Translations under genes and position numbers: made by a program
The notes under the pieces: model-generated
The model's database searches: none
The model's input: the letters and a program-made list of their open reading frames with translations, nothing else
Told to the model about the DNA's origin: nothing
NCBI GenBank assembly: GCA_020027635.1
Contig: JAHKKL010000001.1
Span: forward strand, 1 to 36,528
DNA from: Gammaproteobacteria bacterium
GTDB lineage: Bacteria; Pseudomonadota; Gammaproteobacteria; UBA9214
Direction of reading: 5' to 3'
DNA length: 36,528 nt
In this document: piece by piece, positions 1 through 36,528 of the stretch
Layout of the letters: each line of letters begins with the position of its first letter
Position numbering within the stretch: the first letter of the stretch is position 1

Positions 1-225
1 ATGTTCATCGGCAACAAGTACAGCGCCATGTGGTCATACAGTAACCTGATCGCGATAGAGTCTGCGCGGGTCGAGGATCAGGACGTGTCCGACATCAAGA
101 TCCTGCCAGAGGATCACCCCTGTACCGAGGCGCTCGGTGAGCTGGAGGAGAAATACCGGCGCGATATCGATGCGATCCTGGCGCTGGCGTGGGATGGTGA
201 TCTAGGCGCCGCGCCAGAAAATTGA
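1..225 (+). CDS. hypothetical protein; ORF may begin upstream of the window
   Basis: Open frame from base 1 to the stop at 223-225. No recognisable motif. It lies directly upstream of the endolysin on the same strand. Confidence 0.35.
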   Translation: MFIGNKYSAMWSYSNLIAIESARVEDQDVSDIKILPEDHPCTEALGELEEKYRRDIDAILALAWDGDLGAAPEN

Positions 226-273
226 CAGTTGTTGCGCTGGCAATCGCCTGCTACGTTGAATTCAGGGGGGGCT

Positions 274-783
274 ATGGGTGTTGACGAGATCCTGGATGAC
301 ATTCTGCGGCGCGAGGGCGGATACGTCGATGATCCGGCCGACGCCGGTGGCGCGACCAAGTACGGGATCACGCAGGCCACGTTGTCGGACTGGCGTGGCA
401 AGGCCGTGACCAAGGCCGAGGTGGCGGCACTGAGTTCGCTGGAAGCCCGCCAGATCTACACCCAACGCTATATCGCCCCGTTTGCGCCCGCCGGCCCCCT
501 TCACGGCGCCCTGCTGGGCCTGATCGTGGATTGTGCGGTCAATCACAGTGTCGGACGCGCCATCCAGTGGCTGCAGGGCGCTGCCGGCGCGGTCGCCGAC
601 GGCCAACTGGGCCCGAAATCGAAAGCCGCCATTCAGGCGGCGCCATGGCGCGCGCTGTATGTCCGCGTGCTCGCCACCCGGATCCGGTTCTATGGTCTGC
701 TGATCACGGGCAAGCCGAGCCAGGCCCGGTTCGCGGCCGGTTGGGCGAAACGGGCCGCCGAGTTCCTCGGGGTGTTGCAGTGA
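274..783 (+). CDS. GH108-type lysozyme (endolysin) with C-terminal peptidoglycan-binding-like domain
   Basis: The N-terminal REGGYVDDPADAGGATKYGIT matches the glycoside hydrolase family 108 signature (EGGY..DP.D.GG.T.YGIT). The C-terminal ADGQLGPKSKAAI resembles PG_binding_3. ATG 274 is preferred over TTG 229 because GH108 proteins start about 10 aa before the EGGY motif. Confidence 0.85.
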   Translation: MGVDEILDDILRREGGYVDDPADAGGATKYGITQATLSDWRGKAVTKAEVAALSSLEARQIYTQRYIAPFAPAGPLHGALLGLIVDCAVNHSVGRAIQWLQGAAGAVADGQLGPKSKAAIQAAPWRALYVRVLATRIRFYGLLITGKPSQARFAAGWAKRAAEFLGVLQ

Positions 784-865
784 ATGCGCGCGGTCCAATC
801 CCCGATCCGAACGGTCCCGATTGGGACCGCCTGCTGTTCCTTGCTGCTGCCTTGGGGAAACGAAA

Positions 866-1147
866 ATGAACGCCGACGATCATGAGCGCCGATATGTCCT
901 GCATTGCCTGTGGATCGGGCTGGGGCTTCTCCTCCTGCTCCTGTCCCATAATCTGTCGGCGGAGCCCGACGATCCCCTGGATGGCGCCGGATTGACCCTG
1001 CAAGAGGATATGCACACCCAGATCCTGACCCGCGCGCAGGCCGATGGTGAGACCATTCCGAGCGAGGATCTGCGGATGTGGTGCCGGCCGGCGGGTCGCG
1101 GGATGATCTGCGTCCCGGCCCCGGATGCGCTGGCGCAGAAAAAGTAA
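866..1147 (+). CDS. small membrane-anchored protein in lysis cassette (function unknown)
   Basis: 93-aa ORF with one strongly hydrophobic segment (LWIGLGLLLLLLS) after a charged N-terminus. It sits between the endolysin and the holin-like gene. The start at ATG 866 was chosen inside track ORF 821-1147. Confidence 0.5.
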   Translation: MNADDHERRYVLHCLWIGLGLLLLLLSHNLSAEPDDPLDGAGLTLQEDMHTQILTRAQADGETIPSEDLRMWCRPAGRGMICVPAPDALAQKK

Positions 1148-1194
1148 CCGGGGCTATACTCTGTGCGTGAATTCACAACCCTTAGGAGAACGCT

Positions 1195-1404
1195 ATGTTT
1201 CTCGATGGCATGAAGACGTACCTGGCGGGCGGTGGCCTGATGCTGACCGGCGCCGCCAAAGTGATTGAGGCGGCGCTGCCGCTACTCAGTGGCGGCGGTG
1301 TCGATGGGGCCGCGCTGAACGAGGGGTGGACCATGGTGATGGCCGGGCTCGCGATCTTTGGCGTCGGCCACAAGCTCGACAAGGCCAAGGGAGGTGGCAA
1401 GTGA
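1195..1404 (+). CDS. holin-like small membrane protein
   Basis: 69 aa with two hydrophobic Gly/Ala-rich segments and a Lys-rich C-terminus (KLDKAKGGGK). AGGAGA lies 7 nt upstream of the ATG. Located in the lysis cassette. Confidence 0.6.
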   Translation: MFLDGMKTYLAGGGLMLTGAAKVIEAALPLLSGGGVDGAALNEGWTMVMAGLAIFGVGHKLDKAKGGGK

Positions 1405-1865
1405 CGCCGCGCGCCGTTCGTTGGAGTGCGCTGGCCATGATCCTGGCCCTGATCACTGGCTGCGCCAGTCTGGGGTACGAGAAGGCGACTGATCCGTCCC
1501 ATGGCGTCGCCTATGCCCGAGCCGAGCTGACCACCAGCTATGAGGTCATTGCGCATCTGGTGGCCACCGGCGACATGAAACCGGCGAGTCGTGACACGGC
1601 GGTGGCCAAGGTCGATCAGGCATCGCGTCTGATCGATGCGGCGGAGATCGCCGCCGAGGCGACCACGCGGGCCAGCCCGCAGGATGTCGCCGCCGAGGTC
1701 ATGAAGTGGGTGCAGAACAGCTACTTTGCCTGGTCGCGCGCGAACGAAAACACCAAGTTCGTCAGCAACCTGATTGCGCTCGACCAAGGGGCGAAGCTGA
1801 ATGTCGATCAGGTGGCGATGGTCAAGATGCGGATGGAAGCCGCGCGCGCCGAGGCGCTGAGGTAG
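1401..1865 (+). CDS. predicted lipoprotein (lysis-cassette associated)
   Basis: The GTG start overlaps the holin stop (GTGA), with GGGAGG upstream. The signal peptide has an LITGC lipobox (RAVRWSALAMILALITG|C). The remainder is helical and Ala-rich. Confidence 0.6.
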   Translation: MTPRAVRWSALAMILALITGCASLGYEKATDPSHGVAYARAELTTSYEVIAHLVATGDMKPASRDTAVAKVDQASRLIDAAEIAAEATTRASPQDVAAEVMKWVQNSYFAWSRANENTKFVSNLIALDQGAKLNVDQVAMVKMRMEAARAEALR

Positions 1866-1866
1866 C

Positions 1867-2127
1867 GTGAGCATCGGGATGCTGGGGGCGCTGGGGATCG
1901 GCGCCCTCGCATTGGTGATGGTGCTCCTCGGACGGTTCGCCCTTACCCGCCAGCATAGGGCGGGTGAGCAGCAGGGCATGGCCGAGGCGTTGCAGGACGT
2001 GGCCGCCGCCGAGCAGGCCCGCATCCAGGCTGGCCTGAAGGGCGCTCAGGAGGCCGCCAGCGCGGCGACCGAGCTGACGGATGCGCAGGCCGTGGAGCTT
2101 GCCACGCGAGCCCCCAAGCGCAAATGA
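1867..2127 (+). CDS. i-spanin-like protein (N-terminal TM + coiled-coil periplasmic part)
   Basis: 86 aa with an N-terminal TM segment (IGMLGALGIGALALVMVLLG) followed by an Ala/Glu/Gln-rich helix. It lies immediately upstream of, and ATGA-coupled to, a small Cys-rich lipoprotein. Confidence 0.55.
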   Translation: MSIGMLGALGIGALALVMVLLGRFALTRQHRAGEQQGMAEALQDVAAAEQARIQAGLKGAQEAASAATELTDAQAVELATRAPKRK

Positions 2128-2384
2128 GACTGACTGTCTTCACCCTGGTGAGCATGTATCTGGCGATGGCCATCGTACTGTCCGGGTGCGCACCGCAGAT
2201 CGTGCGGGTGCCGGTGGACTCCCGCTGCCAGACGCAGGAGGCCGTCATCCTGACCGTGGACGAGGGGCTGGCAACGCCGCGCAGCGTGCTCGACAAGCTG
2301 AACACGAGCAATTGCGCACTGTGGAAGGCATGCCCGGACATGTACGAGTTGCCGGCATCGTGTGTGGGCAAGGGGGCGCAATGA
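2124..2384 (+). CDS. o-spanin-like outer-membrane lipoprotein
   Basis: 86 aa with lipobox VLSG|C and four further Cys in the mature part, as is typical of o-spanins. ATGA overlap with the upstream i-spanin-like gene (separated two-component architecture). Confidence 0.6.
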   Translation: MRLTVFTLVSMYLAMAIVLSGCAPQIVRVPVDSRCQTQEAVILTVDEGLATPRSVLDKLNTSNCALWKACPDMYELPASCVGKGAQ

Positions 2385-2512
2385 GCGGTCAACCCATCAA
2401 TATCAGCAGGTTGGTCAAGTGGGCGCTGATCGCCATACTCGCGGCGATGGCGGTCGGTGTCGGACTGTGGGCGCTGATCGCCAATTTCCTGCATCGGATA
2501 ATGGGCGGCTGA
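2381..2512 (+). CDS. 43-aa single-TM protein
   Basis: The ATG overlaps the o-spanin stop (ATGA). Hydrophobic core WALIAILAAMAVGVGLWALIANFL. Below the length cut-off of the track as a separate ORF; it lies inside track ORF 2081-2512. Confidence 0.4.
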   Translation: MSGQPINISRLVKWALIAILAAMAVGVGLWALIANFLHRIMGG

Positions 2513-2513
2513 T

Positions 2514-3422
2514 ATGGGCGATCACGGCGATTGGCCGAACCGTAATGGCCACAGTGGGCTCGGCTGGGGCGTGCTCTGTCTCGCCGTGTTCCTGGTCGTG
2601 CTACTGGCGTTGCTGGCCGGGTGCAGCAGCAAGCCTCCGGTCGTGGAGGCACCGCCCTCGCTGCCACCGGTGACACCCCCCACGACCGAGCCATCCCCGC
2701 CCGTGAACGAGTGCCGGGCGACGGCCAATTCGTACCGGCTGATGACCACGCTGGGGATGTTCGAGCGCCTGCCGCGGATCGTGGGCGGCACGGACGCCAC
2801 GACCGAGCAGTACCCATGGATGGTGGCGATCACGACCCCGTTCGGCTTCCAGTTCTGCGGGGGCTCGCTGATTGACCCGGCGCACGTACTGACCGCGGCG
2901 CACTGCAAGGTGAGCCCCGGCGACAATGTGATCATCGGGCGGACCCGGCTGAGCAACAGCGCTCAGGGCGTGCGGGTGGCGGTGGGAAAAGCCGTGACCC
3001 ATGCCGACTACAACCCGACCTATAACCTGTATGACGCATCGCTGGTGACGCTGGATCAGCCGGTGCCCTACCAGCCGGTGCAGATTGGGGCGGCGCAGAC
3101 AGGTAACGTCACCGCCATCGGATGGGGACTCCTCCACCAGGGTGATACTGCGACCAGTGACACCCTGCAGCAGGTCACGATCCCGATTGTGCCAGCGGCC
3201 GAGTGTGCCGAGGCCTATCGCTACATTTGGGACGATGTGCAGATGTGCGCCGGGACAGCGGGTCACGATAGCTGTCAGGGCGACTCCGGCGGGCCGCTCA
3301 TCTACCAGGGCAAACAAGTCGGGATCACCTCATTCGGGGCCGGCTGCGCACAGCCTGGTTACCCTGGCGTCTACCAGCGCACCGCGCCGCTCATGGACTG
3401 GATCGAGGCATGCACTCGCTGA
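2514..3422 (+). CDS. lipoprotein-anchored trypsin-like serine protease (S1 family) zymogen
   Basis: Lipobox LLAG|C. Activation-type site PR|IVGG. Catalytic His in LTAAHC, Asp in YDASLVTL, Ser in CQGDSGGPL. The Asp189 equivalent (HDSCQGDSGGP) predicts Arg/Lys specificity. SFGAGCAQPGYPGVY matches the S1 C-terminal motif, and the canonical Cys pairs are present. Confidence 0.9.
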   Translation: MGDHGDWPNRNGHSGLGWGVLCLAVFLVVLLALLAGCSSKPPVVEAPPSLPPVTPPTTEPSPPVNECRATANSYRLMTTLGMFERLPRIVGGTDATTEQYPWMVAITTPFGFQFCGGSLIDPAHVLTAAHCKVSPGDNVIIGRTRLSNSAQGVRVAVGKAVTHADYNPTYNLYDASLVTLDQPVPYQPVQIGAAQTGNVTAIGWGLLHQGDTATSDTLQQVTIPIVPAAECAEAYRYIWDDVQMCAGTAGHDSCQGDSGGPLIYQGKQVGITSFGAGCAQPGYPGVYQRTAPLMDWIEACTR

Positions 3423-3877
3423 CGCCCGAGGATCTGGCCGAGCTGGCGGCCGAGCTGAAACGCCAGCTCTCCGAGGATGCGACCAGCGAGACTCAGACAT
3501 TCCACCGGAAACTGCGCAACTACATCGGCGGTGGCGTACTGCTGGCGATCGCCGGTGGCAATGGGAGCAACGTGGCCGAGTGGGTGGGGCTGGTCAATGG
3601 CCGAGGGAACGAGCACGAGATCACGCAGGGACTGGAGGAGACGAGCAAGGCGCTGGACTCGATCACGGCGAGTCTCGGGACCATCAAGGAGACCCAAGCC
3701 GACGCCAAGTATCAGATCGCCGATCTCGTGCGTCGGTTGGAGTCGCTGGAGCGCACCAGGGAGTATCAGCGACTGGGCCGGACCGGCGGGAGTCCGCCGG
3801 GTGCGAGCATGAGTGCGCCGCTCATCGAGGAGCGGGCGACCGCCTTGGGGCCATCCGTGGCCCGTCCTGATTCATGA
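3410..3877 (+). CDS. hypothetical protein with short hydrophobic segment and coiled-coil C-terminal half
   Basis: 155-aa ORF overlapping the protease stop by 13 nt, with ordinary protein-like composition. LEETSKALDSITASLGTIKETQADAKYQIADLVRRLESLE is heptad-like. No enzymatic motif. Confidence 0.55.
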   Translation: MHSLTPEDLAELAAELKRQLSEDATSETQTFHRKLRNYIGGGVLLAIAGGNGSNVAEWVGLVNGRGNEHEITQGLEETSKALDSITASLGTIKETQADAKYQIADLVRRLESLERTREYQRLGRTGGSPPGASMSAPLIEERATALGPSVARPDS

Positions 3878-4060
3878 GGTGCAGAGGAGCCGCATCAGCC
3901 TGATGATCGGCTCCGGCACTGGCCTGGCCGTCTCCGAGCCGCGCCGGGCCCGGTAGGACCGGATGGTGGTCTCGGCCACGCCGAGCGCCGCCGCTGCTTG
4001 CGCCCACGTCCATCCCGCCTCGTCCATGAGGCGGAGGAATTCGGGGTGGTGATCAGTCAT
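3872..4060 (-). CDS. small HTH DNA-binding protein (Cro/XRE/Aca-like)
   Basis: 62 aa. WTWAQAAAALGVAETTIRSYR is a classic helix-turn-helix. The start at ATG 4060 overlaps the stop of the upstream 63-aa gene by 8 nt. Confidence 0.7.
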   Translation of the reverse strand: MTDHHPEFLRLMDEAGWTWAQAAAALGVAETTIRSYRARRGSETARPVPEPIIRLMRLLCTS

Positions 4061-4244
4061 CGGCACGGTACTGCTCGATGACGAACCCATCCGGGTGCCA
4101 GACCTCTGTCTGGACGGGGGCGCCGCCCGCCGGGCGGCCGTAGCGGGCCCGCAGGATCGACATCAGTTCCTGCACCTGCGAGTCGTCCTCGCTGTCATAC
4201 AACTCGACCTCGGCCTGGTTGAGAGTGTAGGTATGCATCGTCAT
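4053..4244 (-). CDS. small acidic hypothetical protein (63 aa)
   Basis: AGGAG lies 9 nt upstream of ATG 4244. Acidic stretch ELYDSEDDSQVQE. Translationally coupled to the downstream HTH gene. Confidence 0.6.
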   Translation of the reverse strand: MTMHTYTLNQAEVELYDSEDDSQVQELMSILRARYGRPAGGAPVQTEVWHPDGFVIEQYRADD

Positions 4245-4292
4245 CGTCTTTCTCCTCGTTCAGCCAGTCGCCAATCGACTGACTATGGATAC

Positions 4293-4320
4293 AGTGTAGC
4301 ATACCATACAGCGTATGCAA
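4293..4320 (-). promoter_or_regulatory. sigma70-like promoter candidate with embedded inverted repeat (operator candidate)
   Basis: The minus strand reads TTGCAT-N16-TACACT (-35 at 4315-4320, -10 at 4293-4298). The inverted repeat GCATAC-N8-GTATGC (4299-4318) fills the spacer. Direct repeat ATACAG at 4289-4294 and 4306-4311. Confidence 0.35.
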
Positions 4321-4330
4321 ATAGGACAAA

Positions 4331-4531
4331 CTAGTATTTTCCATCCCGCCGCATCAAACGGGACTGTGCCTTGGCCATGCCCTCGACATGGGCGGCGCTG
4401 GCGATCAGGTCCACAATCGACTCGATCTCCAGGATCTGATCCGGTTCCAGGGCCTGCCCGCTCCTGCGAGCGAGCAACTGCAGGTAATACACCAGCAGCT
4501 GCTTGGCCGCGTTGCGTTGGCTACTCATCAT
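4331..4531 (-). CDS. hypothetical protein (66 aa)
   Basis: This is the C-terminal part of track ORF 4331-4696. The start is moved to ATG 4531 because the upstream part of that frame is Ser/Pro/Trp/Cys-rich and overlaps the better-looking ORF 4521-4718. The remainder is helical (AAKQLLVYYLQLLARRSGQALEPDQILEIESIVDLIASAAH). Confidence 0.5.
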   Translation of the reverse strand: MMSSQRNAAKQLLVYYLQLLARRSGQALEPDQILEIESIVDLIASAAHVEGMAKAQSRLMRRDGKY

Positions 4532-4718
4532 CTGGGCTGATCCCGCAGTCGGCCTGCTCGACGAAGAACACCACCCCGCCATCCCACCAGAGGGTGCGCT
4601 CCACGTCGCGCCCATCTCGCTGCAGGCCGGGGCGGGAGCGGATCTCGTACCAGGTATGCGGGGGCACCACCAGGTCATTGGCAAATACAGCTGCATGCTG
4701 TCGGTAGACCGAGGTCAT
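4521..4718 (-). CDS. hypothetical protein (65 aa)
   Basis: Protein-like composition. Its ATG overlaps the stop of the upstream 54-aa ORF (ATGA). Confidence 0.5.
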   Translation of the reverse strand: MTSVYRQHAAVFANDLVVPPHTWYEIRSRPGLQRDGRDVERTLWWDGGVVFFVEQADCGISPDDE

Positions 4719-4879
4719 GGCGTGGCCTCCTGCTCGGGCTCGCAGGCCGGCGCCATGGCCGCCTGCAGGGTCGTGGGCGCCTCCTGGCGCTGGCAGTGCA
4801 TGGGATGGGCGATGCCCGGATCGGTGGGCGTCCCAGCGCCGATCAGGGCTGCGGCGAAGATCTGAATGAATGTCTGCAT
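4715..4879 (-). CDS. hypothetical protein (54 aa; not in ORF track because <60 aa)
   Basis: Hand translation gives MQTFIQIFAAALIGAGTPTDPGIAHPMHCQRQEAPTTLQAAMAPACEPEQEATP. GGAG lies 7 nt upstream of ATG 4879. The stop overlaps the next ATG (ATGA). The hydrophobic N-terminus looks signal-like. Confidence 0.4.
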   Translation of the reverse strand: MQTFIQIFAAALIGAGTPTDPGIAHPMHCQRQEAPTTLQAAMAPACEPEQEATP

Positions 4880-4909
4880 GGTTGACTCCTACATGATCGC
4901 ACCCTCTAT

Positions 4910-5164
4910 CTAATATAGGTTTGTGCGCTGCAACGGCAGCGCCCCTGGCTCGACCGGCTCACTATCCAGAGACTGGCAATACCGGTACGCCGGCCCGCCG
5001 CGATACACGCGCGAGTCGATGTTTTTGAAAAAGTCACGAGCGGCCAGCCCGGACCGAGATATTGCCGTGTACATGTACATCCAGTCCTGCGGCCGCTCCA
5101 GGGTGCCAGCGGCAATGGCGCGCTCGAACGCGTGGGTGGAATCGACAAAGGTCAGTGTGCTCAT
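4910..5164 (-). CDS. hypothetical protein (84 aa)
   Basis: GGGAG lies 6 nt upstream of ATG 5164. Globular-looking composition. First gene of the minus-strand small-gene block. Confidence 0.6.
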   Translation of the reverse strand: MSTLTFVDSTHAFERAIAAGTLERPQDWMYMYTAISRSGLAARDFFKNIDSRVYRGGPAYRYCQSLDSEPVEPGALPLQRTNLY

Positions 5165-5185
5165 GGTGTGCTCCCATCGAAATGT

Positions 5186-5213
5186 ACTGTAGTCGATGCA
5201 GACACCGTGCCAA
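5186..5213 (-). promoter_or_regulatory. sigma70-like promoter candidate for the minus-strand small-gene block
   Basis: The minus strand reads TTGGCA-N16-TACAGT (-35 at 5208-5213, -10 at 5186-5191), about 20 nt upstream of ATG 5164. Same architecture as the 4293-4320 candidate. Confidence 0.35.
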
Positions 5214-5265
5214 CGCCAGGGCTATCAGAAACACAACACGATTCAGTAAGTGAGTACTAACAATC

Positions 5266-5293
5266 CTGACAAATCTCGGCACATCGCTGACAA
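5266..5293. repeat. direct repeat CTGACAA x2, 21 bp apart
   Basis: CTGACAA at 5266-5272 and 5287-5293, in an AT-richer part of the intergenic region. A nearby palindrome GTGAC-N7-GTCAC lies at 5308-5324. Confidence 0.6.
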
Positions 5294-5569
5294 TCAACGG
5301 CAGGAAAGTGACAGAGAGCGTCACATCACACAAGGAATGGAATAAGTGAGGTAAGGTATATGAAAAAACGGTATAGAGTATCGGACAAGCTAGTTTGCAA
5401 CTATACATAACCCCCTGAAACATAACGAACGAACCGACAGAAGGTACTTGACGAATTCTGCGATGGAGTGCGATAGAGGGGGTAGGGGGAGTGAATAGAT
5501 GTGTCCCTGCTGTACCCAGGTCCAGTACCCCATCCAGCCATGCTCCCGAGTCACACCCTGTCCGTACTG

Positions 5570-5598
5570 GACCGAGAGTGACCGAGCGATGGACCGAG
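5570..5598. repeat. iteron-like GACCGAG x3
   Basis: GACCGAG starts at 5570, 5580 and 5592, a spacing of 10 and 12 bp (about one helical turn). Confidence 0.7.
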
Positions 5599-5644
5599 TG
5601 GGGTTGGGAGTGGGCTGGGGAGTGGGCTGGGGAGTGTACGGGGA
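5597..5644 (+). repeat. tandem 12-nt G-rich repeat (AGTGGGSTGGGG), about 4 units
   Basis: Units at 5597-5608 (AGTGGGGTTGGG), 5609-5620 and 5621-5632 (both AGTGGGCTGGGG, identical), and 5633 onward (degenerate). Eight G-runs of 3 or more lie between 5600 and 5649. Confidence 0.85.
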
Positions 5645-5776
5645 TGGGGTTGTCAGCCTCCTCCCCCATCCTGCACTGCAGCAATCCAGTCCAATCCCAT
5701 GGTCCCCTGGTCTTGATCAGGTCTGATCCTGAGTCAGGTACGGTTCCCACTCCAGAGTCAGAGACGAGCCTAAGTC

Positions 5777-5808
5777 ATTGATTGGATTGGGATTGGGACT
5801 GGACCTGG
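5777..5808 (+). repeat. short tandem (G)ATTGG/GACTGG/ACCTGG repeat
   Basis: The sequence reads ATTG ATTGG ATTGG GATTGG GACTGG ACCTGG. It is followed by further G-tracts (GGGATGGGTGGGTTGG at 5823-5838). Confidence 0.7.
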
Positions 5809-5981
5809 TGAGCGAGTGCAGCGGGATGGGTGGGTTGGTTTCCATGGGTCGAGGGTGAGCTGGATGGGGTCTACCATCAGCCCGATACCACCCAAAATTT
5901 CCGCAGTTGAGTCGAGTTCGAGGTACACACCGGTCATGGTCGGGCTTTTGGTGATAGCCATGCATGGGCTAGACTCGATGC

Positions 5982-7751
5982 ATGTTTGATCTCCCTCAGT
6001 TCCTGGATTTCACCAAGTCGTTGTTGATCGACTCCAAGGAGGTCGGAAGGATCTATCTCGGGACCAAGCTCTATGATGGGCAGAAATACCTGCTGAACCA
6101 GATTGATAAAGGGATCAAGGAGGGGATCCATACCTACGTGGTGTTGAAGGGGAGGCAGGAAGGGATCAGCACCATCATGTGGGCGCTGGATCTGTACTGG
6201 GGGTTTGCCAATCCTGGGACGCAAGCGACGCTGGTGGTGGACAAGGACGAGAACCGGGATCTGATGCGGGGCACGATTACGACTTGGCTGAAGCACCTGC
6301 CGCCGCAGTGGTCGATACCGGTGGTCAAGCACAATCGCACCGAGGTCGCGTTCCGTAATCGCTCGCGGATGAGTTATCAGGTCGCCGGCGTCAGGAAGGG
6401 CGGCAATCTCTCCCGCGGTCAGGCCATCAACTATGGGCACTTCACCGAGACCGGTTCGTGGGTGGATCCGGAGGGGTTGGCCTCGCTGCAGGCATCCTTG
6501 GCCGAGACCAATCCACGGCGGCTGTATGTCTACGAGTCCACAGCCAAGGGCTACAATATGTTCAAGGATCTGTGGGACACGGCCAAGGCCTCGCATGGGC
6601 AGAAGGCGCTGTTCATTGCCTGGTGGCTGAAGAACACCTACCGCATTGCCCCCGACAAGCAGCCGCGGTTGTGGAAGGCCTACGGCAAGGCGCAGCCGAA
6701 CATGCAGGAGCGGGCCTGGATCAGGGAAGTGAAGGCGCTCTACAAGTATGACATCGACGGTCAGCAGATGGCCTGGTATCGCTGGAAGCTGGCGGAGGAG
6801 ATCAGGGACGAGATCATGATGAACCAGGAATATCCCTGCACCGAGCAGCAGGCGTTCGTTGCCACTGGCACCAATTATTTCGATCTGAAGGCCCTGAACG
6901 ACATGCTGAAGGCTTCGAGGCTGTTGACGCCAGAGCCATGGCAATTTCATTTCGGGCAGAAGTTCGCTGATATCCAGATGCGGGAAGGAAATCTGAAGAA
7001 CTGCGAGCTGAAGATCTGGCAGTGGCCGGTGGAGGGGGGCTGGTACACGATTGGCGTCGATCCGGCCTATGGCTATTCCCCCGACAACGATCACCACTGC
7101 GTACAGGTCATGCGCTGCTATGCCGATGGACTGGAGCAGGTGGCGGAATTCTGCTCTGGCTCGCTCTCTACCCACCAGCTCGCCTGGGTGGCGGTCTATC
7201 TGGCTGGCGCCTACTCGGGGCGAGCCGGGCGCTGCATGATGAATCTGGAGGTAACTGGGCCCGGACAGGCGGTGCTGAACGAGATCCTAGCGATGCGCCG
7301 GTACAGCGAGCTTGCCGGTGGGCTGCCGAAGGCCTGGCAGGATGTGGCCGGCTACATTCGCAGTTACCTCAGCCGGCGGCTGGACAATCCGCGCCCCGGT
7401 GGCGGGTTCATTCACTCGAAATCCACGCACGACTACAAGGAACGGATGATGGGCTCGCTCGCTGACTGCGTGAGCAAGCGGATCATCGACATTCGCAGCG
7501 AGGAGGCGATCCGGGAGGCGCAGAACATCGTCCGTGACGAAGGGATCATCAAGACTCCGCAGAAGAAACGAGACGATCGGGTGATCGCCATCGCGCTGGC
7601 GACACTGGCCTGGCACGAGCAGATGCGCGTCTATTGCGCCGCCGATCAGGCCACCCGCGCCAAGGCCCATGTCGTCGAAGCGCACGAAAGCCCGATGGTC
7701 TTCGACACCCAGTTGCGCCAGTACCTGCGCAGTGTCGGGGCACTGCAGTGA
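5982..7751 (+). CDS. terL: terminase large subunit
   Basis: 589 aa. VLKGRQEGIST resembles the terminase Walker A-type K(G/S)RQxGxS/T motif, and YVYESTAKG resembles the ATPase coupling region. The size, the position at the head of the morphogenesis operon, and the C-terminal nuclease-sized domain all fit. Confidence 0.8.
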   Translation: MFDLPQFLDFTKSLLIDSKEVGRIYLGTKLYDGQKYLLNQIDKGIKEGIHTYVVLKGRQEGISTIMWALDLYWGFANPGTQATLVVDKDENRDLMRGTITTWLKHLPPQWSIPVVKHNRTEVAFRNRSRMSYQVAGVRKGGNLSRGQAINYGHFTETGSWVDPEGLASLQASLAETNPRRLYVYESTAKGYNMFKDLWDTAKASHGQKALFIAWWLKNTYRIAPDKQPRLWKAYGKAQPNMQERAWIREVKALYKYDIDGQQMAWYRWKLAEEIRDEIMMNQEYPCTEQQAFVATGTNYFDLKALNDMLKASRLLTPEPWQFHFGQKFADIQMREGNLKNCELKIWQWPVEGGWYTIGVDPAYGYSPDNDHHCVQVMRCYADGLEQVAEFCSGSLSTHQLAWVAVYLAGAYSGRAGRCMMNLEVTGPGQAVLNEILAMRRYSELAGGLPKAWQDVAGYIRSYLSRRLDNPRPGGGFIHSKSTHDYKERMMGSLADCVSKRIIDIRSEEAIREAQNIVRDEGIIKTPQKKRDDRVIAIALATLAWHEQMRVYCAADQATRAKAHVVEAHESPMVFDTQLRQYLRSVGALQ

Positions 7752-8029
7752 AGCTCTACACCACCCATGAGATCGAGGCGTGGGTCTCGGAGATGCGGCG
7801 CACGCGCGAGATCTCGTTCAAGCAGATCTGCCGGCTGGTCGATTGCGACAAGCGCAACCTGCTGAAACGCCTGCGCCACCAGAAGGCCTATCCACTGTGG
7901 CTGCTGCAGGCGTTCACGGTGGTGATGAATGACTACTATACCGATCGGCACGCGCGCGGACTGGGCGGGCGGCCGGTGCCGATGACGGTGACTTTCGCAA
8001 ATCGGGGTCCGGTCCTACAATGGAGGTGA
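7748..8029 (+). CDS. hypothetical protein with HTH-like segment (93 aa)
   Basis: The GTG start overlaps the terL stop (GTGA). ISFKQICRLVDCDKRNLLKRL looks like a helix-turn-helix. Alternative start at ATG 7793. Confidence 0.45.
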   Translation: MKLYTTHEIEAWVSEMRRTREISFKQICRLVDCDKRNLLKRLRHQKAYPLWLLQAFTVVMNDYYTDRHARGLGGRPVPMTVTFANRGPVLQWR

Positions 8030-8039
8030 AGGGGGCATC

Positions 8040-8240
8040 ATGGAATACGAACAGGTTGATGGGGTGTGGGCATTCACTTCCTGGGGCGAGATCTATCCCC
8101 TCTACGATCTACGCGTGCATGTGCTGAACGATGATGGGCTCTGCTGGTACTCGCCATCGCTCGGCGAGGGTGGCGGCTGGGTACATCACTCGGCCGATGG
8201 ACGTGAATGCTACGAACGAGGCGAGAGGAGACCGCACTGA
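8040..8240 (+). CDS. hypothetical protein (66 aa)
   Basis: GGAGG lies upstream of the ATG. The ORF is ATGA-coupled to the next gene. Confidence 0.5.
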   Translation: MEYEQVDGVWAFTSWGEIYPLYDLRVHVLNDDGLCWYSPSLGEGGGWVHHSADGRECYERGERRPH

Positions 8241-8680
8241 TGGCCGTGATCAAGGAGTGGTGTTGCGCCGGGCATGGGCCGTTCGAAGGACCGGATCCGG
8301 TCTGCCCGCATGGCTGCACGACCGTGACGCAGGAGTTTCGCACCGCGCCCGGCGGGCGCAGCAACAAGACACGCTTCACAGACTCCTCGCTGGAGGCCAT
8401 TGCACGGGAATACAATCTGAAGGATCTGAGCAATCGCAAGGGCTCGGTGATGCGCTCGGTCGCGCCGGTGGCCAATGACTACCAGACCCGCTGGGAGCAG
8501 TTCAACGGGCCGGCGCCGAAGCTGAAGAACGGGCATATACAGGGCCCCGATCCGGTCGGTACCTGGCTCGCCCAGCATGCCAAGGACGCCGAGGGCGCGA
8601 AGGGCGCCGGTGTCAGGCTGGATGGTGCGCTGCCGCCGCCCAAGCCGCTCATCGATCCGATGCTGAGGCACAAGGGATGA
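8240..8680 (+). CDS. hypothetical protein with N-terminal Cys cluster (146 aa)
   Basis: The start at ATG 8240 overlaps the previous stop. WCCAGHGPFEGPDPVCPHGC may bind metal. Confidence 0.5.
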   Translation: MAVIKEWCCAGHGPFEGPDPVCPHGCTTVTQEFRTAPGGRSNKTRFTDSSLEAIAREYNLKDLSNRKGSVMRSVAPVANDYQTRWEQFNGPAPKLKNGHIQGPDPVGTWLAQHAKDAEGAKGAGVRLDGALPPPKPLIDPMLRHKG

Positions 8681-8949
8681 GAACTGTTCTCTGCGCGTAC
8701 GATGTCTGGACGCTGCGCCGTGGTGATCGGATCGGCGCCGGTTGTCCGGTCGAGATCTGCGATGTTGCTGATGAGCGCCTGTGCGTGGCCGATGGTGTGC
8801 GCTCACCAAGGGCCATCATCGATCTACCGATGATTGTCGATGGCGACACCCGGTACATAGCATTGGCACACCTGCCGGATGGTCTGGAGATCACGGTGGA
8901 CGGACCGCCCAGCCTGATCGAAACCGGGCACGCCGGGATAGAGATATGA
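8677..8949 (+). CDS. hypothetical protein (90 aa)
   Basis: ATGA overlaps at both ends place it in a translationally coupled chain between terL and the portal gene. Confidence 0.5.
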   Translation: MRTVLCAYDVWTLRRGDRIGAGCPVEICDVADERLCVADGVRSPRAIIDLPMIVDGDTRYIALAHLPDGLEITVDGPPSLIETGHAGIEI

Positions 8950-10616
8950 AGATCCCGAGCGATCTCATCGAACGCTATGATCTGTACACGGATGTGATGC
9001 AGGCATGCGCCAGCTCGCGCGAGCCGCGCAAGGGCAACTACAAACGCCGATACAGCTATTTCGTCTATGGCGCGCAGCCGGAGGTGCTGGCAAGCCCGTT
9101 CAACAAGATAGGCCCGGCATTGGATGCCCTGACCTCGCTCATTTTCTCCGCCGAGACCACGCGCTTCAGCATCGAACTCGGAGTGGATGCAAAACCGGTG
9201 GACAAGCTGCGCACGATGTCGGTCAGCCGCCAGCTCTCCCGGCGCTGGAACGAGATGAAGGCGGGCGAGCTGGTCCGGCAGGCGGTGTTGTGGGCGCTTG
9301 CCTATGACTCGATGTTCCTGAAACTCCTCTGGCGCGGTGGGCGATATCAGGCCTTCCTGTGCGAGCCGCACACGATAGGGTTGTTCCGGGACGATGTGAC
9401 GGACATCGATGAGCAGGAGGCGATCTCGATGACCTACGGGATCACCATCAAGGAATTGACGCGCGAACTCGCCTCGCACCCGCGGCGCGCCGAGATCCTG
9501 AAGAATGTCAGTGCCAGTCAGCGCCAGGACTCTACCGCCGAGGCCGATGGGCTCTCGAAACTGGTGGTGGCGCAGATCAGATCGGACAATCCGACCAACC
9601 TGATCGGCAATCTCGCGAGCCCCTTCGTCGGCACACGGCTGGATCTGACCCCTACCGGACAGGAACAACTGGTGCCGATGACCGAGCTTTGGATCTGGGA
9701 CGATGACAAGGCCGATTATCGGGTAGTCACGCTTGCCAATGACATGACGGTCTATGATCGCTTCTCCGGCAATCACCCGGGCGAGCCGCCCGGCATGTGG
9801 ATGAAGGGAGAGCACCAGTTCATTCAGTTCTGTCCAGAGCCGAAGTACGACTATGCATGGGGATTCAGCCAGATTGACCGATTGATGGATCTGCAGGACT
9901 GGCGCACCCGGCGCATGCGCGAGATCTCCGACGTGCTCTCGCGCAATACCTATCCGCCGAAGATCTCCTTTGGCGTCCCCGGCATACAGGACGAAAAGGC
10001 CTATGCACTGGGTCTGGCCAAGTCCTATTTCGCGGTTGCCGATCCGATGGGCAAGATCGAGGAATGGAAGACCGATCTGCCACAGGATCTGTTCATCGAG
10101 ATCAGGGAGATCGATGCGATGTTCGACGAGGCCCTGGGACTGCCGAAGATCCTCCAGGGCGAGGGCACGCCCGGCGTGCGCTCTCGTGGCCACGCCGAGA
10201 CCCTCGGGCGCTATGCCAGCGGCCGCGCGCGCTCTCGCAGCCAGTATGTGGAAAGCGCGGTCGAGCGGCTGGTCAACCTGATGTTGCAAGGCATGCGCGT
10301 ACATGATGCGACCCACCTGCCAGCCGATGACGGGACGAAGTTCATCGTCGGCCAGTTCGACAAGGTGGCAGTGGCCAAGGTCGATGCGCATTCCTCGAGT
10401 CCGGTCTTCGTCGAGGAACTCGATCGGACCGCCAATGAGCTGTTCGAGGCCGGCGCCATCGATCGGCGCACGCTGCTGGAGCTGCGCCAGCCGCCGATGC
10501 TCGACATGCTGCTGGAGCGCCTGAAGGATATCGAGGAGAAGGAGGCGAAGAACGCCCAGATGCAGATGGAATTCGAGCTGAAAACCAAACAGGCCGCGGC
10601 CCAGAGGATACGATAA
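8946..10616 (+). CDS. portal protein (candidate)
   Basis: 556 aa starting at ATG 8946 (ATGA overlap). The size and the terminase-proximal position are typical of portals. No specific motif was verified by eye. Confidence 0.55.
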   Translation: MKIPSDLIERYDLYTDVMQACASSREPRKGNYKRRYSYFVYGAQPEVLASPFNKIGPALDALTSLIFSAETTRFSIELGVDAKPVDKLRTMSVSRQLSRRWNEMKAGELVRQAVLWALAYDSMFLKLLWRGGRYQAFLCEPHTIGLFRDDVTDIDEQEAISMTYGITIKELTRELASHPRRAEILKNVSASQRQDSTAEADGLSKLVVAQIRSDNPTNLIGNLASPFVGTRLDLTPTGQEQLVPMTELWIWDDDKADYRVVTLANDMTVYDRFSGNHPGEPPGMWMKGEHQFIQFCPEPKYDYAWGFSQIDRLMDLQDWRTRRMREISDVLSRNTYPPKISFGVPGIQDEKAYALGLAKSYFAVADPMGKIEEWKTDLPQDLFIEIREIDAMFDEALGLPKILQGEGTPGVRSRGHAETLGRYASGRARSRSQYVESAVERLVNLMLQGMRVHDATHLPADDGTKFIVGQFDKVAVAKVDAHSSSPVFVEELDRTANELFEAGAIDRRTLLELRQPPMLDMLLERLKDIEEKEAKNAQMQMEFELKTKQAAAQRIR

Positions 10617-11578
10617 TGCCACTTTCCAACCCGACCACGCCCATCACCAGCCCAGTCCCGAAAGGTGCCGGCCCAACTGCCGCCAATATCTGGTCCGGAC
10701 AGGCCGGCGCACCGCCATCCGGCCTGGGCGCGGCGGTCGCCGCACAATCACCTGCCGCGCAGCAGACTGGCGTCTCCTACAAACAATCGCCATTTGCCGA
10801 GCAATGGACCAAATATGATCCAACTCAGATCTGGGATCAATGGAGTACCGGCGACTGGAAGGTTCCGGGGCAGGGGATCGCAACCCTGATGAACAAAGGC
10901 AGCATGGACGTGCCGAGCGCGAACCAGGACACCTGGAAATGGTACCAAGGTGTCCTGCAAGCCGCTGCCAACCCGCAATCCGGCCGTGGATTCAGTGAAG
11001 GTGGACTTCAAGGAACGCCTGGCGCCGGTGTTAACCCCGGACACCAGAGCGAGATCACGGCACTGAAGTCGGTAGCCGATGCGCTGAAGGTGCCGGTGGA
11101 TGAATTGCCGATCGGCGGCGCCTATCTGGCCCGTGATCTCTATCTGCGCCAGTCCGAGGCCACCCGCCGCAAGCACGACAGCGGACCGATGGGGATGCTC
11201 GGGAACCTTCTCAGCATCGCGATGTTCGCGCTCAACCCCGGCCTGGGGGCCTTCGGCAAGCTCCTGGGCGGTCAGATCGTCGGCTCCGTACTGCCGAAGC
11301 TCGCGGGCGCGGTATTTGGCGGCAATGAAGGCTCAGGAACGCCCAAACCCGGCGCCGGCAAGGCCCCGGCCAATACCGCACAGACTGCGATGGCCGCGCT
11401 GACCCCGACCACGCGCACCAGCGCCCCCGGATTGCTCAAGGCCGGCGCGCAAAGCACCGGAAAATCGATCTCATCGACGCGCGCCAGTGGCACCGCACGC
11501 GCCGTCAACCTCGGCAATTCGTCCAGTGCCAGAACCGGGGCGGGAAAGAAGAAATACGAGGATATTTTCGGAAAGTAA
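10616..11578 (+). CDS. hypothetical virion-associated protein, low-complexity Pro/Ala/Gly-rich ends
   Basis: 320 aa. The ATG overlaps the portal stop (TAATG). Basic C-terminal tail (GAGKKKYEDIFGK). Confidence 0.55.
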   Translation: MPLSNPTTPITSPVPKGAGPTAANIWSGQAGAPPSGLGAAVAAQSPAAQQTGVSYKQSPFAEQWTKYDPTQIWDQWSTGDWKVPGQGIATLMNKGSMDVPSANQDTWKWYQGVLQAAANPQSGRGFSEGGLQGTPGAGVNPGHQSEITALKSVADALKVPVDELPIGGAYLARDLYLRQSEATRRKHDSGPMGMLGNLLSIAMFALNPGLGAFGKLLGGQIVGSVLPKLAGAVFGGNEGSGTPKPGAGKAPANTAQTAMAALTPTTRTSAPGLLKAGAQSTGKSISSTRASGTARAVNLGNSSSARTGAGKKKYEDIFGK

Positions 11579-11631
11579 GTGTCCATTCACGCCGTGATAG
11601 ACTGAAAACACGACCATCATCAGGTGATCTC

Positions 11632-12498
11632 ATGCGAAAACTCACTGCCCTGCTGCTTTTCCTGCTGAGCACCCCCGCCTGGGCGGCGTGGAACTGCCAG
11701 TCCTTCAACTCGCAGGTCTATTGCACCGGCACCGCCGCGCAATTCTCGACCAACACCCCCGGCGGTATCGCCACGCGCGCGACCGGCAACAGCTCCGATA
11801 CCCAGCACGCCTATACCTGGTCCGGGACGGCATGGATCGATCTGGGCGCGGCTGCTGGCGGCACGGTCTCCATCGACCAGACGGGGCCGGCGAATGATGT
11901 CAATCTCGTCACGCCTGCCGGCGATTCGGCGATGGATGATGTGAACGATGCTGTGAAGGTCAACGTAGTGACTGGCGGGGCCGGCGCATCTCCGGCGAGC
12001 CCCGCATATGTGACGCTGGGTGGCGGCATCGGCGTCACCGATACCTACATCGCGCGATTTGACGCCACGGGCGACATGCCGGCCAGCATCACCAGTTCGG
12101 CAAACGTCAGCGCCAGCAGGATCAAGTTCACCGGCTTTGCTGGCGCTGACCGAAGGGTTCAGGTGGCATGGCATTGCGCGACCACCGCCGGCCCCGACAC
12201 GCAGGCGACGCAGGCTTTCTTCGGGCCGGTAGCACAGGGCGCGATGGTCACCATCAATGCCGCCGATGATTCGACTGCCAACACCCGGCTGACCTATGTA
12301 GACATCACTGGCGGCGGCACGCCATCGACACCAGTATCGGATGTGTTCATGGTGTCGAACACGTCGCCCTTCATCGAGGTCGTGCTGAACACCGCCATCA
12401 CCCGCGTCGATGTGATTGGTGTACCTAACACCTTGAGCACCACGAACCTAGATACCATCATCCCGTGCTTCGTTGAGCTGAAGGGGCTGGCACCATGA
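11632..12498 (+). CDS. secreted protein of unknown function (Sec signal peptide)
   Basis: MRKLTALLLFLLSTPAWA|AW has the n-, h- and c-regions of a signal peptide with an AxA site. The mature part is Thr/Ala/Gly/Val-rich and looks beta-rich. Confidence 0.6.
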   Translation: MRKLTALLLFLLSTPAWAAWNCQSFNSQVYCTGTAAQFSTNTPGGIATRATGNSSDTQHAYTWSGTAWIDLGAAAGGTVSIDQTGPANDVNLVTPAGDSAMDDVNDAVKVNVVTGGAGASPASPAYVTLGGGIGVTDTYIARFDATGDMPASITSSANVSASRIKFTGFAGADRRVQVAWHCATTAGPDTQATQAFFGPVAQGAMVTINAADDSTANTRLTYVDITGGGTPSTPVSDVFMVSNTSPFIEVVLNTAITRVDVIGVPNTLSTTNLDTIIPCFVELKGLAP

Positions 12499-13313
12499 TG
12501 CGACGACTGCTCGCGCTAATTCTTCTCGCGCCGCTCGTTGCATTCGCGGCGAGTTACAGCGCTGTCCGACCGCCGCAGCTGTCCGCTGGCACGTCTCCGA
12601 GTCCGCCGGAGGTTGCGCTCACGGCTTATGTGGCCGACTCGACCGGCACATATCTGAGCAGAGCACAGCCAGTCGGCGTCGTAGATGGCTCGCAATTCAC
12701 GCTGTCGATGTGGTTCAACCAGACCACAGGAGGCAACTGCCTTCTGTTTGCCAGCACTGCGGGCAGCAACTCCGCGTATATTGATCTTTACAATTTTGTG
12801 TCAGGAGTAGCGACGCTTGAAACGAGGAACAATAGCGGAGGAGCGCAGAATCTTTCCTCCACATGGGCTACAGCGTCAGCAGGCGCGGTTCACCACATTG
12901 TGGTAAGCATTGATCTGACCAACACCGCGAAGCGTCATGTGTACGTGGATGGTGTCGCTCAGTCAGTGACATGGACTACCTATGACACTGCAAATCCTAA
13001 CATTGATTGGACCGTGAGTAGTTGGTTTGTGATGCACGGACCTTCAAATGGATTTGGAGACTGCGGCGGGCAGGTAGGGCAAGTGTGGTTCAACACGTCG
13101 TACATCGACCTGAGCGTACCAGCCAACCTTGCGAAGTTTTACAATGCAGGAAAGCCTGTTTATCTCGGAGCAGACGGCTCTCTGCCGACCGGGTCGCAGC
13201 CGCTCATATATCTGCCTGAATTCGGTGACCGCGCCGGTATCAATCGAGGCACTGGGGGCGACTACACGGCAACTGGAACGCTGCCAGCAGCCGGTCGGAT
13301 TCTCGGGCGATAA
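12495..13313 (+). CDS. secreted LamG/concanavalin-A-like lectin-fold protein
   Basis: Signal peptide MMRRLLALILLAPLVAFA|A. FTLSMWF...VHHIVVSIDLTNTAKRHVYVDGV...GQVGQVWFNTSYIDLS...LAKFY follows the Laminin_G_3 pattern. Confidence 0.6.
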   Translation: MMRRLLALILLAPLVAFAASYSAVRPPQLSAGTSPSPPEVALTAYVADSTGTYLSRAQPVGVVDGSQFTLSMWFNQTTGGNCLLFASTAGSNSAYIDLYNFVSGVATLETRNNSGGAQNLSSTWATASAGAVHHIVVSIDLTNTAKRHVYVDGVAQSVTWTTYDTANPNIDWTVSSWFVMHGPSNGFGDCGGQVGQVWFNTSYIDLSVPANLAKFYNAGKPVYLGADGSLPTGSQPLIYLPEFGDRAGINRGTGGDYTATGTLPAAGRILGR

Positions 13314-13315
13314 CG

Positions 13316-14980
13316 TTGCCGCGCTTTAATATCTCAGGCTCGCCGAGTTTTCTGCCTGCGGGCATGTCGCTGGTGGCGATTAAGGCGATTCAAAAGGGCA
13401 TTACCTCGACGTACACCGCGTCACCACCTGACGCCACGCAGAATGCGTACATGGCGGCGAATGGACTGACGGCATTCCGCTGCATCAACAACGAAAACGG
13501 ATGCACCTGCAACGCTGACGGCACCGGGTTTTCTAAGGCCGGGACGTTCTTGGATGACGACATCGCTCTCAACAAGGCCATCCCCGGCGTCACTCGCGTG
13601 TCGTCGGTTATCGGAGGCTTCCTGCCAACCGCGCTGAGAGTGACCGAGGCAGGTGGTGCGTGGACATCCGGGTTCTATCGTTGCGTGAGTGCCGCCGCAT
13701 GGAAAACCTACGTCAAGGGGATGCTCGACTTCATCTATCTGACGCAAGGACTAAACGACATCTGGTTCATTTTCGGCAACGAGTTTCACGCTATTGCCGA
13801 CCCGTGGATTGACGCCACCGCTGCGACGGACAGGGATGCAGGTGCTACCGGCACACCTGATGGCGGCGCGCAGCGGTACACAAACTATCTGACGTGGTAC
13901 GGCCACACCAGTGACGCTTTCAAGGAATGGAAAATCACCAACCCATCGAAGCTCATCAAGCTTGGCGGGCCGGCGATGGACTACCACCTCGAGACGTTGC
14001 CCCAGTTCTATACCGATTGTCAGTCGGCGACACACATTCTTGACTTCGTGGATGTTCACTTCAACGTGCCGCAGTCCTTCATCGCCGGAAAGAGCCTTGC
14101 TGACTTGATGGGCACGGTCATCAAAGACCTCCGAGCCGTGGCCCCGTCGATGCCGGTATGGATCACCGAGAACACATTCACGATTGGCGGCTCCAGCGGT
14201 ACTTTCGGAAACAACCCGATTACCACCGTTAGCGGCAGCAACATCATCACGCTCAACAAGACCGCGCACGGGCTGGTGGCGAACCAGAGGCTCGTTCTTT
14301 ACAACGCCATCGACACGAACGGTATCACTGCAGCCAACATCAATGGGCACCGCACAGTCCTAGATGTCACCGACGCGAACAACTATCGGGTAGTCGTGGG
14401 GGCGAACGCTACCTCCAACGGTACCGGTGGCGGCACGACCCCAATGAGCTACGCGCTCGACGACCAGTTCCTTGAATGGCACCCGACCTACATGGGCGCA
14501 GCGTATCTTGAGCGCGCATTGTTCGTGGCCCGCCAAGGGTACACAGAGGGGTATCACCTGCTGGGCTACGAGAACCGCGTCGCGTCGCAGGCGAACCCTG
14601 TGCGCGCATGGTTCTTCGTTGATTCATACAACAACTGGGAGCCGTTCCATACGTGGCTCGCGCATATGACGCTGCAGCAGGTCACCGGAACCTACGTGCA
14701 GGCCGGGGTGCTGCCAAAGACTGCCGGGGTCAACTCCGTCCCGATGGGAATAGTGGCCAACAACGGCGGCCTGTATAACGCCGCGATCTGGAACTTCTCG
14801 CACCAGCACAACCCGGACCCGCACAACAAGCCGTGGAGCGACGCGACGAAGGTGCAGGCCGTTCTTGCCGACGGATCGAGGAAGTCGATCAGCCGGTACA
14901 AGCTTAACGGCTCGTCGTCATGGATCATTGGTGAGCCGACATTGAACTACGGCGACTATTGTTACTGCGAGCTTGTATGA
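13316..14980 (+). CDS. clan GH-A-like glycoside hydrolase (polysaccharide depolymerase candidate)
   Basis: 554 aa. FIFGNEFH looks like the strand-4 Asn-Glu acid/base motif, and PVWITENTF looks like the strand-7 Glu nucleophile of (beta/alpha)8 clan A hydrolases. There is an inserted Gly/Thr/Asn-rich segment after the ITE motif. TTG start at 13316, or ATG at 13364. Confidence 0.5.
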   Translation: MPRFNISGSPSFLPAGMSLVAIKAIQKGITSTYTASPPDATQNAYMAANGLTAFRCINNENGCTCNADGTGFSKAGTFLDDDIALNKAIPGVTRVSSVIGGFLPTALRVTEAGGAWTSGFYRCVSAAAWKTYVKGMLDFIYLTQGLNDIWFIFGNEFHAIADPWIDATAATDRDAGATGTPDGGAQRYTNYLTWYGHTSDAFKEWKITNPSKLIKLGGPAMDYHLETLPQFYTDCQSATHILDFVDVHFNVPQSFIAGKSLADLMGTVIKDLRAVAPSMPVWITENTFTIGGSSGTFGNNPITTVSGSNIITLNKTAHGLVANQRLVLYNAIDTNGITAANINGHRTVLDVTDANNYRVVVGANATSNGTGGGTTPMSYALDDQFLEWHPTYMGAAYLERALFVARQGYTEGYHLLGYENRVASQANPVRAWFFVDSYNNWEPFHTWLAHMTLQQVTGTYVQAGVLPKTAGVNSVPMGIVANNGGLYNAAIWNFSHQHNPDPHNKPWSDATKVQAVLADGSRKSISRYKLNGSSSWIIGEPTLNYGDYCYCELV

Positions 14981-15082
14981 ACATCGCCAGAACCCTTGCC
15001 ACCCCCCTGCCGACAGGTGCTATTGCGATGACAGACGAATTCGACTTCGGCACTCTGGCCGACACTGAACGAGGCATGACAC

Positions 15083-15301
15083 ATGACGCTGACTGACGTT
15101 TGGGAAGTTCTGCAATACGCGGAGCGTACCGGCGCCGATACCGACGTTCCGGAAGGATCGCGCGTCGTGGCGCTGTCGGAGACGCTGGTTAATGAAATGC
15201 TGCAGGCGTTCATTGGTAGCGACGTCGATATGCCGGCGCGCCGCGTCCACGAACTGATGCGCCAGATGGCAGAACGCAGCCGCGCCGCTCCAACGAACTG
15301 A
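15083..15301 (+). CDS. hypothetical protein (72 aa)
   Basis: Acidic, helical-looking ORF with GAGG upstream. No motif. Confidence 0.45.
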   Translation: MTLTDVWEVLQYAERTGADTDVPEGSRVVALSETLVNEMLQAFIGSDVDMPARRVHELMRQMAERSRAAPTN

Positions 15302-15342
15302 CATTTCCGCACTTCATCCACCAAGGCGCTTTGGCGCATATT

Positions 15343-15363
15343 TGGGTAGTGTCTCAGTTTGAA
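15343..15363. repeat. left arm of perfect 21-bp inverted repeat (TGGGTAGTGTCTCAGTTTGAA)
   Basis: It is the exact reverse complement of 15973-15993. The match does not extend by even 1 nt on either side. Confidence 0.95.
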
Positions 15364-15680
15364 TGATAAATTCTGATCTCGAAAAATATGCCCCATCTGT
15401 TGACTTGGAGATTGATCCGGGCATTCGTCGCTTTGTTCTAATTCTACGCTCTGGCGGCGTCGATACCTTTGAGTCGTGCGAAGGCGGCGAAGGTCATCCG
15501 TTCAAAGAGCCGACCGTAAGATTCATGGGGAATACCGCCGAAGGGTATAGGGCCTTTTCAGTGGCGATAAACTACGGGCTGCCGGTCTGTAAGTTGCGGC
15601 GCTACTATCAGGTTATTGATTGTCAACTAGAAGGCCCGTGGTGGGAGATGACTTTTTCCATCACGGACAAACATCAGTAG
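15363..15680 (+). CDS. hypothetical protein (105 aa) inside the IR-bounded unit
   Basis: Globular-looking composition (…FESCEGGEGHPFKEPTVRF…GPWWEMTF…). The A of its ATG is the last base of the left IR arm. No Shine-Dalgarno sequence upstream. Confidence 0.5.
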   Translation: MINSDLEKYAPSVDLEIDPGIRRFVLILRSGGVDTFESCEGGEGHPFKEPTVRFMGNTAEGYRAFSVAINYGLPVCKLRRYYQVIDCQLEGPWWEMTFSITDKHQ

Positions 15681-15702
15681 TGTGAGTTGGCGCAAAAGAG
15701 CC

Positions 15703-15731
15703 CCCGTCTCGGGATTCCGGCCCGAGACGGG
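15703..15731. terminator. strong GC-rich hairpin, terminator-like (better on the minus strand)
   Basis: CCCGTCTCGGG-attccgg-CCCGAGACGGG forms an 11-bp stem. On the minus strand it is followed by GGCTCTTTTG. On the plus strand the T-run (GTTTTGG) begins only about 10 nt downstream. Confidence 0.45.
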
Positions 15732-15761
15732 TAAGTCAATGTTTTGGATTGCAACGCAGAA

Positions 15762-15887
15762 AGGCAGGTGATGCCTATGAGATCAGGGTCGCCCTGATAT
15801 TTGGGCGAGGGGCGGGGAAACCCGCCCCATCTAATCACATGGGCCAATTGTGTTTTTGGCCCTCGCAGTATAGCATACCTGTGAGGG
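15762..15887 (+). ncRNA. candidate structured RNA (consecutive hairpins incl. a GAAA tetraloop); class unknown
   Basis: Stems at 15762-15776 (5 bp), 15782-15798 (7 bp), 15809-15828 (8 bp GGGGCGGG/CCCGCCCC closed by GAAA), 15841-15862 (7 bp) and 15860-15887 (9 bp). The last stem has a G-U pair that is only valid on the plus strand. The last two stems share 15860-15862, so they are mutually exclusive. Confidence 0.3.
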
Positions 15888-15972
15888 AAAATACTTATGG
15901 TGTGTCGCGCGGTCTCTTTGGCTTCTTCATGCTTGTAGTATGGCATAGCCTGACCGCTCAAGCATCTGGCTT

Positions 15973-15993
15973 TTCAAACTGAGACACTACCCA
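15973..15993. repeat. right arm of perfect 21-bp inverted repeat (TTCAAACTGAGACACTACCCA)
   Basis: Exact reverse complement of 15343-15363. Confidence 0.95.
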
Positions 15994-16065
15994 GATGGCG
16001 ATTGCCTTGCATCCGCAGAATTCCCGTTCTATGCTGATCCCCATGCGAGTAAGTACGCACTAACC

Positions 16066-16464
16066 ATGTCCGTCCCGCCCGAGATCATGCAGATGATGTC
16101 GCAGGGTGGACAACCGCCGCCGGCCGCCCCCGCGCCGGGTGCCGGTCCACTGGGCTCGCCGATGTCCGGCCCGCAGCCGGCCGAGGGGGATCGGGCGCTG
16201 GCGCTGACCCAGTTGCAGACGGCCAAGAGCATGCTGGAGATCGCGCTGCCGAAGCTCGGGAGCGAGTCCCCGGAGGGGCAGGCGATCCTGGATTTCCTGA
16301 AGAAGATCGGGAAATCGGTCGGCCCACAGCGAGCAGAGTCCGAATTGGTGCCGGCCGAGATCGTGAATCTGTTGCAGAGCCTCCCGCAGGCCGGTGGACA
16401 GTCCCCGGAAGCGGCCAGCCTGCAGAACCAGTTGCCGCAAGGTCTACCAGGAGGTATGCAATGA
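16066..16464 (+). CDS. hypothetical Pro/Gln/Gly-rich protein (132 aa), head-morphogenesis region
   Basis: The ORF is ATGA-coupled to the next gene. It has low-complexity ends and a helical centre. Weak RBS. Confidence 0.5.
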   Translation: MSVPPEIMQMMSQGGQPPPAAPAPGAGPLGSPMSGPQPAEGDRALALTQLQTAKSMLEIALPKLGSESPEGQAILDFLKKIGKSVGPQRAESELVPAEIVNLLQSLPQAGGQSPEAASLQNQLPQGLPGGMQ

Positions 16465-16649
16465 AGAATTTCAACGACAAGCCGTCCAGCGCCGGGTTCC
16501 GGATGCCGACCGATACCGCCCAGAAGAACGGGCAGGTGGTGAATCCGCCGCGGATGGAGCAGATGGGCGGATTTTCGAGCCTGAACAAGGGCCCGAATCG
16601 CAACGCGATGAAGATCGTTCCCCCGAATCGCGGCCCGATCAAGGGCTGA
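16461..16649 (+). CDS. hypothetical basic protein (62 aa)
   Basis: ATGA overlap with the upstream ORF. Asn/Pro/Gly/Lys-rich. Confidence 0.4.
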   Translation: MKNFNDKPSSAGFRMPTDTAQKNGQVVNPPRMEQMGGFSSLNKGPNRNAMKIVPPNRGPIKG

Positions 16650-16652
16650 TCG

Positions 16653-17180
16653 ATGACCACGCCACTTTCTGCGCAGGGGCGGCGGCTCGGGGAGCTGAAG
16701 GATGTGGCGGCTTGGCAGTCCGGGCTCGCCGGGGTCGAGAAATGCCTGGCGGTGGTGACCAAGATCCCGCATGGCACCGCCTCGACCGACTATGCGTTCA
16801 AGATCGGCTCATTGCAGACCTACAACGGCACGACCACCCGCCGTGATCTGTATGCCCCGAACACGCTCATCCCCGGTTTCACCGGCACCGCCTACTACTA
16901 CATCACGCGCGCGATCGTGAACAATCCGAGCGCCGATCTCTCACTCGCGACCTCCAGTCTATATACGGCTGCCAGCGCCGGCGGCACGGCCATCATTTCG
17001 GATGCGGCCCTGACCACGCTGAATGCCGCGACCGCGACCCTGAACGCGACCCGGACGATAGCGGCCGGCGGTACCGGCAACCTGTTTACCAGCGCTGCCA
17101 ACGGCACGCTCTACTACCGTGTCGGGACGAATGTCACCGGCAATGCCGACTTCTACCTGTTCGGATTCCTGCTTCCATGA
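16653..17180 (+). CDS. hypothetical virion structural protein (175 aa)
   Basis: Thr/Ala/Gly-rich, beta-looking protein upstream of the scaffold and capsid genes. Confidence 0.5.
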   Translation: MTTPLSAQGRRLGELKDVAAWQSGLAGVEKCLAVVTKIPHGTASTDYAFKIGSLQTYNGTTTRRDLYAPNTLIPGFTGTAYYYITRAIVNNPSADLSLATSSLYTAASAGGTAIISDAALTTLNAATATLNATRTIAAGGTGNLFTSAANGTLYYRVGTNVTGNADFYLFGFLLP

Positions 17181-17190
17181 GGGCTGATCG

Positions 17191-17730
17191 ATGAGCGAAA
17201 CACTTGAAGGTCTGAGCGAGGAGCAGATCCGAGCACTGGCCGAGACCGCGATGAGCCTGGGCAACAACCCCGGCACCCGGCGGGATTTCCAGCGACTGGT
17301 GAAGAAAGCCCATCCGGACGTGAACATCCCGGAGATCGAGACCGACGAGCGCGTAGCCGCGCTGGAGGCGAGTTTCAACACCCGGCTCTCGGAGTTCGAG
17401 AAACAGCAGAAGGTGGCAGACGCCACCCGCCGGGTGACCGAGAAGCGCCAAGAGCTGATCTCCAAGGGTCTGGCCAAGGATCAGGCCGAGATCACCGCCA
17501 TCGAGAAGATCATGGTCGAGCGCGGGGTGGGTGATTACGAGGTAGCGGCGACCTACTACCGCGCCCAGAATCAGCCGGCCGCGCCCACGCCACATGCCAT
17601 CCAGTTGTTCGAGCCCCCGAAGGACGAGCTGAAGATGCTGCGCGAGTCCGGTCCGGGTGAACTGAAGCGTCATGCCATCAATCTCGCGCATCAAGTCGCG
17701 GCAGAATTCAGAGCCGGCAAAACCGGTTAA
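17191..17730 (+). CDS. scaffolding protein (candidate)
   Basis: 179 aa, highly charged and helical (EKQQKVADATRRVTEKRQELISKGLAKDQAEITAIEKIM). It lies immediately upstream of the major capsid gene. GAGGG RBS. Confidence 0.55.
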   Translation: MSETLEGLSEEQIRALAETAMSLGNNPGTRRDFQRLVKKAHPDVNIPEIETDERVAALEASFNTRLSEFEKQQKVADATRRVTEKRQELISKGLAKDQAEITAIEKIMVERGVGDYEVAATYYRAQNQPAAPTPHAIQLFEPPKDELKMLRESGPGELKRHAINLAHQVAAEFRAGKTG

Positions 17731-17744
17731 CCAGGAGCGCCAGC

Positions 17745-18755
17745 ATGTCCAATCTCGCAACCGGCTATCTTCCCACAGGCGCAATCGGCGCCGAACTCTC
17801 GGCCATCACGCGCCGGGCGTTCATCCCGTCACTGATCGTGCAGGTCTACAATGCCAGCCCGAACATGGCAGCGCTGATCGCGAATGCGAACACCGCCACC
17901 GGCGGCATCAATTCGGTCACCGCGCCCGTGCAGGGCAATGCGATGACCACCCCGGCATGGTCTGACTACTCCGGCACATTCAACCAGCCGGCTGTGCAGA
18001 CCGGTATTCAGGACGCCGAGTTCAGCCTGAAGCTCTTGATCACCCCGATCCCCTATCTGGGCATGGAGGGGCTGGTGCAGGCTGATCATGCGGTCATCAA
18101 TCGCCTGTACGCGGTGATGAATGACGCTGGTAACTCGACCACGGACACGCTCTCGACTGCGCTGTTCACGAACGTCAGCAACACCCAGCAGATGACCGGG
18201 TTCCCGGCTGCCATCGATGACGGCACCAATCTGGTGACCTACGGCGGGATCAGTCGCACGACCTACAGCTGGTGGCAGTCACTGGTCTACGCCAACAGCC
18301 CGGCGGTGAACCCGACGCGGGCCTCGGTGATGCAGTGGATCACCGGCACGGTCAAGAAATGCGGCGAGCTGCCGACCTACGGCACGATGGGTCCGGGGAC
18401 CTGGCAGTTGCTGGCCAACGATTACGTTGGGCAGGAATCCTATGTGATCCAGCCCGGTCGCAGCTTCACCGATGACAATTCCGGTCCGCGCTCGGCCTTC
18501 CGGGCGCTGGAGGTTGCCGGCGTGCCGATCTACCTCGATCCCTACCAGACCGAGGGCGAGCTGCTGCTGATCAACAGCAACTACATCAACCTCTATATCC
18601 ACGAGATGGCGAGTTTCGCCTTTACCGGATTCGAGTCCACGCTGCCGAATTTCCAGCTCGGCTATGTCGGCGCGGTCGTGACCGTGCTCGAGCTGGTCAA
18701 CGTCAAGCCGAAGTCCTGCACGCGAGTGTCGGGCCTCAATTACCTGTCGATCTAA
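17745..18755 (+). CDS. major capsid protein (candidate)
   Basis: 336 aa with AGGAG 9 nt upstream. It follows the scaffold-like gene. Size and composition are typical of HK97-fold coat proteins. Family not verified. Confidence 0.65.
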   Translation: MSNLATGYLPTGAIGAELSAITRRAFIPSLIVQVYNASPNMAALIANANTATGGINSVTAPVQGNAMTTPAWSDYSGTFNQPAVQTGIQDAEFSLKLLITPIPYLGMEGLVQADHAVINRLYAVMNDAGNSTTDTLSTALFTNVSNTQQMTGFPAAIDDGTNLVTYGGISRTTYSWWQSLVYANSPAVNPTRASVMQWITGTVKKCGELPTYGTMGPGTWQLLANDYVGQESYVIQPGRSFTDDNSGPRSAFRALEVAGVPIYLDPYQTEGELLLINSNYINLYIHEMASFAFTGFESTLPNFQLGYVGAVVTVLELVNVKPKSCTRVSGLNYLSI

Positions 18756-18768
18756 AGGAGCGACCGTC

Positions 18769-19872
18769 ATGGGCGTCAATCAAATCGGTGCAGGCATCAA
18801 GTCCACGGCGCGGCCGGCCATCACGGTCGATCTGCAGAGCGGACAGGGCTACACGGTCCCGAGCGGCCAGTACATGGTCAGCCCCGGCAAATACACATTT
18901 ATCCAGTACTTCGATCCGGTCCTCTACACCTGGCGCAAGCTGGGCGCCGGCGCGCTGCCACAGTCCGTGATCCTGTCCTCGGACGGGACCAACTATCGGC
19001 TATACAACCCGACCGGCACGGTCGTGGCGGCCATCGTGACCAACGGTGGCACCGCGGACACGACCCTGAACGGGGTCTGGCTGGCCAAAAATGTGACCTC
19101 GACCACCCCATCCGCGAAGGTCACCAGCACGCGCACGGTGTTCAACGTGATTATCGGCGGCGCAGTCTCGACCACGGTCACAGTGGCGACGGCCGGCAGT
19201 GGCTACACGGTGGCGCCGATCGTGACCTTCTCGGCCCCGCCGCAGGGCGGCATGCAGGCGACCGGCTATGCCACGATCTCCTCGGGTGCGGTGACGAGTG
19301 TCACGGTCACCAACCAGGGCGGCGGTTATTCCAGCGCCCCGACCGTGACGCTGACGAACGCCAATGGAGACACGACTGGTAGCGGCGCGACGGCAACCGC
19401 GGCGCTGGACACGACGGTGTCGGGCAAGGTCGTGGGGCTGACCTGCACCGAATCCGCGACCGGCCTGACCTCGGTTCCGACGATTACCTTCAGCAATTGC
19501 CCGGCGAGCGCTGCCGCCACGGCCATCATGTGCCTGACCGCGACCACGGTGCCGAACCAGGCATCGACGCAGATGGGCAATGGCAGTGTCGGCCTGATGA
19601 TGAGCGCGGTGACTGCCGGCTCCTCGATCACGACCAACCCGCTGTACGAGACCGGTGTGTTTACCCCGCGCCTTGGCTATACAGCATGGTCGGCAGTGGC
19701 CTCGGGCGCAACGACGATCGTCGATGGCGGCCTGCACCAGATCGTCTCGGCCACCAATACCTCCAATGTGGTCTATGCCATTCTGCCGACAGGGACCACG
19801 CCGGGCGCAGCCACCCCGGCGGCCTGCACCTATTCGTCCACGAACGATCGCAGCATCCTGCTGCCGCTATGA
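18769..19872 (+). CDS. virion surface/decoration-type structural protein with GxGY(T/S)xAPxV(T/S) repeat modules
   Basis: 367 aa with AAGGAG RBS, directly after the capsid gene. It contains AGSGYTVAPIVTFS and QGGGYSSAPTVTLT modules and long Thr/Ser/Ala/Gly tracts. Confidence 0.55.
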   Translation: MGVNQIGAGIKSTARPAITVDLQSGQGYTVPSGQYMVSPGKYTFIQYFDPVLYTWRKLGAGALPQSVILSSDGTNYRLYNPTGTVVAAIVTNGGTADTTLNGVWLAKNVTSTTPSAKVTSTRTVFNVIIGGAVSTTVTVATAGSGYTVAPIVTFSAPPQGGMQATGYATISSGAVTSVTVTNQGGGYSSAPTVTLTNANGDTTGSGATATAALDTTVSGKVVGLTCTESATGLTSVPTITFSNCPASAAATAIMCLTATTVPNQASTQMGNGSVGLMMSAVTAGSSITTNPLYETGVFTPRLGYTAWSAVASGATTIVDGGLHQIVSATNTSNVVYAILPTGTTPGAATPAACTYSSTNDRSILLPL

Positions 19873-20204
19873 CGCATATCTCGGTCAAGAACGGCAACGA
19901 TTTCGCGATCAAGGGTCGCTATGACGGGCAGGATTATTCCTTCCCGCCTGGCGAGCCGGTAGCGGTCCCGGTCGAGGTTGCCAATCATGTCTTCGGATGG
20001 GGTCAGCCGGACAAGACGCGCGCCCTGCACCGGCTGGGTTGGCTGAGTACGGCCGATAGCATGTCGCAGGCGCAGGAGCGGATGAACCGTATCATCTTCG
20101 AGGAGGTCGTACAGAGCTATGCCCCGAAGGAGCGCAAGACGCAGGCCAACCAGGTGGCAAACAGCAAGAAGCCAGTCCTCGCGGAAGGCGGCAACGAACT
20201 CTGA
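19869..20204 (+). CDS. hypothetical head-associated protein (111 aa)
   Basis: Start at ATG 19869 (ATGA overlap), inside track ORF 19497-20204. Confidence 0.5.
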   Translation: MTHISVKNGNDFAIKGRYDGQDYSFPPGEPVAVPVEVANHVFGWGQPDKTRALHRLGWLSTADSMSQAQERMNRIIFEEVVQSYAPKERKTQANQVANSKKPVLAEGGNEL

Positions 20205-20213
20205 CCGAGATGA

Positions 20214-21062
20214 ATGGCCGTCACCCTGACAGATTACCTCGATCGCGAGCGCCAGCTACTCCACGACGTTGACGGCGATTACTACACTGACGATCAGTTG
20301 ACGAGCTGGACCAATATCGCCCGACGCCGGGTGGTGGGCGACACCGGCTGCAATCGTCAGCTTCAGCTCGGATACCTTCAGGCAGATCAGGAAACCTTCA
20401 CCTACGGGGCACTGACCGGCGTCGGCGTGACCGATGGCGGCAGCGGCTATTCTGACAGCTTCGCGGTAACCTTCAGTGGCGGTGGCGGTAGCGGGGCGGC
20501 GGCCACGGCCACGGCCACGAGCGGGGTCATCCAGTCGATCACGCTGACGAATTTCGGCACCGGCTACACCAGCGCCCCGACCCCCGTTCTGAGTGCCGGG
20601 GGCGGGTCGAGCGGGACCGCCACCGCCGGCATACTGAACCTGAACACACTGGATGTGATCAATGTCACGATCATCTGGGGCACGACCCGGATCGTGATGG
20701 GTTACATGAGCTTCACCCAGTTCAATGCCTACATGCGGGCATGGACGAATTTCCAGCAGCGCCCGGCCGTGTTCACGACCTACGGACAGAGCACGCTGTA
20801 CCTGGGCAGCATCCCGGATCAGACCTACGCGAGCGAGATTGACACCGTGGTGATCCCGGATGATCTCTCCTCCGGCAGCCAGACCGACACACTCATCTAC
20901 CCGTATACCGATTCAGTGCCCTATTACGCCGCTTCGCTCGCCAAGGAGTACCAGCAGCAGTGGGAGGAAAGCGAGGTATTCCTGCAGAAGTACAAGCAGC
21001 GAGTGAACCAGGCCCTGCAGTCGATTGCCACGCGCCGGATCGTCAGCGCCTATGGCAACTAA
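20214..21062 (+). CDS. virion structural protein (connector/adaptor candidate) carrying the same GxGY module
   Basis: 282 aa. GGSGYSDSFAVTFS ... TSGVIQSITLTNFGTGYTSAPTPVLS parallels SSGAVTSVTVTNQGGGYSSAPTVTLT in the 18769-19872 product. Confidence 0.5.
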   Translation: MAVTLTDYLDRERQLLHDVDGDYYTDDQLTSWTNIARRRVVGDTGCNRQLQLGYLQADQETFTYGALTGVGVTDGGSGYSDSFAVTFSGGGGSGAAATATATSGVIQSITLTNFGTGYTSAPTPVLSAGGGSSGTATAGILNLNTLDVINVTIIWGTTRIVMGYMSFTQFNAYMRAWTNFQQRPAVFTTYGQSTLYLGSIPDQTYASEIDTVVIPDDLSSGSQTDTLIYPYTDSVPYYAASLAKEYQQQWEESEVFLQKYKQRVNQALQSIATRRIVSAYGN

Positions 21063-22602
21063 GGATGCCGGCGCCGCCATAGCGAAGACACAGGCCCGGA
21101 AAAACTGGACCTTCGCCGATTTTGCCGGCCTGAATACGCAGGCACTGCGCACGGCGATCAAACCCAACGAATTCTCGGCGCTGGAAAATGCGCTGAAGAT
21201 CGGGCATGGCAATTTCAGGACCGTCCCCGGCCCCTCGACCGTGGTGGCCGAGGTATCGGCCGGTCAGACCATCTACTACCTGCAGTCGGTAACGATCGGT
21301 ACCACCGTTTACATGATGGCCGCCTCGGTGGCTGGCCAACTGTTCGCGGTCAACCTCTCGACGATGGCGGTGACGACGGTACAGGCGAGCACGAACTTCA
21401 CCGCCTGCCAGATGTGCCAGTGGAAGAACGAGCGGGTGCTGATCGTCGATCAAGTGACCGGCTACTGGGACTGGGATGGCACGACGCTGACGCACAATAC
21501 CGGCTCGAGTGCGCCTGCCACCGGGACCGCGATCGGGGCGTTTTCCGGGATCGTCTGGATCTCGGGCACCGGTACTGCTGGGCGCACCATCAGCTATTCA
21601 CGGATCGACAGCGGCGCTGGCTCGACCAATTTCCGGGACTTCACCGCCCCCGGCGGCAGCTTCATCATCACCGACAGCAACTGGCACTCCAATATCGTGC
21701 AGTTGTACACGGCCAACAATTACCTCTATGCGCTGGGACAGGATGCGGTGAACGTGATCGCCGATGTGCGTGTGGTCGGCGGGGTCTATGTATTCAGCAA
21801 TACCAATATTTCTTCTGGTATTGGCACTGAATTCGCCTCATCTGTGATCGCCTACTATCGCAGCCTATGGTTTGCCTCGCAGGTGGGGTTCTTCGGCGTC
21901 TATGGTGCGACCGTGCGCAAGGGCAGCGATCAGCTGGACGGGATCTTTCAGGATCTGGTAGCTAATACGCCGTTTACCAGTGCGCAAGCCACGATCTACA
22001 ACCTGCTATGCCTCTCTTTCCTGTTCAACTGGACATCGCCTACCGGCAACCGTTCGGTGATCGCGCTGTTCCTGAATGGCGAATGGATGCTGATGAGCCA
22101 GGGCAATGAGCTGACCTTCATGACCGGGGCAGTGGTCGATGGGATCAATAATGCCTACGCCACCGATGGCACCGGGATCTATCAGTTGTTCGCGGATGAG
22201 GGCAATCAGGTGGCCTGGCAGATCCAGACCGCGCTGAATCCGATGGGCAATCCTCTAGTGACCAAGCAGGTGACCAAGTTTGGGATGGGGATCTTCTACA
22301 CCAGCTCCACGGAATCCATCAATGTGTCGATCGATACCGAGCTGAGTTCCGAGGTCTATTCGGTCAGCGGCGCTCAGGCTGGGTTTACCTGGGTCAACCA
22401 GTTATCCGCGCTGTTCACCTGGGTCAATGTCTCGACCGATCCATTTACATGGTATTCGGCGGCGGGTTATTTCTTCCTGACCAAGGACGTGGATAATAGC
22501 GGCAAGTATTGCGGGCTGACGGTCTCGGCAACGACATCGCCGGTCGTGGTCACCTTGCTGGCCCTGGAGTTCCTGGAGCGCAACATATGGAGTAGACAAT
22601 GA
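21052..22602 (+). CDS. large virion structural protein (tail/nozzle candidate)
   Basis: 516 aa from ATG 21052, overlapping the previous gene by 11 nt. Beta-rich composition. It lies between the head genes and the fibre gene. Confidence 0.5.
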   Translation: MATKDAGAAIAKTQARKNWTFADFAGLNTQALRTAIKPNEFSALENALKIGHGNFRTVPGPSTVVAEVSAGQTIYYLQSVTIGTTVYMMAASVAGQLFAVNLSTMAVTTVQASTNFTACQMCQWKNERVLIVDQVTGYWDWDGTTLTHNTGSSAPATGTAIGAFSGIVWISGTGTAGRTISYSRIDSGAGSTNFRDFTAPGGSFIITDSNWHSNIVQLYTANNYLYALGQDAVNVIADVRVVGGVYVFSNTNISSGIGTEFASSVIAYYRSLWFASQVGFFGVYGATVRKGSDQLDGIFQDLVANTPFTSAQATIYNLLCLSFLFNWTSPTGNRSVIALFLNGEWMLMSQGNELTFMTGAVVDGINNAYATDGTGIYQLFADEGNQVAWQIQTALNPMGNPLVTKQVTKFGMGIFYTSSTESINVSIDTELSSEVYSVSGAQAGFTWVNQLSALFTWVNVSTDPFTWYSAAGYFFLTKDVDNSGKYCGLTVSATTSPVVVTLLALEFLERNIWSRQ

Positions 22603-23513
22603 CCAAACCTGTCGGCAGTCTCACTCAATGGGGGGCGCTCACCTCGGGCAACACCTCCGATCTGGACGCAAATTTCACGGCGTTGAAGACCGCGGTCAAC
22701 GACCTTGGCACCTACTCCAATTACACGGCGTCCGACACCGGCTCGGCCAATACCTATACACCTCAGTATTCGTCCAGCCTGACCGGCACGCTGGCCGCCG
22801 GGCTTCGCCTGCAGTTTCTGGCAAACGCGACCAATACCGGCGCGAGCACGGTCAATGCGACGGTCGGTGGCAGTGCGCTGGGTTCAAAGAGCATCAAGAA
22901 CCTGGACGGCTCGGCCCTGACCTATGGTCAGATCGTGCAGAACGGGATCGTCGATCTGCTCTACGATGGCACCCAGTTCCTGCTGCTGAACCCGTTCGTC
23001 ATGGCTGGAAACATGGTGCTGCTGCAGACCAACAGCCCGAGCGCGGCATCCGCCAGCGATTTCACGACCGGGATCAGCCTGACGCCTTATTCGCACTTCG
23101 TCATCGAGATCTACGACATGGCCGGCAGTACGACTGCGCAGAACCTGTCCATTCAGGTTTCGACCGATGGCGGATCGAGTTGGAAATCGGGCGCCAGTGA
23201 TTATCAGTACCTGCAGTTGGCGGATGTCGGCAGTGCCCCGACCACGCCCACAGCGGGCGGCTCGACTGGCACCACCTCCTATGTCTTCGCGCAGGTTATA
23301 TCCGGCGGCAGCACGCGCGCAACGGTCAATCTCTATCCGAGCGCCAGCACGGTTACACGCATCATGTCGAGTGCGGCCTATGGCACGACCACGACCTTGA
23401 CCCTGTTGCAATCCTCCGGGCTTGCCGCCTTCGCGGCCGTCAATGGATTCCGGATCACGGTCGCCTCGGGTACGATGACCGGCACGGCGCGGCTGTTCGG
23501 GGTACACAAATGA
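22599..23513 (+). CDS. tail fibre protein
   Basis: The N-terminal region (LDANFTALKTAVNDLG ... GSKSIKNLDGSALTYGQIVQNGIVDLLYDGTQFLLLNP) matches the widespread phage tail-fibre N-terminal pattern. GGAG RBS and ATGA overlap. Confidence 0.7.
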   Translation: MTKPVGSLTQWGALTSGNTSDLDANFTALKTAVNDLGTYSNYTASDTGSANTYTPQYSSSLTGTLAAGLRLQFLANATNTGASTVNATVGGSALGSKSIKNLDGSALTYGQIVQNGIVDLLYDGTQFLLLNPFVMAGNMVLLQTNSPSAASASDFTTGISLTPYSHFVIEIYDMAGSTTAQNLSIQVSTDGGSSWKSGASDYQYLQLADVGSAPTTPTAGGSTGTTSYVFAQVISGGSTRATVNLYPSASTVTRIMSSAAYGTTTTLTLLQSSGLAAFAAVNGFRITVASGTMTGTARLFGVHK

Positions 23514-23854
23514 GCCTGAATATCGGCGCATTCATCGATTTCGATCCGATCGACAAGGATGCGTGGTCGCAATTCAACCTGATCCATATGCTCGCGCACC
23601 AGAATGAGTACCAGGCGATGCTGGATCAGGGTTATCCGATGTCGCTGCACCCGCTGGATCACGATCTGGACGACGAGGACAACTGGTTGGGCCTGAATTA
23701 CACCGAGCATGTGAGCCAGTACGATGTGCTGGGGCTCTCGGGGCTGCCCGATCTCTCCAATGTCAACCTGCAGGACGAAAGCCAGTTCCATGACTGGATG
23801 TTGCTGCACTATCAGGTACACTTGAAGGTAGATCAGACCCTTGGTCTGGCTTGA
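23510..23854 (+). CDS. hypothetical acidic His/Asp-rich protein (fibre-associated?)
   Basis: 114 aa, ATGA-coupled to the fibre gene. Confidence 0.45.
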   Translation: MSLNIGAFIDFDPIDKDAWSQFNLIHMLAHQNEYQAMLDQGYPMSLHPLDHDLDDEDNWLGLNYTEHVSQYDVLGLSGLPDLSNVNLQDESQFHDWMLLHYQVHLKVDQTLGLA

Positions 23855-23866
23855 AGGGGGTAGAAA

Positions 23867-24889
23867 ATGAGCATTCTCGACGACTTTGCGGCCATTGCGA
23901 ACGGATCCTGGAGCGCCGCGCCGGTCACCTCCTCGCTCAGCGTGCCGCTGGCCGATATCCCCTGGTCCACCATCGGATCGGGCCTGTCTTTCGCCGGCCA
24001 GGCGCTGCCCGATCTCTCCCGGCTCGGTTTCCTCGACTACAAGCCCGATACCAGCCTCGGGGCGTTCAATTCGACCGGCGGGACGCTTTCCGGGCTCGAT
24101 GGCGGCGTGCTGGGCGATCTCTCGAAGCTCGGGATCGGGGATTTCAAGCCGGGTTTCGATGCCGCGGACTTCACGGCCGGCCCCCAGGCCGGCGCGCCGG
24201 GAAATCTGAGTTCCGCTGACTTCGCGGTCGATAATGCGCAGGGGATGCCCAATCTCGGCGTCACCGGTGTCGGCTCGGACGCGGCCGGCGCCGGCACCGC
24301 CCCCACGGGTGCCGCGGGCGTGACCAAGGCCCCCGGATTCCTGTCCACGGCGCTGAACACGGTCAAGCCGCTCGCCCCGGCGGCGGCAATGATGTTGCTG
24401 AACAAGCTCCTGGCCAAGGACACCGGCGAGGCCGCGGACAAGGCCGAGGAGCGGCTGAACAAGAGCGCCGATCTAGCCTCTGGTACCGCCGAGGATCTGC
24501 TGGCCAGGTACAAGTCGGGCGAGATCCAGCCGGCCGATCAGTACCAGATCGAGCAGTGGTACAAGAACGCCGTGGCGCAGGTCGATGCCTTCTATGCCAA
24601 GGCCGGGATGAGTGACTCCACCGCGCACGCAGAAGCACGCAGGAACGTCGATCAGCAACGGGTGGCGATGATGGACGCTGCCCGTCAGGGGTTGCTCACG
24701 CAGGGCCTGAACGCCGTTGGGATCAGCCAGGGGCCACTGGCTACCGCCCTGCAGGTAGCGTCCAATGCCGATACCCAGGCCGGCGCAGCGCAGACCAGCA
24801 TGCTGCAGGCGCTCGGCATGCTGGCGGCAATGGGGATGAGCGGCGCGCAACCGAACATCAATGTCTCGACGGCGCCGGCGCAGTCGTGA
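23867..24889 (+). CDS. internal virion/ejection-type protein (candidate)
   Basis: 340 aa. The Gly/Ala/Ser/Asp-rich N-terminal half contains a repeated (DLS+[RK]LG) motif. The C-terminal half is helical. Position is typical of podovirus internal proteins. Confidence 0.45.
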   Translation: MSILDDFAAIANGSWSAAPVTSSLSVPLADIPWSTIGSGLSFAGQALPDLSRLGFLDYKPDTSLGAFNSTGGTLSGLDGGVLGDLSKLGIGDFKPGFDAADFTAGPQAGAPGNLSSADFAVDNAQGMPNLGVTGVGSDAAGAGTAPTGAAGVTKAPGFLSTALNTVKPLAPAAAMMLLNKLLAKDTGEAADKAEERLNKSADLASGTAEDLLARYKSGEIQPADQYQIEQWYKNAVAQVDAFYAKAGMSDSTAHAEARRNVDQQRVAMMDAARQGLLTQGLNAVGISQGPLATALQVASNADTQAGAAQTSMLQALGMLAAMGMSGAQPNINVSTAPAQS

Positions 24890-24944
24890 TGAAAAACCCT
24901 CCCCGCCGCCCAGAAAATTTCAGGACTTGAGGTAAGTTCTCAAC

Positions 24945-26396
24945 ATGGCCCTCGATCTCTCCCCGATTGGTGTTCAGGATCCGATGCAGGCGGTAATGGG
25001 CAATGCCCAGACCCTGCAGGGTCTGCAGGGCGAGCGCCAGCAGATCCTGGACGCAAAGAAGACCGCCCGGCAGCAGTTCATGGGCGAGCTCGATCAGGTG
25101 CGGGCCGAGAAACCGAAGATGCCAGAGTTTCAGGAGCCGGGCGAGTTCAAGCCCAGCCGGCAGGTGATGGACAATTTCGGGATGGCGAGTTCCATCTTCC
25201 TCGCGCTCGCACTTCTGGGCGGCGCCGGCACGCGCCGGCCGATGACCACGGCGATGAACAGCTTCGCCGGTTTCATGAAGGGCTGGGCGAGCGGCAACCA
25301 GGCGCTCTGGGATCGGGAATACAAGCAATACAAGCTCAATCTCGACGCGGCGATGCAGAAGAACCAGCAGATGCTGGCCCGTTATCAGGCGACGATGGAC
25401 GATCACAAGTTGAGCCTGCAACAGAAGATGGACGAATGGAACATGACGGCGGCCGAGTATCAGGACGATCTGGGCGAACAGGCCATTCGCTCTGGCGACG
25501 CGAAGTTTTTCATGGACATGAATTTCAAGCGCGCGGATGCGATGCAGCGCGCCCAGCAGGCCGCCGCTCAGATCGGCGCCACCTATGCCGGACTGGCAGA
25601 GAGTCGGCGCTATCACGATCAGCAGCTGGCAATCCAGCAGTCGCGCGCAAATGAGAAGAAAGGGATCCTGGTGACTGACGAGCAGGGAAGACTCGTCAAT
25701 GTCGATCCAAATACCGGACAACCGATCGCCGATCTGGGCAAATACAAGCTTGCTGGTAAATCCAGCGCCGGACCGATTGGCGGGAATCTTGTTATCAGCG
25801 GATTCAACCTGACCGACAATCAGGCAAACAGGATCCTGGATTCCGAAAATCGGCGTACCTATCAGGAACTCAAGCCAATCTCTGAATTCGAGGAGAACCT
25901 TGGCAAGCTCGCAAACGTGATCCAGAACCCCAGCACGATGGACAAGAACCTGGCCCAGCAGGTGCTGGCGAACCTGCAAGCCATCAAGGGCGCGCGTAAT
26001 ACCAATCTCTTGTTCGGGAAAGCTGGAGAATTCGGTGATGTCGTAGACCGCGCCATTCAATGGTCCAAAGGAATGGTGCTCGGCGGCGAGATGACGGACG
26101 TGAATCGTCAGCATCTTCAGGATTTGGTTACCGGTCTTCAGAATGCGCCGGCAATGGCTCGCGAGAAGATCATTGCTGATGCCGTATTGCGCGCAAGAGC
26201 GCGTGGCGTGAATGCCAACAATGATATGTTGGCCTCTACCAATCCATGGTCTGGCGTGACCTATTCCGTTACTGGATCCACGAATGTCGAGCAATATCGT
26301 GGCATGAGTCCGGAAGAGATCGTTCGAGCCATCCCGGATGATGCAGAGGCAGAGGCTGTTCTGCGCGAGTTGTATCCAGATCAATTCAGCGACTGA
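24945..26396 (+). CDS. internal virion/ejection-type protein (candidate)
   Basis: 483 aa, Gln/Ala/Met-rich and helical, with a central hydrophobic segment (MASSIFLALALLGGAG). Confidence 0.45.
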   Translation: MALDLSPIGVQDPMQAVMGNAQTLQGLQGERQQILDAKKTARQQFMGELDQVRAEKPKMPEFQEPGEFKPSRQVMDNFGMASSIFLALALLGGAGTRRPMTTAMNSFAGFMKGWASGNQALWDREYKQYKLNLDAAMQKNQQMLARYQATMDDHKLSLQQKMDEWNMTAAEYQDDLGEQAIRSGDAKFFMDMNFKRADAMQRAQQAAAQIGATYAGLAESRRYHDQQLAIQQSRANEKKGILVTDEQGRLVNVDPNTGQPIADLGKYKLAGKSSAGPIGGNLVISGFNLTDNQANRILDSENRRTYQELKPISEFEENLGKLANVIQNPSTMDKNLAQQVLANLQAIKGARNTNLLFGKAGEFGDVVDRAIQWSKGMVLGGEMTDVNRQHLQDLVTGLQNAPAMAREKIIADAVLRARARGVNANNDMLASTNPWSGVTYSVTGSTNVEQYRGMSPEEIVRAIPDDAEAEAVLRELYPDQFSD

Positions 26397-26397
26397 C

Positions 26398-29025
26398 ATG
26401 CCTAGCGCCGCGGAGTTCGTCAAGCAGGTAAGGAGCGGCGCGCAGCCACCGCCAACTCCTGTGGCAGAGCCTGTTGATGCGTCACCTCAAATGCCACCAG
26501 CCGCCGAACCGGCAATTGCGCCAGCAGAACCAAAGATGACCTATCGGGAATTCGTCGATGCCAATAAAGGCAAACGATCTGAATACCTATGGGATCGAAT
26601 GAAAAATGATTGGGCGTCACTGACTGCGCTGCTGGCAGCCGGCGGAACGGGCGGTGGATTCAATGGCCTGGCGCCAGTATTGGATACATCACCTGGAGAG
26701 GTTCTTGCCTCGACACTGCCCCAAACAAGAGAGGCACTGAATGTACAGCAGATCCCGATGCCCAAAAACTACCAGGGCAGGGATGATGAGACGGCGCGCT
26801 TCCTCGGGCTGCTTGCCGATCAATTGGCAATGGCGCCGCTGACCGTACCGCTGGCGGTTGTCGGCGGCGGCGGAAGCCCGGCCCTCAGTACCGCCCTGGA
26901 AGCCATGAATATGGCTGGTGGCGCAGTAACCGGTTATGAGGGCGGGAAAATCGCTGAGAACATGGGCAAAGATCGCGATATCGGTGAGGCGATCGGCAGC
27001 CTTCTTGGTACCGGGCCAGCCTATCTTGCATCCAAACTCGCGAAGACAGGCGGGCGAGCCGCTGGAGGCGCCATCGACAAAATAGGGGGTTCTGAGAAAC
27101 AGGCCGGAGAACTTGCTCGCAGTCAGCTTGGTCGGGCCCTGGAAGCTGATCCAAAATCAGCGGCGAGGGCGGCTGAATCAAAAGCAATTGCAGACAAGAT
27201 CAATGCCGTTGCTGGAGAGGGCGAATTCAAGCCCACGCTTGCGCAGATGACTGGATCTCCGGGGGTAATTGCCATAGAGCATTCTGTATCTGCCGCATCA
27301 CCGGAGAACCTTGCGCGCAAGGCATCAATGACGACGGAAAGCGAACACGCCCTGCAGTCTGCTGGCAATCAGATGTTTCCGACCGAACCAGGGACCGTCA
27401 TGCAACAGGTAAAGAACGAGGCCGATCTATCGACGCAATTCTATCGTCAATCGGTGGAGAAATACCTGAAGGATCTTGGCGAACTTCGGTCCCGACTTGG
27501 TGGCCATGTCAATGAGGCCGCCGGTCAGAAAATGATCCAGTTGCGCGAGAAGTTTCTTGATGCCGCGCGCAAACAGGATAGCGATAATTACAAGCGCGTC
27601 TATCAGATCGCAAACGCAGAGGGCGTCAGGATCCCGGCCGCCATGATCTACCAGCAGGCACGCACCATCGCCGGACAGGACATCAATGCTTTCCAGACGC
27701 TGCCCAGTATCTGGAACAAACTGAAACAGTGGGCGCCAAAAGAAAGGGGCGAAGGGATCAATTGGGAGCGAGTCCAGCACGAGCCGGTGAGTTTCGAGGA
27801 ATTTCATTCTTTCTACAAGGAGCTGAATCGTTTGCTATTCGATCCTGGCACCAGCCAGGCTGAAAAATACCTGCTGGGTCAATTGAAAGAGCAATCCGGC
27901 AATATCCTTAGCCAGTTCGAGAAAGCCGGATCGCGGGCATCTAGTGCCTTTCGTCAGGCAAACGAGTTCCATAAGACAGAGATCGAAGATGTCTTTCGCA
28001 GCGGCATTGGATCGAAAATGGTGGCCGAAACACGCCATGGAGAGATCACGGCCGCCGAGGATCTGGTACGGAAGTTGATAGCAAAAAAGGGCGGGACGAC
28101 ACCAGTAACTCAATATCTTGCCATGTTCAAGGGCGATCCGGAAGCGATAAAAACACTCGAAGACGGCGCCTTCAGTATGTTTGTGCGCGATGTGATCAAC
28201 CCATCCAGGGGCGTGGTGGATGCCGGGAAGGTTAATCGATTCATGACCGACCATCAGGTTCTAATTGATTCGCTTCCTGGTCTGAAGGCCAAGATCATTG
28301 ACACCAAGATACGTGCCGATGCCCTGGTCGAACGGGCACAGGCAATCAAGGCATTCAAGCAGGAAATGGATCAGTCAGTTATCACCAAAATGGCCGGTGC
28401 CGGAACGGTTGATGATGCAATCGGTATTGTTCTTCGAGAACCAGCACGGATGGATGAATTCATCAAGACAATGGCGGCGAATCCGGACGCTAAGCGGGCT
28501 GTGCTGCGCGGCATTATGGGCAGGATCACGGAATCCAATGATCCAATGAAAATACTTGAGGCGTCCGGGCCTAACATCAAGAAACTGGCCAATTCACTTG
28601 ATCCGAAGGCATGGGAAAACCTGCTGGTTGTTGCGCAAGCCAAGACCATTCTACGTCGGGCGCCGACGCCTGAAACAGTCCATATCGAGACGGTTGTTGA
28701 TCCGTTGCTGAAGATGACGGGTACCGCAGCAACTGGATTTGTGAGCCGATTCATGACCAATCCGATCATGAGCCGGGCGCGCGCACTTGCTTCAGTGGTC
28801 AGCCGATATGGATTGATGAAGACTCAGCAGAAGGCAGACAAGCTATTGGCGGATGTGTTATATGAGCCAGAGAAGGCGGCTGGGTTCCTTGATACGATTG
28901 CCAGCGGCGGGAAGCCCATCCCGCGATCTGGATCATTTGCCTATCATGAGGGGGCGCATGTTGCGCGTTCGGTGTTGATGCAGATTGCCAACGTCCCGGA
29001 CGAGAACCAGGAAAACGTAGAATAA
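26398..29025 (+). CDS. large internal virion/ejection-type protein (candidate)
   Basis: 875 aa from ATG 26398, 1 nt after the previous stop. Largely helical. No lytic transglycosylase or peptidase motif seen by eye. Visibly lower G+C than the head genes. Confidence 0.45.
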   Translation: MPSAAEFVKQVRSGAQPPPTPVAEPVDASPQMPPAAEPAIAPAEPKMTYREFVDANKGKRSEYLWDRMKNDWASLTALLAAGGTGGGFNGLAPVLDTSPGEVLASTLPQTREALNVQQIPMPKNYQGRDDETARFLGLLADQLAMAPLTVPLAVVGGGGSPALSTALEAMNMAGGAVTGYEGGKIAENMGKDRDIGEAIGSLLGTGPAYLASKLAKTGGRAAGGAIDKIGGSEKQAGELARSQLGRALEADPKSAARAAESKAIADKINAVAGEGEFKPTLAQMTGSPGVIAIEHSVSAASPENLARKASMTTESEHALQSAGNQMFPTEPGTVMQQVKNEADLSTQFYRQSVEKYLKDLGELRSRLGGHVNEAAGQKMIQLREKFLDAARKQDSDNYKRVYQIANAEGVRIPAAMIYQQARTIAGQDINAFQTLPSIWNKLKQWAPKERGEGINWERVQHEPVSFEEFHSFYKELNRLLFDPGTSQAEKYLLGQLKEQSGNILSQFEKAGSRASSAFRQANEFHKTEIEDVFRSGIGSKMVAETRHGEITAAEDLVRKLIAKKGGTTPVTQYLAMFKGDPEAIKTLEDGAFSMFVRDVINPSRGVVDAGKVNRFMTDHQVLIDSLPGLKAKIIDTKIRADALVERAQAIKAFKQEMDQSVITKMAGAGTVDDAIGIVLREPARMDEFIKTMAANPDAKRAVLRGIMGRITESNDPMKILEASGPNIKKLANSLDPKAWENLLVVAQAKTILRRAPTPETVHIETVVDPLLKMTGTAATGFVSRFMTNPIMSRARALASVVSRYGLMKTQQKADKLLADVLYEPEKAAGFLDTIASGGKPIPRSGSFAYHEGAHVARSVLMQIANVPDENQENVE

Positions 29026-29273
29026 TGGCCGAGAAAAAGAAAGACAGCAAAGTTGCCGAGGGGATCGACAAGACTCTGCTCGGATTGCTGGAGGAATGTC
29101 AGAGCGGGCGCATCCTCGAGGAGGATGGAACGAAAAAGACTCAGCCCCTGATGCAGGATGAGAAACTGGAGATCCTGGATCGGGCCTTGAAGTGGGAGGC
29201 GCTGAACCGCAGAATACCGCCTGATGAATACGGCAGCGCCTTTGGCAAACCCGATCCCGACGAGGAACTCTGA
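29025..29273 (+). CDS. hypothetical charged protein (82 aa)
   Basis: TAATG overlap with the upstream gene. Lys/Glu-rich. Possible small DNA-binding or packaging accessory protein (speculative). Confidence 0.45.
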   Translation: MAEKKKDSKVAEGIDKTLLGLLEECQSGRILEEDGTKKTQPLMQDEKLEILDRALKWEALNRRIPPDEYGSAFGKPDPDEEL

Positions 29274-29525
29274 TTGAATGCCCAGGTTGACCCGGTCCTG
29301 ATCGCCCATGCCCAGCAGGCCGTGCGCTTCCTGCGCGTGGGGTTGGCCATTTTCTCCCACCGATTTCTCCTTACCGTGGCCATGCTGGGCGCCATCGGGC
29401 TGTCGGGATGGGCCATGACCGATCCGAACTGGATGAAGGTGGCCCTGGTGGGGCTATACTTGCTCCTGGTTCACCTGCCGCTGGCCATCACTGGCCCCAA
29501 GGAGGCACAGCATGAAACCGATTAA
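29274..29525 (+). CDS. small two-TM membrane protein
   Basis: The TTG start abuts the previous stop. Hydrophobic segments LLTVAMLGAIGLSGWAM and VALVGLYLLLVHLPLAI. Confidence 0.4.
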   Translation: MNAQVDPVLIAHAQQAVRFLRVGLAIFSHRFLLTVAMLGAIGLSGWAMTDPNWMKVALVGLYLLLVHLPLAITGPKEAQHETD

Positions 29526-29715
29526 CGGCTCCCCCGAAGAAACCACGGCGACCACCCGCCAGCCGAACCCGCCCAGGGGTGGGCGGACAATGCCGAAGCT
29601 TGGATTTACCCCTCGATTCGACACCAGCGGGACCGGACTGAATGTGCGCTCGCCGAGCCCCGACAAGACGGACTGGCCCTGCCAGAAGAACCCGATCAAG
29701 GCCGACGATTACTGA
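29512..29715 (+). CDS. hypothetical Pro/Thr/Gly-rich protein (67 aa)
   Basis: Strong AGGAGG lies 7 nt upstream of the ATG. Disordered-looking. The 3' end overlaps the convergent AsnB-like gene by 7 nt. Confidence 0.5.
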   Translation: MKPINGSPEETTATTRQPNPPRGGRTMPKLGFTPRFDTSGTGLNVRSPSPDKTDWPCQKNPIKADDY

Positions 29716-31229
29716 GGTCTTTCCCCTTCGATCCAGACTCGGTGCCAGGCATTGAAGTAGGCCAGTGACCAGTTCAGTAGTCGGCGTCGGTTGCCGGTTG
29801 TGGCCATTGTCTGGATCCATGCGTCGTCGTTCAGATATGACCATACCGGATCGGCGCGATCGGGCGGAAACCACCAGGTATCATCTGTGCAAAATCCCTG
29901 CTTGGGCTTGGTCGCCAGATCCGGGACCAGCCCATCGATCTCCTCGCGCATCCAGTCCTTGCGCCCAGTGCGCAGCGAAAACGGGATCCGGATCGCCTGA
30001 TCGACAAAGGCATTGCTGAGGAACGGGACCCGCGCCTCCAGTGAATGGGCCATGCTCACCTTGTCTTCGATCACCAGTAACGAGTGCAGGAATGTCCGGG
30101 CCTCGAACTCCCAGTCATTGACCGTATCGGAATAAATGCTCCGCAGGCGTTCGAGGGCGACAGACTGGTTCAACACCGGCGGCAGGCGGGTCCAGATCTG
30201 AGCCCGATCCTTGCCGTAGCGCCAGGGGTAGCCCCCGAACAACTCATCCCCACCGGTACCGGCCATGACGACCCGGCCGAACCGCGAAGCAAGGGCGGCC
30301 GCATACCAGTTCGGGTAGGAGGGCCCAAGCCGGGGCTCCTCGAGGTGCCAGGCGAGAGACGGCAGGCAGTCGCGGGCCATCTGCGGCGTCACAATCGCCT
30401 CGTAATGCGCCGTATTGAGCGCGGCAGCCAGGGCCTCGGCATCCGCCCGCTCATCCCCGCCGGTGAAGCCCACGGAGAACGTGGTAAGCCCTGTGGGCAT
30501 GCGCTTGGCAATCATGGCCGAGTCCAGCCCGCCGGACAGGTAACAGCCCGGCGCAAAATCCCCGCGCAACTGGCTTTTGACGGCCTGCGTGAAATCCGGG
30601 ATCGCTTCCCCGCCGTCCAGAAAATTCCAGGACCAATACTCTCTCTGAACTATGTTCAGACTCTCATCGATGATCAGCGCCGTCCCCGGCCGGACCATGT
30701 GGACGCCCCTGAACAGGGTTGTCGCCGGATCGAGATAGTTCTGAAAGGTGAAGTATTCCTCCAGCGCCTCCTGATCGACATCGGCCCTGAATCTGGGGTG
30801 GGCCAGGAATGCCTTGATCTCGGAGGCGAACAGAAAGTCCCGTCCGATCCGCGTGTAGTAGAGGGGCTTGATCCCGTAGCGATCCCGTATCAGCATCAAC
30901 GTCCGGGACTCGTACTCGTAATGGGCAATCGCGAACATGCCGTCCCATTCCTCTCGCAAATGGTAGCCGCGCAAAATCCAGGACGCCTCGCTGACGCCCG
31001 CCGGACAGTTGTATATCTCGCCCGCCAGCGCCAGCATGCCGTAACCATCCGATACCGGTTGCGCATGATCTCCATTGATGGCCAGCCGCACATGCCCGAT
31101 ACAACAGCCATCCTTCTGCTGATATTGCAGATCATCGGGACCACGGTGATGGATCTTGTCCAGCATTTCGCGGACCAAGCGGCTCCTGTCCCCGCCAAAG
31201 GCGCTGAAGACGCCAGCTATCCCGCACAT
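29709..31229 (-). CDS. asparagine synthetase-family glutamine amidotransferase (AsnB-like)
   Basis: 506 aa. The N-terminal MCGIAG supplies the Cys2 nucleophile of class-II (Ntn) amidotransferases. SGGLDS is the PP-loop ATP pyrophosphatase motif. Confidence 0.85.
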   Translation of the reverse strand: MCGIAGVFSAFGGDRSRLVREMLDKIHHRGPDDLQYQQKDGCCIGHVRLAINGDHAQPVSDGYGMLALAGEIYNCPAGVSEASWILRGYHLREEWDGMFAIAHYEYESRTLMLIRDRYGIKPLYYTRIGRDFLFASEIKAFLAHPRFRADVDQEALEEYFTFQNYLDPATTLFRGVHMVRPGTALIIDESLNIVQREYWSWNFLDGGEAIPDFTQAVKSQLRGDFAPGCYLSGGLDSAMIAKRMPTGLTTFSVGFTGGDERADAEALAAALNTAHYEAIVTPQMARDCLPSLAWHLEEPRLGPSYPNWYAAALASRFGRVVMAGTGGDELFGGYPWRYGKDRAQIWTRLPPVLNQSVALERLRSIYSDTVNDWEFEARTFLHSLLVIEDKVSMAHSLEARVPFLSNAFVDQAIRIPFSLRTGRKDWMREEIDGLVPDLATKPKQGFCTDDTWWFPPDRADPVWSYLNDDAWIQTMATTGNRRRLLNWSLAYFNAWHRVWIEGERPQ

Positions 31230-32053
31230 CGCTGCAATCCCTGTTTCAGATCGATCTCCGCCGTCCAGCCCAGATCGGCGGTTGCCCAGCCCGGATCGCC
31301 GAGCATGTGGGTGATCTGGATCGGGCCATCGACGAACTCCGGCTGACCGATCATGGCCGCCAGATCCTTGATCTTCGTCCCGACTCCCGTACAGATGTTG
31401 TAGAACCCGTGCCCGTGCGTGAGCGCCATGCAGACGGCGCGCGCCGCATCATCGACATGGACGAAGTCGTAGGATTCGCTGCCGGAACCATAGACGGGCA
31501 GAGGTTTGCCCTCGCGCGCCAGACGCAGGAACTTCGGGATCACCGCTTCATAACCCTTCAGCACCGCGTTGCCGTACACGGACTGGAAACGCAGTCCGAC
31601 GAAGTCGAGCCCATGCTGCAATTGCAGGACATGTTCGGCCACGATCTTCAGTCGCGCATAGTCGGAGGTGCCGAACAATGGCGCAGTCTCGGAGATTGGG
31701 CCTGACTGTTCGCCATAGACACTGCCGGAGGAGGCATAGACGAGTTTGACCCGGTTGTAGGCGCAAAGCTCTGCAATAAATCGCAACAGATTGATCATTG
31801 TGTACCATGCCCATAACGGGCGCTGCGCACAGTCGAACACGGGCAATGCCGCAAGAAAGATGACGCCGGTAATGATGACGCCGGTAATATCGTCTTTTTC
31901 AGCAGCCTCAACAGATGGATAGATCTTCGTCCCCGCCGGCAAATTATCTGGACTTCCTCGACTCAGATCATCGACCACGATACATCGCTTGGGGCCCAGC
32001 CGTTTCACGACATGGCTGCCGATCAGCCCCGCCCCGCCAATGATCAGGATCAT
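31217..32053 (-). CDS. NAD-dependent sugar epimerase/dehydratase (extended SDR)
   Basis: Start moved to ATG 32053 (GAAGGAGGAGAG RBS). IIGGAGLIGSHV is a Rossmann GxxGxxG motif. YASSGSVYG and the catalytic YARLK (YxxxK) are present. Confidence 0.8.
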   Translation of the reverse strand: MILIIGGAGLIGSHVVKRLGPKRCIVVDDLSRGSPDNLPAGTKIYPSVEAAEKDDITGVIITGVIFLAALPVFDCAQRPLWAWYTMINLLRFIAELCAYNRVKLVYASSGSVYGEQSGPISETAPLFGTSDYARLKIVAEHVLQLQHGLDFVGLRFQSVYGNAVLKGYEAVIPKFLRLAREGKPLPVYGSGSESYDFVHVDDAARAVCMALTHGHGFYNICTGVGTKIKDLAAMIGQPEFVDGPIQITHMLGDPGWATADLGWTAEIDLKQGLQRCAG

Positions 32054-32265
32054 CTCTCCTCCTTCTTGCCGAATTTGAGCTTCAGATAATTGCCGCGCTG
32101 GCCGACATTGCGCCAGCCGGAAATGAACAGCTCGTCCGTATTCCCGCACGCCTCGCAGACATGATTCCCAGAACCGATATAGTCGGGCTGGCGATCCTCG
32201 CGCTTGGCCTTGTTCGGGAACAGGATCCCGGTATCGGGCAGATATTCGCGCTTTTCCTCCGTCAT
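32050..32265 (-). CDS. small hypothetical protein (71 aa), pattern reminiscent of DUF736-type proteins
   Basis: GILFPNKAKREDRQPDYIGS ... ISGWRNVGQRGNYLKLKF resembles the (N.K....PDY.G ... W.K....G..YLSLK) pattern. ATGA overlaps at both ends. The assignment is tentative. Confidence 0.4.
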   Translation of the reverse strand: MTEEKREYLPDTGILFPNKAKREDRQPDYIGSGNHVCEACGNTDELFISGWRNVGQRGNYLKLKFGKKEER

Positions 32266-32666
32266 AGTGGCCGGGCCGGGTTGCCGATCACCTTCGCGCC
32301 GCGCTCGATATCAGCGGTCACGACCGCCCCGGCGCCAATCAGCGCACCCTCGCCGATCATCACCCCGGCGACGATCACCGCCCCGGCACCGATACTGACC
32401 TTGTCTCGAACGGTGGTATGCCAGATGTGGTCCGATGGCGGGTACCGATCATTGGTGAAGGTCACCGATGGCCCAATGAAACAGTCATCGCCGATCGTCA
32501 CCCCGGAAGGGATATAGGCGCCCGCCTGGATCTTGCAGCGATGACCGATCTTCACATCATGACCGATCCAGACGTGGGAATGAATGACGCACTCATCCCC
32601 GCAGACGAACTCCAGCAGGATAGATAGGTGTGGATGCCAGATCCGGGTATTGCGCCCGATCTTCAT
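32262..32666 (-). CDS. hexapeptide-repeat (left-handed beta-helix) sugar acyl/acetyltransferase
   Basis: 134 aa with repeated [LIV]G..... hexads (IGHDVKIGHRCKIQAGAYIPSGVTIGDDCFIGPSVTF ... IGAGAVIVAGVMIGEGALIGAGAVV). TFTNDRYP is as found in amino-sugar N-acetyltransferases. Confidence 0.8.
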   Translation of the reverse strand: MKIGRNTRIWHPHLSILLEFVCGDECVIHSHVWIGHDVKIGHRCKIQAGAYIPSGVTIGDDCFIGPSVTFTNDRYPPSDHIWHTTVRDKVSIGAGAVIVAGVMIGEGALIGAGAVVTADIERGAKVIGNPARPL

Positions 32667-33511
32667 GTCAGTGCCCCCTTCATGTCTTCCAGTCCATCAC
32701 GGAACCCGAACGCTGCCTTGAACCCAAGCATACGTTCGGCCTTGCTGCAGTCGAAAAAGAACCTGTCCGGATCCACCGTGCGCTGCTCGCGCATGGCAAT
32801 CTGGCCACGGTAACCGAACACATCGCAGATTATCTCCGCCGCCTTCTGGGTCGTGATCTCCTCGCCGGTGCCGATGTTGTAGATCTGATTCCATGCATCA
32901 TGCGGGGCATTGAGCGCCAGCACGTTGGCGTTCGCCACGTCCTTGATGTAGCAGAAGTCATTGCTCTGCTTGCCGCCATACAGGGTCGGTTGCAGATCAT
33001 GGGCGATCCGATCAAGAAATCCCCCAACCAGGCCGTGGTGGCGCTTTTCGTTACCATACAGGTGCGCGTAACGGAGCACTATCCATGGTGTGCGCATGCG
33101 CCGCACGTACAGCTCGCCCGCATACTTGCTACAGCCATAGACCGAATTCCCGCAGGCCTTGAACTCCTCGGTGATCGGTGGCGTTGCCTCGATTGGCATG
33201 TAGACCGAGCCGGTCGATGCATAGACCAGTGGCACGCAGTATCGCTCGGCAAGCATCGCAACGTTGCGGGTACCGAGTACATTGATCTCGATACAGCGCA
33301 TCGGATCGGCGTCGGCTTCGGCAAAGCGGGCAATCGCCGCTAGATGCAGGATCCGGGAATTCGGGCCCAGCCGCTGGATCGCCTTCTCCAGTTTCGTCTC
33401 GTCACGGATATCGTCCCCATCCATGATATCGAATGTGACCCAGGACGCGTCCAGATACTTCATTGTCGCCGCGCCGACGAACCCATGCGCACCCGTGATC
33501 AAGCAGCTCAT
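32663..33511 (-). CDS. NAD-dependent sugar epimerase/dehydratase (extended SDR)
   Basis: 282 aa. ITGAHGFVGA, YASTGSVY, the catalytic YGCSK (YxxxK), and RYAHLYG. Confidence 0.8.
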   Translation of the reverse strand: MSCLITGAHGFVGAATMKYLDASWVTFDIMDGDDIRDETKLEKAIQRLGPNSRILHLAAIARFAEADADPMRCIEINVLGTRNVAMLAERYCVPLVYASTGSVYMPIEATPPITEEFKACGNSVYGCSKYAGELYVRRMRTPWIVLRYAHLYGNEKRHHGLVGGFLDRIAHDLQPTLYGGKQSNDFCYIKDVANANVLALNAPHDAWNQIYNIGTGEEITTQKAAEIICDVFGYRGQIAMREQRTVDPDRFFFDCSKAERMLGFKAAFGFRDGLEDMKGALT

Positions 33512-34110
33512 CGCATTCCTCCTCCGAAGATTGGCATTTCTCGCAGATCAGGATAGTCCTCGGATCCGCCCTGATCGGGCAGATCGGGCGGCAGCGCCTC
33601 CAGCAGTTGCAGCCCCCTGGCCGCCTGCTCAGGCGTCATGTAGCAGTTCCAGCCCAGCATATCGACCTTGTCATCCATGAACGGGATCTCGGGATGCCGG
33701 CCGTCGTAACGGGCACGCCGGAACCAATCCCGCGCCACTGAACTGGATGTCAGTATCATCCCGCCGCGACCAATCGGCAGCAGCTTGCGCGCATGGAAAC
33801 TCAAGCAATGCAAACCGCGATCATACATATTCCTGCGCATTCGTCTGGCGCCGTCAAAGATGTTGTAGCCGAACCAATAACCGCCGCTCCAGTCGTGATC
33901 ATGGAACTCTGGCTTCAGCCCAGCATGAAGAACCGCCATCGGGACCGAGATATAGGTGTGCGCCGGCAACGTCACCATTCTGGGCTGTGCATAGGCTAGA
34001 CATAACCTGATCGCGCTCGTGCATGAATCGACGGCCACCGCATATCGGGCGCCGGAGAACGTAGCGACCGCCTGCTCGAATGCATCGACAACATCCCATG
34101 CTCTACTCAT
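33508..34110 (-). CDS. minimal DegT/DnrJ/EryC1/StrS-type PLP sugar aminotransferase (200 aa)
   Basis: AFEQAVATFSGARYAVAVDSCTSAIRLCL matches the family's N-terminal pattern. LSFHARKLLPIGRGGMILT matches SF..K....GEGG, which contains the PLP Lys. It is only about half the usual length. Confidence 0.65.
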   Translation of the reverse strand: MSRAWDVVDAFEQAVATFSGARYAVAVDSCTSAIRLCLAYAQPRMVTLPAHTYISVPMAVLHAGLKPEFHDHDWSGGYWFGYNIFDGARRMRRNMYDRGLHCLSFHARKLLPIGRGGMILTSSSVARDWFRRARYDGRHPEIPFMDDKVDMLGWNCYMTPEQAARGLQLLEALPPDLPDQGGSEDYPDLREMPIFGGGMR

Positions 34111-34939
34111 TTGTTTGCTGCTGTGTTAGCGCCCATTGCGGGCACACATCCCGGACCGGGCAATACTCGGCACACCGACGGTAGACGCCAGTGCGTTTCT
34201 GGATGCTGTCGCCCTTGTTCGCGGCCATCCACGCCTGCGCCTCCTCCTTGGTGTCGAGGACGCGCAAGGCAGATTTCCGGCCCTTCTGCATGACCGCCCA
34301 GGTACCGTCCTGATACCAGCGTTCCTCATCCGTGCAAGAGACAACAGTGTCCGTGAAATGCGCGGCCATACGATCTTCGATATAGAACGCCCGTTCGGGC
34401 TGCGGCCATAGCGGGATCTTGACGATGGCCACGTTGTGCGCCGGATAGCCATTGATCCCACCCTTCGATTTCTGCCAGTCGCGCAGCAGGGCAACGATCT
34501 GCAGCGCGCCGATCGGATATCCATTGCGCTCGCACAGCTCGGCCAGCACATTCAACTGCAGGCTCCATTCCGGCTTGCCGTAGATGACCGACCAGACGGA
34601 GGCCACCTTGTAGTCACTCAACAGCCCGCCATCGAGTACCAGATGATCGAATTTTCCGCTCAGCACCTTGTCACCGATAGTTGCATACAGGCGCTTTTCC
34701 TGCATCGCAGAGGACTGCGCGCGCTCCAGCACGGTATGCACGGATTGCCCGAACAGGGACCAGATCCGTTCACTGACATCCTCGGTCAGTTCATCGCCAT
34801 GCGCCTCCAGCAGGCGCCTGATCTGGACCGGTCCGATCAGGGTCGTGACCGAGATATCGGCCTCCCCGCGCGAATAATCGTCATTGGCGACCGCATTGAC
34901 GAGCGCATCGGGGAGGCCGAGTTTGTTGGTCAGCTTCAT
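34103..34939 (-). CDS. PD-(D/E)XK nuclease, Cas4/RecB-like phage exonuclease
   Basis: 278 aa. GKFDHL...LSDYKV supplies the D...D-x-K core. QLNVLAEL is Q-motif-like. C-terminal Cys cluster (C-x48-C-x3-C-x5-C; RRCAEYCPVRDVCPQW). Confidence 0.7.
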   Translation of the reverse strand: MKLTNKLGLPDALVNAVANDDYSRGEADISVTTLIGPVQIRRLLEAHGDELTEDVSERIWSLFGQSVHTVLERAQSSAMQEKRLYATIGDKVLSGKFDHLVLDGGLLSDYKVASVWSVIYGKPEWSLQLNVLAELCERNGYPIGALQIVALLRDWQKSKGGINGYPAHNVAIVKIPLWPQPERAFYIEDRMAAHFTDTVVSCTDEERWYQDGTWAVMQKGRKSALRVLDTKEEAQAWMAANKGDSIQKRTGVYRRCAEYCPVRDVCPQWALTQQQTNE

Positions 34940-35346
34940 CAGAACGGAAAATCGTCGTCGAAGGCAGCGTCCTTGGGCGTGGTAGCCGGCGGCGCTGGTA
35001 CCTTCTTGATCCGAAGTCCGCCAGTTATCTTGCCGGCGAAGCCCACGCTCGGATCGGCGAACACGACGATCTGCTTGCCGCGGGCCTGCGCCGGGCTGGC
35101 GGCGCCGGTGGCCATCTTCAGCAACTCCTTGTTGGTGATGTTCAGCACCATCGGCCTGAACTCCCGCTCTACAAAGTAGAGAACCGTCTTTTCCTCCTCC
35201 TTGCCATCGGCCTCCAACATCTCGCGTTTGAACCCGCGAATGGTCAGGATGACCCCATCCTCACCGACATCTTCCTTTTTCAAATATTTGCTCTCGGATG
35301 GGACCAGTGCGTCCCAACTGGTATTCGGATCGATTGGTTGACTCAT
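34939..35346 (-). CDS. ssDNA-binding-type protein with SSB-like acidic C-terminal tip
   Basis: 135 aa from ATG 35346 (GAGGAG RBS). It ends in FDDDFPF, mimicking the bacterial SSB C-terminal DDDIPF interaction tip. Adjacent to the nuclease. A longer form starting at 35430 is possible. Confidence 0.5.
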   Translation of the reverse strand: MSQPIDPNTSWDALVPSESKYLKKEDVGEDGVILTIRGFKREMLEADGKEEEKTVLYFVEREFRPMVLNITNKELLKMATGAASPAQARGKQIVVFADPSVGFAGKITGGLRIKKVPAPPATTPKDAAFDDDFPF

Positions 35347-35407
35347 TTTCCTGCTCCTCTCATAGTGTTCACGTTCGCTTGCCTGCGCCTGCTCCCAGCC
35401 CGGCCTT

Positions 35408-35611
35408 TCATCCTCTAGCCAGGCGTCCATCTTCGCTCCCGTAGCCGAGGCCATGCTCCTCATGCCACACTGCGTTACGGATAGCCTCACGGTGCCCCTC
35501 CAATAGCGGCAGCAGATCCTGGCTGCAGTCCCGCGGCTCCACGTAGCGCAGCCGGCCCTCATCGATACACACGTCCAGATCCACGCCCAGATAACGAATG
35601 GTGGTAATCAT
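35408..35611 (-). CDS. hypothetical protein (67 aa)
   Basis: ATG 35611 with GGAGG 8 nt upstream, 2 nt after the glycosyltransferase stop. The upstream part of track ORF 35408-35977 is Arg-rich and overlaps the GT gene, so it was discarded. Confidence 0.45.
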   Translation of the reverse strand: MITTIRYLGVDLDVCIDEGRLRYVEPRDCSQDLLPLLEGHREAIRNAVWHEEHGLGYGSEDGRLARG

Positions 35612-35613
35612 TG

Positions 35614-36528
35614 CTAGGCCTCCAGGAATTTGGTGAATATGTCGAGTTGTGTCTGCGTGGTCTCGTGCCCACGATGATACCGACGCATCCATGCCTGCGA
35701 GTCGAGACCGATCTGCGTCAGCTCGCCCCGGCTGGCGCCGTAGTACCTGCCGATCTTCCCTACGATGTCTGCCTCGGTACCGATGTTGATGACTGGCGGC
35801 AGCTCGTCGTACAGCCCGGTGTAATGTGCCGGATCCAGGTAGGTCATCACCGGCGCGCCGCAGGCCATCGCCTTGTAGGTGACGCCCCCGTTCGCCCCGA
35901 GCGCGAACTGATCGGCCACCAGATCGGCCGTCAGACACATCCGGTAATAGGCTTGCCCAGGCAGCGGCGGGAACCATTTCACATACTGACAGACGCCTGC
36001 CGCCTTGAGGTACTGCCGGGACTCCTGCACATCATGCCCCCATTCGCAACAGATGAGCCCCACCCTGATCCCTGCCCGGCGCAGGGTCGAGAACGCAGAT
36101 AGCAGCACCTGATTGCCCTTGTCCATGTAGGAATAGGCAGGGGTCCAGTCATGCCGGGTGGGCCAGAAGATCAGGAGATCGGCGTCCAGTTCGCGCAGCA
36201 ACTGTTCGCGCAACAATCGATCAGGTTCGGCGGTCAGCGGATGGAATTCGTCGTAGGGGTGATTGATGAACGTCGTTGTCAGCGCCCCGTCTGCCTGTTT
36301 CCCCGCCTGCTGTAATTGTACCCCCTTGGCCAGATTGTCCGGGTTGGTGACGAAGACATGCTCGGCCAGCGCATAGGCGAGCCCGCACAGCCGCCCTGCC
36401 TTGTGTTGCTGCCACGGCAGATCGCGCAGCGTGCCATGCTCCATCGCGAAGAACGGCACCCCGGCCACCAACGGAATGAACACACCGGCACCATAGCCGA
36501 TCACGATATCGTATTGCTGGCAGAACGC
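35614..36528 (-). CDS. GT-B fold glycosyltransferase (GT4-like), 5'-truncated by window edge
   Basis: GGVTYKAMACGAPVMTY resembles the GT4 E..EAMA.G.PV motif. The frame stays open from 36504 to the window end (AFCQQYDIV...), so the gene probably starts beyond 36528. Confidence 0.65.
   Translation of the reverse strand, partial: AFCQQYDIVIGYGAGVFIPLVAGVPFFAMEHGTLRDLPWQQHKAGRLCGLAYALAEHVFVTNPDNLAKGVQLQQAGKQADGALTTTFINHPYDEFHPLTAEPDRLLREQLLRELDADLLIFWPTRHDWTPAYSYMDKGNQVLLSAFSTLRRAGIRVGLICCEWGHDVQESRQYLKAAGVCQYVKWFPPLPGQAYYRMCLTADLVADQFALGANGGVTYKAMACGAPVMTYLDPAHYTGLYDELPPVINIGTEADIVGKIGRYYGASRGELTQIGLDSQAWMRRYHRGHETTQTQLDIFTKFLEA

What the first reader, a model, noticed from the sequence alone, without database searches (positions are those of the whole stretch)
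2514..3422. Lipid-anchored, trypsin-specificity S1 protease zymogen at the end of a phage lysis cassette
All hallmarks of a eukaryote-like trypsin are present: the R|IVGG activation junction, TAAHC, Asp in YDASLVTL, Asp189-type pocket residue and GDSGGP, and three canonical disulfide pairs. They are fused behind a lipoprotein signal (LLAG|C) and a Pro-rich linker. The gene starts 1 nt after a 43-aa TM ORF that is itself ATGA-coupled to the o-spanin-like gene, so it is co-expressed with the lysis genes. The activation site follows Arg, which fits autoactivation. Possible roles include cleaving envelope proteins (for example Lpp or OmpA-type tethers) to assist lysis, processing a phage or host surface protein, superinfection exclusion, or acting on neighbouring cells after release.
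Basis: partly seen in the sequence, partly recalled or inferred. Interest (0 to 1): 0.65.

Follow-up and report, generated by a model that had tools for sequence, protein, structure and literature searches.

The report
Lipid-anchored trypsin in phage lysis cassette
A bacteriophage carries, wired into its cell-bursting gene set, a membrane-tethered trypsin-type protease made as an inactive precursor; related phages keep the same arrangement, which points to a possible protease step in how phages break open Gram-negative cells, though no experiment has tested it.

Summary
ORF 2514..3422 (+) encodes a 302-aa S1A protease (Pfam Trypsin E=2.6e-52). It has the catalytic triad, trypsin pocket residues, an R88|I89VGG activation junction, three canonical disulfides, an LAG|C37 lipobox and a 38%-Pro stalk.

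The gene lies in an unbroken string of coupled genes: holin-like, lipoprotein, i-spanin-like, o-spanin-like, TM43, trypsin, orf3410. This string sits downstream of a GH108 endolysin and upstream of the large terminase.

New findings:
- Two more Cys (C67 in the pro-region, C300 at the C-terminus) are invariant in the family. They probably form a fourth disulfide that keeps the activated domain tied to the lipid-anchored stalk.
- In other phage contigs, relatives sit beside four other wall-hydrolase types (Amidase_2, GH24, Peptidase_M15_4, a PG_binding_1 protein) or a holin.
- In one contig the module from holin to trypsin is shared while the endolysin and terminase are not.
- Cultured phages lack an equivalent (1 weak hit in 50,697 records, not in a lysis cassette). 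There is no matching PHROG family and no paper was found.
- Chromosomal bacterial relatives with the same architecture exist.

Function is inferred, not shown. The best guess (about 0.4) is a lysis accessory that cuts envelope proteins. Rivals are receptor destruction or exclusion, a cargo gene, and processing of lysis proteins.

The parts
229..783 (+). Endolysin (GH108 muramidase domain plus PG_binding_3)
   Evidence: Pfam PF05838 E=7.7e-20 and PF09374 E=1.8e-8. PHROG 315 endolysin E=4.6e-35. NCBIfam holin-associated N-acetylmuramidase, below cut-off.
866..1147 (+). Small membrane protein with one hydrophobic segment; function unknown
   Evidence: ORF and sequence. No family hit.
1195..1404 (+). 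Holin-like 69-aa protein with two hydrophobic segments, preceded by an AGGAGA ribosome-binding site
   Evidence: Sequence. 71% identical to the 68-aa ORF in the same position in L001. No family hit, so 'holin' rests on size, topology and position.
1401..1865 (+). Orphan lipoprotein (lipobox LITG|C). Its GTG start overlaps the holin stop as GTGA.
   Evidence: Sequence. 71-77% identical to the L001 counterpart, which is its only homologue in 5.8 billion proteins.
1867..2127 (+). i-spanin-like protein: N-terminal TM segment followed by a charged helical region
   Evidence: Sequence. 49% identical to the L001 counterpart. No PHROG or Pfam spanin hit.
2124..2384 (+). o-spanin-like lipoprotein (lipobox LSG|C). 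It overlaps both neighbours as ATGA.
   Evidence: Sequence. 49% identical to the L001 counterpart, which also has a lipobox.
2381..2512 (+). 43-aa single-TM ORF; absent from L001
   Evidence: Sequence. In L001 the o-spanin-like gene overlaps the trypsin gene directly.
2514..2624 (+). Trypsin gene, signal peptide: N-terminal extension, hydrophobic core, and lipobox L-A-G-C37
   Evidence: C37 is invariant in 24/24 relatives. AF2 helix at aa 16-34.
2625..2711 (+). Pro-rich stalk, aa 38-66 (11 of 29 Pro)
   Evidence: Relatives have stalks of 14-51 aa, mostly 35-55% Pro (3-55% over all rows).
2712..2777 (+). Pro-segment from C67 to R88, ending in the activation site LPR|IVGG
   Evidence: C67 is invariant. 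AF2 pLDDT is 89 for aa 61-70, with a strand at 69-71. The activation loop aa 84-87 has pLDDT below 50. P1 is R or K in 24/24.
2778..3422 (+). S1A catalytic domain I89-R302 with stop codon. Contains H130, D174, S258, D252 (D189), three canonical disulfides and the C-terminal C300.
3410..3877 (+). Downstream ORF overlapping the trypsin gene by 13 nt. It has a weak hydrophobic segment and a coiled-coil-like tail; function unknown.
   Evidence: Weak 27% match to an L001 ORF. No family hit.
5982..7751 (+). Large terminase; marks the start of the packaging and structural module
   Evidence: PHROG 2 terminase large subunit E=1.8e-12. Homologues are about 45% identical, many on roughly 36-40 kb metagenomic contigs.

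Best explanation
Shown (molecular identity). The gene encodes a phage-borne S1A trypsin-type protease made as a pre-pro-lipoprotein. The parts in order are:
- a signal peptide with a canonical lipobox (LAG|C37);
- a 29-residue Pro-rich stalk;
- a 22-residue pro-segment that starts at an invariant Cys (C67) and ends at R88|I89VGG;
- a complete catalytic domain with a D189/G216/G226 pocket, ending two residues after another invariant Cys (C300).
The gene is a linked member of the phage's lysis cassette, and this linkage recurs in unrelated phages.

Inferred (mechanism).
1. The protein is made late, together with holin, endolysin and spanins.
2. It is exported by Sec and lipidated on C37. It is anchored in the envelope, most likely the inner leaflet of the outer membrane (Ser at +2).
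3. It accumulates as an inactive zymogen.
4. Cleavage after R88 activates it. Because the enzyme is Arg/Lys-specific, activation can occur in trans and feed on itself, giving an abrupt switch.
5. A C67-C300 disulfide keeps the active domain attached to the lipidated stalk, so the activity stays on the membrane at stalk length from it.
6. There it cuts Arg/Lys sites in envelope proteins, such as OM-peptidoglycan tethers or another protein layer. This helps the endolysin and spanins take the envelope apart. The role would be the protein-cutting counterpart of mycobacteriophage LysB.
For: Identity:
- Pfam Trypsin E=2.6e-52.
- PDB sequence hit to S. erythraea trypsin, with I89 aligned to mature residue 1.
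- AF2 mean pLDDT 83. Foldseek TM 0.89 and rmsd 2.0 A to 4m7g.
- Triad, pocket and Cys positions.

Family architecture:
- 24 relatives share an invariant lipobox Cys, pro-region Cys, IVGG, triad and C-terminal Cys.
- Among the 120 best homologues, 32 have lipobox, pro-Cys and tail-Cys together, and 46 have none of the three.
- The segment around C67 is confidently docked in the model, while the activation loop is disordered.

Operon:
- Stops and starts overlap or abut from holin to orf3410.
- No promoter- or terminator-like site lies near the gene.
- GC3 is 0.82, against 0.77-0.86 in neighbours, 0.81 in TerL and 0.84 in MCP.

Linkage to lysis genes elsewhere:
- L001 shares holin (71%), lipoprotein (71%), both spanin-like genes (49%) and trypsin (64%). 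Its endolysin is Amidase_2 and its terminase is unrelated.
- L005: GH24 lysozyme, three small membrane or lipoprotein ORFs, trypsin, then TerL.
- L131: two-TM ORF, trypsin, Peptidase_M15_4.
- L008: the trypsin lies directly upstream of a PG_binding_1 protein.
- L007: a PHROG holin (E=2e-17) lies two genes upstream.
- L124: the trypsin lies two genes upstream of TerS and TerL.

Established knowledge (from memory, not tested here): S1A zymogens become active when the new Ile16 N-terminus pairs with Asp194. Trypsin releases Braun's lipoprotein from murein.
Against: - No experiment and no substrate is known. A role in lysis rests on gene neighbourhood only.
- The stretch between lysis genes and terminase is also a classic site for cargo genes.
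- Relatives with the same architecture sit in ordinary chromosomal contexts (L126, L127). The protein therefore does not need a phage to be useful.
- The phage already has an endolysin and a spanin-like pair, which in the standard model are enough.
- Between two related phages (TerL 81% identical) the trypsin is only 61% identical and its pocket residue differs (G189 versus D189). Neighbouring lysis-region genes are 78-87% identical. This looks more like a host-interaction protein under diversifying pressure.
- Three relatives keep R|IVGG but lack D189, so autoactivation cannot be universal.
- The n-region of the signal peptide is long and not positively charged. No signal-peptide predictor was run.
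- The C67-C300 bond is inferred. Model coordinates could not be inspected.
Confidence: 0.42

Rival explanations
1. Receptor-destroying or exclusion enzyme. The anchored protease trims the phage's own protein receptor, or other surface proteins. This would block superinfection, or stop new virions from being wasted on cell debris. It would be an enzymatic version of what the lipoproteins T5 Llp and phi80/N15 Cor do by binding FhuA.
For: - It is a phage lipoprotein, the same class as Llp and Cor (from memory).
- In L007, L008 and L019 the gene lies just downstream of tail or tail-fibre-like genes: FG-GAP, BNR/LamG and a minor tail protein. In L009 a GDSL-lipase-like ORF lies upstream.
- It diverges faster than its neighbours and its pocket residue switches between related phages. 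That fits tracking of variable host surface proteins.
Against: - In these genomes tail genes, lysis genes and terminase are simply adjacent, so position does not discriminate.
- A lipoprotein on the periplasmic face would reach only periplasmic parts of a receptor.
- A zymogen made late would come too late for exclusion, though not for debris protection.
- No PADLOC defence or exclusion family matched.
Confidence: 0.2
2. Cargo gene (moron). The phage picked up a bacterial lipoprotein protease that is expressed from the prophage and benefits the lysogen, for example in nutrient acquisition, virulence or competition. It would have no role in the phage cycle.
For: - The interval between lysis genes and terminase is a well-known cargo site in lambdoid phages. 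Lambda bor, itself a lipoprotein, sits there (from memory).
- Chromosomal relatives with identical architecture exist.
- In the rough NJ tree, phage and cellular members are interleaved in one clade.
Against: - No promoter- or terminator-like sites flank the gene.
- Both ends are translationally coupled to neighbours.
- Its composition matches the phage core genes.
- It travels with holin and spanin-like genes as one module into a phage with a different endolysin and terminase.
- In L131 it lies between a holin-like gene and the endolysin, not at the edge of the cassette.
- No integrase or repressor was found in the ORFs scanned, although the contig is incomplete.
Confidence: 0.13
3. Regulatory or processing protease for the phage's own exported lysis proteins. 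It might clip the orphan lipoprotein (1401..1865), the spanin-like pair or TM43 to release or time the last lysis step.
For: - It is tightly coupled to three other exported proteins.
- The orphan lipoprotein co-occurs with the trypsin in the only two lineages that have it.
- A zymogen with positive feedback suits a timing switch (inference).
Against: - Other phage relatives (L005, L131, L007) lack homologues of these partner proteins at BLAST level.
- Chromosomal relatives have no such partners.
Confidence: 0.1
4. Second wall-degrading enzyme. The protease would cut peptidoglycan peptide stems or cross-links after a dibasic residue (Lys or meso-DAP), as some bacteriolytic S1 proteases of Lysobacter do.
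For: - It sits next to endolysins.
- Bacteriolytic S1-family enzymes exist (from memory).
Against: - Those enzymes belong to the alpha-lytic (S1E) branch, not to S1A with a D189 pocket.
- S1A enzymes are not known to accept the D-amino acids that flank the stem-peptide bonds.
- The protein has no wall-binding domain.
Confidence: 0.05

Closest known systems
Actinomycete trypsins (Saccharopolyspora erythraea trypsin, PDB 4m7g/5dj7; Streptomyces griseus trypsin, 1os8)
   Same: - Nearest solved relatives: E=1.6e-44, about 40% identity, Foldseek TM 0.89.
- Same triad, D189 pocket and three disulfides.
- The mature chain starts at IVGG/VVGG.
   Different: - They are soluble secreted enzymes with short propeptides.
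- The aligned mature chains contain neither the pro-region Cys nor the C-terminal Cys, and related actinomycete sequences lack a lipobox and both extra Cys.
- They are chromosomal and not phage-borne.
Vibrio cholerae VesB (trypsin-like zymogen held on the cell surface; from memory)
   Same: A bacterial S1A zymogen, activated by cleavage before IVGG and kept on the envelope by a lipid-type anchor.
   Different: - VesB is anchored at its C-terminus through a GlyGly-CTERM/rhombosortase signal and secreted by the type II system.
- The window protein ends two residues after C300 and has no such tail.
- It would instead be anchored at the N-terminus through a lipobox and stalk.
- VesB is not phage-encoded.
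Mycobacteriophage LysB (mycolylarabinogalactan esterase; from memory)
   Same: It is an accessory enzyme encoded in a lysis cassette, besides holin and endolysin. It cuts the link between the outer membrane and the wall to complete lysis. This is the closest functional analogy for the favoured explanation.
   Different: - LysB is a lipid esterase of a different fold acting on a different bond, in mycolate-containing hosts.
- Its role is shown by experiment. The role proposed here is not.
o-spanins (lambda Rz1 type)
   Same: A phage lipoprotein with a Pro-rich mature N-terminus and a conserved Cys, encoded in the lysis cassette. Residues 24-63 give weak hits to two PHROG 'Rz-like spanin' families (E=7.8e-4 and 5e-3).
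   Different: - The hits are marginal and cover signal peptide plus low-complexity sequence.
- There is no similarity to the adjacent o-spanin-like protein.
- Spanins have no enzymatic domain.
Chymotrypsinogen and type II transmembrane serine proteases (from memory)
   Same: After activation cleavage the pro-peptide stays bound to the catalytic domain by a disulfide, so a membrane-anchored stem keeps hold of the active protease.
   Different: - In those enzymes the partner is Cys122. Here the only free partner is a Cys at the very C-terminus.
- Their anchor is a TM helix in eukaryotic proteins, not a bacterial lipid anchor.
Rhodococcus phage Shagrat gp109 'serine protease'
   Same: The only hit among 50,697 deposited phage genomes (31% identity over the catalytic domain, E=7e-9).
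   Different: It lies among DNA-metabolism genes near the right end of the genome, not in a lysis cassette. The phage infects a Gram-positive actinomycete.

Membership tests
Peptidase family S1A (chymotrypsin/trypsin fold, Pfam PF00089) | Profile match above the curated threshold over the whole domain | tested here: met
   178 bits against a cut-off of 20.6, profile positions 1-220 of 220.
Peptidase family S1A (chymotrypsin/trypsin fold, Pfam PF00089) | Catalytic triad His57-Asp102-Ser195 in order, within the conserved motifs | tested here: met
   H130 (TAAHC), D174 and S258 (GDSGGP). All three are invariant in 24 relatives.
Peptidase family S1A (chymotrypsin/trypsin fold, Pfam PF00089) | Two-barrel trypsin fold | tested here: met
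   AF2 mean pLDDT 83. Foldseek to 4m7g gives TM 0.89, rmsd 2.0 A, E=2e-23.
Peptidase family S1A (chymotrypsin/trypsin fold, Pfam PF00089) | Zymogen activation elements: cleavage site before I16-V-G-G, and Asp194 | tested here: met
   R88|I89VGG and D257 are present. I89 aligns with residue 1 of the mature solved enzyme. The cleavage itself cannot be tested with these tools.
Peptidase family S1A (chymotrypsin/trypsin fold, Pfam PF00089) | Proteolytic activity | not testable with these tools
   Needs recombinant enzyme.
Trypsin-type (Arg/Lys) specificity | Asp189 at the pocket base with Gly216 and Gly226 | tested here: met
   D252, G275 and G285. Three relatives have G, S or A at position 189, each together with G184D.
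Bacterial lipoprotein (signal peptidase II substrate) | Lipobox [LVI][ASTVI][GAS]C at the end of a hydrophobic segment | tested here: met
   L34-A35-G36-C37 follows a 20-residue hydrophobic stretch. The Cys is invariant in 24/24, and a PROSITE-like motif is present in 22/24 relatives.
Bacterial lipoprotein (signal peptidase II substrate) | Positively charged n-region, and Cys within the first ~35 residues (PROSITE PS51257 positional rule, recalled from memory) | tested here: inconclusive
   Cys is at position 37. The n-region has R10 but also D3 and D6. A similar N-terminal extension occurs in P0003 and P0006. No SignalP or LipoP was available.
Phage lysis cassette component | Same transcription unit as endolysin, holin and spanin genes | tested here: met
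   Coupled string from 1195 to 3877, with an endolysin at 229..783. No promoter- or terminator-like sites in between. This is inferred from DNA; no transcript data exist.
Phage lysis cassette component | Linkage to lysis genes conserved in independent phages | tested here: met
   Next to Amidase_2 (L001), GH24 (L005), M15_4 (L131), a PG_binding_1 protein (L008) and a holin PHROG (L007). Module boundaries shown.
Phage lysis cassette component | Loss of the gene impairs lysis | not testable with these tools
   Needs phage genetics.
Two-component spanin (neighbours 1867..2127 and 2124..2384) | An i-spanin with an N-terminal TM segment followed by an adjacent or overlapping lipoprotein gene | tested here: inconclusive
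   The architecture fits, but there is no spanin PHROG or Pfam hit.
o-spanin (for the trypsin N-terminal region) | Significant similarity to spanin families | tested here: not met
   PHROG 456 and 11621 match only at E=7.8e-4 and 5e-3, over signal peptide and Pro-rich sequence. No BLAST similarity to the adjacent o-spanin-like protein.
Moron (autonomous cargo gene) | Own promoter and terminator, and composition unlike the flanks | tested here: not met
   No such sites were found. GC3 is 0.82, equal to neighbours and core genes. Both ends are overlapped by or abut neighbouring genes.
GlyGly-CTERM / rhombosortase-anchored trypsins (VesB type) | C-terminal GlyGly motif, TM helix and basic tail | tested here: not met
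   The protein ends ...WIEAC-T-R.
Anti-phage defence or exclusion systems in PADLOC | Match to a defence-system protein model | tested here: not met
   Only a marginal 11-bit hit to the protease part of Avs1b.

The most novel reading that the evidence does not exclude
Membrane-tethered zymogen proteases would be a previously unrecognised class of phage lysis effector for diderm hosts. In this reading, a lipid-anchored trypsin waits as a zymogen and then switches on autocatalytically. It stays on its Pro-rich stalk through a pro-peptide-to-C-terminus disulfide and cuts the protein links that hold the outer membrane to the wall. In cassettes where no other lipoprotein is visible (for example L131), it might even stand in for spanins.
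Probability: 0.3. Interest if true: 0.8.

Novelty: new variant of a known kind. Interest (0 to 1): 0.62.

Why it matters
The accepted parts list for lysis of Gram-negative hosts is holin, endolysin, and spanin or disruptin. For mycobacteria, the esterase LysB is added. To my knowledge, none of the envelope-breaking enzymes on that list is a protease that acts on proteins rather than on the wall.

If this family acts in lysis, it adds an enzymatic step aimed at envelope proteins. It would also show a zymogen switch being used as a timing device in a virus of bacteria.

If it instead destroys receptors, it would be an enzymatic form of debris protection or exclusion.

In either case, the architecture is a compact, self-tethering way to place a protease at a fixed distance from a membrane. 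It consists of a lipid anchor, a Pro-rich stalk, a disulfide-tethered pro-peptide and a trypsin domain, and it is recorded here in phages and bacteria.

The question is directly testable with one catalytic-site mutant and an Arg/Lys substrate assay.

Tried and rejected
- Prohead or virion maturation protease: rejected. The protein carries an export signal, is S1A, and has no hit to phage protease families.
- Artefact or wrong strand: rejected. The Pfam E-value on the + strand is 2.6e-52, and the minus-strand ORFs across the gene are shadows.
- Fusion of an o-spanin to a protease: not supported.
- Defence-system protein: no PADLOC match.
- Recent foreign insertion: composition is the same as the phage core genes.
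- Near-identical known phage: megablast of window 1-8000 against 50,697 phage records found nothing.
- Host identification failed. There is no tRNA. TerL relatives are all unnamed metagenomic proteins. The only named relative contig is binned in a Planctomycetes MAG, but it looks entirely phage-like.
- The search for the orphan lipoprotein found a single homologue. I therefore could not ask how often the module occurs without the trypsin.
A planned neighbourhood census was dropped.
- phmmer with the three endolysins and four terminases as seeds did not cross-detect between loci. These phages are far apart.
- The C67-C300 distance could not be measured, because model coordinates are not exposed.
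- Four literature searches found no paper on a trypsin-like protease in a phage lysis cassette.
Full report
**1.

ORF 2514..3422 on the + strand starts with ATG and encodes 302 aa. It matches Pfam Trypsin (PF00089) at E=2.6e-52, with 178 bits against a curated cut-off of 20.6. The match covers aa 89-297 and the whole 220-position profile.

The best solved relatives are the trypsin of Saccharopolyspora (Streptomyces) erythraea (4m7g, 5dj7; E about 1e-44). Animal trypsins and chymotrypsin follow at about 1e-33. In the alignment, I89 falls on residue 1 of the mature enzyme.

An AlphaFold2 model built on 24 relatives has mean pLDDT 83. It superposes on 4m7g with TM 0.89 and rmsd 2.0 A.

- H130 in TAAHC, D174 in YDASLVTL, and S258 in GDSGGP
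- D252 (position 189), G275 (216) and G285 (226)
- the pairs C115-C131, C231-C245 and C254-C278
- the lipobox L34-A35-G36-C37
- a linker of 29 residues with 11 Pro
- the junction LPR88|I89VGG

The stated gene coupling is also correct. The o-spanin-like ORF (2124..2384) and a 43-aa TM ORF (2381..2512) overlap as ATGA, and the trypsin ATG follows the latter's stop after one base.

Three corrections apply:
- The gene is not the last of the string, because orf3410 overlaps its end by 13 nt.
- The enzyme is closest to bacterial trypsins, not eukaryotic ones.
- There are two further Cys, described in section 3.

**2. The surroundings**

The window is a phage contig. Evidence:
- a GH108 endolysin with a PG_binding_3 domain at 229..783
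- a large terminase at 5982..7751, a portal, a major head protein, Ig-like structural proteins and tail proteins
- an exonuclease on the minus strand near the right end

No tRNA is present. No deposited phage is similar at the DNA level.

Between the endolysin and the trypsin lie six ORFs:
- a small membrane protein (866..1147)
- a 69-aa protein with two hydrophobic segments behind a strong AGGAGA site (1195..1404, holin-like)
- a 154-aa lipoprotein whose GTG start overlaps the holin stop (1401..1865; LITG|C)
- an 86-aa protein with an N-terminal TM segment and a charged helical tail (1867..2127, i-spanin-like)
- an 86-aa lipoprotein (2124..2384; LSG|C, o-spanin-like)
- the 43-aa TM ORF (2381..2512)

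From 1195 to 3877 no gap exceeds one base. A consensus scan finds no promoter- or terminator-like site on the + strand between 1200 and 5000. The GC3 of the trypsin gene (0.82) equals that of its neighbours (0.77-0.86), TerL (0.81) and the head protein (0.84). I therefore read it as part of the late lysis transcript. This is inferred from DNA only.

**3. A defined protein family with a fourth Cys pair**

The closest homologues in 5.8 billion proteins are unnamed metagenomic sequences at 64% to about 40% identity. Twenty-three of them, aligned with the window protein, share one architecture:
- signal peptide ending in a lipobox
- a stalk of 14-51 residues, mostly 35-55% Pro (3-55% over all 24)
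- a Cys
- 17-27 further residues ending in R or K
- IVGG and the catalytic domain
- a C-terminal W-I/V-x-x-C, followed by 1-22 further residues

Invariant columns include C37, C67, I89-G92, the triad, the six canonical Cys and C300.

Among the 120 best hits, 32 carry lipobox, pro-region Cys and tail Cys together, and 46 carry none of the three. Most exceptions are N-terminally truncated fragments or multidomain animal proteins.

In the model, the segment around C67 is confidently placed (pLDDT 89 for aa 61-70, a short strand at 69-71). The activation loop 84-87 has pLDDT below 50.

My inference is that C67 and C300 form a disulfide. After cleavage at R88|I89, the active domain would then remain joined to the lipidated Pro-rich stalk. 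The principle is that of chymotrypsinogen and of type II transmembrane serine proteases, but with a different partner Cys. I could not measure the distance because coordinates are not exposed.

**4. The linkage to lysis genes recurs in unrelated phages**

*L001* (trypsin 64% identical). The order is Amidase_2 endolysin, a TM ORF, holin-like, lipoprotein, i-spanin-like, o-spanin-like, trypsin, several small ORFs, terminase, portal.
- BLAST shows L001 shares with the window the holin-like gene (71%), the lipoprotein (71%), both spanin-like genes (49%) and the trypsin (64%).
- It does not share the endolysin or the terminase.
- The module from holin to trypsin has therefore moved as one block.

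*L005* (47% identical; binned in a Planctomycetes MAG, but the stretch looks phage-like throughout). The order is GH24 lysozyme, a TM ORF, two lipobox ORFs, trypsin, small ORFs, terminase. L129 is a relative of that phage with the same order.

*L124* (49% identical). The trypsin is two genes upstream of the small and large terminase.

*L131* (41% identical). The order is a two-TM ORF, the trypsin, then a Peptidase_M15_4 endolysin.

*IMG/VR viral contigs* with the same architecture:
- L007: tail-fibre-like gene, a holin PHROG (E=2e-17), a 65-aa ORF, trypsin, exonuclease, terminase, portal.
- L008: tail-fibre-like gene, an ORF, trypsin, a PG_binding_1 protein.
- L010: TM ORF, trypsin, exonuclease, terminase.

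The trypsin thus neighbours five different wall-hydrolase families (GH108, Amidase_2, GH24, M15_4, PG_binding_1-containing) or a holin.

A rough neighbour-joining tree gives three groupings:
- a clade with the window protein in which every member of known context is phage-borne
- a clade made up of IMG/VR viral loci together with context-unknown metagenomic proteins
- a clade that is mostly chromosomal

L126 and L127 sit among ordinary cellular genes.

**5. Rarity among known phages**

tblastn against 50,697 deposited phage genomes finds one hit. It is Rhodococcus phage Shagrat gp109 (31% identity), which lies among DNA-metabolism genes and not in a lysis cassette.

No PHROG family matches the catalytic domain. 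Only two 'Rz-like spanin' families touch the signal peptide and Pro-rich part, at E about 1e-3. That region has no similarity to the adjacent o-spanin-like protein.

In the viral structure library, the named matches are all from viruses of eukaryotes, and no phage is named among them. NCBIfam and PADLOC give nothing useful. Four full-text searches found no paper describing a trypsin-like protease in a phage lysis cassette.

**6. How it most likely works**

Shown: the protein's architecture and its conserved place in lysis cassettes.

Inferred:
1. It is exported and lipidated. Ser at +2 would send it to the outer membrane under the rule known from E. coli, which may not hold in the unknown host.
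2. It accumulates as a zymogen.
3. It is activated after R88. With a D189 pocket and P1 Arg, this enzyme could be cut by its own active form, which would give a self-accelerating switch.
4. It is retained on the stalk through C67-C300.
5. It cleaves envelope proteins at Arg or Lys.

A 29-residue Pro-rich stalk could extend for several nanometres. That would place the domain near the wall layer where OM-wall tethers sit. It is established knowledge that trypsin detaches Braun's lipoprotein from murein. The nearest functional analogy is mycobacteriophage LysB, an accessory lysis enzyme that severs the link between outer membrane and wall.

I put this reading at about 0.4.

**7. What argues otherwise**

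- The same site in phage genomes collects cargo genes.
- Cellular relatives show the protein is useful without a phage.
- An endolysin and a spanin-like pair are already present.
- Between L005 and L129 the terminase is 81% identical and the neighbouring lipoproteins 78-87%. The trypsin is only 61% identical, and its pocket residue differs: G189 with D184 in one, D189 with G184 in the other. Such fast change fits a protein that tracks variable host surface proteins.
- The three relatives without D189 all carry G184D. This may relocate the negative charge, but that is speculation.

Rivals and my weights:
- receptor-destroying or exclusion enzyme, 0.2
- cargo gene, 0.13
- processing protease for co-encoded exported proteins, 0.1
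- wall peptidase, 0.05

**8. Verdict**

The protein is an ordinary member of S1A in its chemistry. What is new is its architecture and its fixed place in phage lysis cassettes, which known phage biology does not list. I rate it a new variant of a known kind, with interest 0.62. Function remains to be shown.

Noticed in passing
window 29709..34110, minus strand: A run of sugar-modification genes lies inside the phage contig, between tail genes and a phage exonuclease. It comprises an asparagine-synthase-like amidotransferase, two NAD-dependent epimerase/dehydratases, a hexapeptide acyltransferase and a DegT-type aminotransferase fragment. Possible roles are surface-polysaccharide conversion of the host or glycosylation of a phage component.
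   Followed up: partly
window 1401..1865 (+): An orphan 154-aa helical lipoprotein lies between the holin-like and i-spanin-like genes. Its only homologue in 5.8 billion proteins is the counterpart in L001 (77% identical), which also carries the trypsin. It could be a partner, regulator or inhibitor of the protease.
   Followed up: partly
homologues P0003, P0005, P0012 (alignment A1): The three family members that lack Asp189 (they have G, S or A) all have Asp in place of Gly184 (CAD instead of CAG). All 21 others have G184 with D189. This may be a relocated pocket charge.
   Followed up: no
L005 versus L129: In two related phages the trypsin is 61% identical, while TerL is 81% and the two upstream lipoprotein or TM genes are 87% and 78%. 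The protease evolves faster than its neighbours.
   Followed up: partly
window 2514..2570; P0003 and P0006 N-termini: An unusual extension precedes the signal-peptide core: MGDHGDWPNRNG... in the window, and MGGGWNNGPVREPWERIKDFCDD... in P0003 and P0006. It is conserved enough to suggest it is translated. Its purpose is unknown.
   Followed up: no
window 4300..5980: A lower-GC stretch (0.55-0.63) without a convincing gene lies between the HTH gene and the terminase. It contains a 12-bp tandem repeat (GAGTGGGCTGGG, 3.4 copies) at 5596..5636. It could hold the packaging site or a regulatory region.
   Followed up: no
window 3872..4244, minus strand: Two small convergent genes follow the lysis string. 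One is a 72-aa HTH protein (HTH_23, E=7.7e-6).
   Followed up: no
window 5982..7751 (+): The large terminase has no Pfam hit, only PHROG 2. Yet it has more than 2000 homologues, at about 45% identity among those listed, many on contigs of roughly 36-40 kb. This points to a large uncultured phage group with genomes about the size of this window.
   Followed up: partly
L131 1058..2461: In this contig the trypsin is the only lipobox ORF among the called genes. It sits between a two-TM ORF and the M15_4 endolysin, and no spanin-like pair is visible in the 6.5 kb.
   Followed up: no

Follow-up and report, generated by a model that had tools for sequence, protein, structure and literature searches.

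The window, i.e. the whole stretch of 36,528 nucleotides that was analysed, carries a novel phage of ~36 kb. The ORF listing of the window showed three tightly packed plus-strand ORFs within 11632-14980, located between the portal gene and the scaffold and capsid genes. Three consecutive genes at this place had been described in an earlier note on this DNA, and both their presence and their placement agree with the gene coordinates. ORF1 and ORF2 are joined by an ATGA overlap, and the spacing between ORF2 and ORF3 amounts to 2 or 50 nt. For ORF3, the gene caller used for the metagenome-assembled genome (MAG) placed the start at ATG 13364, which gives a protein of 538 aa. The features referred to in the following are:

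8781-10616, portal gene
10617..16065, plus strand, inserted 5.45-kb block (tblastn synteny map)
10616..11578, plus strand, 320-aa protein rich in Gly, Ala and Pro, with a hydrophobic segment resembling a glycine zipper (ORF listing), first gene of the inserted block
11632-12498, plus strand, ORF1, 288 aa
11632..11685, plus strand, predicted Sec-type signal peptide of ORF1, MRKLTALLLFLLSTPAWA followed by AW
12004..12495, plus strand, conserved C-terminal domain of ORF1, residues 125-288 (similarity to phage proteins, AF2 model)
12495-13313, plus strand, ORF2, 272 aa
12495..12548, plus strand, predicted signal peptide of ORF2, MMRRLLALILLAPLVAFA followed by AS, Sec-type in appearance, with a twin arginine
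13316-14980, plus strand, ORF3, 554 aa from TTG 13316 or 538 aa from ATG 13364
13778..13783, plus strand, Asn155-Glu156 of ORF3 (FGNE), predicted acid/base catalyst at the end of strand 4
14168..14170, plus strand, Glu285 of ORF3 (ITE), predicted nucleophile at the end of strand 7
14183..14455, plus strand, beta-barrel-type module of ORF3, ~85-90 aa, residues ~290-380
17191-18755, scaffold and capsid genes

The surroundings of the trio were compared with the two closest phage genomes, MW202753.1 and MW202825.1, which are complete circular genomes of ~35 kb. In both genomes, MCP (59%), TerL (43%), portal (39-40%), scaffold and the small flanking genes keep the order they have in the window. There, the portal orthologue is followed by ~0.45 kb and then by the orthologue of the window gene at 16066-16464, while the same interval comprises 5.45 kb here, and a tblastn comparison of 10617-16065 with the two genomes resulted in no matches. 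Because of this difference in length, the block is considered an insertion at a variable spot. The earlier note had taken the trio for inserted cargo and proposed a synteny comparison, which indeed places it within this insertion. Besides the trio, the block comprises the 320-aa gene, an ORF of 72 aa and an IS1-like unit with terminal inverted repeats at its boundaries. The 320-aa protein showed no matches in Pfam, PHROG and NCBIfam and no counterpart in the two relatives.

The N-termini were inspected by a rule-based check for a basic n-region, a hydrophobic h-region of 10-15 residues and small residues at -3/-1. ORF1 and ORF2 both agree with this Sec/signal peptidase I pattern, as had been claimed for the first two genes. 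In ORF1, the positive n-region MRK is followed by the Leu-rich h-region LTALLLFLLSTP and an A-x-A site with the predicted cut between AWA and A (maximum hydropathy 2.59). The leader of ORF2 comprises 18 aa with a hydropathy of 2.97 and is composed of MMRR, LLALILLAPLV and a predicted cut between AFA and A; it contains an RR pair, but neither F-L-K nor a basic c-region. From these features we infer that ORF1 and ORF2 are exported and cleaved. Among the 25 proteins of the window, signal-peptide-like N-termini were found only in ORF1, ORF2 and a lipoprotein trypsin, and in none of the tail-module proteins. The signal peptide of ORF1 was found in none of its 12 aligned relatives, and hydrophobic N-termini are rare among the relatives of ORF2: in the 19 aligned rows, they were present besides ORF2 only in a bacterial chromosomal relative (P0024) and in a phage relative with a lipobox (P0026). 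For ORF3, neither a signal peptide nor a frameshift route to the signal of ORF2 was observed, and the proposed export of the glycosidase was therefore abandoned.

ORF1 consists of the signal peptide, a low-complexity linker of ~105 aa, which contains the pair Cys22/Cys31, and a C-terminal beta-sandwich 'knob' domain. The latter showed 35-63% identity to phage proteins of ~180-230 aa, and an AF2 model of residues 132-288 reached a pLDDT of 75-90 with 8 strands and 2 helices. The strongest Foldseek matches of this domain were weak ones to jelly-roll or fibre-knob structures. The first gene had been described as a Sec-signal protein of unknown fold; the signal peptide stands, whereas the C-terminal 160 aa represent a conserved phage beta-sandwich domain. 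Unrelated phages have signal-less copies of it within their structural or tail modules.

In ORF2, the signal peptide is followed by a predicted LamG/ConA-like domain, and the C-terminus carries a conserved motif (DLSVPANLAKF...GKPVYLGADGSLPTG...NRGTGG). In total, 35 relatives were found, and ORF2 is 25-36% identical to 18 aligned relatives over most of its length. The sequence of ORF2 itself showed no match to PF13385 (Laminin_G_3), while 12 of the 19 aligned rows matched this family with a best E of 5.6e-15. Judged by transitive homology, ORF2 is probably a LamG protein, and its earlier identification as such is upheld via the relatives. A lipoprotein version of this family adjoins the lysis cassette in an SU10-like phage.

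For ORF3, both motifs named earlier are present (FGNE at residues 153-156 and ITEN at 283-286) and conserved in P0050, the only relative of full length that a scan of 1.84 billion representative proteins revealed. An hhalign comparison of ORF3 and P0050 with four PF01229 proteins resulted in a probability of 90.1% and an E of 1.6e-6 over 166 columns, covering strands 3-7. The negative controls gave an E of 0.098 for the reversed query and of 0.33 and 0.53 for unrelated families, and the positive control from the same clan, GH128 against GH39, gave 6.9e-6. With P0050 alone, the alignment to GH39 comprised 306 columns and extended into the C-terminal region. In the alignments, Asn155-Glu156 corresponds to the WNEP of GH39 and Glu285 to the TE of GH39 and GH128, the GH128 counterpart of residues 283-285 being W-x-TE; both catalytic positions are invariant in P0050. 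R55, H248 and W432 are also conserved between the two proteins, and ORF3 has a conserved motif, NxNxCTCxADGTGF. Furthermore, residues 1-300 of ORF3 scored 23.4 bits against PF11790 (cut-off 21). Based on the sequence comparisons, ORF3 is assigned to the clan GH-A glycosidases, with GH39 as the nearest family, which agrees with the clan suggested in the earlier note. Since PF01229 was not matched by ORF3 even at E up to 10 and only weakly by P0050 (16.9 bits, cut-off 26), the curated GH39 threshold was not reached by either protein, and ORF3 is described as GH39-like and not as a demonstrated GH39 member. AF2 with the alignment of two sequences reached a pLDDT of only 32; its alternating helix/strand pattern would suit a (beta/alpha)8 barrel but, at this confidence, does not count as evidence for one, and the C-terminus was predicted with low confidence to be beta-rich. 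A sequence search of the PDB with ORF3 gave no matches. The gene of P0050 is preceded by the end of a LamG-like gene, and a LamG gene next to a glycosidase gene, as in the window, is present in L011.

The beta-barrel-type module of ORF3 is missing from P0050 and sits in the catalytic domain, after the nucleophile strand (strand 7). In a scan of 1.84 billion proteins, ~290 other proteins matched ORF3 solely through this module, which is frequently repeated in them. Some of the carriers have a T4 gp8 domain and others weak matches to the endosialidase beta-barrel PF12195, and the module also occurs in the product of a 599-aa gene which, in an SU10-like phage, adjoins the LamG gene. The insert of ORF3 itself gave an E of 0.99 against PF12195, which is not significant. 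The inserted barrel is likely an extra glycan-binding module of ORF3.

GH39, a family of clan GH-A, includes the XynB beta-xylosidases and PslG, the Psl exopolysaccharide hydrolase of Pseudomonas. ORF3 resembles these enzymes in the aligned N-E acid/base, strand-6 His and T-E nucleophile and in a C-terminus that the low-confidence model predicts to be beta-rich, as known from two-domain GH39 enzymes. In contrast to them, it lies below the PF01229 gathering score, is encoded by a phage, contains the inserted phage beta-barrel of ~85 aa and its own conserved motif, and has a single full-length relative. The endosialidases of K1F and K1E carry a beta-barrel domain (PF12195) inserted into the catalytic domain. 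Similarly, a small phage-type beta-barrel, whose other carriers weakly match PF12195, interrupts the putative carbohydrate-active domain of ORF3, and lectin-fold and fibre-like genes are its neighbours. However, the predicted fold is a TIM barrel of the GH-A type and not a beta-propeller or beta-helix as in phage depolymerases. For a virion-borne tailspike or tail-fibre depolymerase, one would expect an N-terminal particle-binding domain in common with the tail proteins of the phage or next to them, and a gene inside the tail module; no such domain was detected in ORF3, and the trio is located between portal and scaffold, outside that module.

An ORF1-like gene followed by a second gene was also found in five other loci (L006, L008, L014, L022 and L024), with a PhoD-like phosphoesterase coming next in L006 and L022. 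Altogether, we favour the reading, to which we give about even confidence, that the trio is a horizontally mobile phage cassette of knob, lectin and hydrolase, with ORF1 and ORF2 exported and ORF3 released at lysis. It would have landed in the variable spot between portal and scaffold and would be transcribed with the late operon. The precursors of ORF1 (knob) and ORF2 (LamG lectin) would be made late in infection and pass through Sec, and signal peptidase I would cleave them behind AWA and AFA, respectively. The mature proteins, with 4 cysteines in ORF1 and 2 in ORF2, may fold in the periplasm under oxidising conditions, and either in this compartment or once the cell has lysed they would bind a polysaccharide of the host envelope. 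ORF3, a putative GH39-like glycosidase of the retaining type that would use Glu156 as acid/base and Glu285 as nucleophile and that contains the inserted beta-barrel, would remain cytoplasmic until lysis. Since it carries no signal, lysis would have to come before all three proteins can meet, and ORF3 could then act as a soluble depolymerase on the glycan bound by ORF1 and ORF2 or on a related one (capsule, EPS or O-antigen). As a result, receptors near the lysing cell would be masked and destroyed, fewer progeny would be trapped on debris or matrix, and superinfecting phages would possibly be excluded. From the sequences we infer glycan binding, enzyme activity, substrate and biological role of the trio, which together probably recognises and cuts host surface sugars. 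The reading as non-virion cargo is likely, without being the only one.

The T5 lipoprotein Llp is an exported receptor-masking protein encoded beside the gene of the receptor-binding protein. Like Llp, ORF1 and ORF2 are late or accessory phage products with a Sec-type signal, and the role proposed for them is the blocking or neutralising of receptors on the infected cell and on debris. Unlike Llp, to which they show no relation in sequence or fold, they derive from modules of the receptor-binding type, and their target is presumably a glycan and not a porin. In a more far-reaching form, which we hold only tentatively and consider rather unlikely as a whole, Sec signals have turned fibre-knob and tail-type LamG modules into soluble exported glycan binders, which together with a lysis-released, orphan GH39-like depolymerase would constitute a system by which a lytic phage masks and destroys receptors. 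This system would be a plug-in cassette found in unrelated tailed phages, with swappable enzymes (GH39-like or PhoD-like phosphoesterase).

Virion attachment fits these observations as well, because relatives of ORF1 and ORF2 occur in structural or tail modules and the insert of ORF3 is a tail-protein module. According to this possible, if somewhat unlikely, alternative, the trio would be an auxiliary host-recognition set in head, neck or tail appendages, with ORF1 as a short fibre or knob, ORF2 as a lectin subunit and ORF3 as a depolymerase, and the leaders would serve periplasmic maturation and subsequent attachment after lysis, or have no use in export. The ORF1-like gene follows the portal gene in L006 and the capsid gene in L024, lies in the tail module of a podophage in L008, and occupies the distal end of the tail module of a siphophage in L014, behind the tape measure and genes of the tail-fibre type (phrog_11439). 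ORF2-type LamG modules are elsewhere parts of tail-module proteins, as in the tail-cluster gp52 of the cultured Roseobacter phage CRP-603, or belong to genes adjoining the adaptor and fibre genes of SU10-like phages, and ORF2 showed a weak NCBIfam match below the cut-off to a GTA head-spike-fibre domain (E 0.0034). The insert of ORF3 is common to baseplate and fibre proteins. On the other hand, virions are assembled in the cytoplasm, whereas two members of the trio have canonical signals for export that can be cleaved off, which the tail genes of the phage itself lack. In addition, BLASTP revealed no similarity of the trio to other proteins of the window and therefore no domain that could serve as a virion anchor, the closest relatives do without the block, and it lies outside the tail module.

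Morons of lambdoid late operons, such as bor and lom, are extra genes in the sense of Hendrix and Juhala. The trio resembles them as an extra block between morphogenesis genes that is missing from close collinear relatives, with products presumably directed to the envelope. In the earlier note, export by the infected or lysogenic cell was suggested, and autonomously transcribed prophage cargo would accordingly remodel the surface or biofilm matrix of the lysogen. The hand counts of G+C given in its support (26/60 and 44/60) were exact on recount, and the deviation holds for ORF2 with a GC3 of 0.586, but not for ORF1 (0.768) and ORF3 (0.759), which match the backbone of about 0.76-0.84. The export signals on two products point in the same direction, and signal-peptide genes of Porphyromonas phages have been proposed to modify the host (Matrishin et al. 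2023, PMC10367356). However, a scan of the plus strand around the block for sigma-70 consensus promoters and intrinsic terminators detected neither, and the trio is translationally coupled within the late operon. A search for integrases of the tyrosine type detected none on the contig compared to seven elsewhere in the MAG, the flanks of the contig are not conserved in genomes of the same genus, and the relatives are complete circular genomes. Lysogenic conversion by a classical moron is accordingly regarded as improbable. A Tat 'hitch-hiker', in which the twin-arginine leader of ORF2 (MMRR...) carries a pre-folded ORF2-ORF3 complex and all three proteins act in the periplasm or envelope, is very unlikely: the RR pair in the n-region, the long n-region with TFRRALS in P0024 and the LamG-plus-glycosidase neighbourhood in L011 speak for it, but Sec fits the short, strongly hydrophobic leader and its missing Tat features better, and nothing points to such a complex.

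A published explanation for the export of phage fibre- or lectin-type proteins was not found in the literature. If the exported and lysis-released cassette is real, the same phage modules with and without export signals offer a natural comparison, which makes the reason for the export testable. ORF3 would add a nearly orphan GH-A lineage, and the inserted domain may point to a new polysaccharide depolymerase that could be used on biofilms or capsules. Moreover, the combination of knob, second protein and hydrolase would represent a new unit of modular phage evolution.

Amino-sugar synthesis genes are located at 29.7-36.5 kb in the same phage. Given these genes of its own, and provided that the proposed reading of the trio holds, the phage appears to invest heavily in the biology of host surface glycans.

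The window represents the entire contig C177 (36.5 kb) of the MAG, which comprises 2.4 Mb in 433 contigs. The contig reads as a fragment of a tailed-phage genome with the layout below; an Rfam scan of the window gave no matches.

Layout of the contig, with the three genes under study (ORF1 to ORF3, together the trio)
left end: GH108 endolysin and lipoprotein trypsin
5982-7751: TerL
8781-10616: portal, weakly SU10-like
11632-12498: ORF1, 288 aa
12495-13313: ORF2, 272 aa
13316-14980: ORF3, 554 aa or 538 aa
17191-17730: scaffold-like gene
17745-18755: major capsid protein (MCP; phrog_9953, E 8e-24)
as far as ~29 kb: Ig-domain and tail genes
right end, minus strand: sugar-nucleotide genes

The earlier proposal that the trio is inserted cargo was confirmed by synteny with MW202753.1 (35.6 kb) and MW202825.1 (34.2 kb), two complete circular phages and the closest relatives found, since the block containing the trio is absent from these collinear genomes. 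Both came from a tblastn search of INPHARED only, and no close relatives by MCP or portal were found in IMG/VR or in 100 related host genomes. The identity to the window amounts to 59% for the MCP, 43% for TerL and 39-40% for the portal. In the relatives, TerL, small genes and the portal are followed by about 0.45 kb of tiny variable genes, the orthologues of 16066-16464 and 16461-16649, the scaffold gene and the MCP. The window shows the identical order, except that the ~0.45-kb spot is occupied by 5.45 kb (10617-16065) comprising a 320-aa gene, the trio, a 72-aa ORF and an IS1-like unit with inverted repeats, and no gene of this block has a match in either phage. Evidently, the portal-side spot is permissive for insertions. 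No plus-strand promoter-like or terminator-like site was found to bracket the block, which is most simply regarded as part of the late transcript. The trio forms a cassette among the head genes and is dispensable.

The 320-aa Gly/Ala/Pro-rich protein that opens the block (10616-11578) comprises a glycine-zipper-like hydrophobic stretch at residues ~195-245; it showed no family match and is missing from both relatives. Just 3' of the trio, still inside the block, lies a 657-bp unit (15340-15996), situated in the lowest-GC stretch of the region. Its terminal inverted repeats are 24 nt long and 96% complementary, and they enclose a 105-aa ORF together with a non-coding tail rich in hairpins. A 175-aa gene at 16653-17180 likewise has no counterpart in MW202753.1 or MW202825.1. 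Two copies of a 26-nt direct repeat (AGGGCTGATCGATGA...), 81% identical to each other, flank it at 16642-16667 and 17180-17205 and span the RBS and start context both here and at the scaffold gene. The stretch 16642-17205 has the appearance of another small insertion or of a duplicated junction.

The three ORFs correspond to their description in the earlier note. ORF1 runs into ORF2 through an ATGA overlap, and a Shine-Dalgarno sequence GAAGGGG lies upstream of it; the gap from the ORF2 stop to the ORF3 start is either 2 nt (TTG 13316) or 50 nt (ATG 13364). The latter start is favoured by the gene caller of the MAG and by the alignment with P0050, the sole full-length relative of ORF3. A fusion of ORF2 and ORF3 via a -1 frameshift was considered and rejected, since the frames overlap at 13229-13313, yet no slippery heptamer is present. 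The base counts of the earlier note were exact, but the low G+C that it assigned to the whole trio applies to ORF2 alone: gene-wise GC3 was 0.586 for ORF2, compared to 0.768 for ORF1, 0.759 for ORF3 and 0.77-0.84 for the head genes (portal, scaffold, MCP). Elsewhere in the window, a low GC3 was determined for the 105-aa gene of the inverted-repeat unit, an 895-aa tail gene and the minus-strand gene 5034-5750. Direct searches of Pfam, PHROGs, NCBIfam and PDB sequences with the three trio proteins gave nothing usable, and no paralogues of ORF2 or ORF3 were found elsewhere in the MAG.

The conservation of ORF1 is limited to residues ~125-288. Its relatives comprise ~180-230 aa with an identity of 35-63%, and none carries a signal peptide. 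In the AF2 model, residues 132-288 confidently fold into a beta-sandwich with 8 strands and 2 helices (pLDDT 75-90), preceded by an unstructured N-terminal part of 130 residues, and Foldseek returned only a generic resemblance to jelly-roll or fibre-knob folds (TM about 0.2-0.3). ORF1-like genes are located immediately 3' of a T7-type portal (L006), downstream of a capsid gene (L024) and inside a podophage tail module (L008). In L014, the gene comes behind those for the tape measure and the tail-fibre type (phrog_11439) and so occupies the distal end of the tail module of a siphophage. The other proteins of the window showed no detectable similarity to the phages with ORF1 relatives. Since this contrasts with an identity of 60% for the ORF1 domain, the domain moves horizontally.

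ORF2 itself gave no direct match to Pfam, and 35 relatives were found, with PF13385 (Laminin_G_3) matched by 12 of the 19 aligned members (best E 5.6e-15). Members of this family join a LamG domain to the conserved C-terminal motif DLSVxANLAKF..GKPVYLGADGSxPTG..NRGTGG. In L004, the gene has an SU10-type adaptor and a fibre-type gene of 599 aa as neighbours; in the SU10-like locus L002 (10001-12122), it carries the lipobox LIGC and closes the series of tail genes, directly before a lysis cassette of holin-like and lysozyme genes. In the cultured Roseobacter phage CRP-603, the domain is the N-terminal module of gp52, a 902-aa tail-cluster protein, and P0024 is a secreted chromosomal protein of a bacterium. 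A match of ORF2 to the NCBIfam GTA head-spike-fibre domain was weak and below the cut-off (E 0.0034), and serves as a lead only. Several metagenomic relatives (among P0007-P0015) carry the unit of LamG and C-terminal motif twice in tandem, which suggests that the motif serves for linkage or oligomerisation within a fibre-like architecture built of repeats.

For ORF3, a full HMMER search across 1.84 billion representative proteins yielded a single relative over the full length, P0050 (468 aa, E 5e-53), and about 290 further proteins matching residues ~290-380 only. P0050 is devoid of this segment while keeping FGNE and (V/I)TE, and the gene upstream of it has a LamG-like protein end. Residues 1-300 of ORF3 matched PF11790 (GH128-type catalytic core) with 23.4 bits at a cut-off of 21. 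The match appeared with this N-terminal fragment only, and a PF11790 search over the whole MAG did not recover ORF3; therefore, we relied on hhalign with controls. A profile of ORF3 and P0050 aligned to four genuine GH39 proteins with a probability of 90.1% (E 1.6e-6, 166 columns), compared to E 0.098 for the reversed query, E 0.33 and 0.53 for two unrelated profiles, and E 6.9e-6 for the same-clan positive control of GH128 against GH39. In this alignment, N155-E156 coincide with WNEP, H248 with the His of strand 6 and E285 with the TE nucleophile. Based on the profile matches, the controlled hhalign comparison and the aligned catalytic residues, ORF3 is accepted as a predicted clan GH-A, GH39-like enzyme. 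Membership in family GH39 itself was not accepted, since the score stays below the curated threshold, and PF01229 (GH39) matched P0050 only weakly (16.9 bits, cut-off 26). The fold is structurally unconfirmed, since the AF2 model from the 2-sequence alignment reached a pLDDT of only 32 and was left out of the fold search. The motif R-x-I-N-x-x-N-x-C-T-C-x-A-D-G-T-G-F (residues 55-72), containing two cysteines, is invariant between ORF3 and P0050, and the GH39 alignment contains nothing equivalent to it.

The segment at residues ~290-380, a module inserted in ORF3, occurs in large phage proteins, often repeated, including the 599-aa gene product of L004 and a protein of Ralstonia phage RSP15; some carriers match a T4 gp8 domain or, weakly, an endosialidase beta-barrel (PF12195). 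The parts of the trio come from the phage receptor-recognition toolbox: ORF1 supplies a knob domain, ORF2 a LamG of the tail type, and the enzyme harbours a beta-barrel that is also of the tail type.

In every locus with downstream sequence, a second protein follows the ORF1-like gene. Since a PhoD-like phosphoesterase also follows in L006 and L022, the layout of knob, second protein and hydrolase recurs with a different enzyme. These parallel cassettes of ORF1-like knob, 267-296-aa second protein and phosphoesterase (L006 7322-10076; L022 1240-3832) share pairwise identities of 61%, 41% and 36%. The common scaffold with differing hydrolases suggests a plug-in enzyme slot. The second proteins were rejected as LamG relatives of ORF2 (hhalign probability about 0.2%); their N-terminal motif is similar by eye only.

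The main rival explanation is that the trio proteins are particle appendages, as the tail-gene surroundings of their relatives would allow. Most members of the ORF2 family have no signal, and among 25 scanned proteins of the window, only ORF1 (MRK, LTALLLFLLSTP, AWA/AW), ORF2 (MMRR, LLALILLAPLV, AFA/AS) and the trypsin lipoprotein showed signal-like N-termini. Judged from these N-termini, ORF1 and ORF2 have acquired putative Sec signals of canonical type, absent both from their relatives and from the phage's own tail proteins. Signal-peptide genes are known in Porphyromonas phages, where host modification was suggested (PMC10367356); our literature search returned no publication about the export of fibre or lectin modules.

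The most economical reading would be late expression of the cassette, export and oxidative folding of the two presumed glycan binders, ORF1 and ORF2, and release of ORF3 as a GH39-like depolymerase at lysis, which together might mask or destroy a surface-glycan receptor or matrix. ORF3 shows no signal-like segment at its N-terminus, and the upstream frame has no room for one; its export as a Tat hitch-hiker is possible but unlikely. A classical moron expressed from a prophage is poorly supported: both contig ends are without conservation in same-genus genomes, no sign of a prophage junction was seen, and the contig carries no tyrosine integrase, compared to seven elsewhere in the MAG. The contig has no terminal repeat.

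Directly 3' of the capsid gene, a 367-aa Ig-like-domain protein (18769-19872) resembles related phages via common Ig repeats only, their equivalent position being occupied by three small genes, and this protein may be a lineage-specific head decoration.

Follow-up and report, generated by a model that had tools for sequence, protein, structure and literature searches.

The locus considered here raises the question of what a 651-bp unit, closed at either end by the same 21-bp sequence in opposite orientation, represents among the structural genes of a tailed phage. It lies in a 36,528-nt stretch of DNA (the window) which is the genome of a tailed phage, the portal gene lying at 8781–10616 and the major capsid protein gene at 17745–18755. 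The nearest phage relatives show 60–63% capsid identity, with SU10-type portal and adaptor domains. The genes flanking the unit are all on the plus strand, and the unit sits inside a 764-nt gap between a 72-aa ORF (15083–15301) and the first gene (16066–16464) of a conserved capsid-assembly module. Three explanations had been put forward in the initial annotation: a MITE-like, non-autonomous insertion carrying cargo, a long-range RNA helix, and a pair of recombination sites. The evidence favours a refined form of the first. With a probability of about 0.9, the unit arose by internal deletion from a transporter IS of the IS1 family and is non-autonomous, which makes it a mobile insertion cassette (MIC). 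Since it carries an intact gene, MIC is a more precise name for it than MITE-like element. Elements of this kind are already known; the member in the window is new.

The terminal repeats and the limits of the unit

The sequence TGGGTAGTGTCTCAGTTTGAA at 15343–15363 is the exact reverse complement of 15973–15993, so that the perfect 21-bp inverted repeat first noticed at this locus is real, and the pairing reaches 24 nt if one mismatch is allowed. The two arms are the only copies of this 21-mer in the window, even with up to three mismatches, and they form its sole near-perfect long inverted repeat. Could they match by chance, or reflect purely local structure? The missing target duplication described below is the only point in favour of this, and the idea can be dismissed: 100 dinucleotide-preserving shuffles gave no 21-nt inverted repeat, and the 19-nt core of the arm, GGTAGTGTCTCAGTTTGAA, recurs unchanged in over 240 further contigs of environmental or viral origin (at least 120 exact matches each in IMG/VR and in metagenomes). 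The arms are thus far from being single-copy or unconserved, and the same ends bound more than 100 other units.

Comparison with those units also revises the termini. The features concerned are as follows.

15345–15363, plus strand: left terminal inverted repeat, GGTAGTGTCTCAGTTTGAA, its end set by the 8-bp target duplications of relatives
15973–15991, minus strand: right terminal inverted repeat, reading TTCAAACTGAGACACTACC on the plus strand, with the element end at 15991
15363–15680, plus strand: ORF A, an intact passenger gene of 105 aa with the motifs DPGIR, ETFESCEGGxGH and GPWWE

The base preceding GGTAGTG differs among relatives with clean target duplications, which argues that the element ends at GG (15345 and 15991) and that the outer TG and CA are a coincidence of the flanks. 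The outer two nucleotides of the left arm (TG, 15343–15344) thus belong to the flank, though they pair with the right arm, and the TG...CA termini originally proposed give way to GG...CC. The true limits of the unit are 15345–15991, a 647-bp element reading GGTAGTG...CACTACC. Both of its ends read GGTAGTG, which corresponds to the GGnnnTG start of IS1-type elements.

The unit is compositionally foreign to the phage, since its GC content (0.51, against 0.61 for the window) and the GC3 of ORF A both fall below the phage values. GC3 is 0.55 in ORF A and 0.70–0.84 in the neighbouring phage genes, one of which (12495–13313) stands at 0.59.

A widespread family of repeat-bounded units

The repeat family to which the unit belongs is large. 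The pattern GGTAGTG-NNN-CAGTTTGAA(A) forms the boundary of units in dozens of unrelated contigs. Among the matches listed there are 101 distinct units bounded by the inverted repeat, ranging from 69 bp to 4.3 kb, and perfect 8-bp target duplications flank 68 of these 101; a further seven agree at 7 of 8 positions, and 23 at no more than 5 of 8. Perfect duplications include those of L012 (caattttt), L013 (tgttcggc), L015 (aacaatcg), L031 (aaatcccc), L044 (cacctgta), L056 (ttcctccc) and L082 (cttgaata). Most of the more than 100 units that share the arms are without ORF A, and most have target duplications. Forty-six units are shorter than 1 kb, and many of these hold no recognisable element gene and resemble true MITEs; such ORF-less members of the family, 69–900 bp in length and with target duplications, are numerous.

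Other members carry ORF A. More than 37 loci with ORF A have a 17–20-nt end in common; when the retrieved loci were scanned for GGTAGTG-NNN-CAGTTTG, the pattern stood on one or both sides of ORF A in 37. In a Woeseia contig the arm sequence (GGTAGTGTC...) lies on both sides of a block made up of an ORF A homologue and a transposase. Three short units from viral contigs, each with a perfect duplication, hold ORF A only: L098 (616 bp, aagaggtg), L147 (514 bp, gcaaatcc) and L163 (838 bp, tgaatttg). With copies in many predicted-viral contigs, this is a widespread environmental IS1-type lineage which can deliver a gene to a phage.

These data bear directly on the suggestion that a site-specific recombinase or invertase uses the two arms as its sites and flips or excises the segment between them. 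Identical inverted sites about 0.6 kb apart do have the right geometry for such a system. The same sequences behave elsewhere as transposon ends with 8-bp duplications, however, and no recombinase gene lies inside or beside the unit, which makes this reading exceedingly improbable.

Full-length relatives and their transposase

The exact 19-mer ends are common to transposase-bearing elements, for example L170, L186 and L408. Full-length copies measure 2.3–4.3 kb and encode an IS1-type DDE transposase of about 280 aa, in a single ORF with an N-terminal helix-turn-helix. This protein scores 29.6 and 32.5 bits against Pfam DDE_Tnp_IS1, for which the gathering cut-off is 24.1, and its best NCBIfam match is transpos_IS1 at 62–68 bits, under the cut-off of 100. 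Relatives with 57–65% identity occur on plasmids of cultured Mesorhizobium, Acidiphilium and Hoeflea, where they are annotated as 'IS1 family transposase'; a fourth, from Methylocapsa, is annotated just as 'helix-turn-helix domain-containing protein'. Complete elements with these ends are found in Mesorhizobium loti 582 p_1 (L407, 1796–5165, duplication cgctggtg) and in Acidiphilium multivorum JZ-6 (L408, 2267–4900, duplication aagccgag).

The layout of the parent elements runs from one inverted repeat through a gene which we call R, variable passenger genes, the transposase and, optionally, ORF C (small and Cys-rich) and ORF A, in opposite orientation, to the other inverted repeat. R is the second constant gene. 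It encodes a basic protein of 70–90 aa with the sequence ...GGLKGGKARAxxLTPEQRxEIAKKAAxxRW, annotated as 'histone H1' in M. loti, and is situated at the element end opposite the 3′ end of the transposase gene, behind a near-palindromic box, CTTGAGCGCTCAAG.

IS1-family elements are recognised by their GGnnnTG ends and 8–9-bp duplications (PMC10425158 Table 8; PMC6807381), and insertion sequences with passenger genes have been termed transporter ISs (PMC9330008). The unit shares the GGnnnTG ends with the IS1 family, and its relatives share the 8-bp duplications and, by Pfam DDE_Tnp_IS1 score and NCBI name, the transposase. The unit itself differs from the family in having neither transposase nor target duplication. 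Its relatives in turn depart from classical IS1 (740–1180 bp) in their length of 2.3–4.3 kb, which is due to the passenger genes, and in their transposase, which scores below the NCBIfam IS1 cut-off and is encoded in one uninterrupted ORF of about 280 codons and not in an insA/insB′ pair; the classical programmed −1 frameshift is absent. We take this one-ORF arrangement to fit the single-ORF IS1 branch of ISfinder.

The 3′ half of the unit and the internal deletion

The unit contains no transposase, as had been noted at the outset: six-frame profile searches with our own IS1-like and IS1595-like models were empty. In the 3′ half, such searches found no remnants of transposase, of ORF C or of any further part of R. 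What this half does contain is listed below.

15703–15731, unstranded: 11-bp G+C-rich hairpin just past ORF A, terminator-like, clearest on the minus strand, with the tail GGCTCTTTTG
15732–15894, unstranded: strongly structured spacer of 163 nt with at least four more hairpins, no homologue and no Rfam match
15895–15930, minus strand: R-gene stub MKKPKRPRDTP* (ATG AAG AAG CCA AAG AGA CCG CGC GAC ACA CCA TAA)
15949–15966, minus strand: subterminal box GATGCTTGAGCGGTCAGG, a near-palindrome (CTTGAGCGCTCAAG in L335), found upstream of R in full-length elements

The description of this region as some 300 nt of hairpin-dense, non-coding DNA is right as to the folding and wrong as to the coding content, since part of a gene lies within it. 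The 292 nt from 15681 to 15972 fold better than their shuffles, with z = −6.2 on the plus strand and −5.4 on the minus strand, and hold no conserved ORF. At the far end, the first ten codons of the R stub (15930–15901, MKKPKRPRDT) match the N-termini of R proteins in L170 (MVKKPKRPRDTNQLAK) and L335 (MSKPKRPRDANQLAK / MSKPKRPRDANQ), at the same distance from the element end. The homology to R stops at about 15899, a point which the alignment identifies as the probable internal deletion junction, and a stop codon comes next (15897–15895). The subterminal box, in which columns T28, C30–A34, C36, T39 and A41 are invariant across nine ends, is a candidate promoter or operator region for R.

Because the box and the R start codons are in register with those of full-length elements, the unit is best seen as a deletion derivative of such an element. 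The parent would have lost its transposase and everything else by internal deletion, and would have retained both 19–20-bp terminal repeats, ORF A at one end and the box with ten R codons at the other. At the left end, ORF A abuts the inverted repeat in the window just as it does in the full-length L012 and in L016 (GTTTGAATGA), a partial copy cut by the end of its contig. The unit probably reached its present place by transposition, during replication of the phage in a host which carried full-length copies, and it could be expected to move again only if a transposase supplied in trans were to bind its intact ends. For annotation this has a practical value, as one element accounts for the repeat and for the ORF as well as for the 'non-coding' half.

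Some features of the 3′ half stand apart from this account. No source for the 163-nt spacer was found inside the parent elements or by BLASTN, nor was any full-length master found that has the same spacer or whose ORF A is closely similar; these points count against the derivation. A 95-aa ORF on the minus strand was considered as a gene and rejected, its search among 1.84 billion representatives having returned one spurious-looking match to a repetitive protein. One of the hairpins shows a 24-nt match to L261, which is probably a coincidental terminator. Rfam searches of the region and of the whole window gave nothing credible, and no tRNA was found.

ORF A, a conserved passenger gene

ORF A is a real gene. 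It has at least 350 homologues, of about 55–76% identity, in metagenomic bacteria of many phyla, and homologues occur in 76 IMG/VR contigs. The best match shows 76% identity over 78% of the query, and near-full-length matches show 70–73%. An alignment of 25 sequences contains 22 invariant residues, all of which are present in the window copy. The AF2 model has a pLDDT of 93 and an alpha-beta-beta-alpha-beta-beta topology. No match to ORF A was obtained in Pfam, PHROGs, NCBIfam, PADLOC or the PDB sequence profile, or by TBLASTN against the phage collection, and Foldseek comparison of the model with PDB and BFVD gave nothing significant outside its own family.

In the first three bacterial contexts the ORF A homologue was convergent with a DDE transposase gene, and half of the genome loci sampled (40 of 80) have an IS1-like or IS1595-like transposase within 3.5 kb. 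Downstream of ORF A, and convergent with it, there is a Cys-rich ORF of some 50 aa (ORF C) at 47 of the 80 genome loci and at 35 of the 76 viral loci, at a distance of 0–90 nt with two outliers of 122 and 248 nt. ORF A is also found in IS1595/ISNwi1-like elements (L014, L017, L023 and L032), whose ends, CGGnnTTATGTAGCAA, are quite different. At most of its phage loci it has no recognisable flanking repeats. ORF A belongs to a large, uncharacterised family whose members are carried at the ends of elements from two related IS families, IS1 and IS1595, and are frequent in phages.

It might be supposed that ORF A itself encodes the enzyme for mobility, in the form of a very small endonuclease or transposase, and that the unit is autonomous in the manner of the MPME elements of mycobacteriophages. 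It is, after all, the only gene that several short units have retained (the window unit, L098, L147 and L163), and the topology of its model matches that of LAGLIDADG endonucleases. The resemblances are slight, however: weak LAGLIDADG-like or PilO-like fold matches at an E-value of about 0.1, with the best LAGLIDADG E-values at 0.09–0.3, a TM-score of about 0.44 and an rmsd of 9–12 Å. These matches are not significant, and neither Pfam nor PDB gives a sequence match. The distribution of the gene argues in the same direction. Among the matches listed, none of the paired exact-19-mer elements carries ORF A, and most of these have clean duplications. The presence of ORF A in IS1595-type elements with different ends, and at phage loci without repeats, likewise speaks against this reading. 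Mobility due to ORF A is thus highly improbable, and the cassette reading, in which the transposase would act in trans, is preferred.

The recurrence of ORF A at IS ends and the survival of cassettes which hold ORF A only suggest a function useful to mobile DNA. A more specific proposal, which we regard as possible but rather doubtful, is that ORF A, together with its frequent partner ORF C, serves mobile DNA as a dedicated accessory module, in contrast to cargo picked up at random. It might then represent a new small-protein fold which acts against host defence or on DNA. If true, this would explain why the gene is found at IS1- and IS1595-type ends, in many phages and in ORF A-only cassettes. 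In either case a family of confidently folded, strongly conserved proteins of about 100 aa is a scientific lead.

Expression of ORF A and the pairing of the arms

The left arm ends with the base that is also the A of the ORF A start codon, as first described. The 18 nt between the element end and the ATG are too short for a promoter and contain no Shine–Dalgarno-like sequence, the latter again in agreement with the first description. A sigma-70 scan found no promoter-like site. As the gene has neither promoter nor ribosome-binding site of its own and runs in the same direction as the structural genes, read-through is the only obvious source of transcripts, and any expression of ORF A would come from phage transcripts that continue into it, as with a moron. 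More speculatively, the hairpin at 15703–15731, with its better tail on the minus strand, could stop transcripts arriving from the side of the R stub.

A 21-bp RNA helix closing the whole transcript and sequestering the start codon had been proposed as one alternative; as the reason for the repeat, it would mean that the arms exist as a translational switch. The helix itself is borne out by prediction: in both MFE and centroid folds of a read-through RNA spanning 15330–16005, a closing helix of more than 25 bp buries the AUG. As the reason for the repeat it does not hold, and we consider a dedicated switch very unlikely. The same arms bound more than 100 units, which range in size from 69 bp to 4.3 kb and for the most part lack ORF A and have duplications, and in full-length elements which do carry ORF A the arms lie 2.7–3.8 kb apart. 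Furthermore, conservation is of the arm sequence itself, and the paired positions show no covariation, which makes any effect on the RNA a side-effect of transposon ends. In other insertion sequences, namely IS10 and IS50, read-through transcripts are known to be inhibited by fold-back. Arm pairing may plausibly damp ORF A translation in the cassette as such a side-effect, to judge from the predicted folds.

Comparison with known non-autonomous elements

MICs have been defined as units bounded by inverted repeats which lack a transposase, carry a non-transposase gene and are presumed to be mobilised in trans by a cognate IS (PMC3913671). The unit in the window shares with MIC231 of Bacillus cereus and with the qnrD and qnrS2 mic elements two IS-type inverted repeats, a non-transposase gene and the absence of a transposase. 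Its ends are identical, through the exact 19-mer, to those of autonomous elements, and ORF A supplies the one other coding sequence; the usual target duplication is missing from the window unit and is present in L098, L147 and L163. MIC231 derives from IS231, of the IS4 family, whereas the window unit comes from an IS1-type element and resides in a phage genome. It also differs from described MICs in its cargo, a conserved gene of unassigned function, and in lacking the usual duplication.

Like MITEs, the unit is non-autonomous and has at its borders the ends of an IS that is itself autonomous. Unlike them it carries an intact, conserved 105-aa gene and is therefore not non-coding. A further parallel is offered by MPME1 and MPME2 of mycobacteriophages, which are also of sub-kilobase size, bounded by inverted repeats, resident in phages and without an ordinary target duplication (PMC3029335). 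The MPMEs differ in being 439–440 bp long, with a 6-bp addition at one end, and in having no known parent IS, whereas the parent family of the window unit is clearly of IS1 type; the likeness is one of description, and no kinship in sequence is expected. IS derivatives have rarely been documented inside phage structural operons.

Genomic context and the missing target duplication

The absence of a flanking target-site duplication was recognised from the start and holds at the revised limits, where the two flanks are the following.

15337–15344, unstranded: left flank, where a duplication would lie, CATATTTG, unlike the right flank
15992–15999, unstranded: right flank, CAGATGGC, identical to the left flank at 4 of 8 positions (chance probability about 0.11)

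Inspection of the flanks by eye revealed no shifted or 9-bp duplications. That the window copy has no target duplication counts against the cassette reading. Roughly a fifth of the units of the family are likewise without one.

The empty site was sought and none was recovered: the flanking proteins are absent from IMG/VR, the capsid cluster is a single contig, and the closest related phages have a capsid identity of about 63%. BLASTN of the region and of the whole unit found nothing in GenBank phages or in PLSDB plasmids. Three SU10-like relatives do provide a gene-order context, and that only. A phage-specific block of five ORFs and 5 kb (10616–15301), at whose right edge the unit lies exactly, has no counterpart between their portal and capsid genes, whereas the genes to the right of the block are conserved.

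Since the arms are perfect, mutational decay of a former duplication is unlikely, and the missing duplication is better put down to an event that followed simple insertion or took its place. Most likely this was homologous recombination between two copies of the element, or an IS1-type adjacent deletion; transposase-mediated adjacent deletion has been noted as a cause of missing duplications (PMC6807381). The position of the unit at the boundary of the 5-kb block fits a rearrangement junction, under either event, and suggests a later rearrangement at the unit. It is possible, though rather doubtful, that the cassette marks the recombination junction by which the phage gained the 5-kb block between its portal and capsid genes.

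Passenger gene ORF A and its convergent partner

ORF A, the 105-residue passenger gene of the transposase-less cassette, is a member of a large, uncharacterised protein family. Homologues of approximately 100 residues, with the motifs ETFESCEGGxGH...GPWWE, are present in comparison loci L009-L164, and 76 IMG/VR contigs carry the gene. Structure prediction gave a confident model of ORF A, for which no recognisable relative was found. IS1-like and IS1595/ISNwi1-like elements alike repeatedly carry the gene as a passenger, placed at one of their ends, and a transposase of one or other type lies within 3.5 kb of it in 40 of the 80 genome loci.

15363-15680 (+), window: ORF A
4346-4489 (L001), 6307-6492 (L013) and many other loci: C, a Cys-rich ORF of ~50 aa convergent to ORF A

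C follows the pattern ...YHxNxxCxEGNNIE...G.GRP.C..C. In 47 of the 80 genome loci and 35 of the 76 viral ones it is situated 0-90 nt downstream of ORF A, apart from two outliers. The window lacks C, which has zero matches in Pfam, NCBIfam and PADLOC. Together, ORF A and C look like a conserved tail-to-tail module of two genes.

Gene content and ends of the related elements

2075-2284 (L407, M. loti plasmid); also L170, L186, L335 and others: R, the second constant gene of GGTAGTG-ended IS1-like elements
92-384 and 4153-4327 (L082), 716-869 and 2621-2774 (L300), 8134-8222 (L363): MITEs with IS1-like ends
7491-8932 (L012; element coordinates 1509-2950): passenger genes including a toxin-antitoxin-like pair
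4883-5721 (L408, A. multivorum): RES-domain/Xre antitoxin pair, directly outside the element's right end (4900)

R encodes a basic product of 70-90 residues ending in GGLKGGKARAxxLTPEQRxEIAKKAAxxRW; the M. loti copy is annotated as 'histone H1'. Upstream of the gene, whose product may be a regulator encoded by the element, lies a near-palindromic box (CTTGAGCGCTCAAG). In L012, the pair consists of a HigB-like ORF with an Xre/peptidase-like ORF behind it, both assigned by eye from their sequences.

Many ORF-less MITEs of 69-300 bp share the IS1-like ends and have 8-bp target duplications. A single contig can hold several of them, which suggests that non-autonomous copies arose in bursts in some soil and peat genomes. 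The Woeseia element (L007) has a solitary third IS end within it (GGTAGTGTCTCAGTTTT, 6540-6556), ~400 bp away from the right end of the element. It is precisely at that right end that the contig terminates, the behaviour expected where a multi-copy repeat breaks an assembly.

Genes adjoining the cassette

10616-15301, window: five ORFs (320, 288, 272, 554 and 72 aa) between the portal and capsid-assembly genes

Three SU10-like relatives lack a counterpart of this block at the same position, and the cassette forms the boundary at which the block stops. Within it, ORF 12495-13313 has a signal-like N-terminal sequence and a lower GC3, of 0.59.

Follow-up and report, generated by a model that had tools for sequence, protein, structure and literature searches.

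Bacteria synthesize 2,3-diacetamido-2,3-dideoxy-hexuronic acids and uronamides through the WbpA/B/E/D/I and WlbA-D routes, with AsnB-type amidotransferases such as WbpS, and the GDP-perosamine pathway consists of GMD and the perosamine synthase Per, followed by an N-acetyltransferase. Giant viruses glycosylate their own particles via virus-encoded pathways: Mimivirus R141 (4,6-dehydratase), L136 (aminotransferase) and L142 (N-acetyltransferase) yield UDP-Vio4NAc for fibril glycans, and Moumouvirus Ma467, Ma465 and Ma466 form a bacillosamine route (PMC9614988). Mycobacteriophage glycosyltransferases (GTs) modify capsid and tail-tube subunits (Freeman et al. 2023, via PMC12619734 and PMC11256854), and the glycans are placed at the C-termini of these subunits in the summary given by PMC12619734. 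Phage clusters with a GT and an epimerase attach HexNAc and hexuronic acid to 5hmC in DNA, and GT-B-fold phage DNA glycosyltransferases can look like MshA and PglH (bioRxiv 10.1101/2023.12.21.572611). Here we describe a locus that we interpret, with a probability of about 0.5, as a phage-encoded, largely self-contained glycosylation unit in which a transferase accompanies a pair of mobile viral cassettes, with addition of an N-acetylated amino sugar to a virion protein as the favored outcome.

Gene content and organization of the locus

The window analyzed is a whole deposited contig of 36528 nt. Ten co-oriented minus-strand ORFs occupy positions 29709-36528, each where the original prediction had placed it, and genes for an exonuclease and an SSB-like protein are interspersed among those for the sugar enzymes:

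35614..36528, minus strand, GT-B (GT4-like) glycosyltransferase, C-terminal ~304 aa; the contig stops ~215 residues short of the N-terminus
35408..35611, minus strand, 67-aa ORF (orf67), an ORF call
34939..35346, minus strand, SSB-like protein, 135 aa, acidic C-terminal tip FDDDFPF
34103..34939, minus strand, PD-(D/E)XK phage exonuclease (phrog_2139 'exonuclease', 1.3e-41)
33508..34110, minus strand, mini DegT-type PLP sugar aminotransferase (mini-DegT), 200 aa, large domain only (PF01041 DegT_DnrJ_EryC1, 4.5e-20)
32663..33511, minus strand, SDR1, extended SDR, 282 aa (PF01370, 6.7e-35; PF04321, 4.6e-23)
32262..32666, minus strand, hexapeptide N-acetyltransferase, 134 aa, left-handed beta-helix, QdtC/FdtD/WlbB-like (PF00132, 3e-23)
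32050..32265, minus strand, 71-aa ORF (orf71) with a CxxC motif, between cassettes A and B
31217..32053, minus strand, SDR2, NDP-sugar 4-epimerase-like, 278 aa (PF01370, 8e-34)
29709..31229, minus strand, AsnB-like glutamine-dependent amidotransferase, 506 aa (PF00733 Asn_synthase, 1.5e-51, plus GATase_6/7)

Read off the coordinates, the junctions from 35346 to 29709 showed the 1-13 nt overlaps that had been listed before. The SSB-like and exonuclease genes have 1 nt in common (34939), the exonuclease and mini-DegT genes 8 nt (34103-34110), and SDR2 and the AsnB-like gene 13 nt (31217-31229). ATGA-type 4-nt overlaps join mini-DegT to SDR1, SDR1 to the acetyltransferase, the acetyltransferase to orf71, and orf71 to SDR2, the last of these presuming that SDR2 starts at the internal ATG at 32053 (its longest ORF starts with a GTG at 32149). 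Gaps of 2 nt and 61 nt separate the GT from orf67 and orf67 from the SSB-like gene, respectively, and a search of the minus strand within the chain found no sigma-70-like promoter.

The sugar genes have a GC content of 0.58-0.61, a GC3 of 0.67-0.78 and tetranucleotide profiles with r of 0.81-0.91, and the structural genes fall within the same ranges. We considered whether a host O-antigen locus had been joined to phage DNA during assembly, or whether these are prophage-adjacent host genes. The nearest relatives of the GT, which are located in bacterial-type loci, one of them in a Planctomycetaceae MAG, would fit such an origin. However, the indistinguishable composition and the overlaps with the exonuclease and SSB-like genes rule against it, and for five of six sugar enzymes the closest homologues were found on phage contigs. 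This explanation is thus close to refuted, and the earlier assignment of the sugar genes to the phage rather than to host flank is upheld.

Cassette A

The sugar genes comprise two mobile viral cassettes, of which cassette A consists of mini-DegT, SDR1 and the acetyltransferase. The Lys of the mini-DegT motif SFHARK aligned to the PLP Lys of Caulobacter GDP-perosamine synthase 3bn1, its best sequence match, and both K109 and D86 were unchanged in 20/20 homologues. The top folds for its AF2 model (pLDDT 84.7) were GDP-perosamine synthase 3dr7/3bn1 and ArnB. This is a large, mostly viral family spanning phages and giant-virus MAGs, with at least 540 confirmed IMG/VR stretches as compared with 39 loci in 185,579 species genomes. 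A true GMD (PF16363, 9e-110) lies directly downstream of mini-DegT in 50 of 86 viral loci, and genes for GT10, GT11, GNAT and sulfotransferase enzymes are also among the neighbors, a setting of glycan synthesis. This arrangement is reminiscent of the GDP-perosamine pathway, although in the clade of the window SDR1, without the dehydratase Glu, occupies the GMD position.

SDR1 carries the motifs TGAHGFVG, YASTGSVYM (STGSVYM) and YGCSK, has UDP-Glc and UDP-GlcNAc 4-epimerases as its best PDB matches, and lacks a Glu after the catalytic Thr. By these motifs it looks like an epimerase or reductase rather than a canonical 4,6-dehydratase. The acetyltransferase matched 7s43 (1.3e-28), 4mzu (8e-27), WlbB 3mqg (7e-21) and QdtC 3fs8 (1e-19), and its homologues, 55-62% identical, are found in L065, L066, L068, L071, L103 and L153 (contig handles). 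The nearest enzymes of solved structure acetylate C-3 amines, but those nearest to the aminotransferase work at C-4, a discrepancy that counts against our preferred reading.

Like the giant-virus pathways, the window combines a virus-encoded SDR, PLP aminotransferase and acetyltransferase with GTs, a set suited to an N-acetyl amino sugar of a rare, bacterial type. The giant-virus aminotransferases, however, have the full length of 352-384 aa and work alongside a 4,6-dehydratase of proven function, whereas the 200-aa enzyme of the window lacks the C-terminal domain and adjoins an SDR without dehydratase residues. The AsnB-like amidotransferase is an addition of the window.

Cassette B

SDR2 and the AsnB-like gene form cassette B. 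The best PDB matches of SDR2 were UDP-GlcNAc or UDP-GlcA 4-epimerases (6wjb/6wj9, 6dnt, MoeE5 6kv9 and 6zl6), and its motifs YASSGSVYG...YARLK have no Glu/Asp beside the catalytic Ser/Thr. GxxGxxG and YxxxK are intact in both SDRs, and a true viral GMD in the same alignment shows ASSSEMFG. The roles originally proposed for the aminotransferase, N-acetyltransferase, amidotransferase and GT were supported at the family level, while the dehydratase step was not, since both SDRs lack the acidic residue and have 4-epimerases as best PDB relatives. Neither SDR is recognizable as a dehydratase or C-3/C-4 oxidase that would account for the keto sugar, a gap that weighs against the preferred reading.

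The AsnB-like protein retains an N-terminal Cys (MCGIAG) and the PP-loop SGGLDS, matched phrog_16728 (1.4e-74) and scored 266.1 against TIGR01536, just under the 267.1 cut-off. Its closest homologues, 47-48% identical and 428-451 aa long, are located on phage contigs. For orf71 the sole match, a weak one (2.6e-5), was the 'single strand DNA binding protein' family phrog_18154, and this ORF is absent from the related cassettes.

As in the diacetamido-hexuronic acid routes, the acetyltransferase resembles WlbB and QdtC, and in L153 the same acetyltransferase and AsnB are paired with a GFO-type oxidoreductase. Two enzymes of the WbpA/B/E/D/I routes are absent from the window, a UDP-sugar 6-dehydrogenase, which would supply the uronic acid and whose absence again speaks against the preferred reading, and a GFO-type 3-oxidase. 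SDR1 and mini-DegT occupy the place of WbpB and WbpE; the nearest folds of mini-DegT are C-4 aminotransferases.

Glycosyltransferase and DNA-metabolism genes

The GT reading frame is still open at base 36528, and the fragment aligns with residues ~216-502 of the 511-aa homologue P0001, indicating that ~215 N-terminal residues are missing. The fragment itself had no direct Pfam match and no PDB sequence match; PF00534 Glycos_transf_1 / PF13692 is present in several of its 12 homologues, the closer of which are 435-531 aa long and 31-46% identical, and PF00534 is carried by those of 489-531 aa. One homologue lies in L063 with AsnB, a UDP-sugar dehydrogenase, a GFO oxidoreductase, a hexapeptide transferase (41% identical) and DegT. 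This set, in which homologues of three window enzymes (GT, AsnB and hexapeptide transferase) accompany WbpA-, WbpB- and WbpE-like genes, fits the 2,3-diacetamido-uronic acid route.

Searches of Pfam, PHROG and NCBIfam gave no match for orf67. The SSB-like family (1836 representatives) has the C-terminal consensus DDDIPF and no match in Pfam or PDB sequences. Its AF2 model (pLDDT 79.9) had no significant match among PDB folds; in BFVD it matched uncharacterized phage proteins (9e-12), DUF669 (6e-4) and phage 'SSB' models (~1e-2). The earlier 'SSB-tail' designation draws on the conserved C-terminal motif and on the weak fold matches to DUF669 and phage SSB models. Homologues of the exonuclease, 35-47% identical, are encoded in 62 IMG/VR loci, and the C-terminal Cys cluster CAEYCPVRDVC in its translation suggests that it is possibly Cas4-like.

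Recurrence of the cassettes and candidate acceptors

Phage contigs that are otherwise unrelated carry the same three genes as cassette A (53-71% identity), with SDR1 homologues adjoining mini-DegT in L065, L066, L068, L082, L093 and L103. In L065 and L068 the cassette lies between capsid and tail genes with two GTs and a methyltransferase, in L093 beside a tape-measure-like gene, in L066 within a temperate phage that has an integrase, and in L103 near a PAPS-reductase-like gene and, at ~3.3 kb, a DNA methyltransferase. Cassette B was found in L151-L154, with the SDR (47-50% identical) immediately upstream of the AsnB homologue. In L153 it is flanked by a P22-type coat gene and a Phage_stabilise gene and accompanied by a hexapeptide transferase (61% identical) and the GFO-type gene; its neighbors in L151 are an MptE/Maf-like (PF01973) gene and a faintly matching member of the SU10_adaptor family. 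For both cassettes, the majority of these contigs have capsid, adaptor or tail genes as neighbors and not replication genes.

We tentatively prefer a virion structural protein as the acceptor, for example the Ser/Thr/Gly-rich Ig-like proteins after the major head gene, ahead of a host envelope glycan and then phage DNA. The likeness to mycobacteriophages, as described in the summaries cited above, lies in cassettes and extra GTs adjoining capsid genes in several relatives; the window phage differs in also encoding sugar-nucleotide tailoring enzymes, and its virion glycosylation is a prediction from gene content. On the other hand, the cassettes in the window share an operon with DNA-metabolism genes, and the interval between head and tail genes can also simply be a place where accessory genes often insert. 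The original view that sequence cannot decide the acceptor still holds.

Remodeling of the host envelope is a less likely possibility, in which the GT would decorate undecaprenyl-linked intermediates of O-antigen, capsule or EPS synthesis in the infected cell with the sugar. Such a role is commonly proposed for genes of this kind in cyanophage genome papers (PMC12801897). It would agree with GT homologues found only in bacterial-type polysaccharide loci (L063, L064), with an enzyme set like WbpABDE/WlbA-D-type O-antigen routes plus an amidotransferase, and with the relative of cassette A in the integrase-bearing L066. However, a flippase, polymerase, initiating phosphoglycosyl transferase and Gtr-type membrane protein are absent from the window and from related cassettes, most related contigs carry the cassettes inside late structural modules, and the mini-DegT family extends to giant-virus MAGs, giant viruses being reported to decorate their own particles by means of virus-encoded sugar pathways (PMC9614988).

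The location in a replication operon had been taken to make DNA a plausible acceptor, an argument weakened by the cassettes of L065, L068, L093, L151 and L153 lying between capsid and adaptor/tail genes. Here the GT would place an amino or uronamide sugar on a hydroxylated or hydroxymethylated base, blocking restriction or CRISPR, with the base-modifying genes beyond the contig end. Known clusters (T4 alpha/beta-GT; RB69/DLP3 arabinosyl-5hoC; 5mYOX/C5-MT with GT and epimerase) likewise place a GT and SDR epimerase among DNA-metabolism genes, and HexNAc and HexA adducts are known. The operon shared with the exonuclease and SSB-like genes, the methyltransferase of L103, the PD-(D/E)XK nuclease followed by a related island in Flavobacterium phage immuto, and the weak MshA match of P0001 are all in keeping with this. 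As noted before, no base-hydroxylating or DNA-modifying gene was found within the 36.5 kb (ThyS homologue, 5mYOX/TET, C5-MT and kinase were sought), although the contig ends within the GT gene and anything upstream is out of view. The DNA-glycosylation clusters compared make simple sugars with few helpers, mostly a single epimerase, and none has a five-enzyme amino-sugar route; nor does the literature compared report an amino-sugar and amidation route for DNA. Moreover, GT10/GT11 and sulfo-, methyl- and acetyl-transferases abound around mini-DegT, as is typical of oligosaccharide assembly. We therefore consider DNA an unlikely acceptor.

Proposed pathway

In our preferred reading, that of a virion-directed glycosylation unit, we infer that cassette A would start from a nucleotide sugar of the host, either as such or in the keto form, and turn it into an N-acetylated amino sugar nucleotide. 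SDR2 of cassette B would epimerize a nucleotide sugar, and the AsnB-like enzyme would, most plausibly, convert a uronic-acid carboxylate to a uronamide with glutamine and ATP. The product would be an acetamido-deoxy-hexose or hexuronamide, and its transfer by the GT-B enzyme would take place in the cytoplasm. Sharing a transcript with the exonuclease and SSB-like genes would then mean only that the sugar nucleotide pool is made before assembly. If the host envelope is the target instead, the altered surface would exclude other phages or keep progeny off debris.

Gene content and phage origin of the locus

Ten co-oriented ORFs can be read from the sequence of the minus strand, running from 36528 down to 29709. 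In the order of the chain they are:

35614-36528, minus: glycosyltransferase (GT) fragment, GT-B-like
Minus: 67-aa ORF
Minus: 135-aa protein with the C-terminus FDDDFPF
Minus: 278-aa nuclease
33508-34110, minus: 200-aa DegT-type protein (mini-DegT)
32663-33511, minus: SDR1, 282 aa
Minus: hexapeptide transferase, 134 aa
32050-32265, minus: 71-aa ORF, wedged between cassettes A and B
31217-32053, minus: SDR2, 278 aa, starting with the ATG at 32053
Minus: AsnB-like protein, 506 aa

We refer to mini-DegT, SDR1 and the hexapeptide transferase as cassette A and to SDR2 and the AsnB-like protein as cassette B. The gene chain described in the original prediction is real and the coordinates of its overlapping junctions are exact; no sigma-70-like promoter was found on the minus strand within it. 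Pfam matches in the chain comprised Asn_synthase with GATase, Epimerase (twice), Hexapep and DegT_DnrJ_EryC1, and NCBIfam gave an equivalog-level assignment for none of the enzymes.

Beyond the chain, the window is plainly of phage character, with genes for a large terminase, a portal, a major head protein (phrog_9953, 8e-24), two Ig-like proteins and a likely GH108 endolysin. Both the GC content (0.58-0.61) and the GC3 (0.67-0.78) of the sugar genes fall within the range of the structural genes, and their tetranucleotide correlations (0.81-0.91) equal those found among structural segments. The closest relatives of five of the six sugar enzymes sit on phage contigs. Composition, overlap with phage genes and these relatives together uphold the view that the sugar genes are not host flank. 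A chimeric assembly was rejected on the basis of composition and of the interleaving of sugar genes with phage genes. When the region was compared by blastn with 50,697 phage records, there were no matches.

The window is the entire deposited contig (36528 nt), and in the protein database its own DegT and AsnB proteins are likewise listed with 36528 nt as their longest contig. The option that the genome is circular or complete, with the N-terminus of the GT continuing at the start of the window, was rejected, since the ends do not overlap and the GT N-terminus matches nowhere in the window. The GT frame is open to the last base and aligns to approximately residues 216-502 of a 511-aa homologue; on this alignment, some 215 N-terminal residues and everything upstream evidently lie beyond the contig end. 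The fragment has no Pfam match and no significant PDB-sequence match, while homologues 31-46% identical to it carry PF00534/PF13692, so that a GT-B (GT4-type) assignment is supported through the homologues and is not callable on the fragment itself. GT4 enzymes usually have LEAMA at the second Glu of the EX7E motif, where the fragment reads YKAMACG (35850-35900, minus strand).

The nuclease belongs to phrog_2139 ("exonuclease", 1.3e-41, PHROGs). Exact-protein look-up of this exonuclease and of the GT homologue P0007 found nothing on record, and none of the 62 IMG/VR loci retrieved through it shares a second gene with the window, so that they are uninformative on the sugar genes. For the 135-aa protein, originally described as having an SSB tail, the acidic C-terminal tip (FDDDFPF) holds up, the consensus in a family of 1836 representatives being DDDIPF, but its likeness in fold to SSB models is weak. 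The family profile gave nothing significant against PDB sequences and Pfam, and a PDB fold search with the model returned OB folds only at E~0.2, with no significant match. In BFVD the model retrieved uncharacterised phage proteins, DUF669 and phage SSB models, the latter two weakly (6e-4 to 1e-2). The 71-aa ORF, which has a CxxC motif and a weak match to an "SSB" PHROG (2.6e-5), is absent from related cassettes and is therefore a separate insertion.

Several features outside the chain were also recorded. ORF 1-225 begins at contig base 1 and may be truncated. It is followed by the probable endolysin, a GH108 lysozyme with PG_binding_3 (229-783, plus strand; 7.7e-20 and 1.8e-08), downstream of which the lysis region holds an unusual phage cargo, a serine protease of the trypsin family (S1; 302 aa) whose N-terminal segment is hydrophobic (2514-3422, plus strand; PF00089, 2.6e-52). 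About 1.1 kb upstream of the terminase (~4870-5980) contains no convincing gene, is lower in GC (0.546) and could hold regulatory or packaging signals. The last gene of the structural arm (26338-29025, plus strand) encodes an 895-aa protein with a GC3 of 0.58, versus 0.67-0.84 in all others; it had no family match, and the IMG/VR scan for close relatives found none.

A short DegT-type aminotransferase

Aminotransferases of the DegT/DnrJ/EryC1/StrS family (fold-type I PLP) carry a Schiff-base lysine in the motif S-x-x-x-x-K, together with an Asp whose partner is the ring nitrogen of PLP. Both residues are in place in mini-DegT: in the alignment with 3bn1 the K of SFHARK falls on the PLP Lys, and among 20 homologues neither K109 (the PLP lysine) nor D86 varies. 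From its position, the Asp would pair with the ring nitrogen. However, at 200 aa the protein lacks the two-domain architecture of the family (~360-400 aa, with a large and a C-terminal small domain), and it matches only profile or chain regions ~26-94 and ~174-250. The best folds for its AF2 model (pLDDT 84.7) were GDP-perosamine synthase and ArnB, with ~38% of those structures covered and a target-normalised Foldseek TM-score of 0.37-0.40. Database clusters with E <= 1e-3 numbered 2542, and the best 120 of these were all 180-234 aa long and 54-65% identical, many of them on 20-50 kb contigs. The uniform size of the homologues, the invariance of K109 and D86 and the partial fold coverage argue that mini-DegT is not a fragment but a true short form that lacks the C-terminal domain.

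At least 540 mini-DegT stretches were confirmed in the IMG/VR scan, including some on giant-virus MAG contigs, against only 39 loci, mostly on MAG contigs, in 185,579 species genomes. This comparison is rough, as the search patterns differed slightly, and it points to a family whose members lie for the most part on contigs of viruses. Two ~40.5-kb contigs of one Planctomycetota MAG and one Planctomycetaceae contig (L162, L164 and L165) also carry mini-DegT, and the GT homologue P0004 likewise comes from a Planctomycetaceae MAG; these occurrences may be a hint to the host lineage, or may possibly represent phage contigs mis-binned into MAGs.

Mini-DegT is most closely related to enzymes that act at C-4 (perosamine synthase, ArnB, PseC and DesI). 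A true GDP-mannose 4,6-dehydratase (GMD; PF16363, 9e-110) lies immediately downstream in 50 of 86 loci (several contigs of the IMG/VR loci L071-L150 are giant-virus MAGs), and further recurrent neighbours in the 86 loci include GT10, GT11, hexapeptide and GNAT acetyltransferases, a sulfotransferase, UDP-GlcNAc 2-epimerase and NeuB. These neighbourhoods suggest that a route of GDP-perosamine type is widespread among viruses. Literature searches on mini-DegT, viral perosamine and phage DegT gave no characterisation, and we regard this widespread, apparently uncharacterised enzyme as the most interesting element of the locus.

Partner enzymes of the two cassettes

The prediction of phage sugar genes was correct, but the dehydratase step assigned to the SDRs was not borne out. 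In 4,6-dehydratases, Glu or Asp-Glu directly follows the catalytic Ser/Thr (S/T-S-E in GMD; T-D-E in RmlB, as in STDEVYG). Both SDRs contain the GxxGxxG NAD site and YxxxK, yet they read STGSVYM (SDR1) and SSGSVYG (SDR2) at the catalytic Ser/Thr, where viral GMD in the same alignment reads SSSEMFG. Because the acid/base Glu is absent from this motif, neither is a canonical 4,6-dehydratase, and on the same motif the idea that SDR1 is a GMD or RmlB dehydratase of divergent type was rejected. For both proteins, the NCBIfam dehydratase models stay well under their cut-offs. Their top PDB matches are 4-epimerases, but the GalE equivalog TIGR01179 reaches 78-87 bits versus a cut-off of 262. SDR2 best matches PelX-type UDP-GlcNAc epimerases and UDP-GlcA 4-epimerases. 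Since SDR1 holds the slot directly after mini-DegT that GMD holds in most other lineages, its position suggests that it supplies or reshapes the keto sugar.

The hexapeptide transferase (PF00132, 3e-23) is small, has hexapeptide repeats and lacks the N-terminal domain of the PglD/PerB class, as in the QdtC/FdtD/WlbB class of left-handed beta-helix sugar N-acetyltransferases. Its PDB matches are 7s43 (1.3e-28), 4mzu, 3mqg and 3fs8, and its nearest solved relatives, 7s43, FdtD, WlbB and QdtC, acetylate C-3 amines. The AsnB-like protein has both domains of the glutamine-dependent AsnB-type amidotransferases, Ntn glutaminase and PP-loop synthetase (PF13537/PF13522 and PF00733), the N-terminal Cys nucleophile (MCGIAG) and the SGGLDS PP-loop, and scores 266.1 on TIGR01536 versus a cut-off of 267.1. 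Homologues of the GT, AsnB and the acetyltransferase occur together in L063, a locus on another contig, with genes for a UDP-sugar 6-dehydrogenase, a GFO oxidoreductase and DegT. Because the 2,3-diacetamido-uronic acid route employs this set of genes, we propose that the AsnB-like protein may form a uronamide. No 6-dehydrogenase was found in the window.

Recurrence of the cassettes on other contigs

The partners of cassette A (SDR1 53-71% and hexapeptide transferase 55-62% identical) occur only in the mini-DegT clade closest to the window, that is, in L065, L066/L067, L068, L093 and L103, and in part in L071 and L082; beyond cassette A these contigs have no gene in common with the window. The closest AsnB homologues (47-48% identical, 428-451 aa) are on phage contigs, each directly preceded by an SDR 47-50% identical to SDR2; no close relatives were found in the IMG/VR scan. 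The surroundings of related cassettes were as follows:

L065 and L068 (SU10-portal type): cassette A, accompanied by a methyltransferase and two GTs, flanked by the region of the 336-aa capsid gene and by the tail genes
L093: cassette A, between a rhamnosyl-transferase-like and a tape-measure-like gene
L103: cassette A, adjoining a PAPS-reductase-like gene, a DNA methyltransferase and a terminase
L066: cassette A, in a temperate phage with integrase
L151: SDR and AsnB, then a 484-aa MptE/Maf-like PF01973 gene (3833-5287) and, two genes on, a faint SU10_adaptor match
L153: SDR, AsnB, hexapeptide transferase and GFO oxidoreductase, between a P22-type coat gene and a Phage_stabilise gene
Flavobacterium phage immuto (cultured): related island after a PD-(D/E)XK nuclease, with GTs, WecE, methyltransferase, mini-WecE, acetyltransferase and epimerase

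Since the cassettes elsewhere occupy other positions, lying in an operon of DNA-metabolism genes is a peculiarity of this phage, and partly of L103, and not a property of the cassettes. The locus encodes an autonomous glycosylation toolkit of the phage, in which two mobile viral cassettes are combined.

Acceptor of the sugar

We favour virion proteins as the acceptor, with a probability of roughly 0.4. Related cassettes lie within late structural modules, the mini-DegT family has a glycan-building neighbourhood, and a Maf-like gene sits beside cassette B in L151; PF01973 includes the Maf flagellin glycosyltransferases as well. Virion glycosylation has precedents in giant viruses (PMC9614988) and in mycobacteriophages (PMC12619734). 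The two genes directly behind the major head gene (18769-19872 and 20214-21062, plus strand) encode proteins that carry repeated Ig-like modules ("GGxGY...aPtVT"). Ser and Thr together make up 21-27% of these proteins, whose PHROGs matches are to the repeat domains of numerous virion proteins, and we regard both as candidates for virion decoration and for receiving the glycan. Alternatively, the sugar may be added to a host envelope glycan, which would fit the bacterial relatives of the GT and is the usual interpretation in the cyanophage literature (PMC12801897), though we consider this unlikely here.

Clusters for DNA hypermodification carry a base-activating enzyme in the same genome or cluster, either a ThyS-type hydroxymethylase/hydroxylase or a C5-MT with 5mYOX. 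In agreement with the original prediction, our scan of the window proteins found none, and ThyS, 5mYOX and C5-MT genes are absent from the 36.5 kb of a contig that is incomplete upstream of the GT. That truncation leaves some room for phage DNA as the acceptor, as do reports of phage clusters of GTs and epimerases that place HexNAc and HexA on 5hmC and of GT-B type DNA transferases that resemble MshA and PglH (10.1101/2023.12.21.572611). However, the published DNA pathways that were compared use simple sugars and few helper enzymes, whereas a multi-step amino-sugar route is encoded here, and we judge modification of DNA improbable.

Implications for viral glycosylation

To our knowledge, phage and viral glycosylation is little characterised beyond the DNA glucosylation of T-even phages, mycobacteriophage virions and giant viruses. 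It bears on host range, on immune recognition of therapeutic phages and on resistance to host defences. The locus exposes two compact, horizontally mobile and apparently uncharacterised viral cassettes, one of which has an aminotransferase of about half the usual size. Were the product attached to DNA, it would be more elaborate than any other sugar adduct of DNA known so far. Were it attached to virions, virion glycosylation would be extended to environmental podovirus-like phages and minimal enzymes for rare amino sugars would be supplied.

A wider reading, which we put forward only tentatively and hold to be rather doubtful as a whole, is that mini-DegT is a virus-specialised minimal aminotransferase which, with swappable partners, forms a mobile virion-decorating module of many aquatic phages and giant viruses. 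It would work without the canonical C-terminal domain, possibly in complex with the adjacent SDR; its partner enzymes would be interchangeable, with GMD in most lineages and SDR1 here; and virions would be decorated with rare N-acyl amino sugars or uronamides. If this is true, virion glycosylation would be a widespread phage trait and not a peculiarity of mycobacteriophages.
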